A stretch of 63,623 nt of DNA, filler included. It is 4 parts of 4 records of this genome, joined end to end, with 100 filler letters (N's around TTAATTAATTAA, not from the genome) between each part and the next. Parts side by side here need not be neighbours in the genome. Positions count along the whole stretch, not along the records: positions 1 to 29,136 come from SRR20825006_2567; 3 more parts are not named here. One strand, given 5' to 3'. Under the pieces are notes generated by a model. It did no database searches and was not told the origin of the DNA. It saw only the letters and a list, made by a program, of their open reading frames with translations. Made by a program: the position numbers and the translations under genes. Positions 1-63,623 of the stretch are shown piece after piece (position 1 is the stretch's first letter; every line of letters starts with the position of its first letter).

Positions 1-367
1 ACGTTTTGTAGATATGAGCGCTCCTTATGATGCTGAAATGAACAAAAAACTAGAACAAGTTGCTTCCGAAAAAAACATAAAACTGCACAAAGGTGTTTAC
101 GCCAGCGTCGTTGGCCCTCAGTTGGAAACCCGTGCTGAATATAGGTTTTTAAAAATTATTGGAGCAGATGCTGTGGGTATGAGCACAGTGCCAGAAATTA
201 TTGTAGCCAACCATTTAAAAATACCAGTTGCAGCCGTTTCTGTTTTAACAGATGAGTGCGATCCAGATAATTTAAAACCTGTAGATATTGAAGATATTAT
301 TGCTTCAGCTGGAAAAGCAGAACCAGCAATGATAACTTTATTTACAGAACTGCTTAAACAACTTTAA
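1..367 (+). CDS. Purine-nucleoside phosphorylase (trimeric PNP/MTAP family), 5'-truncated
   Basis: Frame is open from the window start (RFVDMSAPYD). Motifs GPQLETRAE and ADAVGMSTVPE are typical of the PNP family. Confidence 0.9.
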   Translation, partial: RFVDMSAPYDAEMNKKLEQVASEKNIKLHKGVYASVVGPQLETRAEYRFLKIIGADAVGMSTVPEIIVANHLKIPVAAVSVLTDECDPDNLKPVDIEDIIASAGKAEPAMITLFTELLKQL

Positions 368-376
368 TAAATACTT

Positions 377-1345
377 ATGAGCTATTTAGAAACCACAAAC
401 GATGTATACAAACAAGCCGCATTAACTCCAGATGTGGGACTTTGCTGTACTACCAACCCTATTTGGGAACTTCCAGGTCTTAAAATTCCTAAAATTATGC
501 AAGAAATGAATTACGGATGCGGAAGTACTGTAAATGCAAGAGATCTTACCAACAACCCAAAAATGCTTTACGTAGGCGTTGGTGGCGGAATGGAGCTTTT
601 ACAGTTTTCGTATTTCAATAGGCAAAAAAGTGGTGTAATTGGCGTTGATACAGTTCCTGAAATGCTTGCCGCTTCTCAAAAAAATTTCAAAGAAGCTGAA
701 GCTATGAATCCATGGTTTAAAAGTGAATTTGTTGAGTTAAAAAAAGGCGATGCCTTAAATCTTCCAGTCGAAGATAACTCCATAGATGTAGCAGCTCAAA
801 ATTGTCTTTTCAATATTTTTAAAGCTGAAGATCTTAAAAAAGCTATTGAAGAAATGTACCGTGTTCTAAAACCACATGGCCGTTTGGTAATGAGCGACCC
901 TACGTGCGAGCAACAAATGAATGAAACTCTTCGTGAAGATTCACGCCTTCGTGCGCTTTGCTTAAGCGGTAGTCTTCCCATTGCAGAATATGTAAAAGCA
1001 TTGACCGATGTAGGTTTTGGAACTATTGAAATACGCGCCCGAAAGCCCTATAGAATTCTTGATCCAAAAAATTATCCAACGGAAGAACTCATTTATATAG
1101 AATCTATTGAAGTTGCTGCTATAAAAGACCCTATGCCAGAAGACGGACCTTGTGTTTTTACAGGAAAAGCTGCAATTTATTATGGAACTGAAAATCATTT
1201 TGATGATAAAAAAGGACATATTTTGCTTAAAAACCAACCTTTGGCTGTATGCGATAAAACTGCTGCTGCCCTCGCCAGTTTAAACCGAGACGATATTTAC
1301 ATCAGTGAATCAACCTTCCATTATGATGGTGGTGGATGCTGTTAA
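377..1345 (+). CDS. arsM: Arsenite S-adenosylmethionine methyltransferase (arsenosugar-biosynthesis type ArsM)
   Basis: SAM-binding motif VGVGGG, class I MTase motifs (LKPHGRLVMSD), Cys pattern LCC, YGCG, NCLFN, ALCLSG and C-terminal GGGCC. Confidence 0.85.
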   Translation: MSYLETTNDVYKQAALTPDVGLCCTTNPIWELPGLKIPKIMQEMNYGCGSTVNARDLTNNPKMLYVGVGGGMELLQFSYFNRQKSGVIGVDTVPEMLAASQKNFKEAEAMNPWFKSEFVELKKGDALNLPVEDNSIDVAAQNCLFNIFKAEDLKKAIEEMYRVLKPHGRLVMSDPTCEQQMNETLREDSRLRALCLSGSLPIAEYVKALTDVGFGTIEIRARKPYRILDPKNYPTEELIYIESIEVAAIKDPMPEDGPCVFTGKAAIYYGTENHFDDKKGHILLKNQPLAVCDKTAAALASLNRDDIYISESTFHYDGGGCC

Positions 1346-1399
1346 AACGTGTAATGAAACTTAAAATATCTCGTCTAAAAAAACACTAAAAACAAAATA

Positions 1400-2284
1400 T
1401 TGGAAAAATATTTAAATATCTTTTTTGAATCCTATAAAGGATATTTTAATTATCTATGGAGTGAAATAACCCATTTTCACTGGGAAAACTATTTCTATGG
1501 ATTAATACTTGTTTCCCTTATTGTTTGGACTTTAGAAATTATTTTTCCTTGGCGAAAAAATCAAAAGGTATTTAGAAAAGATTTTTGGCTGGACACTTTT
1601 TATATGTTCTTCAATTTCTTTTTACTGAATTTAATTGTGCTCATTTTCCTTTCAAACGCAACTGAAGCTTTGTTTAATGATTTACTCGCTAAAGTTGGAC
1701 TTTCGGTTGAAGGTTTTCAGGTTTTTGATGTAGACGCGCTACCTTTTGGGATAGGGCTTTTACTTTTTTTCCTTATTTCAGATTTTATTCAATGGAACAC
1801 CCATAGATTGCTTCATCGCATTCCTTTCCTTTGGAATTTTCACAAATTACACCATTCCGTAAAAGAAATGGGCTTTGCGGCGCATCTCCGGTATCATTGG
1901 ATGGAACCAATTGTTTACAAATCGTTGTTGTACATTCCGCTTGCCATTATTGGCGGTTTTGATGTGGAAGCTGTGGCAATTGTTCATTTTTCTGCGCTTG
2001 CTATTGGTCACCTTAATCACGCTAACCTGGGTTGGGACTATGGTTTTTTAAAATATATATTCAATAACCCGAAAATGCATATTTGGCATCACGCAAAAGT
2101 TCTGCCTAAAAACGCTCAATATGGTGTTAATTTCGGTATCAGTTTAAGTGTTTGGGATTATCTTTTTAGAACAAATCATATTCCCCACGACGGTAGAGAT
2201 ATTGATTTAGGTTTTGAAGACGATCAAAAATTTCCAAAGAAATTTATTTCTCAAATACTTTATCCCCTTAAAACTAAAAACTGA
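1400..2284 (+). CDS. Fatty acid hydroxylase / sterol desaturase family di-iron membrane enzyme
   Basis: His boxes HRLLH, HKLHHS, HLNH and HIWHH; NFG...WDYLF tail; hydrophobic segments; TTG start. Confidence 0.88.
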   Translation: MEKYLNIFFESYKGYFNYLWSEITHFHWENYFYGLILVSLIVWTLEIIFPWRKNQKVFRKDFWLDTFYMFFNFFLLNLIVLIFLSNATEALFNDLLAKVGLSVEGFQVFDVDALPFGIGLLLFFLISDFIQWNTHRLLHRIPFLWNFHKLHHSVKEMGFAAHLRYHWMEPIVYKSLLYIPLAIIGGFDVEAVAIVHFSALAIGHLNHANLGWDYGFLKYIFNNPKMHIWHHAKVLPKNAQYGVNFGISLSVWDYLFRTNHIPHDGRDIDLGFEDDQKFPKKFISQILYPLKTKN

Positions 2285-2320
2285 TTTTTTCCGTAAATAA
2301 ACTAAATAAAATAACTGAAA

Positions 2321-3124
2321 ATGAAAATCTTACTTAATTTTTCAACCATCATTTTGGCTTCATTTATAATGCAAAGCTGCAATCTTCTTTCAGCAGCAGG
2401 CATTAGCAGTCAAGGCCAACCCACTAAGGAAGTGAAAACTTCGTTAACTTCAACAACCGCAAATTCTGCCGTAAATGTAGATCATTCAGCGTGGGACAAG
2501 CTGCTAAAAAAGTATGTTAATGAGGAAGGTCTTGTAGATTATAAGGGTTTTAAAAAGGAGCAAGACCAATTAGCGCAATATTTGAATATGCTTTCAGAAA
2601 ATAATCCAACCGACGCCTGGAGCGTTCAAGAGCTACTTGCATACTACATTAATCTATATAATGCTGCAACGGTAAAACTTATTGTTGAAAATTACCCACT
2701 AAAAAGTATTAAGGATATTAACGGAGCTTGGACAAAAGGACGGGTTACAATTGGGGAAAATAACCTATCGCTAGGAGGCATTGAAAATGGAATTCTTCGG
2801 AAAATGAATGAACCAAGAATCCACTTTGCTATAAACTGCGCTTCTTTTTCTTGTCCAAAATTAATGAATGAAGCTTTTACTGCTTCCAAGATTAATGAAC
2901 AGTTGGATCGTGCCACAAAAGAGTTTATTAATAGCGACAAAAACGATATTTCTGCTACAAATCCTAGACTTTCATCCATTTTTGATTGGTATAAAAAAGA
3001 CTTTGAAGTAAACGGAAAACAGGATGTTATAGGCTATATAAATCAATATACTACAACCAAAATCAATCAAAACGCAAAAATTTCTTATAAAGATTACGAC
3101 TGGAATTTAAATGAATTAAAATAA
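2321..3124 (+). CDS. DUF547-family lipoprotein
   Basis: Lipobox-like MQSC. Motifs GLVDY, LAYYINLYNA, EPRIHFAINCASFSCP, SIFDWY and YDWNLN. Confidence 0.85.
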   Translation: MKILLNFSTIILASFIMQSCNLLSAAGISSQGQPTKEVKTSLTSTTANSAVNVDHSAWDKLLKKYVNEEGLVDYKGFKKEQDQLAQYLNMLSENNPTDAWSVQELLAYYINLYNAATVKLIVENYPLKSIKDINGAWTKGRVTIGENNLSLGGIENGILRKMNEPRIHFAINCASFSCPKLMNEAFTASKINEQLDRATKEFINSDKNDISATNPRLSSIFDWYKKDFEVNGKQDVIGYINQYTTTKINQNAKISYKDYDWNLNELK

Positions 3125-3152
3125 ATTTTTAAAAGAAATAGGAAGATTTTTA

Positions 3153-3857
3153 ATGATAAGTATCATCATTCCGGTTTTAAACGAAGCCAAAACATTAGCT
3201 GAATTTTTATCCCATCTCACGGAAAACATTTCTGGGAAATATGAGATTGAAATTATTTTGGTAGATGGTGGCAGTTCCGATAAAACCGAAGTAATCATTA
3301 ATAAATTCGCTGAAAGTAGTTCAATTCCAATTCAATTAATTTCTTCAGAAAAAGGTCGCGCAAAACAAATGAACCTTGGTTCACAAAAAGCTACGGGTGA
3401 AATATTATACTTTCTGCATGCAGATTCTTATCCGCCTAAAAATTTTGATATCTATATTAATTCCGAAGTAAACAAAGGAAATTCTGCGGGCTGTTTTAGA
3501 ATGAAATTTAACACCAATCAGTGGTGGCTAAAAATTTCAGGTTGGTTTACAAGATTCAACTGGCAAATATGTCGTGGCGGCGATCAAAGTCAATTTATCA
3601 CAAAAAGACTTTTTGAAGAAATTGGCGGTTTTGATGAAAAATACATAATTTATGAAGACAATATTTTAATTAAGGAACTTTATAAACGTAACAAATATGT
3701 AGTAATTCCACATACATTAACTACCTCTGCACGGTTGTATAACGAAAAAGGAGTTTGGACTATCCAGTACCATTTTTTGATGATTCATTTAAAAAAAAGG
3801 TTGGGAGCAAACGCTGAAGAACTTCACAAATATTATATAAAAAACATAAAAACATAA
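3153..3857 (+). CDS. GT2 glycosyltransferase, TIGR04283 (arsenosugar-cluster) type
   Basis: ISIIIPVLNE, VDGGSSD, GRAKQMNLG, YFLHADS, GGDQSQF, YED and TTSAR motifs; context next to arsM. Confidence 0.8.
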   Translation: MISIIIPVLNEAKTLAEFLSHLTENISGKYEIEIILVDGGSSDKTEVIINKFAESSSIPIQLISSEKGRAKQMNLGSQKATGEILYFLHADSYPPKNFDIYINSEVNKGNSAGCFRMKFNTNQWWLKISGWFTRFNWQICRGGDQSQFITKRLFEEIGGFDEKYIIYEDNILIKELYKRNKYVVIPHTLTTSARLYNEKGVWTIQYHFLMIHLKKRLGANAEELHKYYIKNIKT

Positions 3858-3880
3858 GCCTACTTAAATCAATTAAATTA

Positions 3881-4954
3881 TCAATCTGCATTGATAAAAT
3901 GTTTTTTTATAATTGCTTCTGCTGGTTTATTTTGAGGGGTAAACTGAGTGTTTTCAGCACCTCCAACCTCATCATGCGCAATAAACCATTTCCAAAGAAA
4001 TCCACCTGCAAACCAATCTTCTTTCCAAACAGTTTGATATAATCCGTCAAGTAAATTTACCTGAGCTTCCATATTTACAGCTGTCATTTCCCTATCGCTT
4101 TTCCAAGGTTCTTTACCAGAAAAATCAACACTTCGGTAGCCATATTCTGTGAAAATTATTTTTTTATTTTCTATTTCTGAAAAGGTTTTTAATTCCGTTT
4201 TCCATTGCTCCCAGCCAGAAATTGTTTCAGCAACAGTAGGCGTTTTTTCTTTTGAAATTGGAAAGTAAGCATCAACTCCAATAAAATCTAAAAGATCCCA
4301 AAATGGCACCCGTTTATATTCATCCCAATTGGCAGCATATGTAATTTTGCCTTTGTAAATGGCTCTAACATCTGAAATTAATTTTCGCCAATATTCTGGA
4401 CGATGGTCAATAAAATTTTCTAACTCAGTACCAATACAGAATATTTCTACATTTTCAGTTTCTGCAACCTTTGCAAATCCCATAATGAAATTTCGGTAAG
4501 AAACTTCAAGTTGTAACCAATCTTCCTCCGAAGCCATTTTTAATAAACCAGTAAATTCACCTCTATGAATCCAAATTTGAGGCTTTAGCATCACTTTTAT
4601 CTCGTTCGCATGAAGCATACTTATATATTGCTTAACACCCTGTTCTGTTTCGCCATACCATTGGCGTTCTTGGTTATAGATAACTTCAGGATGTTCCAAA
4701 CTTTTAATAAAAGCGAACGGCATTACAGCCGCATAATTGGTATGTATTTTTTTTAATGGAGAAACATTTTCAGGTTTTACAGGATCTCCCGAAGCAACAA
4801 AACTCACTCCATTTATTTTTGAAAAGTTTTTTTCAGCACTAATATTTTCGGAAAAATCTGATGTTGCTTCATCTGAAGTATCACGCTTTTGCGCACAACA
4901 ACTAAAAATTGAAAAAATAAATAAACAGACTACAAAACGATAGATTATACGCAT
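3881..4954 (-). CDS. Glycoside hydrolase family 113 (beta-mannanase-like) lipoprotein
   Basis: Signal peptide ending FSCC. VMLKPQIW, IGTEL, TYAANWD, IGVDAYFP, FTEYGY and GGFLWKW motifs with two candidate catalytic Glu. Confidence 0.8.
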   Translation of the reverse strand: MRIIYRFVVCLFIFSIFSCCAQKRDTSDEATSDFSENISAEKNFSKINGVSFVASGDPVKPENVSPLKKIHTNYAAVMPFAFIKSLEHPEVIYNQERQWYGETEQGVKQYISMLHANEIKVMLKPQIWIHRGEFTGLLKMASEEDWLQLEVSYRNFIMGFAKVAETENVEIFCIGTELENFIDHRPEYWRKLISDVRAIYKGKITYAANWDEYKRVPFWDLLDFIGVDAYFPISKEKTPTVAETISGWEQWKTELKTFSEIENKKIIFTEYGYRSVDFSGKEPWKSDREMTAVNMEAQVNLLDGLYQTVWKEDWFAGGFLWKWFIAHDEVGGAENTQFTPQNKPAEAIIKKHFINAD

Positions 4955-5078
4955 CTTTAAAAATATGATTGAATTTGGAGTTTTAATTTAGAATCAATGT
5001 AAATATTTTTTTTAACCTATCGCAATTGTAATTGTATAAATTTATATACGACTGAACAAAACAAGATCAAAAAAATTA

Positions 5079-6380
5079 ATGGAGCACATCGTCATCATAG
5101 GTAACGGCATTGCAGGAATTACCGCAGCGCGACATATTAGAAAACTTTCCGATAAAAAAATCACGATTATTTCTGCTGAAGCTGATCATTTTTTCTCCCG
5201 AACAGCTTTAATGTATGTTTATATGGGCCATATGCGCTGGCAAGATATTGAACCATACGAATCTTGGTTTTGGAAAAAAAATAGATTAGAACTCAAAAAT
5301 GCCTACGTTGAAACGGTTGATACAGCTAACCAAACACTTCATTTTAAAGAAGGGGGCTCGTTAACTTATGATAAACTAATCCTTGCTACAGGTTCTACAA
5401 CCAGCTACTATAATTGGGAAGGTCAAGATTTAAAAGGCGTTCAAGGCTTAATTTCAAAACAAGATTTAGAAAACTTAGAAAAGTTTGCACCTAACAACAA
5501 AGTTTGCCCACGTGCAGTAATTGTGGGCGGAGGATTAATCGGTGTTGAAATGGCAGAAATGCTAAAAACTCGAAATATTGAAGTAACAATGCTCGTGCGC
5601 GAAAGTGCTTTTTGGTCTGGAGTCCTCCCGAAACCAGAAGCTGAAATGATTTCTCGCCATATATTGTCGCATGGTGTAGACCTTCGCCACAATGAAGAGC
5701 TTGATAAAATTTTAAGTGATGCCAACGGAAATGTTCGCGCAGTACGCACCAAAAGCGGAGAAGAAATTTCTTGTAATGTTGTAGGAATTACCACAGGCGT
5801 AAAACCACAAATTTCATTTTTGGAAGGCTCGTCTATTGAAACTGACAGAGGTATTTTGGTAAACCGAATGCTTGAAACTAACATTAAGAACATATATGCT
5901 ATAGGTGATTGCGCGCAACAACGAGAGGCAATCGGCAACCGAGCACCCGTAGAAGCCGTTTGGTACACAGGCAGAATGATGGGGGAAGCACTTGCACAGA
6001 CTATTTGTGGGAATTCTTTTGAATACAAGCCTGGAAATTGGTTCAACAGTGCTAAATTCTTTGATATTGAATATCAAACGTATGGTTGGGTTTTTTCTGA
6101 AAGAAAAAAGAAAGATTATGAAGCACAATTTCACTGGAAATGTAAAAGTGATTTAAGGTGTATTACTATTTCATATAACAAAAACAATAACGAATTTTTA
6201 GGAATAAATACTTTCGGAATTAGAATGAGGCATGAGATTTTTGATCGCTGGCTAAATGAAAAAAGAAGTTTTGAATATGTAATTAAAAACTTAAAAGAGG
6301 CCAATTTTGATCCTGAATTTTATAAAAAATATGAAAAAGAAATTGAAACTGAATACAACAAAAATCTTATAACCGCCTAA
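5079..6380 (+). CDS. NAD(P)/FAD-dependent oxidoreductase (ferredoxin/rubredoxin reductase-like)
   Basis: GNGIAG FAD motif, LILATG, VGGGLIGVE NAD motif, IYAIGDCA. Confidence 0.88.
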   Translation: MEHIVIIGNGIAGITAARHIRKLSDKKITIISAEADHFFSRTALMYVYMGHMRWQDIEPYESWFWKKNRLELKNAYVETVDTANQTLHFKEGGSLTYDKLILATGSTTSYYNWEGQDLKGVQGLISKQDLENLEKFAPNNKVCPRAVIVGGGLIGVEMAEMLKTRNIEVTMLVRESAFWSGVLPKPEAEMISRHILSHGVDLRHNEELDKILSDANGNVRAVRTKSGEEISCNVVGITTGVKPQISFLEGSSIETDRGILVNRMLETNIKNIYAIGDCAQQREAIGNRAPVEAVWYTGRMMGEALAQTICGNSFEYKPGNWFNSAKFFDIEYQTYGWVFSERKKKDYEAQFHWKCKSDLRCITISYNKNNNEFLGINTFGIRMRHEIFDRWLNEKRSFEYVIKNLKEANFDPEFYKKYEKEIETEYNKNLITA

Positions 6381-6383
6381 TCT

Positions 6384-7973
6384 ATGAGCACACTACAAAG
6401 AAATATGTCGCTTACGGGCGAACCACCAAAAACAATAAATACCCAACAAAAGCTAGCGACATTACTTGGTATGTCGGGTCTATTTATTTTGGTTTTGGCA
6501 GCATTTAATGTCAATTTTCCTTATCAATCGGTGTGGCTCACAATTTCTTTAGGCTCAATCATCGGAGGCGTTGTTTGGTTTGCAAGAGTTGCTTATGCAA
6601 ATAAACATGAAGGCATAAAAAACGATGGAGTTTGGTTTAAATCAATTTCAAGTCGTGGTTTTCTAGCTTGGCTTTCCGGAATCGCTTTAACTGGTTTTTA
6701 TATAGTTTTATATTTCTTCCCGCAATATTTAGGTCTTTCACAAGAAGGAAGCAATACAGGTCTCATCGCTTTTTTCGACCCTCTAAGCAACCTACTAAAT
6801 GGAGGCCCCGCAAGCCAATGGTTTGTTTATGGAACACTTTATACCGTTGCAATTATCTCCTTCGGAATTAAATTTCTTTGGAAATATAAACACAACCGAT
6901 ACGAACGTTTACGTACTTTTTCAGTAATGTTTTTTCAACTTGGTTTTGCTTTTATCATCCCAGAATTGATGGCGCGATTAAACACAGATACTTTTTCCAT
7001 CCCGTATTATGATTTAAAAAATATCTGGCCCCTTAATTATTATAATTTTGAACAATATCGTGTAGATCAATTTATTTCTTCAGGAAATATCGGTCTTGCA
7101 TTATTAATTTTTGGAGTACTTTCAATTTTAGTGATTACGCCAATTTTAACATATAAATATGGAAAACGCTGGTACTGTAGTTGGGTTTGTGGCTGTGGAG
7201 GTCTTGCCGAAACTGCTGGAGATCCGTTTCGTCATTTAAGCGATAAACGCTTGGTGGCTTGGAAAGTTGAGCGCTGGGTTATACACAGTGTTTTGGTTTT
7301 TGTGGTGTTGATGACAACAGCCGTAATACACAGTTATTTGGGTGATGACACCTCTAAATATTGGCTTACAAAAGATACTTTACTAATTTCGGTTGCTACA
7401 CTTTTAACAATAGTTTTTGCGGGAACTTGGATTTTTAAAAGAGAAGAATTAAAAAAAGATGCCCGTTTAGGAGCTATTGGGTATTTCGTAATTATAGTTG
7501 CACTAATAGGTTTTCACTACTTTTCAGGAAAAACCTTATTCCTTTTTGAAGCAGAAACACTTCGAAAAACGTATGGTTTTTTAATTGGTTCCATTTTTAG
7601 TGGCGTTATTGGTACTGGCTTCTACCCCATTTTTGGGAGTCGTGTTTGGTGTCGTTTTGGTTGCCCAATGGCTGCAATTTTAGGGTTTCAGCAACGCCTA
7701 TTTTCAAAATTTAGAATTACAACTAACGGTGGGCAATGTATTTCCTGCGGAAATTGTTCTACCCATTGCGAAATGGGAATCGATGTGCGTGCTTATGCGC
7801 AAAAAGGTGAAAATATTGTACGTTCTAGTTGTGTTGGTTGTGGAATCTGCTCTGCAGTGTGCCCGCGTGGAGTTTTAAAACTTGAAAACGGTCCATTAGA
7901 AAAACGTATTGATAGCAATGAGGTTTTACTAGGCAATGATTTAGATTTAATGAATTATGTGAATAATAAATAA
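6384..7973 (+). CDS. Polytopic membrane 4Fe-4S protein (NapH/RdxA-like)
   Basis: Many TM segments, CSWVCGC and CRFGCP motifs, two C-terminal ferredoxin motifs (CISCGNCSTHC and CVGCGICSAVCP). Confidence 0.88.
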   Translation: MSTLQRNMSLTGEPPKTINTQQKLATLLGMSGLFILVLAAFNVNFPYQSVWLTISLGSIIGGVVWFARVAYANKHEGIKNDGVWFKSISSRGFLAWLSGIALTGFYIVLYFFPQYLGLSQEGSNTGLIAFFDPLSNLLNGGPASQWFVYGTLYTVAIISFGIKFLWKYKHNRYERLRTFSVMFFQLGFAFIIPELMARLNTDTFSIPYYDLKNIWPLNYYNFEQYRVDQFISSGNIGLALLIFGVLSILVITPILTYKYGKRWYCSWVCGCGGLAETAGDPFRHLSDKRLVAWKVERWVIHSVLVFVVLMTTAVIHSYLGDDTSKYWLTKDTLLISVATLLTIVFAGTWIFKREELKKDARLGAIGYFVIIVALIGFHYFSGKTLFLFEAETLRKTYGFLIGSIFSGVIGTGFYPIFGSRVWCRFGCPMAAILGFQQRLFSKFRITTNGGQCISCGNCSTHCEMGIDVRAYAQKGENIVRSSCVGCGICSAVCPRGVLKLENGPLEKRIDSNEVLLGNDLDLMNYVNNK

Positions 7974-8055
7974 TTAAAGGTTTTATATATAATCAAGCAG
8001 TCCTTTTTAATTCTATTTTTCTGAACTTCGCAATCCATAAACTCAGTAGTTTTTA

Positions 8056-8757
8056 ATGACCAAAAATATTAAAGTAATCATCCCCGCTTATAATGAAGAG
8101 AAATCTATTGGAAAAGTCATTGAAGCGATTCCAAATAGTGTTTCAGAGATTATTGTTGTCAATAACAATTCTAGCGATTCTACTGCTGAAGTAGCAACAA
8201 AAGCTGGCGCTACGGTGCTTTTTGAGCCAAATGCTGGCTATGGAAATGCTTGCTTAAAAGGAATGGACTACATTTCTGGTTTAGTTCCCGAAAAGCAACC
8301 AGACATTATAGTTTTTCTTGATGGCGATTATAGTGATTATCCTTCTGAATTGACTAAAATTGTTGCGCCTATTATTGATGAGAATATAGATTTTGTAGTT
8401 GGCGCACGAGTAAAAGAATTACGCGAAGACGGATCAATGACATTTCCGCAACGCTTCGGAAATAAGCTAGCAACTACATTGATGACGCTTTTTTTCGGAT
8501 CAACATTTACAGACCTTGGACCCTTTCGTGCTATAAAATACAACAAACTTCTAGCCTTGGAAATGCAAGACAAAACATATGGCTGGACGGTAGAAATGCA
8601 ACTAAAAGTTTTAAAAAAGAAATTCACTTATGTTGAAATACCTGTAAATTATAGAAACCGAATAGGTGTTTCAAAAGTTTCGGGTACAGTAAAAGGTGCT
8701 ATATTTGCTGGCATTAAAATTCTAAGCTGGATTATAAAATACAGTTTCAAAAAATGA
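8056..8757 (+). CDS. GT2 glycosyltransferase (polyprenol-phosphate glycosyltransferase/DPM1-like)
   Basis: VIIPAYNEE, NAGYGNA, FLDGD, VVGAR, TDLGPFRAI and RIGVSKV motifs. Confidence 0.85.
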   Translation: MTKNIKVIIPAYNEEKSIGKVIEAIPNSVSEIIVVNNNSSDSTAEVATKAGATVLFEPNAGYGNACLKGMDYISGLVPEKQPDIIVFLDGDYSDYPSELTKIVAPIIDENIDFVVGARVKELREDGSMTFPQRFGNKLATTLMTLFFGSTFTDLGPFRAIKYNKLLALEMQDKTYGWTVEMQLKVLKKKFTYVEIPVNYRNRIGVSKVSGTVKGAIFAGIKILSWIIKYSFKK

Positions 8758-10244
8758 TTCTTGAATCTATAATCATCATAATTTATTCTATTGCCCTTCT
8801 CCTCATATTTATGTATGCTTTGGCGCAATTAAACCTGCTTTTTAATTATTTGAAAGCACGAAAAAAGCAGCAAACAGGACCCACTTTCAATTTTTCTAAT
8901 GAAAAAGAAATTCCTTTAGTTACAATTCAGTTGCCAGTTTACAATGAACTTTATGTAATGGATCGGCTGTTAAAAAACATTGCTGAGATTGATTATCCTA
9001 CAGAGAAATTAGAAATACAAGTACTTGATGATAGCACAGATGAATCGCTTGCAGAGACTGCAATACACATTCGTGAGCTTCAAAAAACTGGCTTAGATAT
9101 AAAACATATTACTAGAGAGAATCGCGAAGGTTTTAAAGCGGGTGCGTTAAAAGAAGGGTTGATAACTGCAAAAGGAGAATATATTGCAATATTTGATGCA
9201 GATTTTCTTCCTAAGAAAAATTGGTTAAAAAACACAGTTCCCTATTTTAAAGACCCAAAAATAGGAGTGGTTCAAACCCGTTGGGGACACTTAAACCGTG
9301 ATTATTCAATCCTTACTCGAATACAAGCTTTTGCATTAGATGCGCATTTTACGCTAGAACAAGTAGGTAGAAACAGCAAAGGGCATTTTATAAACTTCAA
9401 TGGAACTGCTGGTGTTTGGAGAAAAGAATGCATCCTCGATGCCGGAAACTGGGAAGGCGACACCCTTACTGAAGATTTAGATTTAAGTTATAGAGCGCAA
9501 CTAAAAAAATGGAAATTTAAGTATTTAGAGGAAGTTGTAACGCCTGCAGAACTTCCTATGGTAATTAGTGCAGCGCGTTCACAGCAATTTAGGTGGAATA
9601 AAGGAGGAGCTGAAAACTTTCAGAAAATGGCTTGGCGTGTTTTTAAAAGCAAAAATGTTTCACGTAAAACTAAAATACATAGTTTTTTGCATCTGCTAAA
9701 TAGCACAATGTTTTTGAATATTTTAATCGTTGCCATTTTAAGCATTCCTATGCTGTATATTAAAAATGAATACGACCATTTAAAAGTGTATTTTTTTGCA
9801 ATGAGCTTTTTTGTAATAAGCACCCTCATCTTTTTTATATGCTATTGGTTTACTTTTAAAACTATTTATGGCGGAGGATTTAAGCAATTCTTGAAGTATA
9901 TTGGAATGTTTTTCGCATTTTTTTCTGTTGCTATGGGATTTTCATTACATAATTCTATAGCCGTCCTAGAAGGACATTTTGGAAAGCGGAGTGATTTTAT
10001 TCGAACTCCAAAATTTAATATCGATAGCTTAAAAGGCAGTTGGAAAGACAATAAATACTTAACCAAAAATATTTCATCAAGTGTAATTATTGAAGGAATA
10101 TTAATGCTTTATTTTGCTTTTGGAATGTATAGCGCTTTTATTGTAGGCAATCAAGGAGGCGATTTTGGTTTATTTCCTTTTCACTTAATGCTTTGTGTTG
10201 GATTTGGATTTGTATTTTTCTCCTCTTTAAAATCTCCAGATTAA
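8754..10244 (+). CDS. Processive GT2, cellulose-synthase-like (CslA/CslC-like)
   Basis: VTIQLPVYNE, QVLDDSTD, GFKAGAL, IFDADF, FNGTAGVWR, TEDLDL and QQFRW (D,D,D,QxxRW); C-terminal TM helices; ATGA overlap with the upstream GT2. Confidence 0.88.
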   Translation: MILESIIIIIYSIALLLIFMYALAQLNLLFNYLKARKKQQTGPTFNFSNEKEIPLVTIQLPVYNELYVMDRLLKNIAEIDYPTEKLEIQVLDDSTDESLAETAIHIRELQKTGLDIKHITRENREGFKAGALKEGLITAKGEYIAIFDADFLPKKNWLKNTVPYFKDPKIGVVQTRWGHLNRDYSILTRIQAFALDAHFTLEQVGRNSKGHFINFNGTAGVWRKECILDAGNWEGDTLTEDLDLSYRAQLKKWKFKYLEEVVTPAELPMVISAARSQQFRWNKGGAENFQKMAWRVFKSKNVSRKTKIHSFLHLLNSTMFLNILIVAILSIPMLYIKNEYDHLKVYFFAMSFFVISTLIFFICYWFTFKTIYGGGFKQFLKYIGMFFAFFSVAMGFSLHNSIAVLEGHFGKRSDFIRTPKFNIDSLKGSWKDNKYLTKNISSSVIIEGILMLYFAFGMYSAFIVGNQGGDFGLFPFHLMLCVGFGFVFFSSLKSPD

Positions 10245-10250
10245 CGTATT

Positions 10251-11171
10251 TTATTTTCTTGTAGATGAAATAAATTGCTGTGGAGTCATTAATTCTAATT
10301 TTTTAAATTGACGGTTAAAATAGCTCACATTATTAAATCCTGATTTAAATGCAATTTCAGAAATAAGCATATTTTTATTTTCTTTCATCAACCTTTTAGC
10401 AAATTTAATTTTTTCAGAATTCATAAAATCTATTGGTGATATTCCTAATGTGTTTTTAAATTTTTTATGAAAACTGGAAGAACTCATAAAAGCTTTTGCA
10501 GCCAATTGTTCAACATTTATACTCCGATCGGTTAAATTTTCCTTTATATACTTTACTACAGAGCCAATTCGTGTATCATTAAAAATATCTAAGGTATCGT
10601 TTAGAATACTTTGCTTGGCTTTGGTTTGAAGTAAACGTACTATCAATTCCTGAATCATTAAATCTAACAATACATCTTTTGAAGTTGAATTGTGTGTAAA
10701 AGTGGTAAGCAATCGGTCTATTAAATAATTTACTTCTAATTGATTTGTTAAATGTGATGCAGTCCCTTTATCTAAATTCCAATTGTTGTTTTCGTCTTCA
10801 ATAGCCACCAATTGATTGAATTTAAAAGCAACCTCATTTATTTTTTCAGGATCTATACCTAATGCCAAACATTGAGTTGGACTATCAGGCCTTGCAATAG
10901 GAAAATCAATAATCATCTCCTCATTAGCAGGCATTACTACAGATTCTCCTGGTAAAAATTCAAAATCGGGTATGTTTTTTAAATGCATAATTTTTTTTCC
11001 AGTAAGCATACTTGCTATTACAGGAAACTCGAATGTAAGCGAAATTTTTTCTGCCATTTTATGAGTTTCAAAAACATTCAGCTCTGCATAGGCAGCATTA
11101 TAAGTAGTGCGATTTTCTACCAGAGTATAAATTTTACGGCTTTCTCTATGTTTTCGAAGGGAATGATTCAT
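10251..11171 (-). CDS. AraC-family transcriptional regulator
   Basis: C-terminal HTH pair (SFHKKFKNTLGISP; IAFKSGFNNVSYFNRQFKK). ATG at 11171 preferred over the longer ORF start. Confidence 0.9.
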   Translation of the reverse strand: MNHSLRKHRESRKIYTLVENRTTYNAAYAELNVFETHKMAEKISLTFEFPVIASMLTGKKIMHLKNIPDFEFLPGESVVMPANEEMIIDFPIARPDSPTQCLALGIDPEKINEVAFKFNQLVAIEDENNNWNLDKGTASHLTNQLEVNYLIDRLLTTFTHNSTSKDVLLDLMIQELIVRLLQTKAKQSILNDTLDIFNDTRIGSVVKYIKENLTDRSINVEQLAAKAFMSSSSFHKKFKNTLGISPIDFMNSEKIKFAKRLMKENKNMLISEIAFKSGFNNVSYFNRQFKKLELMTPQQFISSTRK

Positions 11172-11321
11172 ACTCAATATTACGAAAAAATCAGCTATAC
11201 CAAACACAAATGCAGAAATGTGTTATGTTTTGACAGAATCGTTCAATTAATTATTGAAATATCAAAATATCTTTAGAAAAATTATAATAATCACATTATT
11301 AACCTTTTAAAATTAATTTTT

Positions 11322-12845
11322 ATGAGCAATATTCAAACAGATACAGGAAAAACATTTGAAAAACCAAAATTTAAAGATACCTATGACAATTTTATAGGTG
11401 GAAAATGGGTTGCACCTACAAAGGGTGAATACTTTGAAAGCATATCGCCTGTAGATGGAAATAAATTTACAAAAGTAGCTCGTTCATCAGAAGAAGATAT
11501 AGATAAAGCTATTGATGCCGCATGGGAAGCAGCAGCAAGTTGGAATAAAACATCTGCAACAGTAAGAAGTAATATGCTTCTTAAAATAGCCGATAAAATT
11601 GAACAAAATATTGAAATTTTGGCAAGAGCAGAAACATGGGATAATGGGAAACCCTTACGTGAAACTACAGCTGCGGATCTTCCGTTGGCAGTAGATCATT
11701 TTCGTTATTTTGCAGGAGTAATTCGTGCTGAAGAAGGCGGTGCTAGTGAGCTTGATGAAAATACAGTCTCCCTTAATATTTGGGAGCCATTAGGTGTGGT
11801 AGGGCAAATAATACCTTGGAATTTCCCACTTTTAATGGCAACTTGGAAACTTGCTCCGGCTTTAGCTGCAGGAAACTGTGTTGTATTAAAACCCGCTGAG
11901 CAAACCCCTGTTGGCATCATGATTCTTGCAGAATTAATACAAGATATTCTTCCTGCAGGCGTACTAAATATTGTAAATGGGTTTGGCCTAGAAGCAGGAA
12001 AGCCATTAGCATCAAGTTCGCGAATTAATAAAATTGCCTTTACTGGCGAAACAACTACAGGTCAGTTAATAATGCAATATGCTTCAAAAAATATCATCCC
12101 AGTTACTTTAGAGCTTGGTGGGAAATCCCCAAATATCTTCTTTAAAAGTATTATGGATGCAGATGATGACTTCTTTGATAAAGCAATTGAGGGCGCTGTA
12201 CTTTTCGCATTTAACCAAGGAGAAGTCTGTACAAGCCCATCACGGATTTTGATAGAAGAAAGCATTTATGAAGACTTTATAACCCGCGTTGTTGAACGAA
12301 CAAAAGCAATAAAAATTGGTCATCCTTTAGATCCAGAAACCATGATGGGAGCACAAGCATCTAGCGACCAATTTGAGAAAATATTAAACTATCTTAAAAT
12401 TGGAAAAGAAGAAGGATGTGAAATATTAACCGGAGGTGATGCCGCATACAATGAAGGATTAGAAGGTGGCTATTATGTGCAACCAACCATTTTTAAAGGC
12501 AATAATAAAATGAGAGTGTTTCAAGAAGAAATTTTCGGTCCTGTGGTATGTGTTACTACCTTTAAAGATGAAAAAGAAGCAATTGAAATAGCAAACGATA
12601 CATTATATGGCTTAGGTGCAGGTGTATGGACACGAGATATGCACCAAGCTTATCAAGTTGCAAGGCAAGTTAAAGCAGGCCGTGTTTGGGTAAATAATTA
12701 TCATGCATATCCAGCACACGCTCCTTTTGGTGGTTATAAAAAATCTGGAATTGGTCGAGAAAACCATAAAATGATGTTAGATCATTACAGGCAAACTAAA
12801 AACATGTTAATCTCCTATGATAAAAAGAAACTAGGCTTCTTTTAA
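11322..12845 (+). CDS. aldB: Aldehyde dehydrogenase (AldB/acetaldehyde dehydrogenase type)
   Basis: [39 protein letters not shown] and [13 protein letters not shown] motifs. Confidence 0.9.
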
Positions 12846-12863
12846 TTGTTATTTATAAGAGAC

Positions 12864-12896
12864 TGGTGTCCGTGCAATTAAACCGCAAGGACACCA
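12864..12896 (+). other. Intergenic stem-loop without U-tract between aldB and DUF779
   Basis: TGGTGTCC...GGACACCA 8-bp arms plus inner TGC/GCA pairing. Confidence 0.55.
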
Positions 12897-12921
12897 TTAT
12901 TAATATTTAAACTCACAAATT

Positions 12922-13317
12922 ATGTTGAAGCAAGTAGAAATTACAGAAAGAGCAGCTGAAGTTTTACAGACATTAAAAGAAAAACATGGAGAATTAATCT
13001 TTCATCAAAGTGGGGGTTGTTGTGATGGTTCAGCACCAATGCTACTGAAAAAAGATGAGTTTTACCTCGATGCAAATGATATTCAACTTGGTATTGTTGA
13101 AAAAGTAAACTTTTATATGAGCAAAGATCAGTATGCGTATTGGAAACACACTCATTTAACGGTAGATATTACAAAAGGTAGAGGCGCCAGCTTTTCTTTA
13201 GAAATACCTTTAGGACTTCGTTTTTTAATAAAGTCAAGGTTATTTACAGAAAAGGAAAAAGATTATTTCACTAAAACCGACTTTTTGGAAAGCAATAGAA
13301 AAAATCACATTGTTTAG
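12922..13317 (+). CDS. DUF779-family protein
   Basis: FHQSGGCCDGSAPM and GRGASFSLE motifs; usual position after aldB. Confidence 0.88.
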   Translation: MLKQVEITERAAEVLQTLKEKHGELIFHQSGGCCDGSAPMLLKKDEFYLDANDIQLGIVEKVNFYMSKDQYAYWKHTHLTVDITKGRGASFSLEIPLGLRFLIKSRLFTEKEKDYFTKTDFLESNRKNHIV

Positions 13318-13335
13318 TATCTTAGTGCTTCAAAA

Positions 13336-13941
13336 ATGAAGCAAATGTATCCACCTCCACATCATCAATCTGATGAAATTTCTAAAATGATCTCGGTAAT
13401 CAAACAATTTCCTTTGGGAATGTTGGTTACAGCAAAGGAGGGAAAACCATATATAACCCACATTCCGTTTATTTATAACGAAAACACCCAGAAGCTGGTT
13501 GCGCATATAGACCGTAATAACCCACAATTGGAAACATTACAAGATAATACAGAAGTTTTAGTAGTATTTAAAGGTCCAGACAGCTACATTTCGCCTAGCG
13601 TTTATACCACACCGCAATTACCTACTTGGAATTATATTATTGTTCATCTAACTGGAATAATTAAATTAATTCACGAACCCGTGGCAGCAAAGCAAACAAT
13701 GGTTGCCATGACCGAGTTTTTGGAAGGAGAAACACAAAAATTTATTCTAAAAAAAGACGATTCAAGAATGGATCTCCTAATAAATTATATACAGGCATTT
13801 GAAATTGAAATAACCAATTGGGAAGGAAAATTTAAACTTTCGCAAGATAAAAACACACCCGATTTTGAAAATGCGAAACAGGAATTAATAAAAAAATCCA
13901 GAAAGGATATCTCTGGATTTATTAATGAAATTTATAAGTGA
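13336..13941 (+). CDS. PaiB-like FMN-binding split-barrel protein
   Basis: MYPP start, HIDRNNPQ, GPDSYISPS, PTWNY and GKFKLSQ motifs. Confidence 0.85.
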   Translation: MKQMYPPPHHQSDEISKMISVIKQFPLGMLVTAKEGKPYITHIPFIYNENTQKLVAHIDRNNPQLETLQDNTEVLVVFKGPDSYISPSVYTTPQLPTWNYIIVHLTGIIKLIHEPVAAKQTMVAMTEFLEGETQKFILKKDDSRMDLLINYIQAFEIEITNWEGKFKLSQDKNTPDFENAKQELIKKSRKDISGFINEIYK

Positions 13942-13972
13942 AATATAATCTCACATAGTAGTAACCTTATTT

Positions 13973-15328
13973 CTATTTTAAATACCCCTTCACCTCCTCA
14001 AAATCCAAACCACCATAATTACCACTACTCATTAAAAGCAAGCACGTATTTTCATAATCCTGTGAAAAAAGATAGGTTTTAAAATCTGCTGGGTTGGTGA
14101 AAACCACTAAATCATCACGATCAAAAGCTGCATCAATCTGCTCTCCTTTTATTTCTTCCAACTGTTTTATCATCACAGCATGTGGTGAATAAAAAACTAC
14201 GGCGGTATCTGCTGCATCTAGCGTTCCTTTGTATTCCTTTAAAAACTGAGGATTTAGACTGCTATATGTATGCAATTCTAAACAAGCTACTAATTTCCTA
14301 TCAGGGTATTGGCTTTTTACGGCTTGTGTTGTTGCCTTCACTTTGCTTGGTGAATGGGCGTAATCTTTATAAGCCACAGCAGTTTTAGTTTCAGCAATTT
14401 TTTCAAGACGTTTGCTGGCTCCTTTAAAAGTCGCAATTGCTTCATAAAAATCTTCCGCATCAACACCCATTAATTGGCAAATCCATCGTGCGCCTTCAAG
14501 ATTGTTTAAGTTGTGTTTCCCAAAAATTTCAACAGGCATTGGTCCTTCAGGAGTTTCTAAAAGTGTAGTTCCGTTTTCAACTGAATATTCAGGGGTTTGG
14601 TATGGATATTTTTTTATGTGATTTGTTGAATTTTCAACCACACGCTTAACTTCAGCGTCTTCTTCGTTATAAATAATAGCACCGCCATTAGTTATTTCAT
14701 TTAGAAAAATTTCAAACTGCTCTACATAGTTTTCATACGTAGGAAAAACATTAATATGATCCCAAGCAATACCGCTTAAAAGTGCAATATTTGGTTTATA
14801 AAGGTGAAATTTGGGGCGACGATCTATAGGTGAGGAAAGGTATTCATCGCCTTCAATAACCATAAAATCTGCGGTATCGGTTATTTTAACCATGGTATCA
14901 AAACCTTCCAGCTGTGCACCAACCATATAATCTACTTCCTTACCATTATAATTCATAACGTGCAGAATCATAGAAGTAATTGTGGTTTTCCCGTGTGAAC
15001 CACCAATAACAACACGTGTTTTATTTTTTGATTGTTCATATAGAAATTCAGGGTAGCTGTATATTTTTAGTCCAAGTTCTTTCGCTTTTAAAAGTTCGGA
15101 ATTATTTTCTTTGGCGTGCATTCCAAGAATTACAGCATCAATATCTGTTGTTAATTTTTCTGGAAACCAACCTTCCTTTTCGGGTAAAAGACCTTTATTT
15201 TTGAGTCTACTACGTGAAGGTTCAAAAATGGCATCATCACTTCCAGTTATCTGTTCTCCTTTTTGGTGTAGTGCCAACGCAAGATTGTGCATCGCGCTGC
15301 CGCCAATGGCTATAAAATGAATTTTCAT
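13973..15328 (-). CDS. mpl: Mur ligase, murein peptide ligase Mpl-like
   Basis: IHFIAIGGSAMHNLA, GSHGKTT, EGDEY, WDH and DYAHSP motifs. Confidence 0.8.
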   Translation of the reverse strand: MKIHFIAIGGSAMHNLALALHQKGEQITGSDDAIFEPSRSRLKNKGLLPEKEGWFPEKLTTDIDAVILGMHAKENNSELLKAKELGLKIYSYPEFLYEQSKNKTRVVIGGSHGKTTITSMILHVMNYNGKEVDYMVGAQLEGFDTMVKITDTADFMVIEGDEYLSSPIDRRPKFHLYKPNIALLSGIAWDHINVFPTYENYVEQFEIFLNEITNGGAIIYNEEDAEVKRVVENSTNHIKKYPYQTPEYSVENGTTLLETPEGPMPVEIFGKHNLNNLEGARWICQLMGVDAEDFYEAIATFKGASKRLEKIAETKTAVAYKDYAHSPSKVKATTQAVKSQYPDRKLVACLELHTYSSLNPQFLKEYKGTLDAADTAVVFYSPHAVMIKQLEEIKGEQIDAAFDRDDLVVFTNPADFKTYLFSQDYENTCLLLMSSGNYGGLDFEEVKGYLK

Positions 15329-15374
15329 ATTTTAATTGAAAAGTTTATGTAAAGTTACTTTTTCTAAATCTTAA

Positions 15375-16349
15375 TTAAAGTGCCAAGATTAGGGATTTTT
15401 CTTGAAGTGCTTCTTTAAAATCGGCTCGGTCCATCAAAGCTTTATTTATCCAAGTAAGTGCAATTTCTTTTTTACCCAGATTTTTATAAATCTGCGCCAA
15501 TCGGTAATATGCCCAATCTTTAGGAACACCATCTTTAATGGAATAATTCGCCAAATACTGACTTAAACACGCAATCCCGTATTCCGATTCTAAATTATAT
15601 TGTGCTGAAATCTTCCCGATTTGATAATTCAATTGGTTGCGTTTATGAATTTTTAAAGCTTTTGAAGTAGTTTCTAACGCTTCTTTAGGTTGATTGTTTT
15701 TTTCATAAAGGCTGGAAAGTTTTTCATAGGTATGCGCAGAACCGCCAACCTCAATAGCTTTTTTGTAATACCGTTCCGCATCCTTAGGTCTGTCGGTATA
15801 TTCTGCAATATACCCGTTAGCGAGATAGCCATCAACCTCTGATATTTTACCTAATTCCTCTGCATAGCTGATTGCTTTGTTTTCACTTCCACCAAAAATT
15901 CCGGGGAGTTGAATATAAAATTCCACCAACGCCCAACGGGTTTCTATGTGTTTTGGATCGAGCTTTGCCGCCGTTTCCAGTTCATTTTTAATATCGCCAA
16001 TATAGGTTACAGCACGAATTTTGCTTAATGACATTGCCTTCATCCCCATAGCGCCACCATATTTAAAATGATAGTTGGCGTTGGTAACCTCATCATTCAC
16101 TAAAGCTTTGAAATATGAAATCGCAGTATCCCATTCTTTGGAATAAGCCGCGATGTCGCCCAAATATTCGCGTGTTTTTTTATCGTTTGGATGTTGCTTT
16201 AAGAAATTTTCAAAAATAGGTTTTGCTTGGTTGAATTTTTCCTGTTTGAAATATTCTTCCGCTTGTTTATAGTCGGTTTGGGCAACTATACATAGAGGAA
16301 GGAGGAATAAAATAAGTGTTGTTTTACAGAAATAACTAATCAAATTCAA
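15375..16349 (-). CDS. Exported tetratricopeptide-repeat protein
   Basis: Signal peptide-like N-terminus and repeated TPR-like helices (EYLGDIA, YYRLAQIYKNLG). Confidence 0.75.
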   Translation of the reverse strand: MNLISYFCKTTLILFLLPLCIVAQTDYKQAEEYFKQEKFNQAKPIFENFLKQHPNDKKTREYLGDIAAYSKEWDTAISYFKALVNDEVTNANYHFKYGGAMGMKAMSLSKIRAVTYIGDIKNELETAAKLDPKHIETRWALVEFYIQLPGIFGGSENKAISYAEELGKISEVDGYLANGYIAEYTDRPKDAERYYKKAIEVGGSAHTYEKLSSLYEKNNQPKEALETTSKALKIHKRNQLNYQIGKISAQYNLESEYGIACLSQYLANYSIKDGVPKDWAYYRLAQIYKNLGKKEIALTWINKALMDRADFKEALQEKSLILAL

Positions 16350-16363
16350 AATTTAAGGTTCTA

Positions 16364-16388
16364 CCCTTCGACTGCGCTCAGGATGACA
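16364..16388. repeat. Single REP-like interspersed repeat unit (CCCTTCGACTGCGCTCAGGATGACA)
   Basis: GC-rich 25-mer in an AT-rich intergenic gap. It resembles a short repeat family I recognise from Bacteroidota intergenic regions. Only one copy is in the window. Confidence 0.55.
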
Positions 16389-16423
16389 AATTAAAAAAAT
16401 TACTAAATGCTATTGAAAATTTC

Positions 16424-16945
16424 CTACTTTTTCCCCGGCGGATATTTAGCAAGAATTTTTTGGATTACAGAAATATAGTACGCTTCCTTTTGTAATGGCG
16501 TTGCACGTTCTTTCATTTCGCCATCAGCAACAGCTTGCCAAACAAGATCGTCTTTTTCAGTGTCAATAAAATCTAAAGTCAATTGTTGGTTTATAACTTT
16601 TCCGCCAATGGGAATCCCACCGCTAACACCAACACCCAAATTACCACCGCCACCACCAATACCAATACCGATGGTGTTTCGGGAGTTTGTAAGGCTTTCT
16701 CTTGCAAAAAAGTTGATATACAATTGTGGTGTTTCACTTTTTATAAACCCACGTTGTTGCATTAAACTGTCGGTAATTTGCATAATACGGTTATCATCCA
16801 ACTCATTAAGTCCAGAGTCTATTGTTGGAAAATAATTATAGCTAGAGTATTTTGAAAAATCTATTTTCTTGTCATAATCTACAGCGACAGTAGTGCCACA
16901 AGAGACAAGAAATATGCTAAATATAAAAATAGAGAGTAGCTTCAT
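16424..16945 (-). CDS. DUF4136-family lipoprotein
   Basis: Lipobox LVSC, VDYDK..FSKY, Gly-rich GIGIGGGG, LVWQA and ILAKYPP. ATG at 16945 preferred. Confidence 0.8.
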   Translation of the reverse strand: MKLLSIFIFSIFLVSCGTTVAVDYDKKIDFSKYSSYNYFPTIDSGLNELDDNRIMQITDSLMQQRGFIKSETPQLYINFFARESLTNSRNTIGIGIGGGGGNLGVGVSGGIPIGGKVINQQLTLDFIDTEKDDLVWQAVADGEMKERATPLQKEAYYISVIQKILAKYPPGKK

Positions 16946-17047
16946 TGCGTTTATCTTTTCATTAAAAATACGCAAAAATGATGCCTTTAGTTTTAAAATA
17001 TGCTTAAAATATTCGCTAAAGCTATTTTATACTTCAACTTCAGATTT

Positions 17048-18046
17048 TTAATTAAGCATCGCCCAAAGTTTATCCTTCAACTCGGTCAATCCTTGGTGAG
17101 CAACAGATGAAATAAATAAATATGGAATTCCCTTAAATTCTTTATCTAGGATTTTTTTCATTTCGGCTTTTAGCTCATCGTCTAGCATATCGCTTTTACT
17201 AATGGCCACCAAACGTTCTTTGTCTAAAAGTTGCGGATTGTAACGACGCAGTTCATCTACCAAAATCTCGTATTGTTCCTTAATGTCTGGCGCATCTGCA
17301 GGAACCAAGAATAACAGGGTAGAATTTCGTTCTATATGTCGAAGAAATCTATGACCAATTCCCTTGCCTTCGGCAGCACCTTCAATAATTCCAGGAATAT
17401 CTGCCACTACAAAGGTTTTGAAGTCACGGTATTCCACTATCCCCAAGTTAGGTTTTAGGGTTGTAAATTCATAATTGGCAATTTTTGGTTTTGCTGCGGT
17501 AATTACAGATAGTAATGTGGATTTTCCAGCATTCGGAAAACCTACCAAACCTACATCTGCAAGGATTTTTAGCTCAAGAATAACATCAGCTTCTACGCCT
17601 TCTTCACCAGGTTGTGAGTAGCGAGGTGTTTGGTTGGTTGCAGTTTTAAAATGTGCATTTCCTAAACCCCCACGCCCCCCTTTGGCAACAATTTTCTCTT
17701 CACCATCTTCGGTGAGTTCAAAAAGTATTTCTTCGGTTTCCTTATCACGTATTACGGTGCCAAGTGGCACTTCAATATAGGCATCGGCGCCATCAGCTCC
17801 GGTACTTGTTTGCTTACTTCCGTGCTCGCCGTGTTCGGCTTTAAAGTGTCTTTTAAATTTAAGATGGTAAAGCGTCCAAAGATTTTTATTCGCCTTAACA
17901 ATTACGTGACCTCCACGACCGCCATCACCCCCATCGGGCCCACCTTTGGGAATATATTTTTCCCGCCTCATGTGCTTACTACCTTGACCTCCTTTTCCGG
18001 AAGTAACATGGATTTTTACGTAATCTACAAAATTGCCTTCAGTCAC
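17048..18046 (-). CDS. obgE: GTPase ObgE/CgtA
   Basis: [25 protein letters not shown] and DIPGIIEGA motifs; GTG start. Confidence 0.97.
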
Positions 18047-18086
18047 TTTTTAGTATTATTTATTGCTATTCTTTAATTTGGAAATG

Positions 18087-18659
18087 CTACAATTTATCAA
18101 TAACCTCACTTAAGCGTTCGGTGATTTCTGTAATGCTTCCTACGCCATCAACTCCAAAATATTTATCTTGGTTTTCGTAATAGTTTTTTAGAATTGCGGT
18201 TTCGTTATAATAAACTTTTATACGATTACGGATAATACTTTCATCAGCATCATCTGCTCTACCACTGGTTTTACCTCTTTCTAAAAGGCGCTTTACCAAT
18301 ACCTCATCGTCAACTTCTAAAGCTACCATTGCATTAATTTGCGAATCTTTATCGTCCATTAAATGCCCCAATGCTTCTGCTTGCGCTTCAGTACGTGGAA
18401 AACCATCAAATATAAAACCATTAGCATCTGGATTTTTATCCACTTCATTGCTAAGCATATCGATAGTAATTTCATCTGGCACCAGTTTTCCTTTGTTCAT
18501 AAAGGATTTAGCTAGTTTCCCTAAGTCGGTTTCATTCTTGATATTGAATCTAAAAACGTCGCCAGTAGAAATATGTACCAAATTATATTTTTCTTTCAAA
18601 AAATTAGCCTGAGTGCCTTTCCCTGCACCGGGAGGACCAAACAAAATTATATTTGTCAT
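18087..18659 (-). CDS. adk: Adenylate kinase
   Basis: GPPGAGKGTQA, HISTGD, GFIFDGFPRT and GRADD motifs. Confidence 0.97.
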   Translation of the reverse strand: MTNIILFGPPGAGKGTQANFLKEKYNLVHISTGDVFRFNIKNETDLGKLAKSFMNKGKLVPDEITIDMLSNEVDKNPDANGFIFDGFPRTEAQAEALGHLMDDKDSQINAMVALEVDDEVLVKRLLERGKTSGRADDADESIIRNRIKVYYNETAILKNYYENQDKYFGVDGVGSITEITERLSEVIDKL

Positions 18660-18692
18660 GTGTGAAGTTTAATGAATAAAAAATTGAAGTTG

Positions 18693-18700
18693 CAAATTTA
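18693..18700 (-). promoter_or_regulatory. Bacteroidota housekeeping promoter -7 element for adk-obgE
   Basis: TAAATTTG on the minus strand matches TAnnTTTG, about 35 nt upstream of adk. Confidence 0.6.
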
Positions 18701-18793
18701 CGAAATATAAGGGAGTTGGACTTAAAAGCCAATAGAAATATACAAATGGATTTTTTTTAACTAATGCATGCGAGATACTTCAATTCATTTACG

Positions 18794-19336
18794 TTAATCA
18801 ACTCCTTGTTGCCATGCTGCTTTTGTTAAGGAGTAAAAATTATGAAGCGTCCCATCAAAGGTGAATTCACTTCTTTTAACGAGTCCTGTTTTTTGTAAAA
18901 TTATGTTTGAAGCCGTATGTTTTACATCTGCAATACCTGAAATTTCTTCAAAATTTAATTTCTCAAAACCGTGATTTAATGAAGCAATTGCAGTTTCAGT
19001 TGCATAGCCTTTTCCCCAATATTCTTTAAGAAAACGATACCCAAGATCATAATAATTGGTTTTATTATTTATAGTATCGGTTATAAATTTGAAGCCACTC
19101 CAACCAATAAATACGCCACTTTCTTTTTCAACAACTGCCCATCTCCCAATACCATATTGAACATATTGCTGTTTTATATTTGCCATAATTGCCTTGGCTT
19201 CATTTAATGTTTTTATGGGTTTATTACCCAAAAAAGTATGCACTTCAGCATCAGAATCCATTGCGAAGAAACCGTGTAGGTCTTCATCAATAATATCGCG
19301 CATTATTAAACGCTCTGTTTCTATGTGAATCTTCAT
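18794..19336 (-). CDS. GNAT (RimJ/RimL-like) N-acetyltransferase
   Basis: IETERL, FIGWSG, LGYRFLKEYWGKGYATE and ASNIILQKTG motifs. Confidence 0.9.
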   Translation of the reverse strand: MKIHIETERLIMRDIIDEDLHGFFAMDSDAEVHTFLGNKPIKTLNEAKAIMANIKQQYVQYGIGRWAVVEKESGVFIGWSGFKFITDTINNKTNYYDLGYRFLKEYWGKGYATETAIASLNHGFEKLNFEEISGIADVKHTASNIILQKTGLVKRSEFTFDGTLHNFYSLTKAAWQQGVD

Positions 19337-19407
19337 AGTTGCTGTTTTTTTATGAAATTAGCAGGATATAAATAGCCTTATTTCTAGGTAAAAGTAACAA
19401 TACGTTT

Positions 19408-19902
19408 TTATTTATTTTTATAAAGCTCGGCAACCTTATAAAAATCTATTGAATCATTTATTTTATAAAAATAATCCAATTGCCAATTTTGTGTACGTTC
19501 CGCCTGTTTGCTTTTTGGTACATCCCAAAGCGGATACACCCGAAAGGCCCTTTTTCCTTCTTTCCTAACTGTTGAAAGTATCCCTTTTTTTATCAATATT
19601 GATTTTGGAAATACAAATTGCCCAAACGTGTTTTCTGTTTTTGCATTAACAATAAAAAAATCTATGTGGTCTGTTTCATTAAAAGGTTCAATAGGGCCGT
19701 TACCATTTCTTTTCCAAAATGTAACAAATTGACCAGCTTTTTTAGGAGTAATTTTAGCATTTCTGCTAATTATAGTGCGGCCACTTAGCACAAATTGGCA
19801 AGCAGCATATTCTTTACTTTCAGCTTCAAGTTTAAAACCTGAAATTTCAAAATTACAAGGTTCATAAACTGTCGTTTTTAATTGGTTTAATGTTGTATCC
19901 AT
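19408..19902 (-). CDS. MepB-family protein
   Basis: AKITPKKAGQFVTFWKR, GQFVFPK, GKRAFRVYPLW and TQNWQLDYF motifs. Confidence 0.8.
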   Translation of the reverse strand: MDTTLNQLKTTVYEPCNFEISGFKLEAESKEYAACQFVLSGRTIISRNAKITPKKAGQFVTFWKRNGNGPIEPFNETDHIDFFIVNAKTENTFGQFVFPKSILIKKGILSTVRKEGKRAFRVYPLWDVPKSKQAERTQNWQLDYFYKINDSIDFYKVAELYKNK

Positions 19903-20116
19903 TCAATTTATTTCACCCAAAATTTAATATAAGAAGCATTTCCAGTTGCATTCAAAATAACTGTAGTCAACTTCTATTGCGGTTTAAAGATACAGAAACC
20001 TTTTTGCGAAGTGGAAAATGAGCAGCTCAGAACGGTATTTAAAAACTCGAAAATTAGATTTTCACAGCGCACCATAAATGAATTTTATTGCACCCCTTCA
20101 CCTCTCTTCATTTTAC

Positions 20117-20124
20117 TATCTTTG
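20117..20124 (+). promoter_or_regulatory. Bacteroidota -7 promoter element for purK-purE
   Basis: TATCTTTG matches TAnnTTTG upstream of purK. Confidence 0.55.
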
Positions 20125-20193
20125 TTGAAAATTAATTTTCAACAAAGGAATGTATAAAACAGCACTATTTATACATCAAAAAAATATAAATAA

Positions 20194-21348
20194 ATGAACT
20201 ACTTTTCTTCCAACTTCACCCTCGGCATTCTTGGCGGCGGGCAATTGGGCAAAATGATGCTTTACGAAACACGCAAATGGGATATCCGCACGCATGTTTT
20301 GGATCCAAGCCCAGAAGCACCTTGCCGTATTGCTGCAGACCAATTTGAACAAGGTGACTTGATGGATTTTGAAACAGTTTATAACTTCGGAAAAAAAGTA
20401 GATGTACTTACTTTTGAAATTGAAGGTGTTAATATAGAAGCACTAGAAAAATTGGAAACTGAAGGTGTAAAGGTATATCCCAGTGCAGCGACGCTTCGAA
20501 ATATACAAGATAAAGGTGTACAGAAACAGTTTTACAAAGAACATCAAATACCAACTTCACCTTTTAAAGTTTACCAAAATAAAAACGAACTTAACGAAGC
20601 CATTGTTCGCAAAGAATTACATTTTCCATTTGTTTGGAAAAGTTGCACTGGCGGTTATGACGGTAAAGGAGTAAGCATAATTAGAACTGCCGAAGCAGTA
20701 ATTCCACTTTCAGAGGGTGCGTGTATTGCGGAAAAACTAATTCCATTTAAAAATGAATTAGCCGTAATTGTAGCTAGAAACCCTTCCGGAGAAGTAAAAA
20801 CATATCCTGTGGTTGAAATGGAATTTCATCCAGAAGCCAATCAAGTTGAATATGTAATTTGTCCTGCACGAATTGATGAAGTTGTTGCAAACAAAGCACG
20901 AACTATAGCAGCAAAAGTTTCCGAAGCATTTAAACACGTAGGCCTCTTAGCTGTAGAAATGTTTCAAACAGAAGACGATGAAATTTTGGTTAATGAAGTT
21001 GCTCCACGCCCGCACAACAGTGGTCATTACAGTATAGAAGCGAGCTACACCAATCAATTTGAACAACAAATTAGAGCCATTTTAAACCTACCTTTAGGAA
21101 ATACAGACAGCAAAGTTGGCGGTATTATGGTTAACTTAGTTGGCGCCGAAGACCACACGGGTCCTGTAGTGTACAAAAACATTGAAAATATTTTAGCAAT
21201 GGAAGGCGTAACGCCACATATTTATGGTAAAAAGGAAACTAGGCCTTTCCGAAAAATGGGGCATGTAACCATTGTAAACAAAGACTTAAGCATCGCAAGA
21301 AAGATTGCTGAAGAAGTAAAAAATACTATAAAAGTTATTACTGAATAA
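20194..21348 (+). CDS. purK: N5-carboxyaminoimidazole ribonucleotide synthase
   Basis: GILGGGQLGKM, GYDGKG, NEVAPRPHNSGH and RKMGH motifs. Confidence 0.97.
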   Translation: MNYFSSNFTLGILGGGQLGKMMLYETRKWDIRTHVLDPSPEAPCRIAADQFEQGDLMDFETVYNFGKKVDVLTFEIEGVNIEALEKLETEGVKVYPSAATLRNIQDKGVQKQFYKEHQIPTSPFKVYQNKNELNEAIVRKELHFPFVWKSCTGGYDGKGVSIIRTAEAVIPLSEGACIAEKLIPFKNELAVIVARNPSGEVKTYPVVEMEFHPEANQVEYVICPARIDEVVANKARTIAAKVSEAFKHVGLLAVEMFQTEDDEILVNEVAPRPHNSGHYSIEASYTNQFEQQIRAILNLPLGNTDSKVGGIMVNLVGAEDHTGPVVYKNIENILAMEGVTPHIYGKKETRPFRKMGHVTIVNKDLSIARKIAEEVKNTIKVITE

Positions 21349-21358
21349 ACTTAAACAA

Positions 21359-21850
21359 ATGAGCAAAGTAGCAATAATAATGGGAAGTACCAGCGATCTA
21401 CCAGTAATGCAGGACGCTATAGATATTTTAAAAGGATTTGATATTGAAGTAGAAGTAGATATTGTTTCTGCACATCGCACTCCCGACAAACTTTTTGACT
21501 ATGGAAAAAACGCACACACACGTGGTTTTTCGGTAATAATCGCAGGCGCAGGCGGAGCAGCACACTTGCCAGGAATGATTGCTTCCCTTTCACCTTTGCC
21601 CGTAATTGGCGTTCCTGTGAAATCCAGCAATTCTATTGATGGTTGGGATAGTATTCTGTCCATTCTTCAAATGCCAGGCGGCGTTCCTGTTGCTACAGTT
21701 GCATTGAATGGCGCCAAAAATGCAGGAATATTAGCTGCACAAATTATTGGCTCTTCAGATAAATGTGTTTTAGATAAAATTGTTGCCTACAAAGAAGGCT
21801 TGAAGATGAAAGTGGAAGAAGGGGCAAAAAAAATACAAAGTAGCCAGTAG
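21359..21850 (+). CDS. purE: N5-CAIR mutase
   Basis: IIMGSTSD, SAHRTP, AGAGGAAHLPG and QMPGGVPVATV motifs. Confidence 0.97.
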   Translation: MSKVAIIMGSTSDLPVMQDAIDILKGFDIEVEVDIVSAHRTPDKLFDYGKNAHTRGFSVIIAGAGGAAHLPGMIASLSPLPVIGVPVKSSNSIDGWDSILSILQMPGGVPVATVALNGAKNAGILAAQIIGSSDKCVLDKIVAYKEGLKMKVEEGAKKIQSSQ

Positions 21851-21931
21851 CTCCACAATTCAAAATATAAGTATTGGAATCTAAAATTTGCTGTTAACAG
21901 TCAAATTTCATTACTAAAATCTAAAACCCTA

Positions 21932-23968
21932 ATGAATCCCCTTCTACAACCCTATAACACTGCTCCTTTTTCTAAAATAGAAAATGCGCATTTTCTTCCA
22001 GCAATTAGTAAATTGATTGAGAAGACTAAAGAAGAAATAACTGCAATCACATCAAATATTGAAACGCCAACTTTCAAAAATACTGTGGAAGCACTTGAAA
22101 AAACTGGCGAACAATTAGATCGTGCTACAAGTATTTTTTTCAATCTGAATAGTGCAGAGACCAATGATAAAATTCAAAAAATAGCACAGGAGATTTCGCC
22201 TATGCTTACAGAGTTTAGTAATGATATGTTGCTAAATGAAGTTTTATTTGAAAGAATTAAAACAGTTTACAATCAAAAAACCACTTTAAACCTTTCTGAA
22301 GAGCAGCAAATGTTGCTCGAAAAAAAATACAAAGCGTTTTCAAGAAACGGCGCAAACCTTTCAGAAGAAAAGAAAAAAGAATTACGCAAAATTGACACTG
22401 AGCTTTCTAAATTGAAGCTTACTTTTGGTGAAAATGTTCTTGCTGAAACAAATAAATTTGAACTTCATCTTACAGCCAAGAAAGATCTTTCTGGACTACC
22501 CGATGGGGTGATTGAAGCTGCAGCACAAACTGCCGAAGAGAAAGGAAAAGATGGTTGGATTTTCACTCTAGATTACCCGAGCTACGTTCCATTTTTAACC
22601 TATGCAGCTAATCGTGAACTTCGCAAAAAAATGGCGATTGCATTTGGTGCAAAAGGTTTTAATAATGACGAATTAGACAACCAACAAAATGTGCTTAAAA
22701 TTGTAAACCTTCGGCATGAAAGAGCAAATTTATTGGGTTATGAAAGTCATGCACATTTTGTTCTTGAGGAACGCATGGCTGAAACCCCTGAAAAAGTACA
22801 ATCTTTTTTAAATGAATTGCTCGCCAAAGCAAAACCAGCAGCCCAAAAAGAATTTAATAACTTAACTGCTTTTGCCAAAGAACTTGATGGCATTGAATTT
22901 TTAGAAAAATGGGATGGCGCTTACTATTCTGAAAAACTAAAACAAAAGCTTTTTAATCTCGATGACGAAAAATTAAAGCCCTATTTTGAGCTTAAAAACG
23001 TTATAAATGGTGTGTTTACCGTAGCCGAAAAGCTTTACGGACTTCATTTTGAAGAGGTTCAAAACATTGATAAATACCATGTAGATGTAAAAGCTTATGA
23101 AGTAAAAGATGCAGATGGAGAATTGGTTTCAATTTTTTATGCAGATTTCCATCCACGAGCTGGAAAACGAAATGGAGCGTGGATGACTTCCTATAAACCG
23201 CAACAAATAAAGGATGGAAAGAATGATCGTCCACATATTTCTATAGTTTGTAATTTTACGAAACCTACTACAAGCAAACCTTCATTATTAACTTTTAATG
23301 AGGTAACAACATTGTTTCATGAATTTGGTCATGCGCTACATGGAATGCTTGCAAATACCCAGTACCCTAGTCTTTCTGGAACTAGTGTTTATTGGGATTT
23401 TGTGGAATTACCGAGTCAAATTTTAGAAAATTGGTGTTATGAAAAAGAAACACTAAAGCTTTTTGCCACACATTATAAAACTGGACAAATAATCCCAATG
23501 GAATATGTGGAAAAAATAAAAGAGTCTGCTACGTTTTTGGAAGGCATGGCAACATTGCGTCAATTAAGTTTCGGAATCTTAGACATGACTTGGCATGGAT
23601 TATCGGCTGCCCAAAAAACTAATTTTTTAAAGGAACAAAATGTAAAAGCTTTTGAAGCTGCAGCATTTAAAGACACCCAGCTATATCCAGATGTGAAAGA
23701 GAATTGTATGAGCACCTCATTTTCACATATATTTCAAGGTGGGTATTCAGCAGGGTATTATAGCTATAAATGGGCTGAGGTTTTGGATGCTGACGCTTTT
23801 GCATTGTTTAAAAAGGAAGGTATTTTCAACAAAAAAGTTGCTAATAAATTTAAAGAGTTTGTGCTTTCGCAAGGAGGGACTATGGATCCGATGGAACTTT
23901 ATGTGAAATTCCGTGGACAAAAACCAGATCCTGAAGCGCTTCTTAAACGTGCAGGTTTACTAAACTAA
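21932..23968 (+). CDS. M3-family metallopeptidase (peptidyl-dipeptidase Dcp-like)
   Basis: FHEFGHALH zinc motif, GKRNGAWM, DFVELPSQ and GYSAGYYSYKWAE. Confidence 0.92.
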   Translation: MNPLLQPYNTAPFSKIENAHFLPAISKLIEKTKEEITAITSNIETPTFKNTVEALEKTGEQLDRATSIFFNLNSAETNDKIQKIAQEISPMLTEFSNDMLLNEVLFERIKTVYNQKTTLNLSEEQQMLLEKKYKAFSRNGANLSEEKKKELRKIDTELSKLKLTFGENVLAETNKFELHLTAKKDLSGLPDGVIEAAAQTAEEKGKDGWIFTLDYPSYVPFLTYAANRELRKKMAIAFGAKGFNNDELDNQQNVLKIVNLRHERANLLGYESHAHFVLEERMAETPEKVQSFLNELLAKAKPAAQKEFNNLTAFAKELDGIEFLEKWDGAYYSEKLKQKLFNLDDEKLKPYFELKNVINGVFTVAEKLYGLHFEEVQNIDKYHVDVKAYEVKDADGELVSIFYADFHPRAGKRNGAWMTSYKPQQIKDGKNDRPHISIVCNFTKPTTSKPSLLTFNEVTTLFHEFGHALHGMLANTQYPSLSGTSVYWDFVELPSQILENWCYEKETLKLFATHYKTGQIIPMEYVEKIKESATFLEGMATLRQLSFGILDMTWHGLSAAQKTNFLKEQNVKAFEAAAFKDTQLYPDVKENCMSTSFSHIFQGGYSAGYYSYKWAEVLDADAFALFKKEGIFNKKVANKFKEFVLSQGGTMDPMELYVKFRGQKPDPEALLKRAGLLN

Positions 23969-23972
23969 ATTA

Positions 23973-24009
23973 AAAAAAGGCTTCAATAAAAAATATTGAA
24001 GCCTTTTTT
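23973..24009. terminator. Bidirectional rho-independent terminator
   Basis: AAAAAAGGCTTCAATA-loop-TATTGAAGCCTTTTTT between convergent genes. Confidence 0.85.
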
Positions 24010-24048
24010 AATGATTCTGAAGTTAAAGTTTCAAAACCTCTTCTTCTA

Positions 24049-25494
24049 TTAATTTAAGATGAATTTTTTAGTCAAAGTATGACCATTTTCTAAAACAAAT
24101 TTTGAAATATAAAATCCTTGCGAAAATTGTTCTAATTTCACTTCTCCTGAAGCATTATTTAAAGCATCTGAAAACACTTTTTGCCCTGCAACATTAAAAA
24201 TTTCAATCTGTTTTACATTGGATGCTATATTCTTCAATTGGTAGTTTAAGGTTTTATTCTTAACAAAAATATTCATTGCCAATTCAGAAAAATCATCCAC
24301 AGAAAGAATTTGTGGTTTAGCAGCTTCAATTAAAAATTCAAGTCCTAGTTTGGCAAATTTAACAGCGTGATCCGTGTTATTTAAGAAAGCAAACGTATCT
24401 CCTGCTCGATGAATATTGGGATTATGTTCACCGAAAGCTGCTTCAAAAGGAAAAGCTGCATTGTATCCATAATTTGCCCAACTTGCGTGATCTGAACAAC
24501 CGTAATTACAAATAGTAGTCCCGTAGGTAAATGCATGCGCACCTGAACCATTATAATGATCCATTAATTCCATTAAAAAATCATTAAGATCAGTGCTATT
24601 GTATGGGTCTGTAGTAATGTAAATATCTTCTGCGGATCCTTTATAGGCCGTCATATCAAATTGTACATAGGCAGAAACATTTACTCCATTAGCTGCATAA
24701 TTTGCCGCAATTTCATCAGAGCCCACAAGTCCAACTTCTTCTGCAGCGAATGCCATTACTTCAATAGTGCGGTTTGGCACAAAATTTTTAGCAAGCAATA
24801 CACGCACCATTTCAGTGAGTGTTGCTATACCTGAAGCATCATCATCTGCCCCAGGTGCATCATCGTCACTCGGGGAGGCTGTAGAATCTATATGCCCGCC
24901 TATGATTACATATTCATCAGGAGTATTTGTTCCATCAATTGTTAAAATCACAGAAGGCATTGGAGTATTTACGTGTGAAAAAATTCTAGTATGTATATCT
25001 GCTGTTCTACCAGCAGCTATAATCATATCATCCCATCTATCTTTTAAATCAAGAACTGCTTGTTCTGCTTGTGGTCTTGTATGATAGCGTGTTCCATAGC
25101 TTTCTAAAACTCGAATTACATCTTCAATTTTTTGTCCATCAACAAGGTTTAAACATTCGTTTACGAATGTATCTTCTGTAATGGTATAATCGATTAGAAG
25201 TTTTTTTGGTTCACCACGTTCTAGGGCTTCAAGAGCTTTTTCTTTAGAAGATCTAAAAATATATCCTGGACCATGAGTGGTAACATTGTCGTGAATGCTA
25301 TGCGTTACTTCTTCAGAAATAAAAACAGCCGCTTGATAGTCATTACTAGCTAAAATTGTCATTTCATCAGGGTGAAGCGCTTTAAAATATACTGCATCAG
25401 CAGCATCCATAGTGGCATAAATAAACTTACTATCTTGCGCAAAACTAACAGTGGTAAGTAATAGAATTAATATTAAAGTAATCGATTTTTTCAT
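24049..25494 (-). CDS. Secreted M28 leucyl aminopeptidase with probable T9SS C-terminal domain
   Basis: Signal peptide; GGHIDS, PGADDDASG, AAEEVGLVGS, CSDHASW and IH motifs; C-terminal IFNVAGQ...GFYI...KKFIL sorting-domain pattern. Confidence 0.88.
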   Translation of the reverse strand: MKKSITLILILLLTTVSFAQDSKFIYATMDAADAVYFKALHPDEMTILASNDYQAAVFISEEVTHSIHDNVTTHGPGYIFRSSKEKALEALERGEPKKLLIDYTITEDTFVNECLNLVDGQKIEDVIRVLESYGTRYHTRPQAEQAVLDLKDRWDDMIIAAGRTADIHTRIFSHVNTPMPSVILTIDGTNTPDEYVIIGGHIDSTASPSDDDAPGADDDASGIATLTEMVRVLLAKNFVPNRTIEVMAFAAEEVGLVGSDEIAANYAANGVNVSAYVQFDMTAYKGSAEDIYITTDPYNSTDLNDFLMELMDHYNGSGAHAFTYGTTICNYGCSDHASWANYGYNAAFPFEAAFGEHNPNIHRAGDTFAFLNNTDHAVKFAKLGLEFLIEAAKPQILSVDDFSELAMNIFVKNKTLNYQLKNIASNVKQIEIFNVAGQKVFSDALNNASGEVKLEQFSQGFYISKFVLENGHTLTKKFILN

Positions 25495-25661
25495 GAGGGG
25501 AAATTATTAAGTTAACTTTAGTAAAAATAAAGTTTCTGATTCACTTATTTCTTATTTCTTGCAGTTAAATTAATAGGCACTAAATAGTTAAAAACCTTAA
25601 GTTCCTATAAGTTGTTATTTAAAACTTCCTTATTTTTGAAATCACTATAAAATTAACTTAC

Positions 25662-26210
25662 TTGGAGCTACTAGATCCAGACAAATGGGTAGATAAATAT
25701 GCCGATTATCTTTACAATTATACTATTGTAAGGGTAAATGACCATATTGTTGCACAAGATTTAATTTCTGAAACTTTCTTAGCTGGACTTAAATCTAGTA
25801 AAAATTTTAAGGGTGAAGCTTCTGAACGGACGTGGTTAATTTCAATTTTAAAGAGGAAAATAATTGACCATTACCGAAAAGTAAATTCAAAAAAAGGGAA
25901 GGCAGAAATACACATTTCCTACAAAGATGATAGCGCAGAAGGAGATTGGTTAGAGGAAAATGCAACGGATCCTTTCGATAAAAATGCGGAAAATAACATA
26001 GAAAATCAAGAACTTGGCCTTGCTATAATGGAATGTTTGGAGAAGTTACCTGAAAAACAAGCTGCTATTTTCAAAAAGAAAACTATTGAAAACGTAGACA
26101 CCGAATCACTTTGTAAAGAATATAATATTACACCGTCTAACTTATGGGTAATCATCCATCGTGCGCGAAAAAGCATGGTTGAGTGTTTAGAAAAAAATTG
26201 GTTTAATTAA
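25662..26210 (+). CDS. ECF sigma-70 factor
   Basis: AQDLISETFL, RTWLISILKRKIIDHYR and region 4 LWVIIHRAR; TTG start. Confidence 0.9.
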   Translation: MELLDPDKWVDKYADYLYNYTIVRVNDHIVAQDLISETFLAGLKSSKNFKGEASERTWLISILKRKIIDHYRKVNSKKGKAEIHISYKDDSAEGDWLEENATDPFDKNAENNIENQELGLAIMECLEKLPEKQAAIFKKKTIENVDTESLCKEYNITPSNLWVIIHRARKSMVECLEKNWFN

Positions 26211-26216
26211 CGAATT

Positions 26217-26465
26217 ATGAAAACTATTTTTAAGTGTAAAGAAGCCGCAAAAGTTTGTGATAAAGCGCAATATAATGAAGCTTCCTTTTTGAGTATTTTG
26301 TATTTTAAAATGCATTTATTAATGTGCAAATTTTGTCGAGGTCATTCTTCGCGTAACGCAAAACTTACAGATGCCATACAATCTTCAAACCTCAAAACAC
26401 TTCGTCCTGAAGAAAAACAACTTCTTAAAAAAAGGCTTCAACAACACTCAAATACTGATAGATAA
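26217..26465 (+). CDS. Short zinc-binding anti-sigma-like protein
   Basis: HLLMCKFC (HxxxCxxC) plus N-terminal Cys residues; lies directly after the ECF sigma gene. Confidence 0.75.
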   Translation: MKTIFKCKEAAKVCDKAQYNEASFLSILYFKMHLLMCKFCRGHSSRNAKLTDAIQSSNLKTLRPEEKQLLKKRLQQHSNTDR

Positions 26466-26467
26466 CA

Positions 26468-27286
26468 TTAAAATTTGTCAAAAAGAAGAAATATTACAAC
26501 CCAAAGTATGGGCAAGCTTTCTACCCAAAAAGAAGCAAAATAACGTGTTTGTTTCGTTTTTGTTACAACAAGCATCCAGCCTAAAATTATACAGAAAAGC
26601 AAGAAGCTACTACTATAAACTACGTTTGAGTTTTCTTTAAAAAATTCAATAAACACAGCTAACAATAAAATTCCTAAACCAATAAACTTTGTTGTTTTCA
26701 CCCCTAATTGTTGCGGTAAGGTTTTAAGATTAAGCGCATCATAAGGCACATCACGAATTTCAAAGGGTAAAATGAGGGCGATTACAATCAAAATACGCTG
26801 AAAAAAAGGTAGCAATATACTACCTGAAATTACCATTTCTGAAGACACTATAGGCACAATTACTGTAACTCCAGCCCATACAATTGCTACCACAAAAATC
26901 TTGACGCCAGAAAATTTTCGAAGGCTTTTATGCCTCACAAAAGGAACAGCATAAAAAAAAGTTGTTAGTCCAAACCCAGCTGTAATTAAAAGTGTGTTTA
27001 TAGAAAGGCGCGTAGCTATATATACAAGCAAAATAAAACAACCTGCCGAAAAAACCTGAATTGTTTTTAATGAATTGGTCAAACTGCGGTGATGCAAACC
27101 AGCAATTTTGGCGTATTTCACAAAATTATAACCAGTTAAAGCGCCTAGAAAAACAAAAGCCCAAAGCTCATTGGCAACACTCAAATTAAATTCAAAAACG
27201 GTTATCGCTAATAATGCCAAAACGGCAAAAGCAACATGAATGCTACTATTAATATAAAAAGCAAACAAACCTTTTAAAAATTTCAT
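26468..27286 (-). CDS. Membrane protein, distant UbiA prenyltransferase-like
   Basis: About 8-9 TM segments and PFEIRD..D...L.TLP motif. ATG at 27286 preferred. Confidence 0.6.
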   Translation of the reverse strand: MKFLKGLFAFYINSSIHVAFAVLALLAITVFEFNLSVANELWAFVFLGALTGYNFVKYAKIAGLHHRSLTNSLKTIQVFSAGCFILLVYIATRLSINTLLITAGFGLTTFFYAVPFVRHKSLRKFSGVKIFVVAIVWAGVTVIVPIVSSEMVISGSILLPFFQRILIVIALILPFEIRDVPYDALNLKTLPQQLGVKTTKFIGLGILLLAVFIEFFKENSNVVYSSSFLLFCIILGWMLVVTKTKQTRYFASFWVESLPILWVVIFLLFDKF

Positions 27287-27385
27287 AGTATCAAAAATAA
27301 CCAAACTGTTAGTAACCTTTATATTTAGTTGAAAAATAATACCTTTTCAAGTCTTTAAAAGAGCGCTATTTCTTGTATAAAATTG

Positions 27386-27393
27386 TAATTTTG
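27386..27393 (+). promoter_or_regulatory. Bacteroidota -7 promoter element for gcvP
   Basis: TAATTTTG about 25 nt upstream of the ATG. Confidence 0.6.
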
Positions 27394-27418
27394 CCAGCTA
27401 AACTTCAACCGCAAATTA

Positions 27419-29136
27419 ATGAATACAGATTCTTTTGCTTTAAGGCATATTGGTCCCCGGGAAAACGATCTTCCTGAAATGCTTAAAACTATTGGCGTTA
27501 ACGCTATAGATCAACTTATTTTTGAAACTGTTCCAGACGATATTTTGCTGAAAAAAGCACTAAATCTGGACACAGCGATGAGTGAGCAGGAATATCTTGA
27601 GCATATTACCGAACTTTCTACAAAAAATAAACTTTTTAAAACATATATAGGTTTAGGCTATAACCAATCTATAACCCCTCCCGTAATTCAACGAAACATA
27701 TTGGAAAACCCGGGATGGTACACTGCCTACACACCTTATCAAGCTGAAATTGCACAAGGTAGGTTAGAAGCTTTGTTAAATTTTCAAACTGTTATTAGTG
27801 ATTTAACAGGAATGGAACTTGCAAATGCTTCACTTTTAGATGAAGCTACAGCAGCCGCTGAAGCAATGGCACTTTTACTAAATGTAAGAGAAAAGGCAAA
27901 GAAACAAAGCAACGCTTCTAAGTTTTTTGTTTCCGAAGAAATCCTTCCACAAACGCTTTCATTACTTGAAACCCGTTCAGAGCCTTTAGGAATCGAATTA
28001 GTTATTGGCAACCACGAAGATTTTGATTTTTCAGATGAATTTTTTGGCGCAATACTTCAATACCCAAGTAGAACTGGGAAAGTTCATAATTATAAAGGGT
28101 TCATTGAAAAAGCGAATGAAAACAATATAAAAGTGGCAGTTGCTGCAGATATTTTAAGCTTAGTAATGCTTGAGTCTCCAGGTCACTTTGGTGTAGATGT
28201 AGTTGTTGGGACTACCCAGCGTTTTGGAATTCCGTTAGGATATGGAGGACCACACGCAGCTTTTTTCGCTACAAAAGATGAATACAAAAGAAGCATTCCT
28301 GGAAGAATTATTGGTGTAACAAAAGACACTGACGGAAACCGTGCTTTACGTATGGCGCTTCAAACGCGTGAACAACACATAAAGCGTGATAAAGCAACTT
28401 CAAACATCTGTACTGCGCAAGTTTTATTGGCTGTAATGGCTGGAATGTATGCTGTTTATCACGGTCCAGAAGGATTAAAATATATAGCAAGAAAAGTACA
28501 TAATGGTGCTGTAACGCTTGCAAATACGTTAGAATCATTAGGTTTTGAGCAAGTAAACGAAACATTTTTTGACACCATCACTATAAAAACTGATGCTACA
28601 AAAATTAAATTTTTAGCTGAAGCTAAAGAGGTAAACTTTTATTATCCAGACGACGAAACAGTTTCAATCTCAATTAACGAAACTACAACTGTAAAAGACC
28701 TCAACAAAATAGCTGCAATCTTTTCTGAAGCTATTAAAAAAGATTTCAAGAAAATCTCTGAATTGGAAACTGGAAATAAAATTCCAAAGGAAGTTGCTCG
28801 TAAAACAGCATTTTTAGAGCAAGAAGTTTTCAATAAGTACCACAGTGAAACAGACTTAATGCGCTACATTAAAAAACTAGAGCGCAAAGATCTTTCATTG
28901 AACCACTCGATGATTTCGTTGGGTTCATGCACAATGAAATTGAACGCAGCTGCAGAAATGCTTCCATTAAGCGACCCAATGTGGGGAAATATGCACCCTT
29001 TTGTTCCAGTAGAACAAGCGGAAGGCTACCAAACCATTTTAAAAAAATTAGAAAAGCAACTTACCGAAATCACAGGTTTTGCAGGGACCTCCTTACAGCC
29101 AAATAGTGGTGCACAAGGTGAATATGCTGGTTTGAT
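27419..29136 (+). CDS. gcvP: Glycine dehydrogenase (decarboxylating), 3'-truncated at contig end
   Basis: RHIGP, YTAYTPYQAEIAQGRLEAL, QTREQHI..DKATSNICT, LGSCTMKLN and QPNSGAQGEY motifs. Confidence 0.97.
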
Positions 29137-29236
29137 NNNNNNNNNNNNNNNNNNNNNNNNNNNNNNNNNNNNNNNNNNNNTTAATTAATTAANNNNNNNN
29201 NNNNNNNNNNNNNNNNNNNNNNNNNNNNNNNNNNNN
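29137..29236. other. Artificial contig linker
   Basis: 44 N + TTAATTAATTAA (stops in all six frames) + 44 N; genes are cut on both sides and composition changes. Confidence 0.97.
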
Positions 29237-30118
29237 GCACATTTTCGACTGATCGACGCACATATTGAGAATCGCGGTATAGAGTTCCGGGTCCACAGCA
29301 CTAAAGTGGTGAACCGGCTCATCGATGCTTGGTTTTTCAAGCTCAAGATACTGGGAACGACCAAGGAAGTTCTCGTCCGCCTTCACATCATTGACCCAGT
29401 TATCAAACCCTTCCTGGCTCAGACCGTGGAACTTGAAGCGCATATGAGAGAAACCCTCACCGCTATAGTTCCCCGAAAAGCCGTCATAAATGCCTTCTTC
29501 GTTGATCACGGCGTGGAGTTTGGTTTCCATGCCCGCCATCGAATAAATCTGGCCCGCAAGAGCCGGAATAAAGAAGGAGTTCATAATGCCCGAAGAGGTA
29601 ATCTTGAACTGGATCGGGGTATCAATCGGAGCAGCAAGCTCGTTAACGGTTGCAATACCCTGTTCCGGATAGACAAACAGCCATTTCCAATCAAGGGAAA
29701 CAACTTCCACCACCATCGGCTTGTGGCCTTTGGGCAATGGACGTTCGGCATCAATGCGGTCAAGCGGACGATACGGGTCAAGCGTATGCGTCGTTACCCA
29801 GGTAATCGCGCCAAGTGCGATAATGATTACCAATGGTGCAGACCAGATGATGACTTCCAGTTTTGTGGAATGGTGCCATTCGGGATCGTATTCAGCATCC
29901 TGGTTGCTCTGACGGTATTTCCAGGCAAAGAAAACCGTAAGTGCCATCACCGGAACAATGATCAGCAGCATCAAGATTGTGGACACAATAATCAGGTCGG
30001 ACTGCTGTGACGCAATATCACCCGACGGGTCGATCACAACCAGATTGCAACCGCCCAGAAGCGAAAACATCGAGGCAACAGCCACGCCGCGTACAAGTTT
30101 TGAAAGCATGCGCTTCAT
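29237..30118 (-). CDS. cyoA: Cytochrome bo3 ubiquinol oxidase subunit II, 3'-truncated
   Basis: Lipobox LLGGC, YDPEWHHSTKLEVIIW, LDWKWLF, MNSFFIPALAGQIYSMAGM and NYSGEGFS; no CuA Cys pair. Start at 30118 or 30109. Confidence 0.95.
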
Positions 30119-30560
30119 ACTTTGTCTGTTTCTGGAAGATGTTCTCACAGACAACCATATGCCTGCAAGCCGCATGAACGATCCATCGGAGACCGCCACA
30201 CGTCGTACCCCACCGCATCGCATATAGGAATGAACATCCTAAACATCCACGGAAAAGGCACAATTTTGGCAAATTTTTTTCAATAATCTACCAGATCGTA
30301 ATTTCGCGGAAATTGCTATAGCTGCGATGCAGCAATGTCAAGGTATGCGCCATGCATAGCAGGGTCTCAATGACAATTATCATTACAACGTAAACCATAC
30401 GTTGTGCGGTGCAGGATGATAATTGACACTGACGTTTTGAATTCACATGTTTATACTCAGACTCGATCCCAAAGTCGTATCGCCGAGCGATCCGGTTTTG
30501 TGATCCAATCAAAAGCAGTTAGGACCGAAAAGGTCCGACCAGTGAATTCGGGAGAACGGC

Positions 30561-31901
30561 GTGAACCAAACACCAGAAAACTACGCGACCGCCACCTCTT
30601 CAGGTTTGGAACGCGATGCGCGGCATCACAATGCCGACGCCACCAACGATCCGGGTCAAATTGCGCTTGGCGTGATTATTGGCCGGACATCGGAATTCTT
30701 TGACTTTTTCGTCTATTGCATCGCATCGGTACTGGTCTTCCCGCAATTGCTGTTCCCCGGCGAAACGGCACTTGTGGGCACCATGTATTCCTTTGCCATT
30801 TTCTCGTTGGCTTTCATCGCCCGCCCTGTCGGCTCCCTCGTCTTTATGACCGTAGACCGGCATCATGGCCGTGGGGTAAAGCTCACAATTGCGATGTTCA
30901 TGCTCGGTGGATCAACCGCGGCCATGGCCTTCCTGCCAAGCTTTGAGTCAGCTGGCATTCTTGCGATTTATCTGCTCTGTACCTTCCGCTTCCTGCAGGG
31001 TCTTGCATGGGGTGGTGCATGGGATGGCCTGTCATCCCTGCTCGCCCTTAATGCGCCGGACAACCGCAAGGGCTGGTATGCGATGATCCCGCAATTGGGT
31101 GCTCCGCTTGGCTTCATGCTGGCATCGTCGCTGTTTGCCTATTTGATCCTGACCTTGCATCCCGATGACTTCCTTGCCTTTGGCTGGCGCTATGCGTTCT
31201 TCGTGGCCTTTGCCATTAACGTGGTGGCGCTGTTTGCCCGCCTGCGCCTTGTGGCAACCTCGGAATTCGGCCATCTGCTTGAACAGAATGAACTCGAACC
31301 GGCCCGCGTGATCGATACCCTTAAACATAACGGTCGCACCGTTGTTCTGGGTGCCTTGGTCCCGATGGTCAGCTACGCACTGTTCCATCTCGTCACGGTC
31401 TTTGCGCTCAGCTGGGTCTATCTTTATGCCAATGGCAATGCCGGGCAGTTCCTTTTGACTCAGGGCGTTGGCGCTGTGCTCTGTGCCTTTGGCATCGTTG
31501 CATCGGGCTTCATTGCCGATCAGCTCGGCCGTCGCCGTTTGCTGGGCTACAGTGCCGGGATCATCCTGCTTGGTGCCATCCTCACCCCGCTTCTTTATTC
31601 CTTCAACATCATCAATGAAGGCATGATTGTACTGGGTGGCTTTGCTGTTCTTGGCCTGTGCTTTGGTCAGGCTGCCGGAACGCTGGCATCAAACTTCAAG
31701 CGCGAATACCGCTATACCGGTTCGGCCCTTACATCGGATCTGGCATGGCTGCTTGGTGCCGGTTTTGCCCCGCTGATCGCACTTTATCTGTGTGACAAGT
31801 TCGGCCTGCCCGGTGTGGGTGCCTATCTGATGTCCGGTGCAGTTGTCACCTTGGTAGTCCTGCAATTCAACAAACAGTTCGGTGCCAAAACCACCGACTG
31901 A
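30561..31901 (+). CDS. MFS metabolite:H+ symporter (MHS family) divergent from cyoA
   Basis: EFFDFFVY, ARPVG, DRHHGR and RFLQGLAWGG motifs; about 12 TM segments; GGAGA RBS before the GTG. Confidence 0.9.
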   Translation: MNQTPENYATATSSGLERDARHHNADATNDPGQIALGVIIGRTSEFFDFFVYCIASVLVFPQLLFPGETALVGTMYSFAIFSLAFIARPVGSLVFMTVDRHHGRGVKLTIAMFMLGGSTAAMAFLPSFESAGILAIYLLCTFRFLQGLAWGGAWDGLSSLLALNAPDNRKGWYAMIPQLGAPLGFMLASSLFAYLILTLHPDDFLAFGWRYAFFVAFAINVVALFARLRLVATSEFGHLLEQNELEPARVIDTLKHNGRTVVLGALVPMVSYALFHLVTVFALSWVYLYANGNAGQFLLTQGVGAVLCAFGIVASGFIADQLGRRRLLGYSAGIILLGAILTPLLYSFNIINEGMIVLGGFAVLGLCFGQAAGTLASNFKREYRYTGSALTSDLAWLLGAGFAPLIALYLCDKFGLPGVGAYLMSGAVVTLVVLQFNKQFGAKTTD

Positions 31902-31922
31902 GTGCGAAAACATCTTGAATTC

Positions 31923-31955
31923 AAACACCCCCGATCATTGGTCGGGGGTGTTTTT
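31923..31955 (+). terminator. Rho-independent terminator
   Basis: AAACACCCCCGA...TCGGGGGTGTTTTT after the MFS stop. Confidence 0.85.
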
Positions 31956-32118
31956 GTTCAAAAGGAAATATAGCGAACACAACGCGAAACGATGGTCAAT
32001 CCTGACATATTCTGGCAACCAGGTTCATTTCGTTGTTCGCTTCGGAACATTCTGTTACCGCTATTGCCAACAGACACACTATCTATCTGTATAGCGTCAC
32101 ATGATCGGATGAAAACGA

Positions 32119-33966
32119 GTGTTCAACACAAAAAACAATAACCGCATTCTGCCTGTGGCAGGCATCCTGACAACAGCAGCACTCATCGCAGGTTATGGTA
32201 GTAACAGCGCCCACGCAGCTCCTTTGGGCGGGACGGCCGTTTGCACGGAATTCAGTGGATCGACTTTTACGGTAAGTAACGGCGCCACACGTAACTATAC
32301 AAATATGTCTGCGGTGGCCGGAGCCACACCGGTATTTACCATCTCGGCCGTTGGCGGCAGTATCAATTACACATTCACCTATACAGACAATAGCGACTCA
32401 TCAAATAACCGCACAAAAACCGGCTCCTTGTCCAATGCCGGAAGCACGACGGTATCCTTTACCGCCAACGCGGCGACATCGAACGCCACCATTGATATTG
32501 CCAATACAGGCCCCGGTGACATGTCCATCACGGCAACGTCGTGCTCGGTCGTCAGTGTCGCGGGGTCTGGTGCGACAACGTCTTCTGCGGTCGTCGGGGC
32601 TGTTTCGCGTTCACAAACGACAGTTGTTCAACAAAATATCGGTGCCCGCGCCTCTGTGGTTACCGGATCGGCTGGCGCCGGTCCGACAGGTGGCGTCGGT
32701 GGCGCTTCCGGTGGCGGGGCAAGTGGATCAACAGGTGGCACGGCTGGATCAAACAGCAACAATTCAGATAATCCAAGCTTTGCCGATGACAGCAGCTATC
32801 GCCAAAGCACGATGAACCAAACCAGTACCGGCCTGCGACAGCTTGCCATGATCGGTGACTTTGACAGCTCCCTTATCGCGGCCCAAAGCGCCCAACAGCA
32901 GGCGCTTGGACTGGGCCCAACAGATCAGGGCGACATTGGCGGTGCGGCTGGAACCGATGGCAGAACCGCCCTTTCATCAAGTTCGCCGATTACAGTTTGG
33001 GGACATGGATCCTATACCAGCGTTGACAACGACTATGTTAGCGGGTCAACCGACAGCCGCTATGACGGTGATGTCTGGGGCTATAATATCGGGGTCGATT
33101 ACCGCGTTGCTGAAAACCTGACGACCGGCGTTTCGCTGGGCTATAGCGACACCGAACTGACCACCACGTTCAATAACGGCACATATGACGAGGCTGGCTG
33201 GGTGTTTTCCCCTTATGCCATCTATAGCCCGATTGCGGGCTTAAACCTTGTCGTTGAAGCCGGTTATGGCATGGGCGACATTGACGTTACCCGCAGCAAC
33301 GGATCGATTTCCGGCAAGACAGATTCCGATCTTTGGTATGGCGCATTGTCCGCATCTTACCGCTATCGCCCGGTTGACGAGACCCCGCTTTCGGTCTCGC
33401 CAAGCCTTGCCGTCCTTGCGGCGCGCAAGACCGTTGATAGCTACACCGAAAGCGGCGGCACGGCTGTTGGCGAAACCCGATCAAACACCCGCCAGGTCAA
33501 ACCGGCTGTCGAAATGGCCTATGATGTTTATCAGGGCAGCCTGACACTCAGCCCGTTTGTCGAAGCTGGCATGACCTATGATTTCACAGACGAAATCAAC
33601 GACGATGCCACGGCCTTCAATCTTGGTGGTGGCTTGCGTTTGTATGACAGTGAAACCGGATTGAATGGGTCGCTTGAAGGAAACTATCTGATCGGGCGGA
33701 CCGATTACACCGAATACACCTTGGCCGGAACGATCACTTATGGCTTTGTGCTAAGTGACGAAAATGGTCAGGATCTTGGTATCGTCAAACCGTTCTTTGG
33801 CAGCAATCTGAATGAATATGGCAATCAGCGTCTTCGTGGCGGACTGGGATACAGCTTCGGCGATCTTAGCAGCGAACTCGCCCTTTCGCACATGATGTCG
33901 ATTGCCAATGACAATGATCAATCTGATGAAAGCGCGATAGAAGTCAGCCTTTCCGTGCCGTTCTGA
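32119..33966 (+). CDS. Autotransporter-like outer membrane beta-barrel protein
   Basis: Signal peptide (AHA-A), Ser/Thr-rich passenger, Gly-rich linker, barrel starting at VWGHGSY, C-terminal Phe. Confidence 0.8.
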   Translation: MFNTKNNNRILPVAGILTTAALIAGYGSNSAHAAPLGGTAVCTEFSGSTFTVSNGATRNYTNMSAVAGATPVFTISAVGGSINYTFTYTDNSDSSNNRTKTGSLSNAGSTTVSFTANAATSNATIDIANTGPGDMSITATSCSVVSVAGSGATTSSAVVGAVSRSQTTVVQQNIGARASVVTGSAGAGPTGGVGGASGGGASGSTGGTAGSNSNNSDNPSFADDSSYRQSTMNQTSTGLRQLAMIGDFDSSLIAAQSAQQQALGLGPTDQGDIGGAAGTDGRTALSSSSPITVWGHGSYTSVDNDYVSGSTDSRYDGDVWGYNIGVDYRVAENLTTGVSLGYSDTELTTTFNNGTYDEAGWVFSPYAIYSPIAGLNLVVEAGYGMGDIDVTRSNGSISGKTDSDLWYGALSASYRYRPVDETPLSVSPSLAVLAARKTVDSYTESGGTAVGETRSNTRQVKPAVEMAYDVYQGSLTLSPFVEAGMTYDFTDEINDDATAFNLGGGLRLYDSETGLNGSLEGNYLIGRTDYTEYTLAGTITYGFVLSDENGQDLGIVKPFFGSNLNEYGNQRLRGGLGYSFGDLSSELALSHMMSIANDNDQSDESAIEVSLSVPF

Positions 33967-33997
33967 TCAATTCTAAACACGCACATCATCCAAAATC

Positions 33998-34031
33998 AAA
34001 ACACCCCGGCCATACCAGCCGGGGTGTTTTT
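33998..34031. terminator. Rho-independent terminator (possibly bidirectional)
   Basis: AAAACACCCCGGC...GCCGGGGTGTTTTT between convergent genes. Confidence 0.85.
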
Positions 34032-34165
34032 CATGCAGTAGGTGATTACGGCAACCTCAACCAGACAGCGCCAAAAAACCAATCCTATGGCACGCCCCCC
34101 GACATACCTTGGAAAGCCACGACCGGTTAAGGCCGTGAAACGATCTGGTGAGGTTGCCGCCTCCC

Positions 34166-34858
34166 TTAAACGTAATTGGACGGGAACATCGCGCGTTTGG
34201 CGTCTTCGTCCATTTCAGTCTTAAAGCTGTGGCCTTTGCCAACATCGCGCGCGCTGATCGCTGCCGGAAGTTGGTTGACGGCATCAAACCAGCGTTTGAT
34301 GTTCGGATATTTGTCCATCACATCCGGGTTTTTATGAACGAAGGGTGCCTTGTCGATCCAGCCCCATGCCGAAATATCAACAATCGTCAACGCGTCACCA
34401 ACGATGAAATCGCGACCAGCAAGATGATCTTCAAGAACCTGATAGTGGCGGGCGATTTCATTGCGATAGCGGTTTAGGCCATATTCGCTGCCTTCGGGTG
34501 CGACATGCTGAAAATGCACAGCCTGACCGGAAAACGGACCAAGACCCGTGGCAATGAACATCAACCATGACAGAAACTCGCCGCGGTCTTCTGCCTTACC
34601 AAGGAATTTGCCCGTTTTTTCCGCGAGATAAAGCAAGATCGCATTCGAATCAAAAACACGAACTTCCTTGCCACCCGGGCCATCAGTATCAACAATCGCC
34701 GGCAATTTGCCATTCGGATTGATCAAACGAAACGCCGGGTCGTGTTGTTCGCCTTTGCGGCTATCAACCGGCAGCACTTCATATTCAAGTCCGGATGCTT
34801 CAAGCATCATCGAGATTTTCTGCGGGTTTGGCGTCGGATGAAAATAGAAACGGATCAT
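34166..34858 (-). CDS. Glutathione S-transferase (Nu-class/YfcG-like)
   Basis: TPNPQK, INPNGKLPAIVD, FDSNAILLYLAEK and TIVDI motifs. Confidence 0.9.
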   Translation of the reverse strand: MIRFYFHPTPNPQKISMMLEASGLEYEVLPVDSRKGEQHDPAFRLINPNGKLPAIVDTDGPGGKEVRVFDSNAILLYLAEKTGKFLGKAEDRGEFLSWLMFIATGLGPFSGQAVHFQHVAPEGSEYGLNRYRNEIARHYQVLEDHLAGRDFIVGDALTIVDISAWGWIDKAPFVHKNPDVMDKYPNIKRWFDAVNQLPAAISARDVGKGHSFKTEMDEDAKRAMFPSNYV

Positions 34859-35012
34859 AAATGGTCTCCTTGCAGGTCAACGAATTTACACAAAACCGTG
34901 ACCCGGCATTGCTTTCTGGAATGATCGTTTTAAATTGACCGATAACACAGCAATTGGCAAGCTTCGTTTATTAATATTGCCACCAGACAAGAGTTAAAGG
35001 AGCCTCTGGCCC

Positions 35013-35711
35013 ATGATCGACCTTTATTACTGGCCAACGCCGAACGGTCACAAAATCACCCTGTTCCTTGAAGAAACCGGACTGGATTACAAAATCTTCC
35101 CGGTCAATATAAGTGCCGGGGATCAGTTCAAACCAGATTTTCTGGCCTTCTCACCTAACAACCGGATGCCTGCGATTATTGACCATGATCCGGCCGATAG
35201 CGGTGCCCCCATTACCGTTTTTGAATCCGGCGCGATCTTGCAATATCTTGCCGAAAAAACCGGAAAGTTCCTGCCGACCGATGTGCGTGCTAAGAAAACC
35301 GTCATGGAATGGCTGTTCTGGCAGATGGGGGGACTTGGCCCGATGGCCGGTCAGAACCACCATTTCGGCACTTACGCCCCGGAAAAGATCCCCTATGCGA
35401 TCAACCGCTATGTCAATGAGACCAACCGTCTTTACGGTGTCCTGAACAAGCGCCTTGAAGGCCGTGATTTCATTGCCGGTGATGACTACACCATTGCCGA
35501 TATGGCGTGCTATCCGTGGATTGTCAGCCACGAAAAGCAGCAACAGGACCTCAATGATTTTCCAAACCTGAAACGCTGGTTTGAAACCATTCGCTCCCGT
35601 CCGGCAACGATTGCGGCATACAAGGCAGCCGAACCATATTCGTCCACGCCTGCTGTGACCGAAGAGGGCAAGAAGATCCTGTTTGGGCAATCTTCAAAAT
35701 CAAAGACCTAA
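35013..35711 (+). CDS. yfcG: Glutathione S-transferase / GSH-dependent disulfide reductase, YfcG-like
   Basis: MIDLYYWPTPNGHKI, SPNNRMPAI, FESGAIL and QMGGLGPMAGQNHHF motifs; AAGGAG RBS. Confidence 0.88.
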   Translation: MIDLYYWPTPNGHKITLFLEETGLDYKIFPVNISAGDQFKPDFLAFSPNNRMPAIIDHDPADSGAPITVFESGAILQYLAEKTGKFLPTDVRAKKTVMEWLFWQMGGLGPMAGQNHHFGTYAPEKIPYAINRYVNETNRLYGVLNKRLEGRDFIAGDDYTIADMACYPWIVSHEKQQQDLNDFPNLKRWFETIRSRPATIAAYKAAEPYSSTPAVTEEGKKILFGQSSKSKT

Positions 35712-35717
35712 ACACAT

Positions 35718-35751
35718 AAAAAAGCCCCCGCTCTGCCATCAAAGCGGGGGC
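35718..35751 (-). terminator. Rho-independent terminator for the MCP gene
   Basis: GCCCCCGCT/AGCGGGGGC stem preceded by an A-run, giving a U-tract on the minus strand. Confidence 0.7.
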
Positions 35752-35770
35752 CACATCAAGATTGTGCAAA

Positions 35771-37474
35771 TCAGGCGCTGCGAACTTCCGACAGGAACGA
35801 TTCCACGGCCTTGTTCAAAACCGCGGCTTCGCGTCCAAGTCCCTCGGCCAGACCAAGAACTTCGTTCGAAAGCCGTTCTGCATCCCCCGCAGCCGACGAT
35901 ACACCCGTGATATTTTCGGACACATCGCGGGTACCATGGGCGGCTTGTTCGACATTTCGGGCGATTTCCTGCGTTGCCGCCCCTTGTTCTTCCACCGCAG
36001 ATGCAATCGTCGTTGTCGACCCGTCAAGCTGACGGATGGTTTCGGCAATTTCACTGATTGCCGTCACCGCATTCGATGTTGCAACCTGGATATCCTCAAC
36101 CTGCGAACGGATATCTTCGGTCGCCTTGGCAGTCTGGTTGGCCAGATTTTTAACTTCGTTGGCAACCACGGCAAAACCTTTGCCAGCATCCCCGGCACGC
36201 GCAGCTTCGATCGTTGCGTTAAGCGCCAGAAGATTGGTCTGTTCAGCAATATTGGTAATCAGCGAAACCACTTCACCAATCTGGTTTGCCGCATCGGCCA
36301 GCATTTCGATTTTCTGATGGGTTTCTTCCGATGTCCGCACCGCACCGTTGGCAATGGTCGAAGACTGCGCGACCTGATTGCTGATTTCGGCAATCGAGGC
36401 ACTCAGTTCTTCTGCAGCAGACGCCACCGTTTCAACGTTGCTCGACATTTCGCGCGACGCATTGGAAACCACACTTGATCGTTCACCAACCTGTTTGGCC
36501 GTACCCGTCATGGCATTTGCAGATGTCTGCATATCGCCTGATGCCTTGATCACCTGCGTCACAACCTGTCCCACGCTGGCTTCGAAACTGTCGGCCATTT
36601 TACGCAAGGCATCGCGTTTTTCCGCATCGGAACGACGTTCCTGTTCCTCGCGTTGAGTGCGCATTTCTTCCATTTCGATTGTTTTCGCCTTAAAGATATC
36701 CATCGCGCGCGCCAAATCGCCGATCTCGCTTTTCTGGTCGGTATATTTGACCTCGATATCGTGATCGCCCTGCGACAAGCGCAGCATGTTTTCAGAAATC
36801 GCCAGCAACGGGCGGGTAATCCCCCGGCTGATCATCAAGGACATGCCAACAACGGCAACCAGAATTGCCAATGCAACCGCGCCCATCACCAACATGCTTT
36901 TCATGAACACGGCATTCACATCATCCATGTAAATGCCGGTTGCCACGATCCATCCCCAGGGCTTGAATTCTTTTACAAATGAAAGCTTGGGACGGAGTTT
37001 GTCCGATTTCGGCACCTGATAGGTGTAATCAACAAAGCCCTGCCCGCCGGAACGCGCAGCTTCCACCATTTCGCGATACAGAAACTTACCCGATCCATCC
37101 ACCGCATCCCCGACGTTGGAGCCAACGCGCTCGGGCTTGACCGCATGGATGACAACGACCGGGGTATAATCAAACGCAAAGAAGTAATTCGTTTCATCAT
37201 AGCGCAAGGCCCCAACGGCCTTTGCCGCAGCCGCCTGTGCCTGTTCGCTTGTCAGCTCGCCCGATTGCGCCATCTCATGGAAATGCCCGATCAGGCTGAT
37301 CGCGGTTTCCACCAGATTCTGCGTCTTTGCCTTGCGATCCTCGACCATGTTGCTGCGCATTTCGGTAAGACCGAACGCACCGACCAGCAACACAGCAAAA
37401 ATTGCCCCTGCAACAATGATCAGCATACGCGTGCTGATTTTCATAGAATTCAAATTGAACATTTTCATCCCCAT
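35771..37474 (-). CDS. Methyl-accepting chemotaxis protein with single Cache and HAMP domains
   Basis: Two TM segments flanking a Cache domain ([25 protein letters not shown]); [32 protein letters not shown] signalling hairpin. Confidence 0.95.
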
Positions 37475-37732
37475 AACCGGTATCCAAGCACATCGGACAA
37501 ATCGGTAACTTATTGATATTTTTTGTATTTTATCAGGAAGAGCAGCTATTTAAAGTGGCGTTCCCGCAAGAACATATCAACCGACAGATAAATAATTTTA
37601 TAACATTCGGCATATGCCTTATCTGTGATTACAATCACTCATAAGCACATTTCTGAACGGCAAAATAAGACCCGAAAACAAAGGATTGCCGTACAAGAAC
37701 CAAAGCAGAAAGACATCCGCAAAGGCATATTT

Positions 37733-38947
37733 ATGGTCAATTCTGGAACAAGCACCAGCAGCCCCGAAAGAACGCTATTTAATCCCGATCTTCGCACTAC
37801 CCTGTTGGCCCTGATCCCGGCACTTTTTCTCGCGGCGTGTGCCTTCCCGCCGGAAAACGCGCTTTATGAAAAATCCCCCGATATCCCGCCCTATATGCAG
37901 GATGAATTTTCCGCTTACGTCTCAGAAACACGCGAATGGATTGCGACCCACCGCGTCTTTCTGACCGACGATCACGACATGGAAATCACGCGCAACAGTC
38001 CGTTTGAAGTCCGCCCAAAAACCACCTCCAATGATCAACCAACGCGGGGGGTGCTGTTTGTCCATGGCCTTGGGTCAAGCCCGTGGTATTTCCACGACAT
38101 CGCAACGGAAATGGCCCGCAATGGATGGCTTGCAAGGTCAATGTTATTGCCCGGCCACGGCACCCGCCCGGGTGATCTTAACCTGCCCGACTATGCCGAT
38201 TGGACGCAGTCTGTTGCCCATCAGGTAGCCCTTCTTGAACGCGACGTCGATGAAGTCTGGCTTGGTGGTTTTTCGACCGGCGGCAACCTTGTGACCAGCT
38301 ACGCTGCCCAGAACCCGGAAATCGCCGGATTGTTGCTGTTTTCGCCGGGAATTGAACCAGACAGCGATTTGCTGTTCCTTGCCCCCGTGGTCCAGTATCT
38401 GTGGGACTGGGTTGATGTTGATCCTGAGGACAATGTCATTAACTACCAATCCCTTTCCACCAAGGCATCCGCACTTTATTACCACAGTGTCAGCAAAGCG
38501 CGCGAAAGCCTTGATGCAGCACCTTTTGACCGCCCGGCTCTCATCGCCATAAGTGCCGATGACAGTGTCCTTGATCCGCTTGAAACGCTGCGAACGTTTG
38601 AAACCGACTTCACCCATCCGTCATCACACCTAATCTGGTATGATGACGCCCCCGCACCAAGCAGCGACCCGCGGGTTGAATCCCGCAACAGCAACCTGCC
38701 CGATCAGCAAATCAGCAATTTCTCGCATCTAAGCGTGCTGTTTTCGCCCGAGAACCCATATTACGGTGTGAAGGGAAGTTTTGTTTTTGTTGAAAATGGT
38801 CAGGAAGACATCGCACTGCCCAGTGATCTGTCGACAATCTGGCGCAGTGGCTGGGGCTATAGCGAGCCGGGTAAATACCACGGACGCCTGACCTGGAACC
38901 CTTATTTCTATGAACTGATCGAAACCATTCAAGACGTCACAAACTGA
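37733..38947 (+). CDS. Alpha/beta hydrolase lipoprotein (esterase/lysophospholipase-like)
   Basis: Lipobox LAAC, VHGLGSSP, LPGHG and GFSTGG nucleophile elbow; start uncertain. Confidence 0.8.
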   Translation: MVNSGTSTSSPERTLFNPDLRTTLLALIPALFLAACAFPPENALYEKSPDIPPYMQDEFSAYVSETREWIATHRVFLTDDHDMEITRNSPFEVRPKTTSNDQPTRGVLFVHGLGSSPWYFHDIATEMARNGWLARSMLLPGHGTRPGDLNLPDYADWTQSVAHQVALLERDVDEVWLGGFSTGGNLVTSYAAQNPEIAGLLLFSPGIEPDSDLLFLAPVVQYLWDWVDVDPEDNVINYQSLSTKASALYYHSVSKARESLDAAPFDRPALIAISADDSVLDPLETLRTFETDFTHPSSHLIWYDDAPAPSSDPRVESRNSNLPDQQISNFSHLSVLFSPENPYYGVKGSFVFVENGQEDIALPSDLSTIWRSGWGYSEPGKYHGRLTWNPYFYELIETIQDVTN

Positions 38948-38969
38948 TCGCCGGGGATTTAACTTCGCC

Positions 38970-39485
38970 ATGATGAACAGCACCGACGACCTCACCCCGC
39001 CAAAGACAAACCATCGCACCCGTGTCTTTGCGTTGATTGCCTTTATGGTTTTGTGCCTGATCATATCGGCCTTTGGTGGTGCGGTGACCGCAACCAGTGT
39101 CAATGACTGGTACGCGACATTGCAAAAGCCGTTCTTCAATCCACCGAACTGGCTGTTCGCCCCGGTCTGGACGGTCATTTATTTCATGATCGCCTTTAGC
39201 GGCTGGCGCGTTTGGCTTAAACGCGGCATTGGCAATGCCAAAGGCCCGTTTGCGATCTATGGCGCGCAACTGGCCCTGAACCTTTTGTGGTCGTTTCTGT
39301 TCTTTGGGGCGCAATCACCCTTACTCGGCCTGATTGATATCATCGCCCTTTTGGTGCTGATCATGGCCAATATCGTGGTGTTTATGAAAATTGACCGTCT
39401 GGCGGGAATCTTGTTGCTCCCCTACGGAGCCTGGGTTGGGTTTGCCTGTCTTCTCAATAGCGCAATACTTCACCTGAACAGCTAA
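38970..39485 (+). CDS. tspO: TspO/MBR tryptophan-rich sensory protein
   Basis: WYATLQKPFFNPPNWLFAPVW, QLALNLLWS and LLPYGAW motifs. Confidence 0.93.
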   Translation: MMNSTDDLTPPKTNHRTRVFALIAFMVLCLIISAFGGAVTATSVNDWYATLQKPFFNPPNWLFAPVWTVIYFMIAFSGWRVWLKRGIGNAKGPFAIYGAQLALNLLWSFLFFGAQSPLLGLIDIIALLVLIMANIVVFMKIDRLAGILLLPYGAWVGFACLLNSAILHLNS

Positions 39486-39557
39486 GCTCCAAAACCGCTC
39501 AAAAGACCCGCGTGCAACACAAGTTTAAATTTTTGATTGCGTTGCACATCACGCCCG

Positions 39558-39589
39558 ATTAAATGTTATGTTATAGCATAACATTTAAT
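39558..39589. promoter_or_regulatory. Zur box (extended palindrome) upstream of the COG0523 gene
   Basis: ATTAAATGTTATG-TTATAG-CATAACATTTAAT has perfect 13-bp arms and resembles the TGTTAT..ATAACA Zur consensus. Confidence 0.85.
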
Positions 39590-39603
39590 AATGAGGTTAG
39601 TTG

Positions 39604-40815
39604 ATGCGGCACCTTCCCGTAACTGTTCTGTCCGGCTTCCTCGGAGCAGGCAAAACCACCCTACTTAATCATGTTCTCAATAACCGGCGCGGCTTGCGGG
39701 TTGCGGTCATTGTCAATGACATGAGCGACGTCAACATTGACGCCGATCTGATACGAAACAATGGATCGGAACTCTCGCAAACGGATGAAAAGCTGGTCGA
39801 AATGACCAACGGTTGTATTTGTTGCACGTTGCGTGATGATCTATTGGCTGAGGTGCGCCGCCTTGCCGAAGAAGAACGCTTTGATTATCTGATCATTGAA
39901 TCAACAGGTATTTCCGAACCGCTGCCCGTTGCCGCCACCTTCGATTTCCGCGATGAAAATGGCCAGTCGCTTGGCGATATTGCCAAGCTTGATACAATGG
40001 TCACCGTCGTTGATGCCGCACGCCTGATTACCGATTACAGCTCGACCGACCTTCTGTCTGACCGTGGCGAAAGCCTTGGAGATGCCGATGATCGCAGCAT
40101 TGTTGATTTGTTGGTTGAACAGATCGAATTTGCCGACGTGATCGTGATGAACAAGCTTGATCTGATTTCCGATGGCCAACGCAAAACAGTCCTTGCCATC
40201 ATCAAGGCCTTGAACGCGGATGCCGAGGTCATTGAAACGACCAACAGCGTCGTTGTTCCCGAACGCATTCTCAATACCGGTCGGTTTGATTTTGAACGCG
40301 CTCAGGATCACCCGCTCTGGGCCAAAGAACTATATGGCTTTGCCGATCACATCCCCGAGACTGAAGAATACGGCATTAAAAGTTTTACCTTCCATACTTC
40401 TTTGCCATTTCATCCAGAACGATTCCACGCCTTTATCAACAGTGAATGGCCCGGTGTCCTGCGTGCAAAAGGACATTTTTGGTTGGCCTCACGACCTGAT
40501 TGGGTCGGGGAACTCAGTCAAGCCGGTGCGGCAGTCAAGACAGAGGCTCTCGGGACCTGGTGGTGTGCTGTGCCACGTGAACAATGGCCCGACAATCAGG
40601 CTTGGCGTGACATCGTGCTGTCAAAATGGGACCCGATCTTTGCCGATCGCCGTCAGGAAATCGTGTTTATCGGTCAGGATATGAATGAAGCAGCCCTGCG
40701 CGAACGCCTGTCTGAATGTCTGGTTGACGATACAGACGATTTTCTTTCAATCCGTTTTGATCCATCCCGTTATTCAGACCTTCCCGATCCATTCCCGCGA
40801 TGGGCACGCAACTAA
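39604..40815 (+). CDS. zigA: COG0523 zinc metallochaperone GTPase (ZigA/YciC-like)
   Basis: GFLGAGKTT, GCICC, ESTGISEP, EQIEFA, NKLD, PETEEYGI and DRRQEIVFIG motifs. Confidence 0.9.
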   Translation: MRHLPVTVLSGFLGAGKTTLLNHVLNNRRGLRVAVIVNDMSDVNIDADLIRNNGSELSQTDEKLVEMTNGCICCTLRDDLLAEVRRLAEEERFDYLIIESTGISEPLPVAATFDFRDENGQSLGDIAKLDTMVTVVDAARLITDYSSTDLLSDRGESLGDADDRSIVDLLVEQIEFADVIVMNKLDLISDGQRKTVLAIIKALNADAEVIETTNSVVVPERILNTGRFDFERAQDHPLWAKELYGFADHIPETEEYGIKSFTFHTSLPFHPERFHAFINSEWPGVLRAKGHFWLASRPDWVGELSQAGAAVKTEALGTWWCAVPREQWPDNQAWRDIVLSKWDPIFADRRQEIVFIGQDMNEAALRERLSECLVDDTDDFLSIRFDPSRYSDLPDPFPRWARN

Positions 40816-40841
40816 ACCAACCCCACTGCCCTGAAATGTAA

Positions 40842-40872
40842 AAAACGCTGCCCCAACCTCGGGCAGCGTTTT
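40842..40872. terminator. Bidirectional rho-independent terminator
   Basis: AAAACGCTGCCC...GGGCAGCGTTTT between convergent genes. Confidence 0.8.
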
Positions 40873-40926
40873 ACCATTACGCCAACTGCTTACCACTGGA
40901 TGGCCTTTTACCGATGGCAGGCTATA

Positions 40927-41766
40927 TCAGCCGCTTGGCTTAATTGATGGCTGCACACCCATAAGAAAACCACTCTTTTCCGCAGCCACACTATCTGGAA
41001 TGTCCTGATCCACATTATCCATACCCAACCGCCCGACAGATGGCAGGCGCAAGGCAGGCCGGTTAAAATCAATGCCGATATTAAGACCAAGTAAGTTCAA
41101 CTCGATCCCTTCTTCCAGACCAAGCGAAAAGCCAAACACACCCAGAATATTGGCTTGAATGCCCTGCCCGCTTGACGACAGCCCGACCGGATTAGTGATT
41201 GCGCGGAAATCCTTACCAATCGCATTGGCGGGCATATCAAGGTTCAGCCCGGATACCTCGCGCCCGATATGGGCAATAAAGGTATTGCTGTTCGGCCCCG
41301 GATAGCTGCGATATTCACGCGGGAAAGGATAGCTTTTAACCGCGGCCTCAACCTGATCAATCAACCCTTCGGCATCGGCACCACGATGATCGGCAAGGAT
41401 TTTAGGTTTGGAGCCAAACCACAATCCATCCGCAATCGCGTAATTCTTGCGCACAACATTACCACCGCCCCACCCGACAACGTCATAGCGGGTATAGCTG
41501 GTATCGCCAGCACGCTTGTAAATGATCCACGGATGCACAGCGAAATACCCACGCCAGCCAAATGTATCGGCTGCCATGACCATGACAATCGCCTGATCGG
41601 CATGGCGTGCCGGATCAGGAGCCACCCCTGATGAACCACGCGGGGCATTGCGCCACGTGTACCGTTCTTTTGCCTTTTCACTTGGCGGGTTTTCGGCAAG
41701 GCTCATCCCAAACGGCAAGATAATGGCGGCCAGAAAGCCAAGAAAAAAGGTTCTACCTTTGCGCAA
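40927..41766 (-). CDS. DUF3750-family exported protein
   Basis: GWRGYFAVHPWI, RYDVVGWG, YPGPNSNTF and AIGKDF motifs; signal-like N-terminus. Confidence 0.75.
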   Translation of the reverse strand: MRKGRTFFLGFLAAIILPFGMSLAENPPSEKAKERYTWRNAPRGSSGVAPDPARHADQAIVMVMAADTFGWRGYFAVHPWIIYKRAGDTSYTRYDVVGWGGGNVVRKNYAIADGLWFGSKPKILADHRGADAEGLIDQVEAAVKSYPFPREYRSYPGPNSNTFIAHIGREVSGLNLDMPANAIGKDFRAITNPVGLSSSGQGIQANILGVFGFSLGLEEGIELNLLGLNIGIDFNRPALRLPSVGRLGMDNVDQDIPDSVAAEKSGFLMGVQPSIKPSG

Positions 41767-41932
41767 CGTATCGATCCTGTCTGAATTCGCATTTGTATAA
41801 TATTACGAGTAAGCGAAGAAGTAGGATCAAATTAAGGCATCGCAATCCTTATCAAGGATCAACAGACTGTGAAATAGGGTCTGAACCCAATTGAAAGCTT
41901 GCGACATTTGCACCAGTCAACGTTGCTTACGT

Positions 41933-42050
41933 TTACGGCCAGGCGGCAAAAGTATCATCGCGCACACGTTCGGCAGCCCGACGTAACCGGCGATATCCCC
42001 CCGGCGCCTCGCCCATATAGCGTTTGAAAAACCGGCTGAAATAGGCCGGA
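41933..42050 (-). CDS. C-terminal fragment of an AraC-family regulator (5' part lost at contig end)
   Basis: Manual translation gives PAYFSRFFKRYMGEAPGGYRRLRRAAERVRDDTFAAWP*, the AraC second-HTH signature. It is absent from the ORF track. Confidence 0.85.
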
Positions 42051-42150
42051 NNNNNNNNNNNNNNNNNNNNNNNNNNNNNNNNNNNNNNNNNNNNTTAATT
42101 AATTAANNNNNNNNNNNNNNNNNNNNNNNNNNNNNNNNNNNNNNNNNNNN
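42051..42150. other. Artificial contig linker
   Basis: Same 44N-TTAATTAATTAA-44N spacer. Confidence 0.97.
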
Positions 42151-42284
42151 CACCCACCTAACCTCCCTCAAGGGAGGAATTTAATCTTACTAGAGCTTTC
42201 AGCTAATCACTAATCGATCAATTGAAGAAAAAATCGCTTTCATCCAGACAGATTGTTCCTCCCTCGAGGGAGGTTAGGTGGGTG
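42151..42284. repeat. Inverted pair of 29-bp REP-like palindromes (REPIN-like doublet)
   Basis: 42151-42179 CACCCACCTAACCTCCCTCAAGGGAGGAA is the reverse complement of 42256-42284 with 1 mismatch. Each unit has an internal CCTCCCT/AGGGAGG hairpin. Confidence 0.85.
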
Positions 42285-42368
42285 ACCAAATTAAGGTCGT
42301 TTGTGAAAAATTCCCAAAAATCTCGTTCACTCCCCACTTTGTTCTGTCTAAGAGTTGATAATAGGTAT

Positions 42369-44714
42369 TTAGACTTTCTTCATTCGAACGAGTACAGTGC
42401 TGATGAAAACGATGGTAATTGAACTGATGGGCATCAATACAGCTGCAACAATCGGCGTTAAACTTCCCGAAAGCGCATACGTTAACCCTACAGAATTATA
42501 CAAAATTGAAAATACGATGCACACTCCCAAAACGGTTGAAGCATACTTCGTCATTTTCAATATTTTGTCTAACGTGAACAACTGATCCGCTTTAACTATT
42601 ACGTCGGAGTTGGGTGTAAATTGGAATACATCTTCGGAAACTGCCAAAGCGACATTCGCCAATTTTAAAGCTCCAGCGTCGTTCAAACCATCTCCAATCA
42701 TCATTACTTTTTTTCCTGCGACTTGGAGTTTTTCTATGTAATCGCGCTTGTTTTGGGGAGATTGACTAAAATGGATCTCTTTTAATGTCGGCACAGCGTT
42801 TAAAAGTAGTTCGTGATCTTTGTTTGAATCTCCAGAAAGGATATGGATTGTTTTATTAGCCGAAAGTCTGGTCAGCAATTCAGTGATTCCAGAGCGTAAT
42901 TCGGACTCGAAAATGAATTTTCCTTCATACTGACCATTAACGACAAGGTGAGAAACCGTTTCGTTGACAGTCGTTTTAGGATTTACATCTACAAATTTCG
43001 CCGAGCCGAGTTTCAATTCAGCACCTCCGACTTTAGCGATAATTCCCTTTCCTTCTAACTCTTGAAATGATTCGACCTCATCATTTCCTGTAAAAAATTG
43101 ATTCCCAAAATGGTTATAAATCGCGCGTGACAATGGATGTGTTGAGGACTGAACAACTAGCACAATTTTCTCAATGAGTTCCTGTGAAAGCTCCTTTCCT
43201 TCAAAAACTACTTTGTCGTAGCTTCCTTTTGTGAGCGTTCCTGTTTTATCAAAAACAAGGTCCGTAATCTCGTTCATTCGCTCAACGACTTCTGTATTTT
43301 TTGCAAAGAAGCCATTTCGTCCCATTTTTTGGATGGTATTCCCAAGTGTAAATGGTTTCGAGAGTGCCAATGCACACGGACACGCGACAATTAAAACCGA
43401 AACGACTACTTTAAAAACAAGTGAAGAATCAATAAAAATCCAAACAATTCCTGCAGAAAACGCTACAATTAGCAATAAAATAAGAAAAATGAGCGACAAA
43501 CGATCCGTTTTTGCTTCGGTTGCACTTTCTGTGCTGTTCCACAATTCTGTGAGTCGACTTCGCTCACTTTTCTTCGTAACCGAAAATCGACCTCGTTTTC
43601 CAACCAACTTTCCTCCTGCATAAACTGGTTCTCCTTTTTTCAACTTGATAGGAATGGATTCACCAGTTACAAAACTGTAATCGAGGGTTAATTCTTCGGA
43701 GAGCACAATGGCATCACATGGCACAATTTCCTCATTTCGAATGATCATTTCATCACCGAGATCCAACTTTTCGATTTCCACAATTTCTTCATTTCCTTTT
43801 ACAGATCGAATGACGGCTACGGGAAAGTAAGCCCGAGGATCTCTATCGAACGAAAGTGATTGATAGGTTTTATTCTGAAACCATTTCCCAATGAGTAAAA
43901 AGAAAATAAATCCTGCAAAACTATCCATGTAACCAGGACCTTGTCCCGAAAATATATGAATACAACTTTGAAGATAAAGCGCCACTATTCCCAACGAAAT
44001 GGGTACATCAATATTAATTGTCCTCGCCCGAATCGCTTTGAAAGCAGAAATTATATACTCGTTTGCGGAGAACACTAGCACGGGAAGAGAAATTGCAAAA
44101 GACAAATACGCCATAAAATCTCTGTACTCGTAATGCTCCTTATCCATTCCCAAATACTCTGGAAACGACCACAACATAATACTACCAAAAGCAAACGCAG
44201 CGACTCCCAACTTATAGAGAAACTCGCGATCGATCTTTTTCTGAACTTTCGAACGGTCTTCAAAATTTGGTGGATAACCAATTCTATCCAAAAGCGTCGC
44301 TAATTCAGAAAGTTTAAGCCGAGTCTTATCAAATGTAATTGTGGCTTCTCTCCGCGTAAAGTTAGTTTGACACGATTCAATGGATTGTTCAATTTTGGCT
44401 AAATTTTCTAACAAATAGACACATGAAGAACAGTGAATCTGCGGTAAAAACAGTGTAAGCGAAACGTATTGTTCATTTTCAAACGCGATGTACTTCGAAG
44501 CGATGCTTTCGACATTTAAAAATTCATACTTGTGATCTGAATGATTCGATGGTTTTTGACCAGCGCCCGATTCGAGCTGATAAAATTCGTCCAAGTTACT
44601 CTCGTGAAGTAACAAATAAACTGTCTTGCAGCCGTTACAACAAAATACCCGTTCTTCTACGGTAAAACGTTTGTTAACAACCCAATCTCCACAATGAAAG
44701 CAAGATTGACTCAT
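42369..44714 (-). CDS. P1B-type heavy-metal (Cu) ATPase, CcoI/FixI-like
   Basis: N-terminal CFHCG...FCCNGC, HCSSC, TGES, CPCAL, DKTGT, THP, GDGLND and YN/MPISS motifs. Confidence 0.92.
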   Translation of the reverse strand: MSQSCFHCGDWVVNKRFTVEERVFCCNGCKTVYLLLHESNLDEFYQLESGAGQKPSNHSDHKYEFLNVESIASKYIAFENEQYVSLTLFLPQIHCSSCVYLLENLAKIEQSIESCQTNFTRREATITFDKTRLKLSELATLLDRIGYPPNFEDRSKVQKKIDREFLYKLGVAAFAFGSIMLWSFPEYLGMDKEHYEYRDFMAYLSFAISLPVLVFSANEYIISAFKAIRARTINIDVPISLGIVALYLQSCIHIFSGQGPGYMDSFAGFIFFLLIGKWFQNKTYQSLSFDRDPRAYFPVAVIRSVKGNEEIVEIEKLDLGDEMIIRNEEIVPCDAIVLSEELTLDYSFVTGESIPIKLKKGEPVYAGGKLVGKRGRFSVTKKSERSRLTELWNSTESATEAKTDRLSLIFLILLLIVAFSAGIVWIFIDSSLVFKVVVSVLIVACPCALALSKPFTLGNTIQKMGRNGFFAKNTEVVERMNEITDLVFDKTGTLTKGSYDKVVFEGKELSQELIEKIVLVVQSSTHPLSRAIYNHFGNQFFTGNDEVESFQELEGKGIIAKVGGAELKLGSAKFVDVNPKTTVNETVSHLVVNGQYEGKFIFESELRSGITELLTRLSANKTIHILSGDSNKDHELLLNAVPTLKEIHFSQSPQNKRDYIEKLQVAGKKVMMIGDGLNDAGALKLANVALAVSEDVFQFTPNSDVIVKADQLFTLDKILKMTKYASTVLGVCIVFSILYNSVGLTYALSGSLTPIVAAVLMPISSITIVFISTVLVRMKKV

Positions 44715-46087
44715 ATTGTCTTCGAAAAAAGTCGAACTGGTGTCGGGTTTTCGGCCAATGATTGATCAAACGCCATGCAGCAATTTCTCACGAATGGCAC
44801 TCCTTCTGGCGTAATTGAAATTTTGTTTCCTTCGATTTTCACAAGGCCATCATTGACCATTTCTTGGAGTCGTTCAATGATCTGAATTTGCTCTATTTTA
44901 AATGGAGAATTCTGTTCAAGCGTCGTTTCAAAATGACACATTAAATCAAGGATGTAGCGTCTAATTTCAAGATCTAGTTCACCAAGGATGTGCCCACGAA
45001 AAATGGGAATCTCCCCTTTTTCTACACGCTCGCTGTAAAGCTCCACTGATTTCTCATTCTGTGCAAAACCAAACCAACTGTCCGAGATCGAAGACATTCC
45101 AAGTCCAATCATCAACGATGTTGTTTGCGTGGTATATCCCATAAAATTCCGATGCATCGATTTTGAAATGAACGCTTTCGCTAAATCATCTTCAGGAAGG
45201 GCAAAATGATCCATTCCTACTTCTAAATACCCAGCTTCCTCCAACATGGATTTTGCTTTCTCATAAAGTGCTCTCTTTTCTTCATCCTTCGGGAGATCAT
45301 TCTCATCATATCCCCGTTGACCGTTTCCTTTTATCCAAGGAACATGCGCGTAACTGTAAAGTGAAATTCGATCTGGCATTAACGACAATGTCTTTAAAAC
45401 AGTATCTGTGATCTCAACCATTTTTTGTTTTGGGAGTCCAAAAACTAAGTCGTGACTGATTGATTTATATCCAATTTCTCTCGCCAAATCGTGTACTTTC
45501 TTCACTTGATCATACGATTGAATGCGATGAATTGCTCTTTGAACTTCTGGACTGTAATCCTGAATTCCGAAACTCAACCTTCTAAATCCAAGGTCGTAGA
45601 GTTCATTCAAATGAGCTTCCGAAGTATTGTTTGGATGCGCTTCAAAACTCAATTCTACTTCGTTTGAATTCAATTCATTTCCTTCAAAAAGACCATTTAC
45701 CAATCGAACGAGTTCTTTTGAGTCGAAAAAAGTAGGAGTTCCACCGCCAAAATGAAGTTCTTTGATTCTCGGTGTTCTTCCAAATAGATTTTTGTATAAA
45801 TCCCATTCTTTAATCAGTGTATCGATGTACGGTTTTTCAACAGAATGATTCTTTGTGATTCGTTTGTGGCACCCGCAAAACGTACATAGACTTTCACAAA
45901 ATGGTAAGTGAACGTACAAACTCACGTCATCGGATCGAAAAAAGCCTTGATTAATTCGAATGGTTTCTTCCCATAACTCAACCAGAAGTTGATCATTCTT
46001 CCAAAATGGAACCGTCGGATATGAAGTATACCGTGGGCCAGGGACATTGTACTTTCTAATTAGCTCAACTTCTTCTTTGGATTTCAT
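44711..46087 (-). CDS. hemN: Oxygen-independent coproporphyrinogen III oxidase
   Basis: GPRYTSYPT, HLPFCESLCTFCGC, FGGGTPT, GMDHFA and HRNFMGY motifs; 4-nt overlap with the ATPase gene. Confidence 0.95.
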   Translation of the reverse strand: MKSKEEVELIRKYNVPGPRYTSYPTVPFWKNDQLLVELWEETIRINQGFFRSDDVSLYVHLPFCESLCTFCGCHKRITKNHSVEKPYIDTLIKEWDLYKNLFGRTPRIKELHFGGGTPTFFDSKELVRLVNGLFEGNELNSNEVELSFEAHPNNTSEAHLNELYDLGFRRLSFGIQDYSPEVQRAIHRIQSYDQVKKVHDLAREIGYKSISHDLVFGLPKQKMVEITDTVLKTLSLMPDRISLYSYAHVPWIKGNGQRGYDENDLPKDEEKRALYEKAKSMLEEAGYLEVGMDHFALPEDDLAKAFISKSMHRNFMGYTTQTTSLMIGLGMSSISDSWFGFAQNEKSVELYSERVEKGEIPIFRGHILGELDLEIRRYILDLMCHFETTLEQNSPFKIEQIQIIERLQEMVNDGLVKIEGNKISITPEGVPFVRNCCMAFDQSLAENPTPVRLFSKTI

Positions 46088-46121
46088 TCGATAAAATTAG
46101 AGTGTAAATAAGATCTAAAAA

Positions 46122-46135
46122 ATGACCTGCGTCAT
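46122..46135. promoter_or_regulatory. Candidate Crp/Fnr-family operator between hemN and the regulator
   Basis: ATGAC-CTGC-GTCAT palindrome (TGA-N6-TCA). A TATATTTG -7 element lies at 46160-46167. Confidence 0.7.
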
Positions 46136-46184
46136 GGAAATAGCCAACCTTGAAATTCTTATATTTGATCTCGATACAAAACGG

Positions 46185-46868
46185 ATGACTGATAAACCAT
46201 ATAAACACATAACTTGCGAGACATGTCTCTCTAGAAAAAAGTCGCTTTTTGGGTCTTTTTCCTGCGAAGACGTGGATGGTTTGAATGACCACAAAACGTG
46301 TGCTTACTATAAGAAAAGTCAACCGCTTTTTTTGGAAGGAAGTATTCCTCGTGGCGTTTTTTGCATCAATGAAGGAAAGGTGAAAGTTTTTGGTCGAGGT
46401 CAAGAAGGGAAAGAGCAAATTATTCATATTTCCAGTGCAGGCGAGATTGTTGGTTTCAGGGCTATGTTTAGCGGAGAACCGTATGCCGTTTCAGCTACCA
46501 CTTTGGAAGAAAGTAATATCTGTTTTATTGGAAAAGAAGATTTTCTTACGCTCGTAGATACAAATGTCACGCTCCGTAATGGCATTATGAGAGAGTTATC
46601 CAAAGAACTCGCTGAACGTGCACATTTCATTACGGATATGGCTCAAAAATCCGTTAGAGAAAGGTTGGCAAGCGCACTGATTCTTCTGAATGACATTTAT
46701 GGCGAAGAAATGATCAATATTTCACGCGAAGATTTAGCGAATTTTGTAGGCACAGCGACAGAAACACTCATTCGCTTGTTGAAAGATTTTAAAGACGAAA
46801 ATCTGATTAAAACACACACGCGTAAAATTGAGATTATTAACCACGAAGGGTTGATGCAGATTTGCTAG
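46185..46868 (+). CDS. Crp/Fnr-family regulator with N-terminal Cys cluster
   Basis: CETC...C...C N-terminus, cNMP-binding fold (GEIVG) and HTH SREDLANFVGTATETLIRLL. ATG at 46185 lies downstream of the -7 element. Confidence 0.92.
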   Translation: MTDKPYKHITCETCLSRKKSLFGSFSCEDVDGLNDHKTCAYYKKSQPLFLEGSIPRGVFCINEGKVKVFGRGQEGKEQIIHISSAGEIVGFRAMFSGEPYAVSATTLEESNICFIGKEDFLTLVDTNVTLRNGIMRELSKELAERAHFITDMAQKSVRERLASALILLNDIYGEEMINISREDLANFVGTATETLIRLLKDFKDENLIKTHTRKIEIINHEGLMQIC

Positions 46869-46932
46869 ACTCACTCTGTTCAGATTCGAAATTCAAAGAT
46901 TTCATTTATCTTTCCGCTAAAGGAAACACCAA

Positions 46933-48207
46933 ATGGAACCAATAGATTCAACCGCACAAACTATTAGTCAACATCAAGAACTGTCAAATTCAAACTCGAA
47001 GTCTTTCATTGCTTTACTTTTTGCAAATGGATTAGATCGGTTCGCCTATTATGGATTCAGATCAATAATAATTCTCGCGTTGATTGATTTATATTCCATT
47101 CCTCAAAATTCAATATTGGGATATTATGGAACGGCAACTGGAATCATCTACTTCCTGTTTCCAATCGGTGGAGTACTCGGAGATTTCGTTCTAAAACCAC
47201 GCGGCGCACTCATAACGGGACTTTCTCTTTGTACCGTTGGAGCCGTTTGTACTCTTTTGCCAGATCTCTATTTCCTCATTATAGGAATTCTACTAATGAT
47301 GCTTGGCTCAGGAATCGTTCGTCCAAATGTCCTTTCTCAAATCAATCATCTTTTTGCACATGATCCTGATTTACTCGATAGAAAATACTTGATTCTGTTC
47401 ATGACAACAAATTTTGGAGCCTTTGTTTCCATTGCACTGATTGGATATCTCACTGTAAAATTTGGCTGGATTTCTGGCTTCGCATTGGTTGGAATAGCAT
47501 ACGCCATTGCAACAGTCATTTTGATCTTAACGAAATCCAATTTGCACCAAAAATCGACATCAGTAAAAACCTCGAAGTCTCCGAAGAGAATGTACTTAAG
47601 CGTACTTATTATTATTCCATTTATACTTTTTTCGAGTATTTACTGGGGAGGATACGAACTGTCTTATACTGCCTTAATTGATGCTGAGATGAATTTCCGT
47701 GACCAAACTTCAGGAACGATCATTTACAGTTTGGGAGGATCGATGCTTATCAATTCGATCGTATTCGTTTTTGGTTCCGTAATTATGTTTTACCTTATTA
47801 ATAAACGTTCAAAAACGGCGCATTGGAGATTTCTCGTTTCCGGAATGGTCTATTCCATACTTTGGTTACTCGCTGGAATATCTAACGATTTCATCGGAGC
47901 GTCCAACATGGCAGTGTTTATTACATTTCTTGCACTCATTGCGATTTCTGAACTTGTTGTATTTAATGCGATGTACAGCATTCTCGGAAAAATAATCCCA
48001 TTGAAGATAACTGGTACAGTTTCGGGTATTGTAATGTTAGGGGTGTCCTTTGGAATCAAATTAATTTCGTCTTTTGGTAATTATGAACCGCCTTCCAGCT
48101 TCTATTTCTTCGTTATTGGAGCGGTTTGCGCTTTCAGTACACTGCTCTTTTTCGTTCTCATTCCAGTTTTTTCTCCACCTCGAAGAGATTTGAATGAACC
48201 TTTTTAG
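46933..48207 (+). CDS. MFS transporter, divergent POT/PTR peptide transporter-like
   Basis: DRFAYYGFRS (degenerate ExxERFxYY), GGVLGD and GSGIVRPN motifs; about 12 TM segments. Confidence 0.75.
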   Translation: MEPIDSTAQTISQHQELSNSNSKSFIALLFANGLDRFAYYGFRSIIILALIDLYSIPQNSILGYYGTATGIIYFLFPIGGVLGDFVLKPRGALITGLSLCTVGAVCTLLPDLYFLIIGILLMMLGSGIVRPNVLSQINHLFAHDPDLLDRKYLILFMTTNFGAFVSIALIGYLTVKFGWISGFALVGIAYAIATVILILTKSNLHQKSTSVKTSKSPKRMYLSVLIIIPFILFSSIYWGGYELSYTALIDAEMNFRDQTSGTIIYSLGGSMLINSIVFVFGSVIMFYLINKRSKTAHWRFLVSGMVYSILWLLAGISNDFIGASNMAVFITFLALIAISELVVFNAMYSILGKIIPLKITGTVSGIVMLGVSFGIKLISSFGNYEPPSSFYFFVIGAVCAFSTLLFFVLIPVFSPPRRDLNEPF

Positions 48208-48239
48208 ATCAATGTTGTACAGACAAAAAAATCTGTACC

Positions 48240-49382
48240 ATGAAATACATTCTTTCCATCCTTCAAATAGTGCTAATCACAGGGTTTAGCATTTCTCAAA
48301 TTACGCCTACTATTATTCCACCAAATAATAATCGCAAGGTTCAACTCGCCATTCTTTTTGATACATCCAACAGTATGGATGGATTGATCGATCAGGCAAA
48401 ATCGCGGATTTGGAGCATTGTGAATGAAGCAAGCACACTTCAATTCCAAGGTCAACCAACACAGTTGGAAATTGCTTTGTATGAATACGGAAATGATGGA
48501 TTAGAGGCTTCGGACAATTACATTCGTCGCATTTTGGAATTAACAACTGATCTTGATGAAATTTCTAAAGCACTTTTCGCTCTTCGAACAAACGGAGGAA
48601 GTGAATACTGCGGAGCGGTGATTGACAAATCTCTTGATAATTTAGCTTGGTCGAGTCACCCAAATGACCTTCGTATGATTTACATTGCAGGGAATGAAAG
48701 CTTCGAACAAGGACCGATCCTCTATAAAACCGCCTGTACGAAAGCAACTCAAAAAAATGTCTTCATAAATACTATTTTCTGCGGAGGCTATGATCAAGGA
48801 ATTACGCTTAAATGGCAAGATGGCGCAAGTTGCTCAGGTGGTGATTATTTCAATATTGACTCCAACAAAGAGATTGTTCATATTGACACGCCATACGACG
48901 CAGACATTAAATCATACAGTGATTCGTTGAACACAACTTACTATGGATACGGAAGTCTTGGACGAGACAAAAAAGCAATGCAATCCACTCAAGATGCAAA
49001 TGCAAGTTCACAATCAACGTCTGTTGCAGCGGAGCGAGCTATTTCCAAATCGAACAAAGGAGCGTACAAAAATGCTTCCTGGGATTTGATTGACGCCAGT
49101 GAAGACGGTGTGGACATTACAAAATTATCCGATGAAGAACTTCCTGCAGAATTCAAAGGGAAAACGGCTGCTCAAAAGACGGCTTTATTGGAAAAGAAAA
49201 AAGCAGAAAGAAGCGCGTATCAGGAGAAAATTTCAGCCCTTGCTCAGGAACGAGAAAAATTTGTTGCGGAAGAAATGAAAAAACGCGCGGAGCTCGGAGA
49301 AGAGATTGATGATTTCGGTACTTCTGTGAATCAATCAATTAACGAAAAAGCACAAAAAGTTGGATTTGAGAAACAAAAATAG
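48240..49382 (+). CDS. Exported VWA-domain protein with coiled-coil tail
   Basis: Signal peptide, MIDAS DTSNSMD, TNGGSEYCG and IAGNE motifs. Confidence 0.85.
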   Translation: MKYILSILQIVLITGFSISQITPTIIPPNNNRKVQLAILFDTSNSMDGLIDQAKSRIWSIVNEASTLQFQGQPTQLEIALYEYGNDGLEASDNYIRRILELTTDLDEISKALFALRTNGGSEYCGAVIDKSLDNLAWSSHPNDLRMIYIAGNESFEQGPILYKTACTKATQKNVFINTIFCGGYDQGITLKWQDGASCSGGDYFNIDSNKEIVHIDTPYDADIKSYSDSLNTTYYGYGSLGRDKKAMQSTQDANASSQSTSVAAERAISKSNKGAYKNASWDLIDASEDGVDITKLSDEELPAEFKGKTAAQKTALLEKKKAERSAYQEKISALAQEREKFVAEEMKKRAELGEEIDDFGTSVNQSINEKAQKVGFEKQK

Positions 49383-49417
49383 TTTATCCATCAATTTTAC
49401 GATTTAAACTTAGCTTT

Positions 49418-49443
49418 AAAATCCTCCATTCTGGGGGATTTTT
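49418..49443 (+). terminator. Rho-independent terminator
   Basis: AAAATCCTCCA-TTC-TGGGGGATTTTT followed by further T residues. Confidence 0.7.
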
Positions 49444-49499
49444 CTTTTTCGTAGAATTAAGCAAGATTTTATACATTCGTGATTCAACGAATCAATCCA

Positions 49500-50009
49500 A
49501 TGAAAAAGACGTTTTCTTCCAAAATTGAGCATTTAGACAAGCTAAAAATGCACTACATAACGGTTACGGATTCTGTCTTAACCGAATTCGTTGAAGAAAA
49601 TGAACTTCTTTACAATCAGCGATTTCACGTCACCATAAACGGATTGGTCACTTGGCAAGGCGGAACGGTTTCTCTTGGTGAGAATACCGCGTACATCACC
49701 CTTTCTAAGGCAAGAATGAAAAAGCTAGATGTTCATTTTGGCGATCTCGTTGAAGTAACTTTAGAAAAAGACACGTCGGAATTTGGATTTGATGTCCCAG
49801 AAGAATTTTCAGAAGTACTCAAACAAGATCCTGCGGGAGACAAGCGCTTCAGAGCAATGTCAAAAGGTAAACAACGCGGAATCATCTATCTTGTTTTACA
49901 GATAAAATCAAGTGAGAAACGAATTGAAAAGAGTTTGTTCTTTATTGAAAACCTAAAGCGAGCTCCTCTAGGAAAAGAAACAATGCGTCACCTTCTTGGT
50001 AAGGAATAA
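49500..50009 (+). CDS. DUF1905 / YdeI-OmpD-associated family protein
   Basis: GDLVEVTLEKD..FG..VPEEF..VL.QD and MSKGKQR..I pattern. ATG at 49500 preferred. Confidence 0.7.
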   Translation: MKKTFSSKIEHLDKLKMHYITVTDSVLTEFVEENELLYNQRFHVTINGLVTWQGGTVSLGENTAYITLSKARMKKLDVHFGDLVEVTLEKDTSEFGFDVPEEFSEVLKQDPAGDKRFRAMSKGKQRGIIYLVLQIKSSEKRIEKSLFFIENLKRAPLGKETMRHLLGKE

Positions 50010-50052
50010 CCCAGTGAAATTGGCTATATTTGCGGCTAGCAAAGATAAAATT

Positions 50053-51192
50053 ATGTCAGTCTATCTCGATAATGCGGCAACAACGCCAATTGCTCCTGAA
50101 GTAGTGGAAGCGATGCTCCCTATCCTCAAGGATGGGTTTGGAAATCCTTCTTCAAGTCATTCCTTTGGTCGTGCAACAAAAGCGCTCATTGAAACTTCAA
50201 GACGTTCAATTGCAAAGTATTTGAATTGTCAATCTTCAGAAATTATTTTCACCTCTGGTGGTACCGAAGCGGATAACATGGCGTTGTCTTCAGCTGTGCA
50301 TCTTGGGGGAGTTCAACATATTATTACCTCAAAAATAGAACACCACGCTGTTGGACATACCGCTCTTGCTTTAGAGAAAAACGAAAAAATAAAAGTTTCT
50401 TTCGTTAAAACAGATGAAAAAGGAAATGTAGACTTTGCAGATTTAGAACGCCTCCTTCAATCGGGTGAAAAAGCACTTGTCTCTTTAATGCATGCAAATA
50501 ATGAAATTGCGACGCTGCTTCCAATTAAAAAAGTGAGTGATCTTTGTCGAAAATACGATGCCTTGTTTCACTCCGATACGGTTCAAACAATGGGACACTA
50601 TCATTTTGATTTAGCGGAGCTGGACATTGATTTTATTACCTGCGCTGCGCATAAATTTCATGGTCCGAAAGGAATCGGCTTTCTATATGTCAACAAAAAG
50701 ACAAAAGTAGAGACATTGATTCATGGAGGCGCTCAAGAACGTGGACTGAGAGGAGGAACGGAAAACGTCTACGGAATTGTTGGTTTAGCGAAAGCTATGG
50801 ATCTAGCATACGCAGATTTAGAGAGTCATCAAGAACACGTGCAAGGATTAAAATCTTACATGATCACTGAATTAAAGAACTACTTTGAAGACCTTTCTTT
50901 TCATGGTGAAATCGCCCCTGAAAATTCGCTTTATACTGTTTTGAATGTTTGTTTCCCTCCGACTGAAAAGGCAGGAATGTTATTGTTTACCCTCGATTTA
51001 AAAGGAATTGCTGTTTCGGGTGGTAGTGCTTGTTCATCAGGTGCAGTAACTGGATCTCACGTGCTTTATGGAATAAATGCAGATATGACGAGACCAAATG
51101 TGCGTTTCTCGTTCTCAAGATATACAACAAAAGAAGAAATTGATTTTGCCTTGGAACAAGTGAAAGTCGTTTTCGAAAAAACACTTGCTTAA
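50053..51192 (+). CDS. Cysteine desulfurase (IscS/NifS-like)
   Basis: VYLDNAATTP, FTSGGTEADN, AHKFHGPKG and SGGSACSSG motifs. TATATTTG -7 element at 50025-50032 supports the 50053 start. Confidence 0.93.
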   Translation: MSVYLDNAATTPIAPEVVEAMLPILKDGFGNPSSSHSFGRATKALIETSRRSIAKYLNCQSSEIIFTSGGTEADNMALSSAVHLGGVQHIITSKIEHHAVGHTALALEKNEKIKVSFVKTDEKGNVDFADLERLLQSGEKALVSLMHANNEIATLLPIKKVSDLCRKYDALFHSDTVQTMGHYHFDLAELDIDFITCAAHKFHGPKGIGFLYVNKKTKVETLIHGGAQERGLRGGTENVYGIVGLAKAMDLAYADLESHQEHVQGLKSYMITELKNYFEDLSFHGEIAPENSLYTVLNVCFPPTEKAGMLLFTLDLKGIAVSGGSACSSGAVTGSHVLYGINADMTRPNVRFSFSRYTTKEEIDFALEQVKVVFEKTLA

Positions 51193-51206
51193 TACTAGCG
51201 AACTAG

Positions 51207-52379
51207 ATGAGCGTGAACCAAGAACATCCCTCTTCACCCATCAATGTACTTTTTCTGTGCTCGTGGTTTCCAAATGCGGAACGTCCAACGCTCGGGAATT
51301 TCGTTCAAAAACACGCGGAAGCTGCAGCTCGATTCAATAATGTTCATTCCTTGGCGGTTTTCCCGAAACAAGAGGGAGCAACATTTGACATTGTTCAAAA
51401 CACTCCAACAGAAACAGTGATCTATTATCGCTCTGCTAGAACTGGTTTATTCTCTAAGATTATTAGTCGATTCAGGTACTTGAAAGCGTGCAAACAAGGA
51501 TTTAAAATCGCTCAACAAAAACTCGGAAAAGTTGACCTCGTTCATTTGAATGTTGCACTTCCAATGGGTTTCTTCGCAATTTATTTGAATCGTTTTAAAC
51601 GCATTCCGTTTGTCGTTACCGAACACGCAACGGCTTATGCGAAGGGCGAAAATCAATACTCTAAAAAACTCCTCAATCGCGCGGTTGGGATTCTGCGCAA
51701 AGCCAAACTTCTGTTACCCGTTAGCGAAGATTTGGGAGAAACATTGAAAGAATTCGTTCCTGACGTTCCTCAACGCGTAATTTCAAACGTAGTTAATGAA
51801 GCTATTTTCACTGAGAAAAAACCAAGCGAACGAGTTAAAAAGCGTTTAATTCATATTTCTACAGCCGTTGATCAGCACAAAAATGTTTCTGGAATTCTAG
51901 AAGTAATTGCACGCATTTCTAAACAGCGCGACGACTTTGAATTGTTGATCGTTAGTGATGGAAATCTAACTCAACACATAGCGAAATCAACAGAATTAGG
52001 GATCTATGAAACGTTCGTTCGTTTCGAAAGCACAAAAACGACACAGGAAATTGCCCATTTGCTCCAAGACAGTGATGCGCTCCTTCTTTTTAGTAATTAC
52101 GAAAACTTTCCATGTGTGATTGCAGAATCGTTTATGGTTGGAACTCCCGTGATTAGTACAAATGTGAATGGGATTCCCGAACACGTCAACCCTTCGAATG
52201 GGCGACTCGTTTCTCCGAAAGACCAGGAAGCATTGGCATCTGCAATTCACGAACTGTTGAATGAACCGAATCAATATCCATCCAATAAATTGCGGGAATA
52301 TGCGTTGGAGCATTTCAGTTATGAAGGAGTCGGGAAAAAATTGGATACTGCTTACCGTTCACTTCTGAATCGCTTATGA
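51207..52379 (+). CDS. GT4 glycosyltransferase
   Basis: GNFVQKHA, PFVVTEH and SNYENFPCVIAES...GTPVIST..GIPE motifs. Confidence 0.9.
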   Translation: MSVNQEHPSSPINVLFLCSWFPNAERPTLGNFVQKHAEAAARFNNVHSLAVFPKQEGATFDIVQNTPTETVIYYRSARTGLFSKIISRFRYLKACKQGFKIAQQKLGKVDLVHLNVALPMGFFAIYLNRFKRIPFVVTEHATAYAKGENQYSKKLLNRAVGILRKAKLLLPVSEDLGETLKEFVPDVPQRVISNVVNEAIFTEKKPSERVKKRLIHISTAVDQHKNVSGILEVIARISKQRDDFELLIVSDGNLTQHIAKSTELGIYETFVRFESTKTTQEIAHLLQDSDALLLFSNYENFPCVIAESFMVGTPVISTNVNGIPEHVNPSNGRLVSPKDQEALASAIHELLNEPNQYPSNKLREYALEHFSYEGVGKKLDTAYRSLLNRL

Positions 52380-53629
52380 TGCTCAGAAAAATCATCGAAA
52401 CCATTTTTAGCAAGGGAATTACGGCGATTTCAAATTTTGCGACCGTCATTATTACCTCTGCGTATCTTGGAGCTGCAATTCGCGGTGAGATTGCGCTGCT
52501 GTTGCTTTCGGTGAACATTGTTAATCTCTTTCAAGTCATTCTAGGCGGACCAGCACTTGCCTATTTATCTCCCAATCACTCCATACGCGATTTGGCGGGA
52601 TTGGCCTTTGTTTGGAATATTCTCTTCGGTTTTATAGTGAGTTGGTTGCTGGTGATCCTGAATCTCCTTCCTGCAGAGCTTCTTAATTTTGTGTTGATTA
52701 TCTCAATTCTACAGGGAATTCTTTCCATTATTCAAAACATTTTGATTGGAAAAGAAGAGATTTCAAAGCAGAATATTCTTGAAATTATTCGGGCAGTAAT
52801 TGTGACTAGTTTCATTGTTTTCGCCCTGACTATTCAGAGCTATACCGATGTTAAGTATGTCTATTACGCTTATGTTATTGCGAATTCAGTGGTTGCTATC
52901 ATTGGACTTACATTCTTGATTCCTTACCTCCGATCTGCTGTTAGAGTAGATTCTCTTTCTAGTTTGTTCCGAAAAATGTCACATTTCGGGTTTCAAGTAC
53001 AATTCAACAACATTTCGCAGATCATTAATTACCGATTTGTCTATTATCTCATTGAAAAATGGAAAGGGTTAGAAGCGCTAGGAATCTTTTCCGTTGCAGT
53101 TTCAATTGGAGAAGCGACATGGGTCATTTGCAAAAGCATTGCCACATTCCAAACTTCGAAAATCGTAAATGAGAAAGACCCCAAAAGACAAGTTTCATTG
53201 ACGATTTTAATGTCAAAGCTCAGTATTGTACTTACGATTTTCGCTCTCATCGTGTTGTTTGCACTTCCAACTTCCATGTACGTTTGGATTTTGAGAAGGC
53301 CAGAATTTTCTGACATTAAATTACTTTTAATCTGTTTTTCAGGAGGGATTCTATTCTTGGCAATTTTCACGATCTTTAACCACTTTTTTACAGCGACCAA
53401 TAGGAACATAATTAACATTCGAGCTTCATTGTTTGGAAATTTGGTCACCATTCCAACGGGAATTATTCTCATCCATTGGTATTCGATCTACGGAGGAGCG
53501 TTGACCTATACAATTGTGAATCTCGCAATGCTTGTTTACCTATTTTATCAATTCAGAAAAAGAACTGGAACTCGCTTACACCATTTTGTCCCGAGGAAGG
53601 AAGATTTTCGTATTTTTTCACAACATTAA
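52376..53629 (+). CDS. Wzx-like polysaccharide flippase
   Basis: About 12 TM segments, LGIFSVAVSIGE and LIHWYSIYGGA patterns; ATGA overlap with the GT4 gene. Confidence 0.75.
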   Translation: MMLRKIIETIFSKGITAISNFATVIITSAYLGAAIRGEIALLLLSVNIVNLFQVILGGPALAYLSPNHSIRDLAGLAFVWNILFGFIVSWLLVILNLLPAELLNFVLIISILQGILSIIQNILIGKEEISKQNILEIIRAVIVTSFIVFALTIQSYTDVKYVYYAYVIANSVVAIIGLTFLIPYLRSAVRVDSLSSLFRKMSHFGFQVQFNNISQIINYRFVYYLIEKWKGLEALGIFSVAVSIGEATWVICKSIATFQTSKIVNEKDPKRQVSLTILMSKLSIVLTIFALIVLFALPTSMYVWILRRPEFSDIKLLLICFSGGILFLAIFTIFNHFFTATNRNIINIRASLFGNLVTIPTGIILIHWYSIYGGALTYTIVNLAMLVYLFYQFRKRTGTRLHHFVPRKEDFRIFSQH

Positions 53630-53641
53630 CCAAAGAAAAGC

Positions 53642-54949
53642 TTGGAAAACCAATTCAATAAACAGCGAAAGTTAGACATCGTCATCCTACTTTTAGGAGG
53701 TCTACTTCCTATCATTGTACGATTTGCGTTTCCTGAAACCTATCATCATTTTGACGTTCATACCTTTGTTGAATGGGGAATGTATCACGACAATCTCAGC
53801 GATTTATACCTGACAGATTGTTACTGCAACTATCCATATTTGGGAATGCTTTTATCGACTGGGATTTTGCGCTTATTCAATGATTCCATCTTCGCTTTCT
53901 TGAGTCTGTTGGCCATTGTCGACTTCATCAATGTATACTTGATTTATCGAATACTCAAAACACTTACCATTCAGCGTGCTGCATTATTTGCTGGAATGAT
54001 AGGCTTGCTTCCCGCCATTTGGATCGGAGGCGGTTTTTGGGGACAAATAGATTCCATTGGGCAAACTCTTCTCCTAGGTTTTATCTGGCTTATTATTCGA
54101 CACAAGCAACTAAACAAGTACAACGCGCTCGTTTTTGCGGTTTATGGAGTGTTTTTCTCCCTAGGTTTACTCACAAAGCAGTTATTACTTTTCCCATTGG
54201 CTCCAATAGGGATTTATGTCCTTTTTAGTGCATTTCGAATTACAACATCTGTAAAAAGCGGAATTTGGCTTCTAATTATTGCCTTTATCGCCTTTTTGAT
54301 TCCTATTCTCATCGTAGACCTTTCCATTTCAGTTCCAGATCGATTTATGTTTTCGCACCTAGAGCGTGTATTCTTTGAAGGAAGCGATCACATGAATGAA
54401 ATTTCCGGGAATGGGTTTAATATTTGGATGTTCTTTTACAATGAAATGGGAGCATCATCCGAGCATCGATTGTTCTTCCTTTCACCGAAGAATATAGGAT
54501 TACTTCTTTTTGTTGGACTCTTTCTTTGGTTGAGCTATAAACACTTGCAATTCCATATTAAAAAGATGAATCGACAAATGATCTTAGTGAGTCTGCTCTT
54601 CTTCTTCTTACTCACAAACCTTGGGTTTAATCTATTCTTGACGGGCACACACGAACGATACTTGTATCACTTCTATCCGTTCTTAGCAATTACATTACTT
54701 TTTGCAAGTCGACTTCACCTGAATTTTGTACAAAAAATCGACTTCATTCTTCTTTTGATTGGAGGTATTATTTACGGTATTTTCGTTTGGGGAATTCTCC
54801 GCCAGTACCATCATTCTATGAGTTTCTTTCAAAGCCTGTTCGCTCACCGAATTCTCGCAGGATTCCATTTAATCTTATTTGCTAGATTGATTTATCAATT
54901 CATTCAAATCCATAAACTAACGAATCCCCAAAAGCACACTAATGACTAA
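53642..54949 (+). CDS. Polytopic membrane glycosyltransferase (GT-C fold candidate)
   Basis: FDVHTF..W, CNYPY, WGQIDS, TKQ, NGFNIW and HERYLY motifs; many TM segments; TTG start. Confidence 0.7.
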   Translation: MENQFNKQRKLDIVILLLGGLLPIIVRFAFPETYHHFDVHTFVEWGMYHDNLSDLYLTDCYCNYPYLGMLLSTGILRLFNDSIFAFLSLLAIVDFINVYLIYRILKTLTIQRAALFAGMIGLLPAIWIGGGFWGQIDSIGQTLLLGFIWLIIRHKQLNKYNALVFAVYGVFFSLGLLTKQLLLFPLAPIGIYVLFSAFRITTSVKSGIWLLIIAFIAFLIPILIVDLSISVPDRFMFSHLERVFFEGSDHMNEISGNGFNIWMFFYNEMGASSEHRLFFLSPKNIGLLLFVGLFLWLSYKHLQFHIKKMNRQMILVSLLFFFLLTNLGFNLFLTGTHERYLYHFYPFLAITLLFASRLHLNFVQKIDFILLLIGGIIYGIFVWGILRQYHHSMSFFQSLFAHRILAGFHLILFARLIYQFIQIHKLTNPQKHTND

Positions 54950-55388
54950 ACTTCAAGTCCACAGTGCGGCTGTACGTGAAATTGAGAAAAGACTTTCCAG
55001 TCTAAGTGAAACACTTATCGACACGACCTCTTCCATGCAAAACGAGACAAAAAGTTCTGCAGGAGATAAACACGAAACAGCCAGGGCAATGGCACAGTTA
55101 GAGCAAGAAAAATTAGGAAATCAAATTCAAGTCACCAAGACTCTTTTTAGCGCGCTAGATAAAATAGATCCAACCGATAATCATGATTCAATTCAATTCG
55201 GAAGTTTGGCTCAAATAGATGAACAGTGGTACTATTTTTCGACGGGAATAGGGAAAATTTCAGTTCGAGATGAGTTTGTATTTTGTTTGTCTATTGTCAC
55301 ACCCATCGGCAAACAATTTGCAGGAAAAAAAATAGGAGATCGTGTCGATTTCAACGGTAAAACTTCAGTGATTAACGCTCTGAAATAG
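54942..55388 (+). CDS. GreA/GreB-related protein
   Basis: ETKSSAGDKHETARAMAQLE, IQFGSL and SIVTPIG...GKKIGD motifs. Confidence 0.75.
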   Translation: MTKLQVHSAAVREIEKRLSSLSETLIDTTSSMQNETKSSAGDKHETARAMAQLEQEKLGNQIQVTKTLFSALDKIDPTDNHDSIQFGSLAQIDEQWYYFSTGIGKISVRDEFVFCLSIVTPIGKQFAGKKIGDRVDFNGKTSVINALK

Positions 55389-55546
55389 CAATTGAACACC
55401 TCTAGATTCGGCTCCGCTTACTCCTCGGAGTGCGAATTTTCAAGAAATCGGTAGACCACGATCAATTTAATTGCAGAACTTCTGTTGTTAACGCTCCGAG
55501 ATAATAACTGAGCACATCTGGGTTCGGCTCCTCTCTCCCTTCGGAG
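55361..55546 (+). repeat. Degenerate tandem direct duplication (period 116 bp) including the 3' end of the GreA-like gene
   Basis: 55361-55430 versus 55477-55546 align without gaps at 53/70 identities (manual count). Confidence 0.8.
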
Positions 55547-55647
55547 GTAAAAAATATTTCAATAACCGATTTTCAAGTCAACTTTTTGATTAAATTATTA
55601 TAAAGGAAATTGTCCTAACCTAAAAAATTTAAAAAAAAATTGAAAAT

Positions 55648-55669
55648 ATGTTTCTATATATGGAAACAT
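55648..55669. promoter_or_regulatory. Probable antitoxin operator palindrome next to the promoter
   Basis: ATGTTTCtATATATgGAAACAT has one mismatched pair. TACCTTTG -7 element follows at 55674-55681. Confidence 0.75.
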
Positions 55670-55694
55670 GTTGTACCTTTGAAACCGAAACCAC

Positions 55695-56027
55695 ATGAAA
55701 ACAAAATTTGACGTAGTCTTTTTAGCAGATGCAGAAACATTTATAGACCGACTAGACAACAACACACGGAGGAAAGTTATTTACAATATTGACAAATCCA
55801 GATACTACAATGATCCCAAACTATTCAAAAAGCTAAACTCAGAAATTTGGGAATTCAGGACTAAATACAATGGGCAACATTACCGCTTGTTTGCATTTTG
55901 GGATAAACGAGATACAGAAGGAACCCTTGTAATTACGACACATGGAATCGTTAAGAAATTTAGTAAAGTACCCAAAAGTGAAATAGAAAGAGCGCAGATA
56001 CAAATGATGGAATACCTTAAAACATAA
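55695..56027 (+). CDS. RelE/ParE-superfamily toxin (HigB/Gp49-like)
   Basis: FKKLNSEIWEFR, YRLFAFW and THGIVKK..KVP..EIERA motifs. Confidence 0.85.
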   Translation: MKTKFDVVFLADAETFIDRLDNNTRRKVIYNIDKSRYYNDPKLFKKLNSEIWEFRTKYNGQHYRLFAFWDKRDTEGTLVITTHGIVKKFSKVPKSEIERAQIQMMEYLKT

Positions 56028-56032
56028 GTAAG

Positions 56033-56338
56033 ATGAAAGCAACACAAAAAAAAGGAGTGTCACTCGATGCGCTCAAAGACAAATACATCGGGGAAGTAGG
56101 CACAAAAGAACGAGATCACTACGAATTCGTACTTCGACTTGATTTAGTTGGAGAGATGATCAAGAAAACACGTTTAGAGCGCAAACTCACGCAAGAACAA
56201 TTAGGTAAACTTATTGGCGTTCAAAGAGCACAAATTTCCAAGTTGGAGAAAAACGCTCAAAACGTCACGATAGAAACTATTTTGCGTGTGTTTGACGCGC
56301 TCGAAGCAACCGTAAAGTTTAGAGTTGAATTACGTTAA
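56033..56338 (+). CDS. XRE/HTH antitoxin (HigA-like)
   Basis: LTQEQLGKLIGVQRAQISKLE HTH; starts 5 nt downstream of the toxin. Confidence 0.88.
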   Translation: MKATQKKGVSLDALKDKYIGEVGTKERDHYEFVLRLDLVGEMIKKTRLERKLTQEQLGKLIGVQRAQISKLEKNAQNVTIETILRVFDALEATVKFRVELR

Positions 56339-56340
56339 CT

Positions 56341-57057
56341 CTAGGACAGATCAAATAAGTTATTGACTCCTAAATAACGTTCAACGGTGAATCCTTCTGC
56401 GTGTTCCGCACCTATTGGTCGTCCGAATTCCTTCATTCTCCCTTCGATGAACACAAAAAAATCATCTCCTGAGATAGGCGTTTTTGGCTCGGAAGAATTT
56501 GGGTCATAAAACTGCGTTTTGAATGCTTTAATCACTTCGATTTTTCTCTCAAAATATCCAGAAACATCCACTACAAAATCAGGTTTGATATAGTAATCTT
56601 GAATATAGTGATATACCGCTTTTGGACGATACGCTTCTTGTTTCACCCCATCAAACTCTGTCTCAATCATTCTTAAACCTGACAGATAGCACGCCTCAGA
56701 AACTAACTTGCTTCCTCGACCATGATCAGGATGACGATCTGAAACCGCATTTATTAACACAATCTCAGGTTTAAACCGTCGAACTTGAGCAATAATTAAA
56801 CGTTTATTCTCCTCTGTGATTTCAAAGAAACCATCTGACATTTTCAAGTTAACTCTTGCGGAAAGCCCCATCAATCGACTTGCCTCAGCAGCCTCTTCAT
56901 AACGCGTTTCAATGGTGCCACGTGAGCCCAATTCGCCCTGCGTAAGGTCAACGATTCCAACTTTCTTTCCTTCATCAACGTGCTTCATGATTGTTCCTGA
57001 AGCGGAAAGTTCAACATCGTCTGGATGTGCAGCAAAAGCTAAAATATCGAGTTTCAT
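56341..57057 (-). CDS. bshB1: Bacillithiol biosynthesis deacetylase BshB1 (PIG-L family)
   Basis: AHPDDVEL, DLTQGELGSRG, R.EEA, DRHPDH and PDFVVD motifs. Confidence 0.88.
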   Translation of the reverse strand: MKLDILAFAAHPDDVELSASGTIMKHVDEGKKVGIVDLTQGELGSRGTIETRYEEAAEASRLMGLSARVNLKMSDGFFEITEENKRLIIAQVRRFKPEIVLINAVSDRHPDHGRGSKLVSEACYLSGLRMIETEFDGVKQEAYRPKAVYHYIQDYYIKPDFVVDVSGYFERKIEVIKAFKTQFYDPNSSEPKTPISGDDFFVFIEGRMKEFGRPIGAEHAEGFTVERYLGVNNLFDLS

Positions 57058-57579
57058 AGTTGTTCTTTAGGTGATTGATTTTTCCCTTTTCTCAACTGAG
57101 CGTATAAAAACATCAGAACATTGGTAATCAGCACGATCATCATCACTTTACCAAGGAATGCAAATCCAACACTGGACGAAGTCAATCCTAGGAGAAGAGC
57201 AACTAACACTGTTAAAAGAGTTACTCCAAAGATGATGACAATCTTTTTTAAGAAGTCATTCATAGGAATTGCGGCATTTCCAGAAGAGAAAAGCTTATTT
57301 CGAATTGCAGCAAATTCAGTGAAGAAATACGCTCCAACAATGAACCAAATTACCCAGCTTGGAATCGCTCCAAGTCCTTCTCCCTGTGCGTAGGAGTGTA
57401 ATCCAACGAGGTAGAAATTAACTCCGAAGAAAGTGAATATAATTGAGGCATATCCCCAAAAGGCAACCACGTTGAATGTAAATTTGCTTTTCAACTTCGG
57501 TATAAATCTAAGGTGCAAAATTACCGCGTACACAAGCACTGCAACCAACGCCCATGTTTCTTTTGGATCCCATCCCCAA
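57054..57579 (-). CDS. ccsA: Cytochrome c biogenesis protein CcsA/ResC, C-terminal fragment
   Basis: Reading from the contig end gives WGWDPKETWALV (WWD motif), HLR and FGVNFYLVGLHSYA. Confidence 0.9.
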
Positions 57580-57679
57580 NNNNNNNNNNNNNNNNNNNNN
57601 NNNNNNNNNNNNNNNNNNNNNNNTTAATTAATTAANNNNNNNNNNNNNNNNNNNNNNNNNNNNNNNNNNNNNNNNNNNN
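57580..57679. other. Artificial contig linker
   Basis: Same 44N-TTAATTAATTAA-44N spacer. Confidence 0.97.
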
Positions 57680-58075
57680 TCCATTGGTGATTACACTTGC
57701 TTTAAAGCTACCCGTATCGAGGAGGTAAACAGTCAGACATTTTCTTCAGAAAGTATGAAAACGGTAGACACTTCTTTTACTAAAATCGTGACGGTATGGT
57801 ACACGCCGCAAATCCCTGTGAGCCACGGACCCGGGATGAATTGGGGATTGCCGGGCTTAATTTTAGAGGTGCAAGACGGAGATCAAACAATTTTATGCAG
57901 TCAGATCGTGCTCAATCCCGAAGAAAAAATCGAGATCAAAGCTCCTGAAACTGGTAAAGTAGTAGGCGAAGCCGAGATGAAAACCATTCAGGATGAGAAG
58001 ATGAAAGAGTGGATTGAGCGTAACAGCAGCACTCGGGAAGATGGTAAAAGCTTTACCATAAAAATAGGTGGATAA
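57680..58075 (+). CDS. GLPGLI-family protein, 5'-truncated
   Basis: Frame open from 57680 (SIGDYTCFKAT); WYTPQIPVSHGP..WGLPGLILEV. Confidence 0.9.
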   Translation, partial: SIGDYTCFKATRIEEVNSQTFSSESMKTVDTSFTKIVTVWYTPQIPVSHGPGMNWGLPGLILEVQDGDQTILCSQIVLNPEEKIEIKAPETGKVVGEAEMKTIQDEKMKEWIERNSSTREDGKSFTIKIGG

Positions 58076-58139
58076 AATCTTTTAGGCCGTTAAACCTTTG
58101 AAGCGCAGAGAAGTCAAAAAGCGATAAACTATTTGACTT

Positions 58140-58976
58140 ATGAAACTTCAATCTTTATTTCTGGCTTTGGCGCTAGCTTTAATGACTAGTGCGATTAATG
58201 CGCAACAATTTGACGGAGGGGTAGCTACTTACCAATCTAAAACATCTTTTGATTTTGAAAACTTTGGTGGTCGCGAGATGAGCGAGCAAATGAAAAAGCA
58301 ATTTGCCGAGCGCATGAAAAGCCGTCTGGAAAAAACCTTCACGCTTACGTTTACTAAAGACGAGTCTATTTACGAGGAAGAAGAAAAACTTGAAGCGCCC
58401 GGAGCCGGTGGTGGTATGCGTTTTATGGGTGGTGGTTTTGCACAAGGCGGAATCTATAAAAACATTGCTGAAGACACCTATGCGCGTGAAAACGACTTGA
58501 TGGGCAAATCTTTTCTGGTAAAAGATACGTTAAACAAGCTAGATTGGAAGTTAGAGAAAGAGAGCAAAATGATTGGCCAGTATGCGGCTTTTAAGGCGAC
58601 CGCTGTACGTAAAATAGAAACCAGTCCTTTTGAAGCTATGCGTCCGCCGCGTCCCGGTGCTGAGGCAGATACCACTGCAACCTCTCCAAAAGAAGAAGTG
58701 ATCACTGCCTGGTACACGCCGCAAATTCCCGTAAGTCAAGGTCCTGATGAATATTGGGGACTTCCCGGATTAATTCTTGAAGTGAGTGCTGGTCGCACGG
58801 TGATCTTATGCAACAAAATCGTGATCAATCCTAAAGAAGGTCTTGCTATTGAAAAGCCTAAAAAAGGCGATGAAGTTTCTCGTGAAGAATATCAAGAAAT
58901 AGTTGTCGAGAAAACTAAAGAAATGGCAGAGCGCTTTGGCAACGGCAGACGTCGTGGTCCCGGTGGTCGCGGATAA
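58140..58976 (+). CDS. GLPGLI-family exported protein
   Basis: Signal peptide; WKLEKESKMIG and AWYTPQIPVSQGP..WGLPGLILEV motifs. Confidence 0.92.
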   Translation: MKLQSLFLALALALMTSAINAQQFDGGVATYQSKTSFDFENFGGREMSEQMKKQFAERMKSRLEKTFTLTFTKDESIYEEEEKLEAPGAGGGMRFMGGGFAQGGIYKNIAEDTYARENDLMGKSFLVKDTLNKLDWKLEKESKMIGQYAAFKATAVRKIETSPFEAMRPPRPGAEADTTATSPKEEVITAWYTPQIPVSQGPDEYWGLPGLILEVSAGRTVILCNKIVINPKEGLAIEKPKKGDEVSREEYQEIVVEKTKEMAERFGNGRRRGPGGRG

Positions 58977-59014
58977 AAACCCAAACTTCAACCTAAAAAC
59001 AACAACTAACCTTT

Positions 59015-61714
59015 ATGAAATACCTTTTATTTTTAGTTATGGGCTTTAGCCTTTCAATCTCTGCGCAGAGCGTGCGTGTGAGTGGTACGGTTAAAGACAG
59101 TATTGGTACTCCACTAGAACTTGCTAACGTGATCGCTACCCGCACCGATACCGGAGAGATGGAATCGTATGCGATCTCAAACACTCAAGGTCGCTATCAA
59201 TTTAACCTTCCTACAGGGGCTAAATATTCTTTAGTAGCGAGCTTTTTAGGGTTGGCGCCTACTACGCAAGAACTTGATATTGCACCCGGAGCTGACGACA
59301 TCTCATTGGATTTTGTCCTGTATCCTGCCGAAAATCAGCTAGATGATGTAGAGATCGTTTATGAAATGCCGGTGGTGGTTCGTGGCGATACCATCGTTTA
59401 TAATACCGATAGTTTCACCAATGGAACCGAGCAGAAATTAGGAGACGTGCTTAAAAAACTTCCCGGGGTTACGGTGACCGATGATGGTGAGATCGAGGTC
59501 GAAGGGCAAACGGTTTCTAAAGTGATGATCGAAGGAAAAGACTTTTTTGACGGCGATTCTAAATTGGCGACCAAAAACATTCCTGCTGATGCTCTAAAAA
59601 AGGTTGAAGTACTGAAAAATTACAACGAAGTCGATCAAATGCGCGGTTTGGGTAACGATCAGGATAATGTTGCGATTAATCTTAAACTGAAAGAAGGTAA
59701 AAAGAATTTCTGGTTTGGAGAATTACAAGGCGGAATTGGAGATGGCGAACAAACGCGTTATCTGGGCAGTGCCAAATTGTTTTACTATAGCCCTAAAGGG
59801 AGCATCAACCTGATCGGAAATTCGAACAATACCGGCGATGTGCCGTTTACGTTTAGGGATTACTTCAATTTTACCGGTGGATTTAGAAATTTCAATTCCC
59901 GTGGCGGGACTTCATTTAATATTTCAGACAGCGGACTCGGATTTTTAGTTTCTCAAAACAATAGAGCCAATGAGATCAAAACCAATTTTGGCGCGGCAAA
60001 CTTCAGTTATGAAGCTTCAGATGCATTGGATTTAAGTGGGTTTTTACTCTTCAGTGACAATTCAACCGATTTTATTCAGCGTAGCTTGCGCAACTATATT
60101 GCTACCGGTGCGACCGAGGTGAATACTCAAAACAGCAATCAAAGCAATCAATTGGGGATGGCGAAATTTAGTGCTATATACAAGCCCAGCGATAAGCTTC
60201 AACTGGATTATGATGTGCTTGCAAAAAAATCGCAACAAGAAGAATTGACCGATGCACTTTCCGTTTTTACAGATGAAGATGGGATTACCAACAACCCGAT
60301 CGACGAGAATAAAGACAATGATCCGTTCAGTTTAAATCAAAACCTTAACGCGTATTATACGCTGAATGAGAAGAATATTTTTGCCGGTTTTGTGCAGCAT
60401 TTGTATCAAAAAGAAGATCCGTTCTATCAGGCGATCGTGACGCAGCAACCTTTTGCACAGATTCTTCCTTTGGATACCGATCAGGATCGATTTAATATCA
60501 ATCAGGATAAAATGATCGAGACCAATAAACTGGACAGTAAGATTGATTATTACTACGTGATCAACGACAAAAGTAACCTAAACCTAACCTTAGGAACTAC
60601 CCAAAGTCGCCAGGATTTCAATTCGGCTATCTTTCAGATTCTTGATAATGGAACTCAAAATGAGTTCACCGACGAAAGCTTGAATAATGATGTTATCTAT
60701 CGCTTCAGTGATGTGTTTTTAGGAGCGCACTACAAGTTTAAAACCGGGATTTTCACCTTTACACCGGGAGTGACTTTGCACAACTACAATGTAGCTTCTG
60801 AGCAATTAGGAATTGAAACCAGCGAGAATGAGTGGAAGCTGTTACCTGATCTTTATGCGATCGCCGAGTTTAAGCAAAGCGAAAGTTTGCGCCTCAATTA
60901 TCAGATGACCGCAGATTATACAGACGTCAATAATTTTGCTGAAGGTTATGTGTTTAACAACTACAATCAGATGTTTCGCGGTAACCGAAATATTGAGAAT
61001 GCGATCTTTCATACCGCTCGGTTGAATTATTTCAATTTCAATATGTTCAACTTCACCAACCTGAACGGAGGCGTGAGTTACACCAAGCGGGTTGATGCGA
61101 TCAAAACAAGTACTGCGATAGATCAAATTAACCAGGCTTCGTCGCCTATCAACAGCAATTTTGTTGATGAGGTGTTGAGCGCTAACGGCCGTTTTCAAAA
61201 GACTTTTAGAAAGTGGAAGGCCAACTTGAGTGCGAATGTTTCGTATAGCGAGTTGAATAACATCATCAATACGCAACCTACACTATCGCAAAATTTCACA
61301 CAGAATTATCAAGGAAGCGTGGAAACCAATTTTAAAAACGCACCCAATTTTGAAGTGGGTTACAACCGAAGCATCAATAATTATCAAAACGGAAACAGCG
61401 ATCGCGTGTTCTATACAGACCGCCCGTTTGCCAATATGGATGTGAAATTCTTAAACGGATTTACGCTTACGGCAGACTGGAGTTATTACAATTATTATGA
61501 TAAAGACGATACCGTACAAAATGAATATTCCTTTTTTGAGGCCAGTTTACGCTATCAAAAACCGGAAAGTAAATGGGAATTTAGGTTGGATGGAACCAAC
61601 TTATTCAATGTAGATTCTTTAAATAATGACAGTTTTAATGAAACCTTCAGTACCACTACCGAGTATTTTGTGATGCCGCGTATTGTGATGCTTTCGGTAA
61701 AGTATAATTTATAG
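59015..61714 (+). CDS. Outer-membrane beta-barrel protein with carboxypeptidase-regulatory-like and plug-like domains (TonB-dependent receptor-like)
   Basis: Signal peptide, VSGTVKDS, GDTIVYN, LKKLPGV, IPAD...VEV, amphipathic strands and PR..MLSVKYNL terminus. Confidence 0.8.
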   Translation: MKYLLFLVMGFSLSISAQSVRVSGTVKDSIGTPLELANVIATRTDTGEMESYAISNTQGRYQFNLPTGAKYSLVASFLGLAPTTQELDIAPGADDISLDFVLYPAENQLDDVEIVYEMPVVVRGDTIVYNTDSFTNGTEQKLGDVLKKLPGVTVTDDGEIEVEGQTVSKVMIEGKDFFDGDSKLATKNIPADALKKVEVLKNYNEVDQMRGLGNDQDNVAINLKLKEGKKNFWFGELQGGIGDGEQTRYLGSAKLFYYSPKGSINLIGNSNNTGDVPFTFRDYFNFTGGFRNFNSRGGTSFNISDSGLGFLVSQNNRANEIKTNFGAANFSYEASDALDLSGFLLFSDNSTDFIQRSLRNYIATGATEVNTQNSNQSNQLGMAKFSAIYKPSDKLQLDYDVLAKKSQQEELTDALSVFTDEDGITNNPIDENKDNDPFSLNQNLNAYYTLNEKNIFAGFVQHLYQKEDPFYQAIVTQQPFAQILPLDTDQDRFNINQDKMIETNKLDSKIDYYYVINDKSNLNLTLGTTQSRQDFNSAIFQILDNGTQNEFTDESLNNDVIYRFSDVFLGAHYKFKTGIFTFTPGVTLHNYNVASEQLGIETSENEWKLLPDLYAIAEFKQSESLRLNYQMTADYTDVNNFAEGYVFNNYNQMFRGNRNIENAIFHTARLNYFNFNMFNFTNLNGGVSYTKRVDAIKTSTAIDQINQASSPINSNFVDEVLSANGRFQKTFRKWKANLSANVSYSELNNIINTQPTLSQNFTQNYQGSVETNFKNAPNFEVGYNRSINNYQNGNSDRVFYTDRPFANMDVKFLNGFTLTADWSYYNYYDKDDTVQNEYSFFEASLRYQKPESKWEFRLDGTNLFNVDSLNNDSFNETFSTTTEYFVMPRIVMLSVKYNL

Positions 61715-61747
61715 CGCAAGCTATTTTTTGTTTATTGTGTTTAAAAC

Positions 61748-61778
61748 AAAACCCGAAGCTGTAAGGCTTCGGGTTTTT
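61748..61778. terminator. Bidirectional rho-independent terminator
   Basis: AAAACCCGAAGC...GCTTCGGGTTTTT between convergent genes. Confidence 0.85.
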
Positions 61779-61803
61779 AGTTTTATTCAATTTCTACAAA
61801 CGG

Positions 61804-62046
61804 TTATGCTTGTTCGAGTTTATTCATTTTCATTTGATACTCTTCTGTCGCTTCTGCGATTTTCTCAACGTTGTCTGATGCTTTTTGATGTGCATCTTCC
61901 ATCGCTTTTTCTAAATCCTTGTCCGGATTTTGGAAAAGATCTGTGATTACGTGGTTAATTTTATCAATGATGCTTTCTTGGCTGTTCTTAATATCCTCCA
62001 ATTTATGAAGCATCGTTTCCATTTGATCATACTTTGCTTGATCCAT
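61804..62046 (-). CDS. Small acidic coiled-coil hypothetical protein
   Basis: 80-aa ORF with natural helical composition, A-rich leader and a downstream terminator. Confidence 0.7.
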   Translation of the reverse strand: MDQAKYDQMETMLHKLEDIKNSQESIIDKINHVITDLFQNPDKDLEKAMEDAHQKASDNVEKIAEATEEYQMKMNKLEQA

Positions 62047-62165
62047 AATTTTTGATTTTTAGTGAATACAAGGTAGCAGTAAGGAGGTCTGAAACCGAGG
62101 TTTTTAACCCGGTTTTAATGGAATTTTGCAGCTTTTAACGGAAAAAGGCTTCATTTAAGAGTTTG

Positions 62166-63092
62166 TTAATACCCCTTTTTAGCCTGTACTTGATTCAATA
62201 ACTTCTCGCCGTTTTGCATACGTTGGTAATTTTCAGCTACCTGACCAGATACCGAAGCGGCATTGCTCATACTTGCAATATGCGGAGTAATGATAATATT
62301 TTCCTGTTGCCAAAAAGGATGTTCTTTAGGTAAAGGTTCGTTATGAAAAACATCTAGCGCTGCTCCACTTAAGTGTTCGCTATTTAATGCTTCGATCAAG
62401 TCATCATCTACAAGATGACCGCCGCGTGCAACATTGATGAGGTAAGCACCTTGTGGAAGTTTATTGAATAAATCTTTATTCAAAATTCCCTTGGTACTTT
62501 CTGTCAACGGAAGCAAACACACCAAAATCTCAGATTTTGAAAGAAAAGTGTCGAGTTCATCTTCAGTGTAGCTGTTAATACCGTCAACACTTTTTGCTGA
62601 AGAAGACCAGCCGATTACATTAAACCCGATTGCTTTCAGCATAGTTCCCACGGCTTGCCCTAAAGTGCCGAAGCCTAATATACCTACTGTAACATCTTTT
62701 GCGCGCTTATAGTCGGTAGGTTTCCAGGTGTTTTCTTTCTGTAACCGCGCGTAAGTTTTTAAATTTCTGATGTGATTTAGGCATAGGGCAGCGACAAATT
62801 CTTGCATATCACTTGCTAATTTATCGTCTACCACGCGGGTAAGGATTACATCTTCGGGGAGTGACTCATCTTCAAATAGGTGGTCAACACCGGCGCCCAT
62901 AGAACCTATTACTTTTAAGTTGGGATACTTAGCATAACTGCCTTTTGGTGCTTTCCAGGTAATCGCCATCGTCGCATCTGCCGGGTCTTTAATAGTTTCC
63001 GGGGTAACCACTTCAATGGAAGGATCGGCCTTGTGTAAAGCCTCGATCCACGGTTGATAATCTTTATTATTTCTGATGAGTAAAAGTGCCAT
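62166..63092 (-). CDS. ghrA: D-2-hydroxyacid dehydrogenase, glyoxylate/hydroxypyruvate reductase A-like
   Basis: GAGVDH, GILGFGTLG, LLPLT, INVARG, LDVF..EPL and TPHIAS motifs; start at 63092 or 63101. Confidence 0.85.
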   Translation of the reverse strand: MALLLIRNNKDYQPWIEALHKADPSIEVVTPETIKDPADATMAITWKAPKGSYAKYPNLKVIGSMGAGVDHLFEDESLPEDVILTRVVDDKLASDMQEFVAALCLNHIRNLKTYARLQKENTWKPTDYKRAKDVTVGILGFGTLGQAVGTMLKAIGFNVIGWSSSAKSVDGINSYTEDELDTFLSKSEILVCLLPLTESTKGILNKDLFNKLPQGAYLINVARGGHLVDDDLIEALNSEHLSGAALDVFHNEPLPKEHPFWQQENIIITPHIASMSNAASVSGQVAENYQRMQNGEKLLNQVQAKKGY

Positions 63093-63121
63093 AGTATACA
63101 TTTAGGTGTCCCGTAAAAATA

Positions 63122-63152
63122 AAAAATGCCACCTGTTGTAAGTGGCATTTTT
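63122..63152 (-). terminator. Rho-independent terminator after metK
   Basis: AAAAATGCCAC...GTGGCATTTTT stem with A/T flanks. Confidence 0.8.
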
Positions 63153-63176
63153 AAGGGTTTAGTATTTTGATAACGT

Positions 63177-63623
63177 CTATAGACCGAAGGCTTCCTTAAC
63201 CTGATCTACATAGTCTAGTTTTTCCCAGGTAAAAAGTTCTACCTCTTTCTCGATTCGACCGCTGTACGGACTTTCAAAAACCTTAGTGATAGTTCTAGGA
63301 TCTTTACCCATATGCCCGTATGCCGCAGTCTCTCTATAAATAGGATAACGAAGTTTTAAACGGTCTTCAATCGCCGCAGGACGCATATCAAAAAGCTCTC
63401 GTACTTTTGCCGCAATTTGGCCATTGCTCAATTCAACTTTAGAAGTTCCGTAAGTGTCAACAAAAATCGAAGTAGGTTCAACAACACCAATAGCGTAAGA
63501 AACCTGAACTAATACTTCATCAGCAACACCGGCAGCAACAAGATTTTTGGCTATATGTCTTGATGCGTATGCTGCAGAACGGTCTACTTTACTAGGATCT
63601 TTTCCTGAAAATGCACCTCCACC
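63177..63623 (-). CDS. metK: S-adenosylmethionine synthetase, C-terminal part (5'-truncated)
   Basis: Manual translation from 63623 gives [20 protein letters not shown]...QVSYAIG...TAAYGHMG...FTWEK. Confidence 0.97.

Follow-up and report, generated by a model that had tools for sequence, protein, structure and literature searches.

The gene run at the start of the analysed DNA most likely represents, by gene content and order, the downstream half of an operon that comprises nine genes in flavobacteria. We consider it probable, although with considerable reserve, that this operon converts arsenite to a dimethylarsinoyl-riboside, a compound of the arsenosugar type. The evidence comes from the conserved linkage of its genes, from the family assignments of ArsM and its partners and from a PNP lineage that accompanies the cluster.

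The truncated operon and its surroundings

The window, that is, the whole stretch of 63,623 nucleotides that was analysed, consists of four contigs joined by N44-TTAATTAATTAA-N44 spacers (positions 29137-29236, 42051-42150 and 57580-57679). Contig 1 covers positions 1-29136 and begins inside PNP. Because the contig end falls within this gene, the operon is truncated at position 1, as the first-pass annotation had noticed, and its upstream half is absent from the window. The ORF listing of the window placed five co-directional, tightly spaced plus-strand ORFs at 2-3857, with intergenic gaps of 9, 54, 36 and 28 nt, in order (Table 1). Their coordinates and family matches agreed with the run of PNP, ArsM, fatty-acid hydroxylase (FAH), DUF547 and TIGR04283-type GT2 genes described previously. 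The earlier statement that no arsR, acr3/arsB or arsC gene is visible also held, since profile searches with Pfam and curated models found none among the contig 1 ORFs (1-29136). The following gene, which encodes a GH113-family protein, is convergent to the operon and lies 23 nt from its end; it is a frequent neighbour with a possible accessory role.

Table 1. Genes of the operon and of the adjoining region in the window. Fractions out of 80 refer to related loci and those out of 40 to phylum-level ArsS loci.
Feature	Position	Strand	Details
PNP C-terminal fragment, trimeric type, cluster lineage	2..367	+	5'-open, 121 aa; PNP_UDP_1 / PRK08202
ArsM, arsenosugar-type arsenite S-adenosylmethionine methyltransferase	377..1345	+	322 aa; NF038099
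Integral-membrane di-iron FA_hydroxylase / sterol-desaturase-family protein (FAH-A)	1400..2284	+	294 aa, TTG start; PF04116
DUF547 protein, lipoprotein-type signal	2321..3124	+	267 aa; PF04784
Soluble GT2, TIGR04283, last operon gene	3153..3857	+	234 aa
GH113-family glycoside hydrolase, signal/lipoprotein N-terminus	3881..4954	-	PF22612, 151 bits; 43/80 loci
FAD/NAD(P) pyridine-nucleotide-disulfide-type oxidoreductase	5079..6380	+	36/80 loci; beside ArsS in 7/40
Polytopic membrane 4Fe-4S protein (NapH-like)	6384..7973	+	~8 hydrophobic segments; 28/80 loci, 7/40
Small soluble GT2, polyprenyl-/dolichyl-phosphate sugar synthase-like	8056..8757	+	23/80 loci
Membrane GT2 (PgaC / cellulose-synthase-like)	8754..10244	+	5 hydrophobic segments; 17/80 loci (many loci stop short of this gene)

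The oxidoreductase gene opens a second operon, which travels with the ArsS set, and in two genomes (G015 and G050) it comes directly after PNP. The small GT2 of this operon is AglJ-like but scored below the cut-off (TIGR04182, 115 bits vs 325), and the membrane GT2 gene overlaps it by 4 nt.

The closest relative, Aequorivita sp. Q41 (locus L001), is colinear with the window at 92.7% nucleotide identity. Combining both, the complete operon would read AhpD-like TIGR04169, ArsS, rhodanese, TIGR04282, PNP, ArsM, FA-hydroxylase, DUF547 and TIGR04283, the first five genes being the upstream part present in L001. The arsS and TIGR04282 genes that the first-pass annotation had proposed to search for upstream were both located, directly upstream in this relative. 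All five L001 proteins (the rhodanese matching NF045521) exceeded their curated cut-offs; ArsS, encoded 2 kb upstream, reached 435.8 bits on TIGR04167 (cut-off 300) and carries a CX3CX2C motif and a C-terminal Cys cluster. TIGR04282 matched 3cgx alone, a 'putative nucleotide-diphospho-sugar transferase', apart from a weak match to CofC. The rhodanese of the relatives is exported and was rejected as an Acr2-type reductase, its six-residue loop being CSLGIR and not CX5R.

Linkage of the gene set and the place of ArsM

Across 80 related loci, gene linkage exceeded chance by far: PNP and TIGR04282 were present in all 80, DUF547 in 68, rhodanese in 67, ArsS in 65, AhpD in 64, TIGR04283 in 60 and FAH in 36, and PNP adjoined ArsM in 80/80. 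Genome samples comprised 201 members of the family (Flavobacteriaceae) and 301 of the phylum. In the family, 158 genomes carried ArsS and 131 ArsM; in the phylum sample, ArsS was found in 110. FAH (141/158 ArsS-positive vs 6/43 ArsS-negative family genomes) and DUF547 (144/158 vs 8/43) co-occurred with ArsS genome-wide, an observation that is new here, the Fisher tests of this co-occurrence ignoring shared ancestry. In 59/63 genomes, the FAH matches of at least 62% identity (FAH-A) had ArsM or PNP no more than 7 kb away, which marks FAH-A, as far as sequence and position tell, as a cluster-linked paralogue. The proposed linkage of PNP, hydroxylase and DUF547 to arsM/arsS stood in family genomes and was uncommon at phylum level, where PNP was near 6, DUF547 near 5 and FAH near 1 of 40 ArsS loci. 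PNP would therefore not be a universal pathway step. TIGR04283 adjoined ArsS in 20/40 phylum-level loci, and the commonest layout among these 40 was AhpD-ArsS-T4282-T4283.

The window ArsM matched NF038099 with 570.3 bits (cut-off 400) over model positions 1-321 of 321, was 99% identical to its Aequorivita sp. Q41 counterpart and contains a SAM-binding Rossmann domain (Methyltransf_11/31/25 matches). When aligned to CmArsM (4kw7), the cysteines of the GCG, NC and CL(S/G)G motifs were all conserved; we take these to be the As(III)-binding residues C72, C174 and C224. Judged by gene content, ArsM is nevertheless dispensable to the cluster. The NF038099 ArsM was missing from 27/158 ArsS-positive family genomes with their clusters intact (e.g. 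G022, G042, G015 and G050), and in 11 genomes PNP abuts FAH at ArsM's usual place. Among the 110 ArsS-positive phylum genomes, 17 had the NF038099 ArsM, 10 more gave a weak ArsM-like match and about 83 showed no ArsM-like match at E<=1e-30. With so many clusters devoid of ArsM, reading the entire set as an arsenic pathway is less safe than the family names imply.

These counts are what chiefly speaks for an alternative that we regard as unlikely, namely that arsenic chemistry is not the basic function of the ArsS/TIGR04282/TIGR04283 core and that the operon makes a 5-substituted riboside conjugate free of arsenic, destined for the envelope. The core would then adenosylate and afterwards ribosylate another nucleophile, and ArsM would be an optional gene that joined late in Flavobacteriaceae. 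The close sister relationship between the ArsM-less G042 and an ArsM-bearing Aequorivita would fit this scheme, and the exported partners together with the membrane GT2 module suggest the envelope. However, ArsS was present in every one of the 131 ArsM-positive family genomes, the arsenic-binding cysteines are retained in ArsM, and strains without ArsM could draw methylated arsenic from seawater. In addition, a passage of PMC13598754 describes how Synechocystis ArsS adenosylates DMAs(III), yielding DDMAA, and flavobacterial ArsS proteins score 430-450 bits on the same equivalog model (cut-off 300).

The PNP lineage of the cluster

The window PNP fragment scored 103 bits against PF01048 and 143 bits against PRK08202 (model positions 154-273 of 274), while the full-length homologue in L001 (9173-9991) reached 342.5 bits on the PunA-type model (cut-off 218). 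The fragment carries VLTDECDPDNLKPVDIEDII, in which Asp occupies the column of Asn243 and Ile that of His257 (KPVDIEDII), two specificity residues of human PNP; the His257 column was placed with PDB 8swt and 8swu, through their sHEEv motif. Both PNP-I hallmarks, Asn243 and His257, were therefore absent in the residue check on the alignment. As described in parts of two reports, His257 contacts the ribose 5'-OH (PMC4308819) and Asn243 binds O6 and restricts the enzyme to 6-oxopurines (PMC9916683). The His257 column held Ile (96) or Leu (1) in 97/97 cluster-type PNPs vs His in 12/12 canonical stand-alone PNPs. The Asp at the Asn243 column is shared by the window fragment and each of the 109 distinct PNPs from flavobacteria that were compared, and is hence common to canonical and cluster PNPs and not cluster-specific. 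In the PNP tree, 12 stand-alone canonical rows separated from 94 cluster-type rows with SH-aLRT 100 on both sides, and one genome (G054) encodes a PNP of each type, only the cluster type sitting in the cluster. On this phylogenetic and residue evidence, the cluster PNP is a lineage separate from canonical PNP. The replacement of His257 by Ile or Leu fits a 5'-substituted adenosine, e.g. DDMAA, as the predicted substrate. The separate lineage and the loss of the 5'-OH-binding His favour the earlier suggestion that PNP is the adenine-removing enzyme.

Since PNP is mostly single-copy across the family sample, purine salvage may be an additional function of the cluster PNP, or its only one. The corresponding alternative, in which PNP is a plain purine-salvage enzyme or a 5'-deoxyadenosine scavenger that owes its place beside ArsM to inherited synteny and has no share in making the product, seems to us quite improbable. 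It draws on the cluster PNP being the sole high-scoring one in 4/5 genomes checked for all PF01048 matches (G002 has a further match of 143 bits), on PNP presence in 183/201 family genomes, including 16/20 of the ArsM-negative ones listed, and on two cluster-type PNPs without cluster genes around them (G043 and G032). The His to Ile/Leu change would also suit 5'-deoxyadenosine, but loss of the His would be unexpected for an ordinary inosine/guanosine/adenosine phosphorylase. Inherited synteny sits poorly with the retention of PNP in 80/80 loci through several rearrangements, such as PNP-AhpD-ArsS-T4282-ArsM in L007, L039, L043 and L077, and a salvage role with the distinctness of the lineage from stand-alone PNPs, both of which G054 keeps.

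A candidate route to an arsenosugar-type product

In the pathway that we favour, ArsM would methylate As(III) to DMAs(III) and the radical SAM enzyme ArsS would add a 5'-deoxyadenosyl group to give DDMAA, both steps being known in other organisms. PNP would then phosphorolyse DDMAA to adenine and 5-deoxy-5-dimethylarsinoyl-alpha-ribose-1-phosphate, a role proposed because Asp replaces the 6-oxopurine-specifying Asn and Ile the 5'-OH-binding His. The first-pass annotation had the glycosyltransferase attach arsenoribose from ribose-1-phosphate. This does not hold as such: a GT2 takes an NDP-sugar donor, so an activating step is required, probably by the upstream TIGR04282. This nucleotidyltransferase-like protein would form NDP-arsenoribose, and the inverting GT2 TIGR04283 would move the arsenoribose to an acceptor; the resulting linkage would have the beta-riboside configuration found in arsenosugars. 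TIGR04283 scored 226.2 bits (cut-off 182) on the model that NCBIfam names 'arsenosugar biosynthesis glycosyltransferase' and has zero hydrophobic segments, as expected for a soluble protein.

The hydroxylase, the exported DUF547 lipoprotein and the redox/GT2 operon (5079-10244) would be accessory. FAH matched PF04116 with 93 bits (gathering score 31), has four hydrophobic segments and the His boxes HRLLH, HKLHH and HIWHH (HX3H, HX2HH and HX2HH), and showed no solved relative by sequence. By these features it resembles OlsE and the bacterial 'sterol desaturase family' (PF04116) as a di-iron His-box membrane enzyme; its identification as the OlsE ornithine lipid hydroxylase (NF052566) was rejected at 90.3 bits vs a cut-off of 475. 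The lipoprotein-like N-terminus (Cys20) of the DUF547 protein (PF04784, 95 bits) marks it as exported, and the two cysteines of its NCAS-x-SCP motif are conserved. Structure comparison of its AF2 model (pLDDT 91.5) gave no PDB match for the predicted fold, with a best Z of 4.8. An exported rhodanese and DUF547 are at odds with a purely cytoplasmic pathway. The idea that the hydroxylase tailors the lipid aglycone of a membrane glycolipid found no support; FAH occurs in only 36/80 loci and DUF547 appears exported. Of the original arsenosugar/arsenolipid proposal, membership in the ArsS/ArsM gene set was supported and the lipid glycoconjugate was not.

The set resembles the ArsM-ArsS pathway of Synechocystis sp. 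PCC 6803, the window ArsM and TIGR04283 being above curated cut-offs, and it matches the NCBIfam arsenosugar families NF038099, TIGR04167, TIGR04169, TIGR04282, TIGR04283 and NF045521. Compared with Synechocystis, the flavobacteria have extended the set by a PNP lineage of its own, a membrane FA-hydroxylase and DUF547, frequently joined by the redox/GT2 operon; the literature searched yielded no published role for these additions and no arsenosugar from cluster-bearing flavobacteria. A similar logic is found in hopanoid side-chain synthesis, in which the radical SAM enzyme HpnH adenosylates diploptene and HpnG (PF01048) removes adenine before the glycosyltransferases HpnI and HpnB act, and in the futalosine route (MqnE / MqnB). 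As in the hopanoid pathway, radical SAM adenosylation would be followed by adenine removal by a PNP-superfamily enzyme, leaving a ribosyl adduct, and then by GT2 enzymes. Superfamily matches were weak (PNP fragment to HpnG, E 4e-5; L001 ArsS to HpnH, E 6e-7; window GT2s to HpnB and HpnI) and far below cut-offs. The families differ, the cluster PNP being of the trimeric PunA type unlike HpnG, and the acceptor would be arsenic here and is a triterpene there. 5'-methylthioadenosine phosphorylase (MTAP), which has Asp at the Asn243 site, shares with the cluster PNP the PF01048 fold, this Asp and a hydrophobic 5' pocket residue, features that would suit a 5'-substituted adenosine, but the L001 PNP best fits the PunA-type model (342 bits), vs 92 bits for MTAP (cut-off 275).

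It is very unlikely that algae-degrading flavobacteria use the set to take up algal organoarsenicals (arsenosugars, DMA) and to salvage or remodel them, and not for de novo synthesis: the exported rhodanese, the DUF547 lipoprotein(s), the GH113 lipoprotein adjoining the operon and the cluster variants without ArsM would suit it, but ArsS joins carbon to arsenic, anabolic types are also represented by ArsM, the GT2 and the nucleotidyltransferase-like protein, and the conserved set in the window includes zero transporters.

Altogether, the cluster is very common among marine flavobacteria, neither rare nor new, and NCBIfam already labels its core families "arsenosugar biosynthesis". The window operon is an ordinary member of this known, biochemically unfinished cluster, in which the accessory genes may, speculatively, link the product to envelope lipids. 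Also new here, at the level of sequence, is the cluster PNP lineage with its loss of His257, which looks specially adapted to the pathway's next step.

The operon and its upstream half in the nearest relative

Both of the first-pass annotation's structural claims were borne out. The ORF listing and the Pfam/NCBIfam matches confirmed five co-directional, tightly spaced genes, with intergenic gaps of 9, 54, 36 and 28 nt and a convergent gene beginning 23 nt beyond the last of them, and the remaining ORFs of contig 1 (1-29136) yielded no match to an ars resistance gene. Alignment of ArsM to CmArsM (4kw7) showed that the three arsenic-binding cysteines are kept. Promoter-like and terminator-like sites in 1-11400 (41 compared to 42.2 in shuffles and 12 compared to 7.2, respectively) included none that was informatively placed. 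The stretch was present in four sequencing runs (share 0.99-1.00), with no RNA run among those listed.

The window joins four contigs through three N44-TTAATTAATTAA-N44 spacers (29137-29236, 42051-42150 and 57580-57679), and GC across the joined contigs is 0.35, 0.52 and 0.39. Contig 1 carries the operon, starts inside the PNP gene and ends within gcvP, which is cut at 29136. Contig 2 (29237-42050) has a GC content of ~0.52, against 0.35 for contig 1, and contains cyoA, a methyl-accepting chemotaxis protein gene, zigA, tspO and GST-like genes, all proteobacterial in look; a mixed or contaminated bin is probable. Contig 3 has genes for BshB1, a bacillithiol deacetylase (295 bits against a cut-off of 182.5), and for a GT4 that weakly resembles BshA (56341-57057 and 51207-52379).

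A search of genome contigs with the ArsM query returned at least 597 relatives, of which the best 80 loci were retained. The nearest, from Aequorivita sp. Q41 (L001), aligns colinearly with window 2-11349 (92.7% nucleotide identity) and carries ArsS and TIGR04282 upstream of PNP; therefore, the prediction that both genes would lie beyond the cut end of the operon holds in the nearest relative. In L001, ArsS retains an intact CX3CX2C motif and C-terminal Cys cluster, the AhpD-like protein its CPYC motif, and the FA-hydroxylase (FAH) its HX3H, HX2HH and HX2HH motifs. The rhodanese was considered as an Acr2-type arsenate reductase, which was not supported: its loop is CSLGIR rather than CX5R and its N-terminus is signal-like. 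The rhodanese of the relatives looks exported. TIGR04282 is often doubled around the rhodanese gene, with diverged copies (L003, L008, L015, L017, L048, L054, L058 and the L157 region).

Genes of the window operon and of the region around PNP in the nearest relative, L001
Feature	Location	Strand	Evidence
PNP, PunA-type, C-terminal 121 residues	window 2-367, 5' end open	+	Pfam/NCBIfam
ArsM, NF038099 'arsenosugar biosynthesis' type	window 377-1345	+	570.3 bits, cut-off 400
FA_hydroxylase PF04116 (FAH)	window 1400-2284	+	93 bits; OlsE model just 90 bits, cut-off 475
DUF547 protein PF04784	window 2321-3124	+	Pfam
TIGR04283 'arsenosugar biosynthesis glycosyltransferase'	window 3153-3857	+	226.2 bits, cut-off 182
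AhpD-like TIGR04169	L001, 5' of PNP		193.7 bits, cut-off 120
ArsS, TIGR04167	L001, 5' of PNP		435.8 bits, cut-off 300
Rhodanese, NF045521	L001, 5' of PNP		199.7 bits, cut-off 145
TIGR04282/DUF2064	L001, 5' of PNP		215.7 bits, cut-off 134
PNP, full-length	L001		342.5 bits, cut-off 218

Conservation and distribution of the gene set

Linkage around ArsM was determined in the 80 loci, several of which end at contig ends, by tblastn (E<=1e-10, query coverage of at least half). Gene order varies by genus, from PNP-AhpD-ArsS-T4282-ArsM in Leeuwenhoekiella to FAH-T4282-PNP-ArsM in Tenacibaculum (T4282 and T4283 denoting TIGR04282 and TIGR04283), and PNP remains in the gene set despite these changes. 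The genes for PyrRedox, a NapH-like Fer4 membrane protein, GT2a and GT2b, which occupy window 5079-10244, directly follow PNP in two genomes (G015 and G050) and adjoin ArsS in 7 of 40 phylum-level loci; this set is probably part of the same system as the ArsS cluster.

Occurrence of cluster genes beside ArsM, in the family sample and at phylum-level ArsS loci
Gene	Beside ArsM, loci	Family genomes	Phylum ArsS loci
PNP	80/80	183/201	6/40
TIGR04282	80/80		24/40
DUF547	68/80	152/201	5/40
Rhodanese	67/80		4/40
ArsS	65/80	158/201	
AhpD-like	64/80		34/40
TIGR04283	60/80		20/40
GH113	43/80		
FAH	36/80	147/201 (homologue, E<=1e-60)	1/40
PyrRedox	36/80		7/40
Fer4 membrane protein	28/80		7/40
GT2a	23/80		
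GT2b	17/80		
ArsM		131/201	8/40

Record titles of the 80 loci name genera of Flavobacteriaceae, and 201 species genomes were evenly drawn from this family, to which G001 belongs. All 131 ArsM-positive genomes were also ArsS-positive. At the phylum level, ArsS was present in 110 out of 301 genomes. NF038099 ArsM exceeded the cut-off in just 18 genomes (17 of them ArsS-positive) and weak ArsM-like matches appeared in 21 more (10 ArsS-positive); therefore, ~83 of the 110 lacked an ArsM match at E<=1e-30. HMMs derived from the 80 loci were also run over 40 phylum-level ArsS loci, each taken with 10 kb on either side. The usual layout was AhpD-ArsS-T4282-T4283, and the gene counts thus indicate that the layout of the window is standard within the family and not the universal form. 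Among the control genomes, Synechococcus elongatus matched ArsS and TIGR04283, with no NF038099 ArsM match at E<=1e-30.

FAH matches fell into two classes, FAH-A (63 genomes, at least 62% identity) and FAH-B (the remaining genomes, 49-59%). G143 and G120 carry both, so the classes are paralogues, and a reading of the less similar matches as relocated FAH was rejected. Among the 63 FAH-A genes, 48 lay within 7 kb of ArsM, 11 directly adjoined PNP in ArsM-negative genomes, two were on a different contig and two were distant (19 kb and 1.5 Mb). Any FAH was found in 141 of 158 ArsS-positive compared to 6 of 43 ArsS-negative family genomes, and DUF547 in 144 of 158 compared to 8 of 43 (Fisher p ~1e-20, in tests that take no account of shared ancestry). 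The two genes therefore accompany the ArsS set. FAH-B genes lie far from the cluster yet are nearly confined to ArsS-positive genomes (e.g. G003:C2:497550-498422 and G005:C1:1151516-1152385). Three FAH homologues contain one in-frame stop (G199:C1:510832-511716, TGA; G117:C27:127390-128274, TGA; G094:C1:759074-759940, TAG) and could reflect pseudogenes or sequencing errors, or selenocysteine where the stop is TGA. DUF547 is present in 2-5 copies in many genomes; often a diverged second gene lies just past GH113 on the opposite strand (L012, L013, L015-L017, L028, L030 and others), and Aquimarina L014 has four in tandem.

FAH is predicted to be an integral membrane protein, and DUF547 to be exported as a lipoprotein; the latter has two conserved, paired Cys residues. 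The DUF547 structure was predicted confidently (pLDDT 91.5); Foldseek found 0 PDB matches for it at E<=0.001 and the best Z from VIA-align wide was 4.8, with no solved relative. FAH had 0 matches among PDB sequences, and ESM Atlas queries with both proteins returned nothing beyond their own families. Nothing was found in favour of the suggested tailoring of a lipid aglycone, the DUF547 fold gives no readable function, and a lipid role for the two proteins is speculation.

Among the 158 ArsS-positive family genomes, 27 lacked ArsM, and in 11 of these PNP abuts FAH at the exact ArsM position. In its PNP, G042 is nearly a twin of Aequorivita vladivostokensis, yet it lacks ArsM. Either such strains draw on external methylated arsenic, or the substrate of the core is broader than its name says. 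ArsM is exactly missing from the otherwise intact ArsS clusters L103 (G042), L102 (G022), L101 (G015) and L107 (G050), and the same gap occurs in G102, G104, G088, G138, G060, G129, G168, G122 and G200, with PNP abutting FAH or the redox operon. G042 constitutes a natural ArsM-minus comparison strain. Given the many ArsM-less clusters, the database label 'arsenosugar biosynthesis' may be broader than present knowledge.

The cluster PNP

PNP was mostly single-copy across the family sample, which, taken alone, would suggest a housekeeping gene. When all PF01048 matches of five genomes were listed, each consisted of the cluster PNP and one weak match of ~290 aa, with a third (143 bits) in G002. 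Three results argue for a specialised enzyme: the existence of two lineages, the location in the cluster without ArsM and the His257 column. PNPs of cluster-less genomes stand alone and share 44-52% identity with the cluster PNP, as against 65-87% for PNPs of the cluster type. In a quick IQ-TREE analysis of 106 rows, the 12 stand-alone PNPs were separated from the 94 rows of the cluster type, of which 87 lie in clusters, 5 in clusters lacking ArsM and 2 by themselves; SH-aLRT was 100 on both sides. G054 has both a stand-alone and a cluster-type PNP, and of the two just the latter is located in the cluster. Among seven ArsM-negative genomes, the cluster-type PNP lay among cluster genes in five (G015, G022, G042, G050 and G006) and stood alone in G043 and G032.

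The column aligned to the sHEEv His of PDB 8swt and 8swu was taken to be that of His257, from this motif alignment and the human PNP sequence. His occupied this column in 12 out of 12 distinct stand-alone PNPs, while the 97 distinct cluster-type PNPs had Ile (96) or Leu (1); the window fragment reads KPVDIEDII, with Ile. According to the literature, His257 is an active-site residue of PNP (PMC9916683) that hydrogen-bonds the 5'-OH of the ligand (PMC4308819), and Asn243 confines trimeric PNPs to 6-oxopurines (PMC9916683). Asp at the Asn243 column was rejected as a marker of the cluster PNP: it was present in every flavobacterial PNP examined, including those of cluster-less genomes, so it does not discriminate the lineages. 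Searches of open-access PMC and bioRxiv gave no papers for the codes 8SWT and 8SWU.

An adenine-compatible base pocket together with a hydrophobic 5' pocket would be expected for a 5'-deoxy-5'-substituted adenosine such as 5'-deoxy-5'-dimethylarsinoyl-adenosine (DDMAA). The same pocket would also suit 5'-deoxyadenosine as the substrate. As for DDMAA, the Ile in place of His257 in a dedicated lineage makes PNP the putative adenine-removing step.

A putative route after DDMAA

The ArsS reaction is established (PMC13598754). After it, PNP would release adenine from DDMAA to give an alpha-1-phosphate. A GT2 takes a nucleotide sugar, so the ribose-1-phosphate from PNP needs activation, and TIGR04282 may turn arsenoribose-1-phosphate into NDP-arsenoribose. 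The sole match of TIGR04282/DUF2064 was 3cgx, a 'putative nucleotide-diphospho-sugar transferase' (89.5 bits), and the family also weakly matches CofC guanylyltransferase. The inverting GT2 TIGR04283 would make a beta-riboside on an acceptor; natural arsenosugars have the beta anomeric configuration. This logic, in which a radical SAM enzyme adenosylates and a PF01048 enzyme and then GT2s act, has precedents in the hopanoid (HpnH, HpnG, HpnI/HpnB) and futalosine (MqnE, MqnB) routes. The proteins are linked to those routes by weak superfamily matches only.

It is possible, if unlikely as a whole, that most marine Flavobacteriaceae make arsenoribosides by an undescribed route that combines adenine release from DDMAA by a dedicated, MTAP-like lineage of PNP (Asp for Asn243, Ile for His257), NDP-sugar formation by TIGR04282 and glycosylation by TIGR04283, with FA-hydroxylase, DUF547 and the redox/GT2 genes placing the product on envelope lipids. 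NCBIfam already labels ArsM, ArsS, TIGR04169, TIGR04282 and TIGR04283 as arsenosugar biosynthesis. Searches of open-access PMC and bioRxiv found no paper on enzymes for arsenosugar or arsenolipid steps after DDMAA, none combining purine nucleoside phosphorylase with arsS, arsM or arsenosugar, just passing annotation mentions of the TIGR families and nothing on flavobacterial arsenosugars beyond one algal review. The first-pass interpretation was right in kind and overstated the novelty and the lipid role. The window operon is an ordinary member of a cluster that is widespread and database-named. What the analysis usefully adds is a signature that is specific and can be tested, namely a PNP lineage of its own in which Ile takes the place of His257.

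This His to Ile change offers a sharp, cheap handle for testing DDMAA phosphorolysis, and the operon provides concrete, clonable candidates for the steps after DDMAA. Arsenosugar phospholipids, some of them with acyl-ether glycerols, have been reported in ocean particles, 'suggesting a bacterial source' (bioRxiv 10.1101/2021.03.22.436501), for which the cluster present in most sampled Flavobacteriaceae is an obvious suspect. If the joint reading were true, heterotrophic bacteria would be an overlooked source of ocean arsenosugar (ether) phospholipids.
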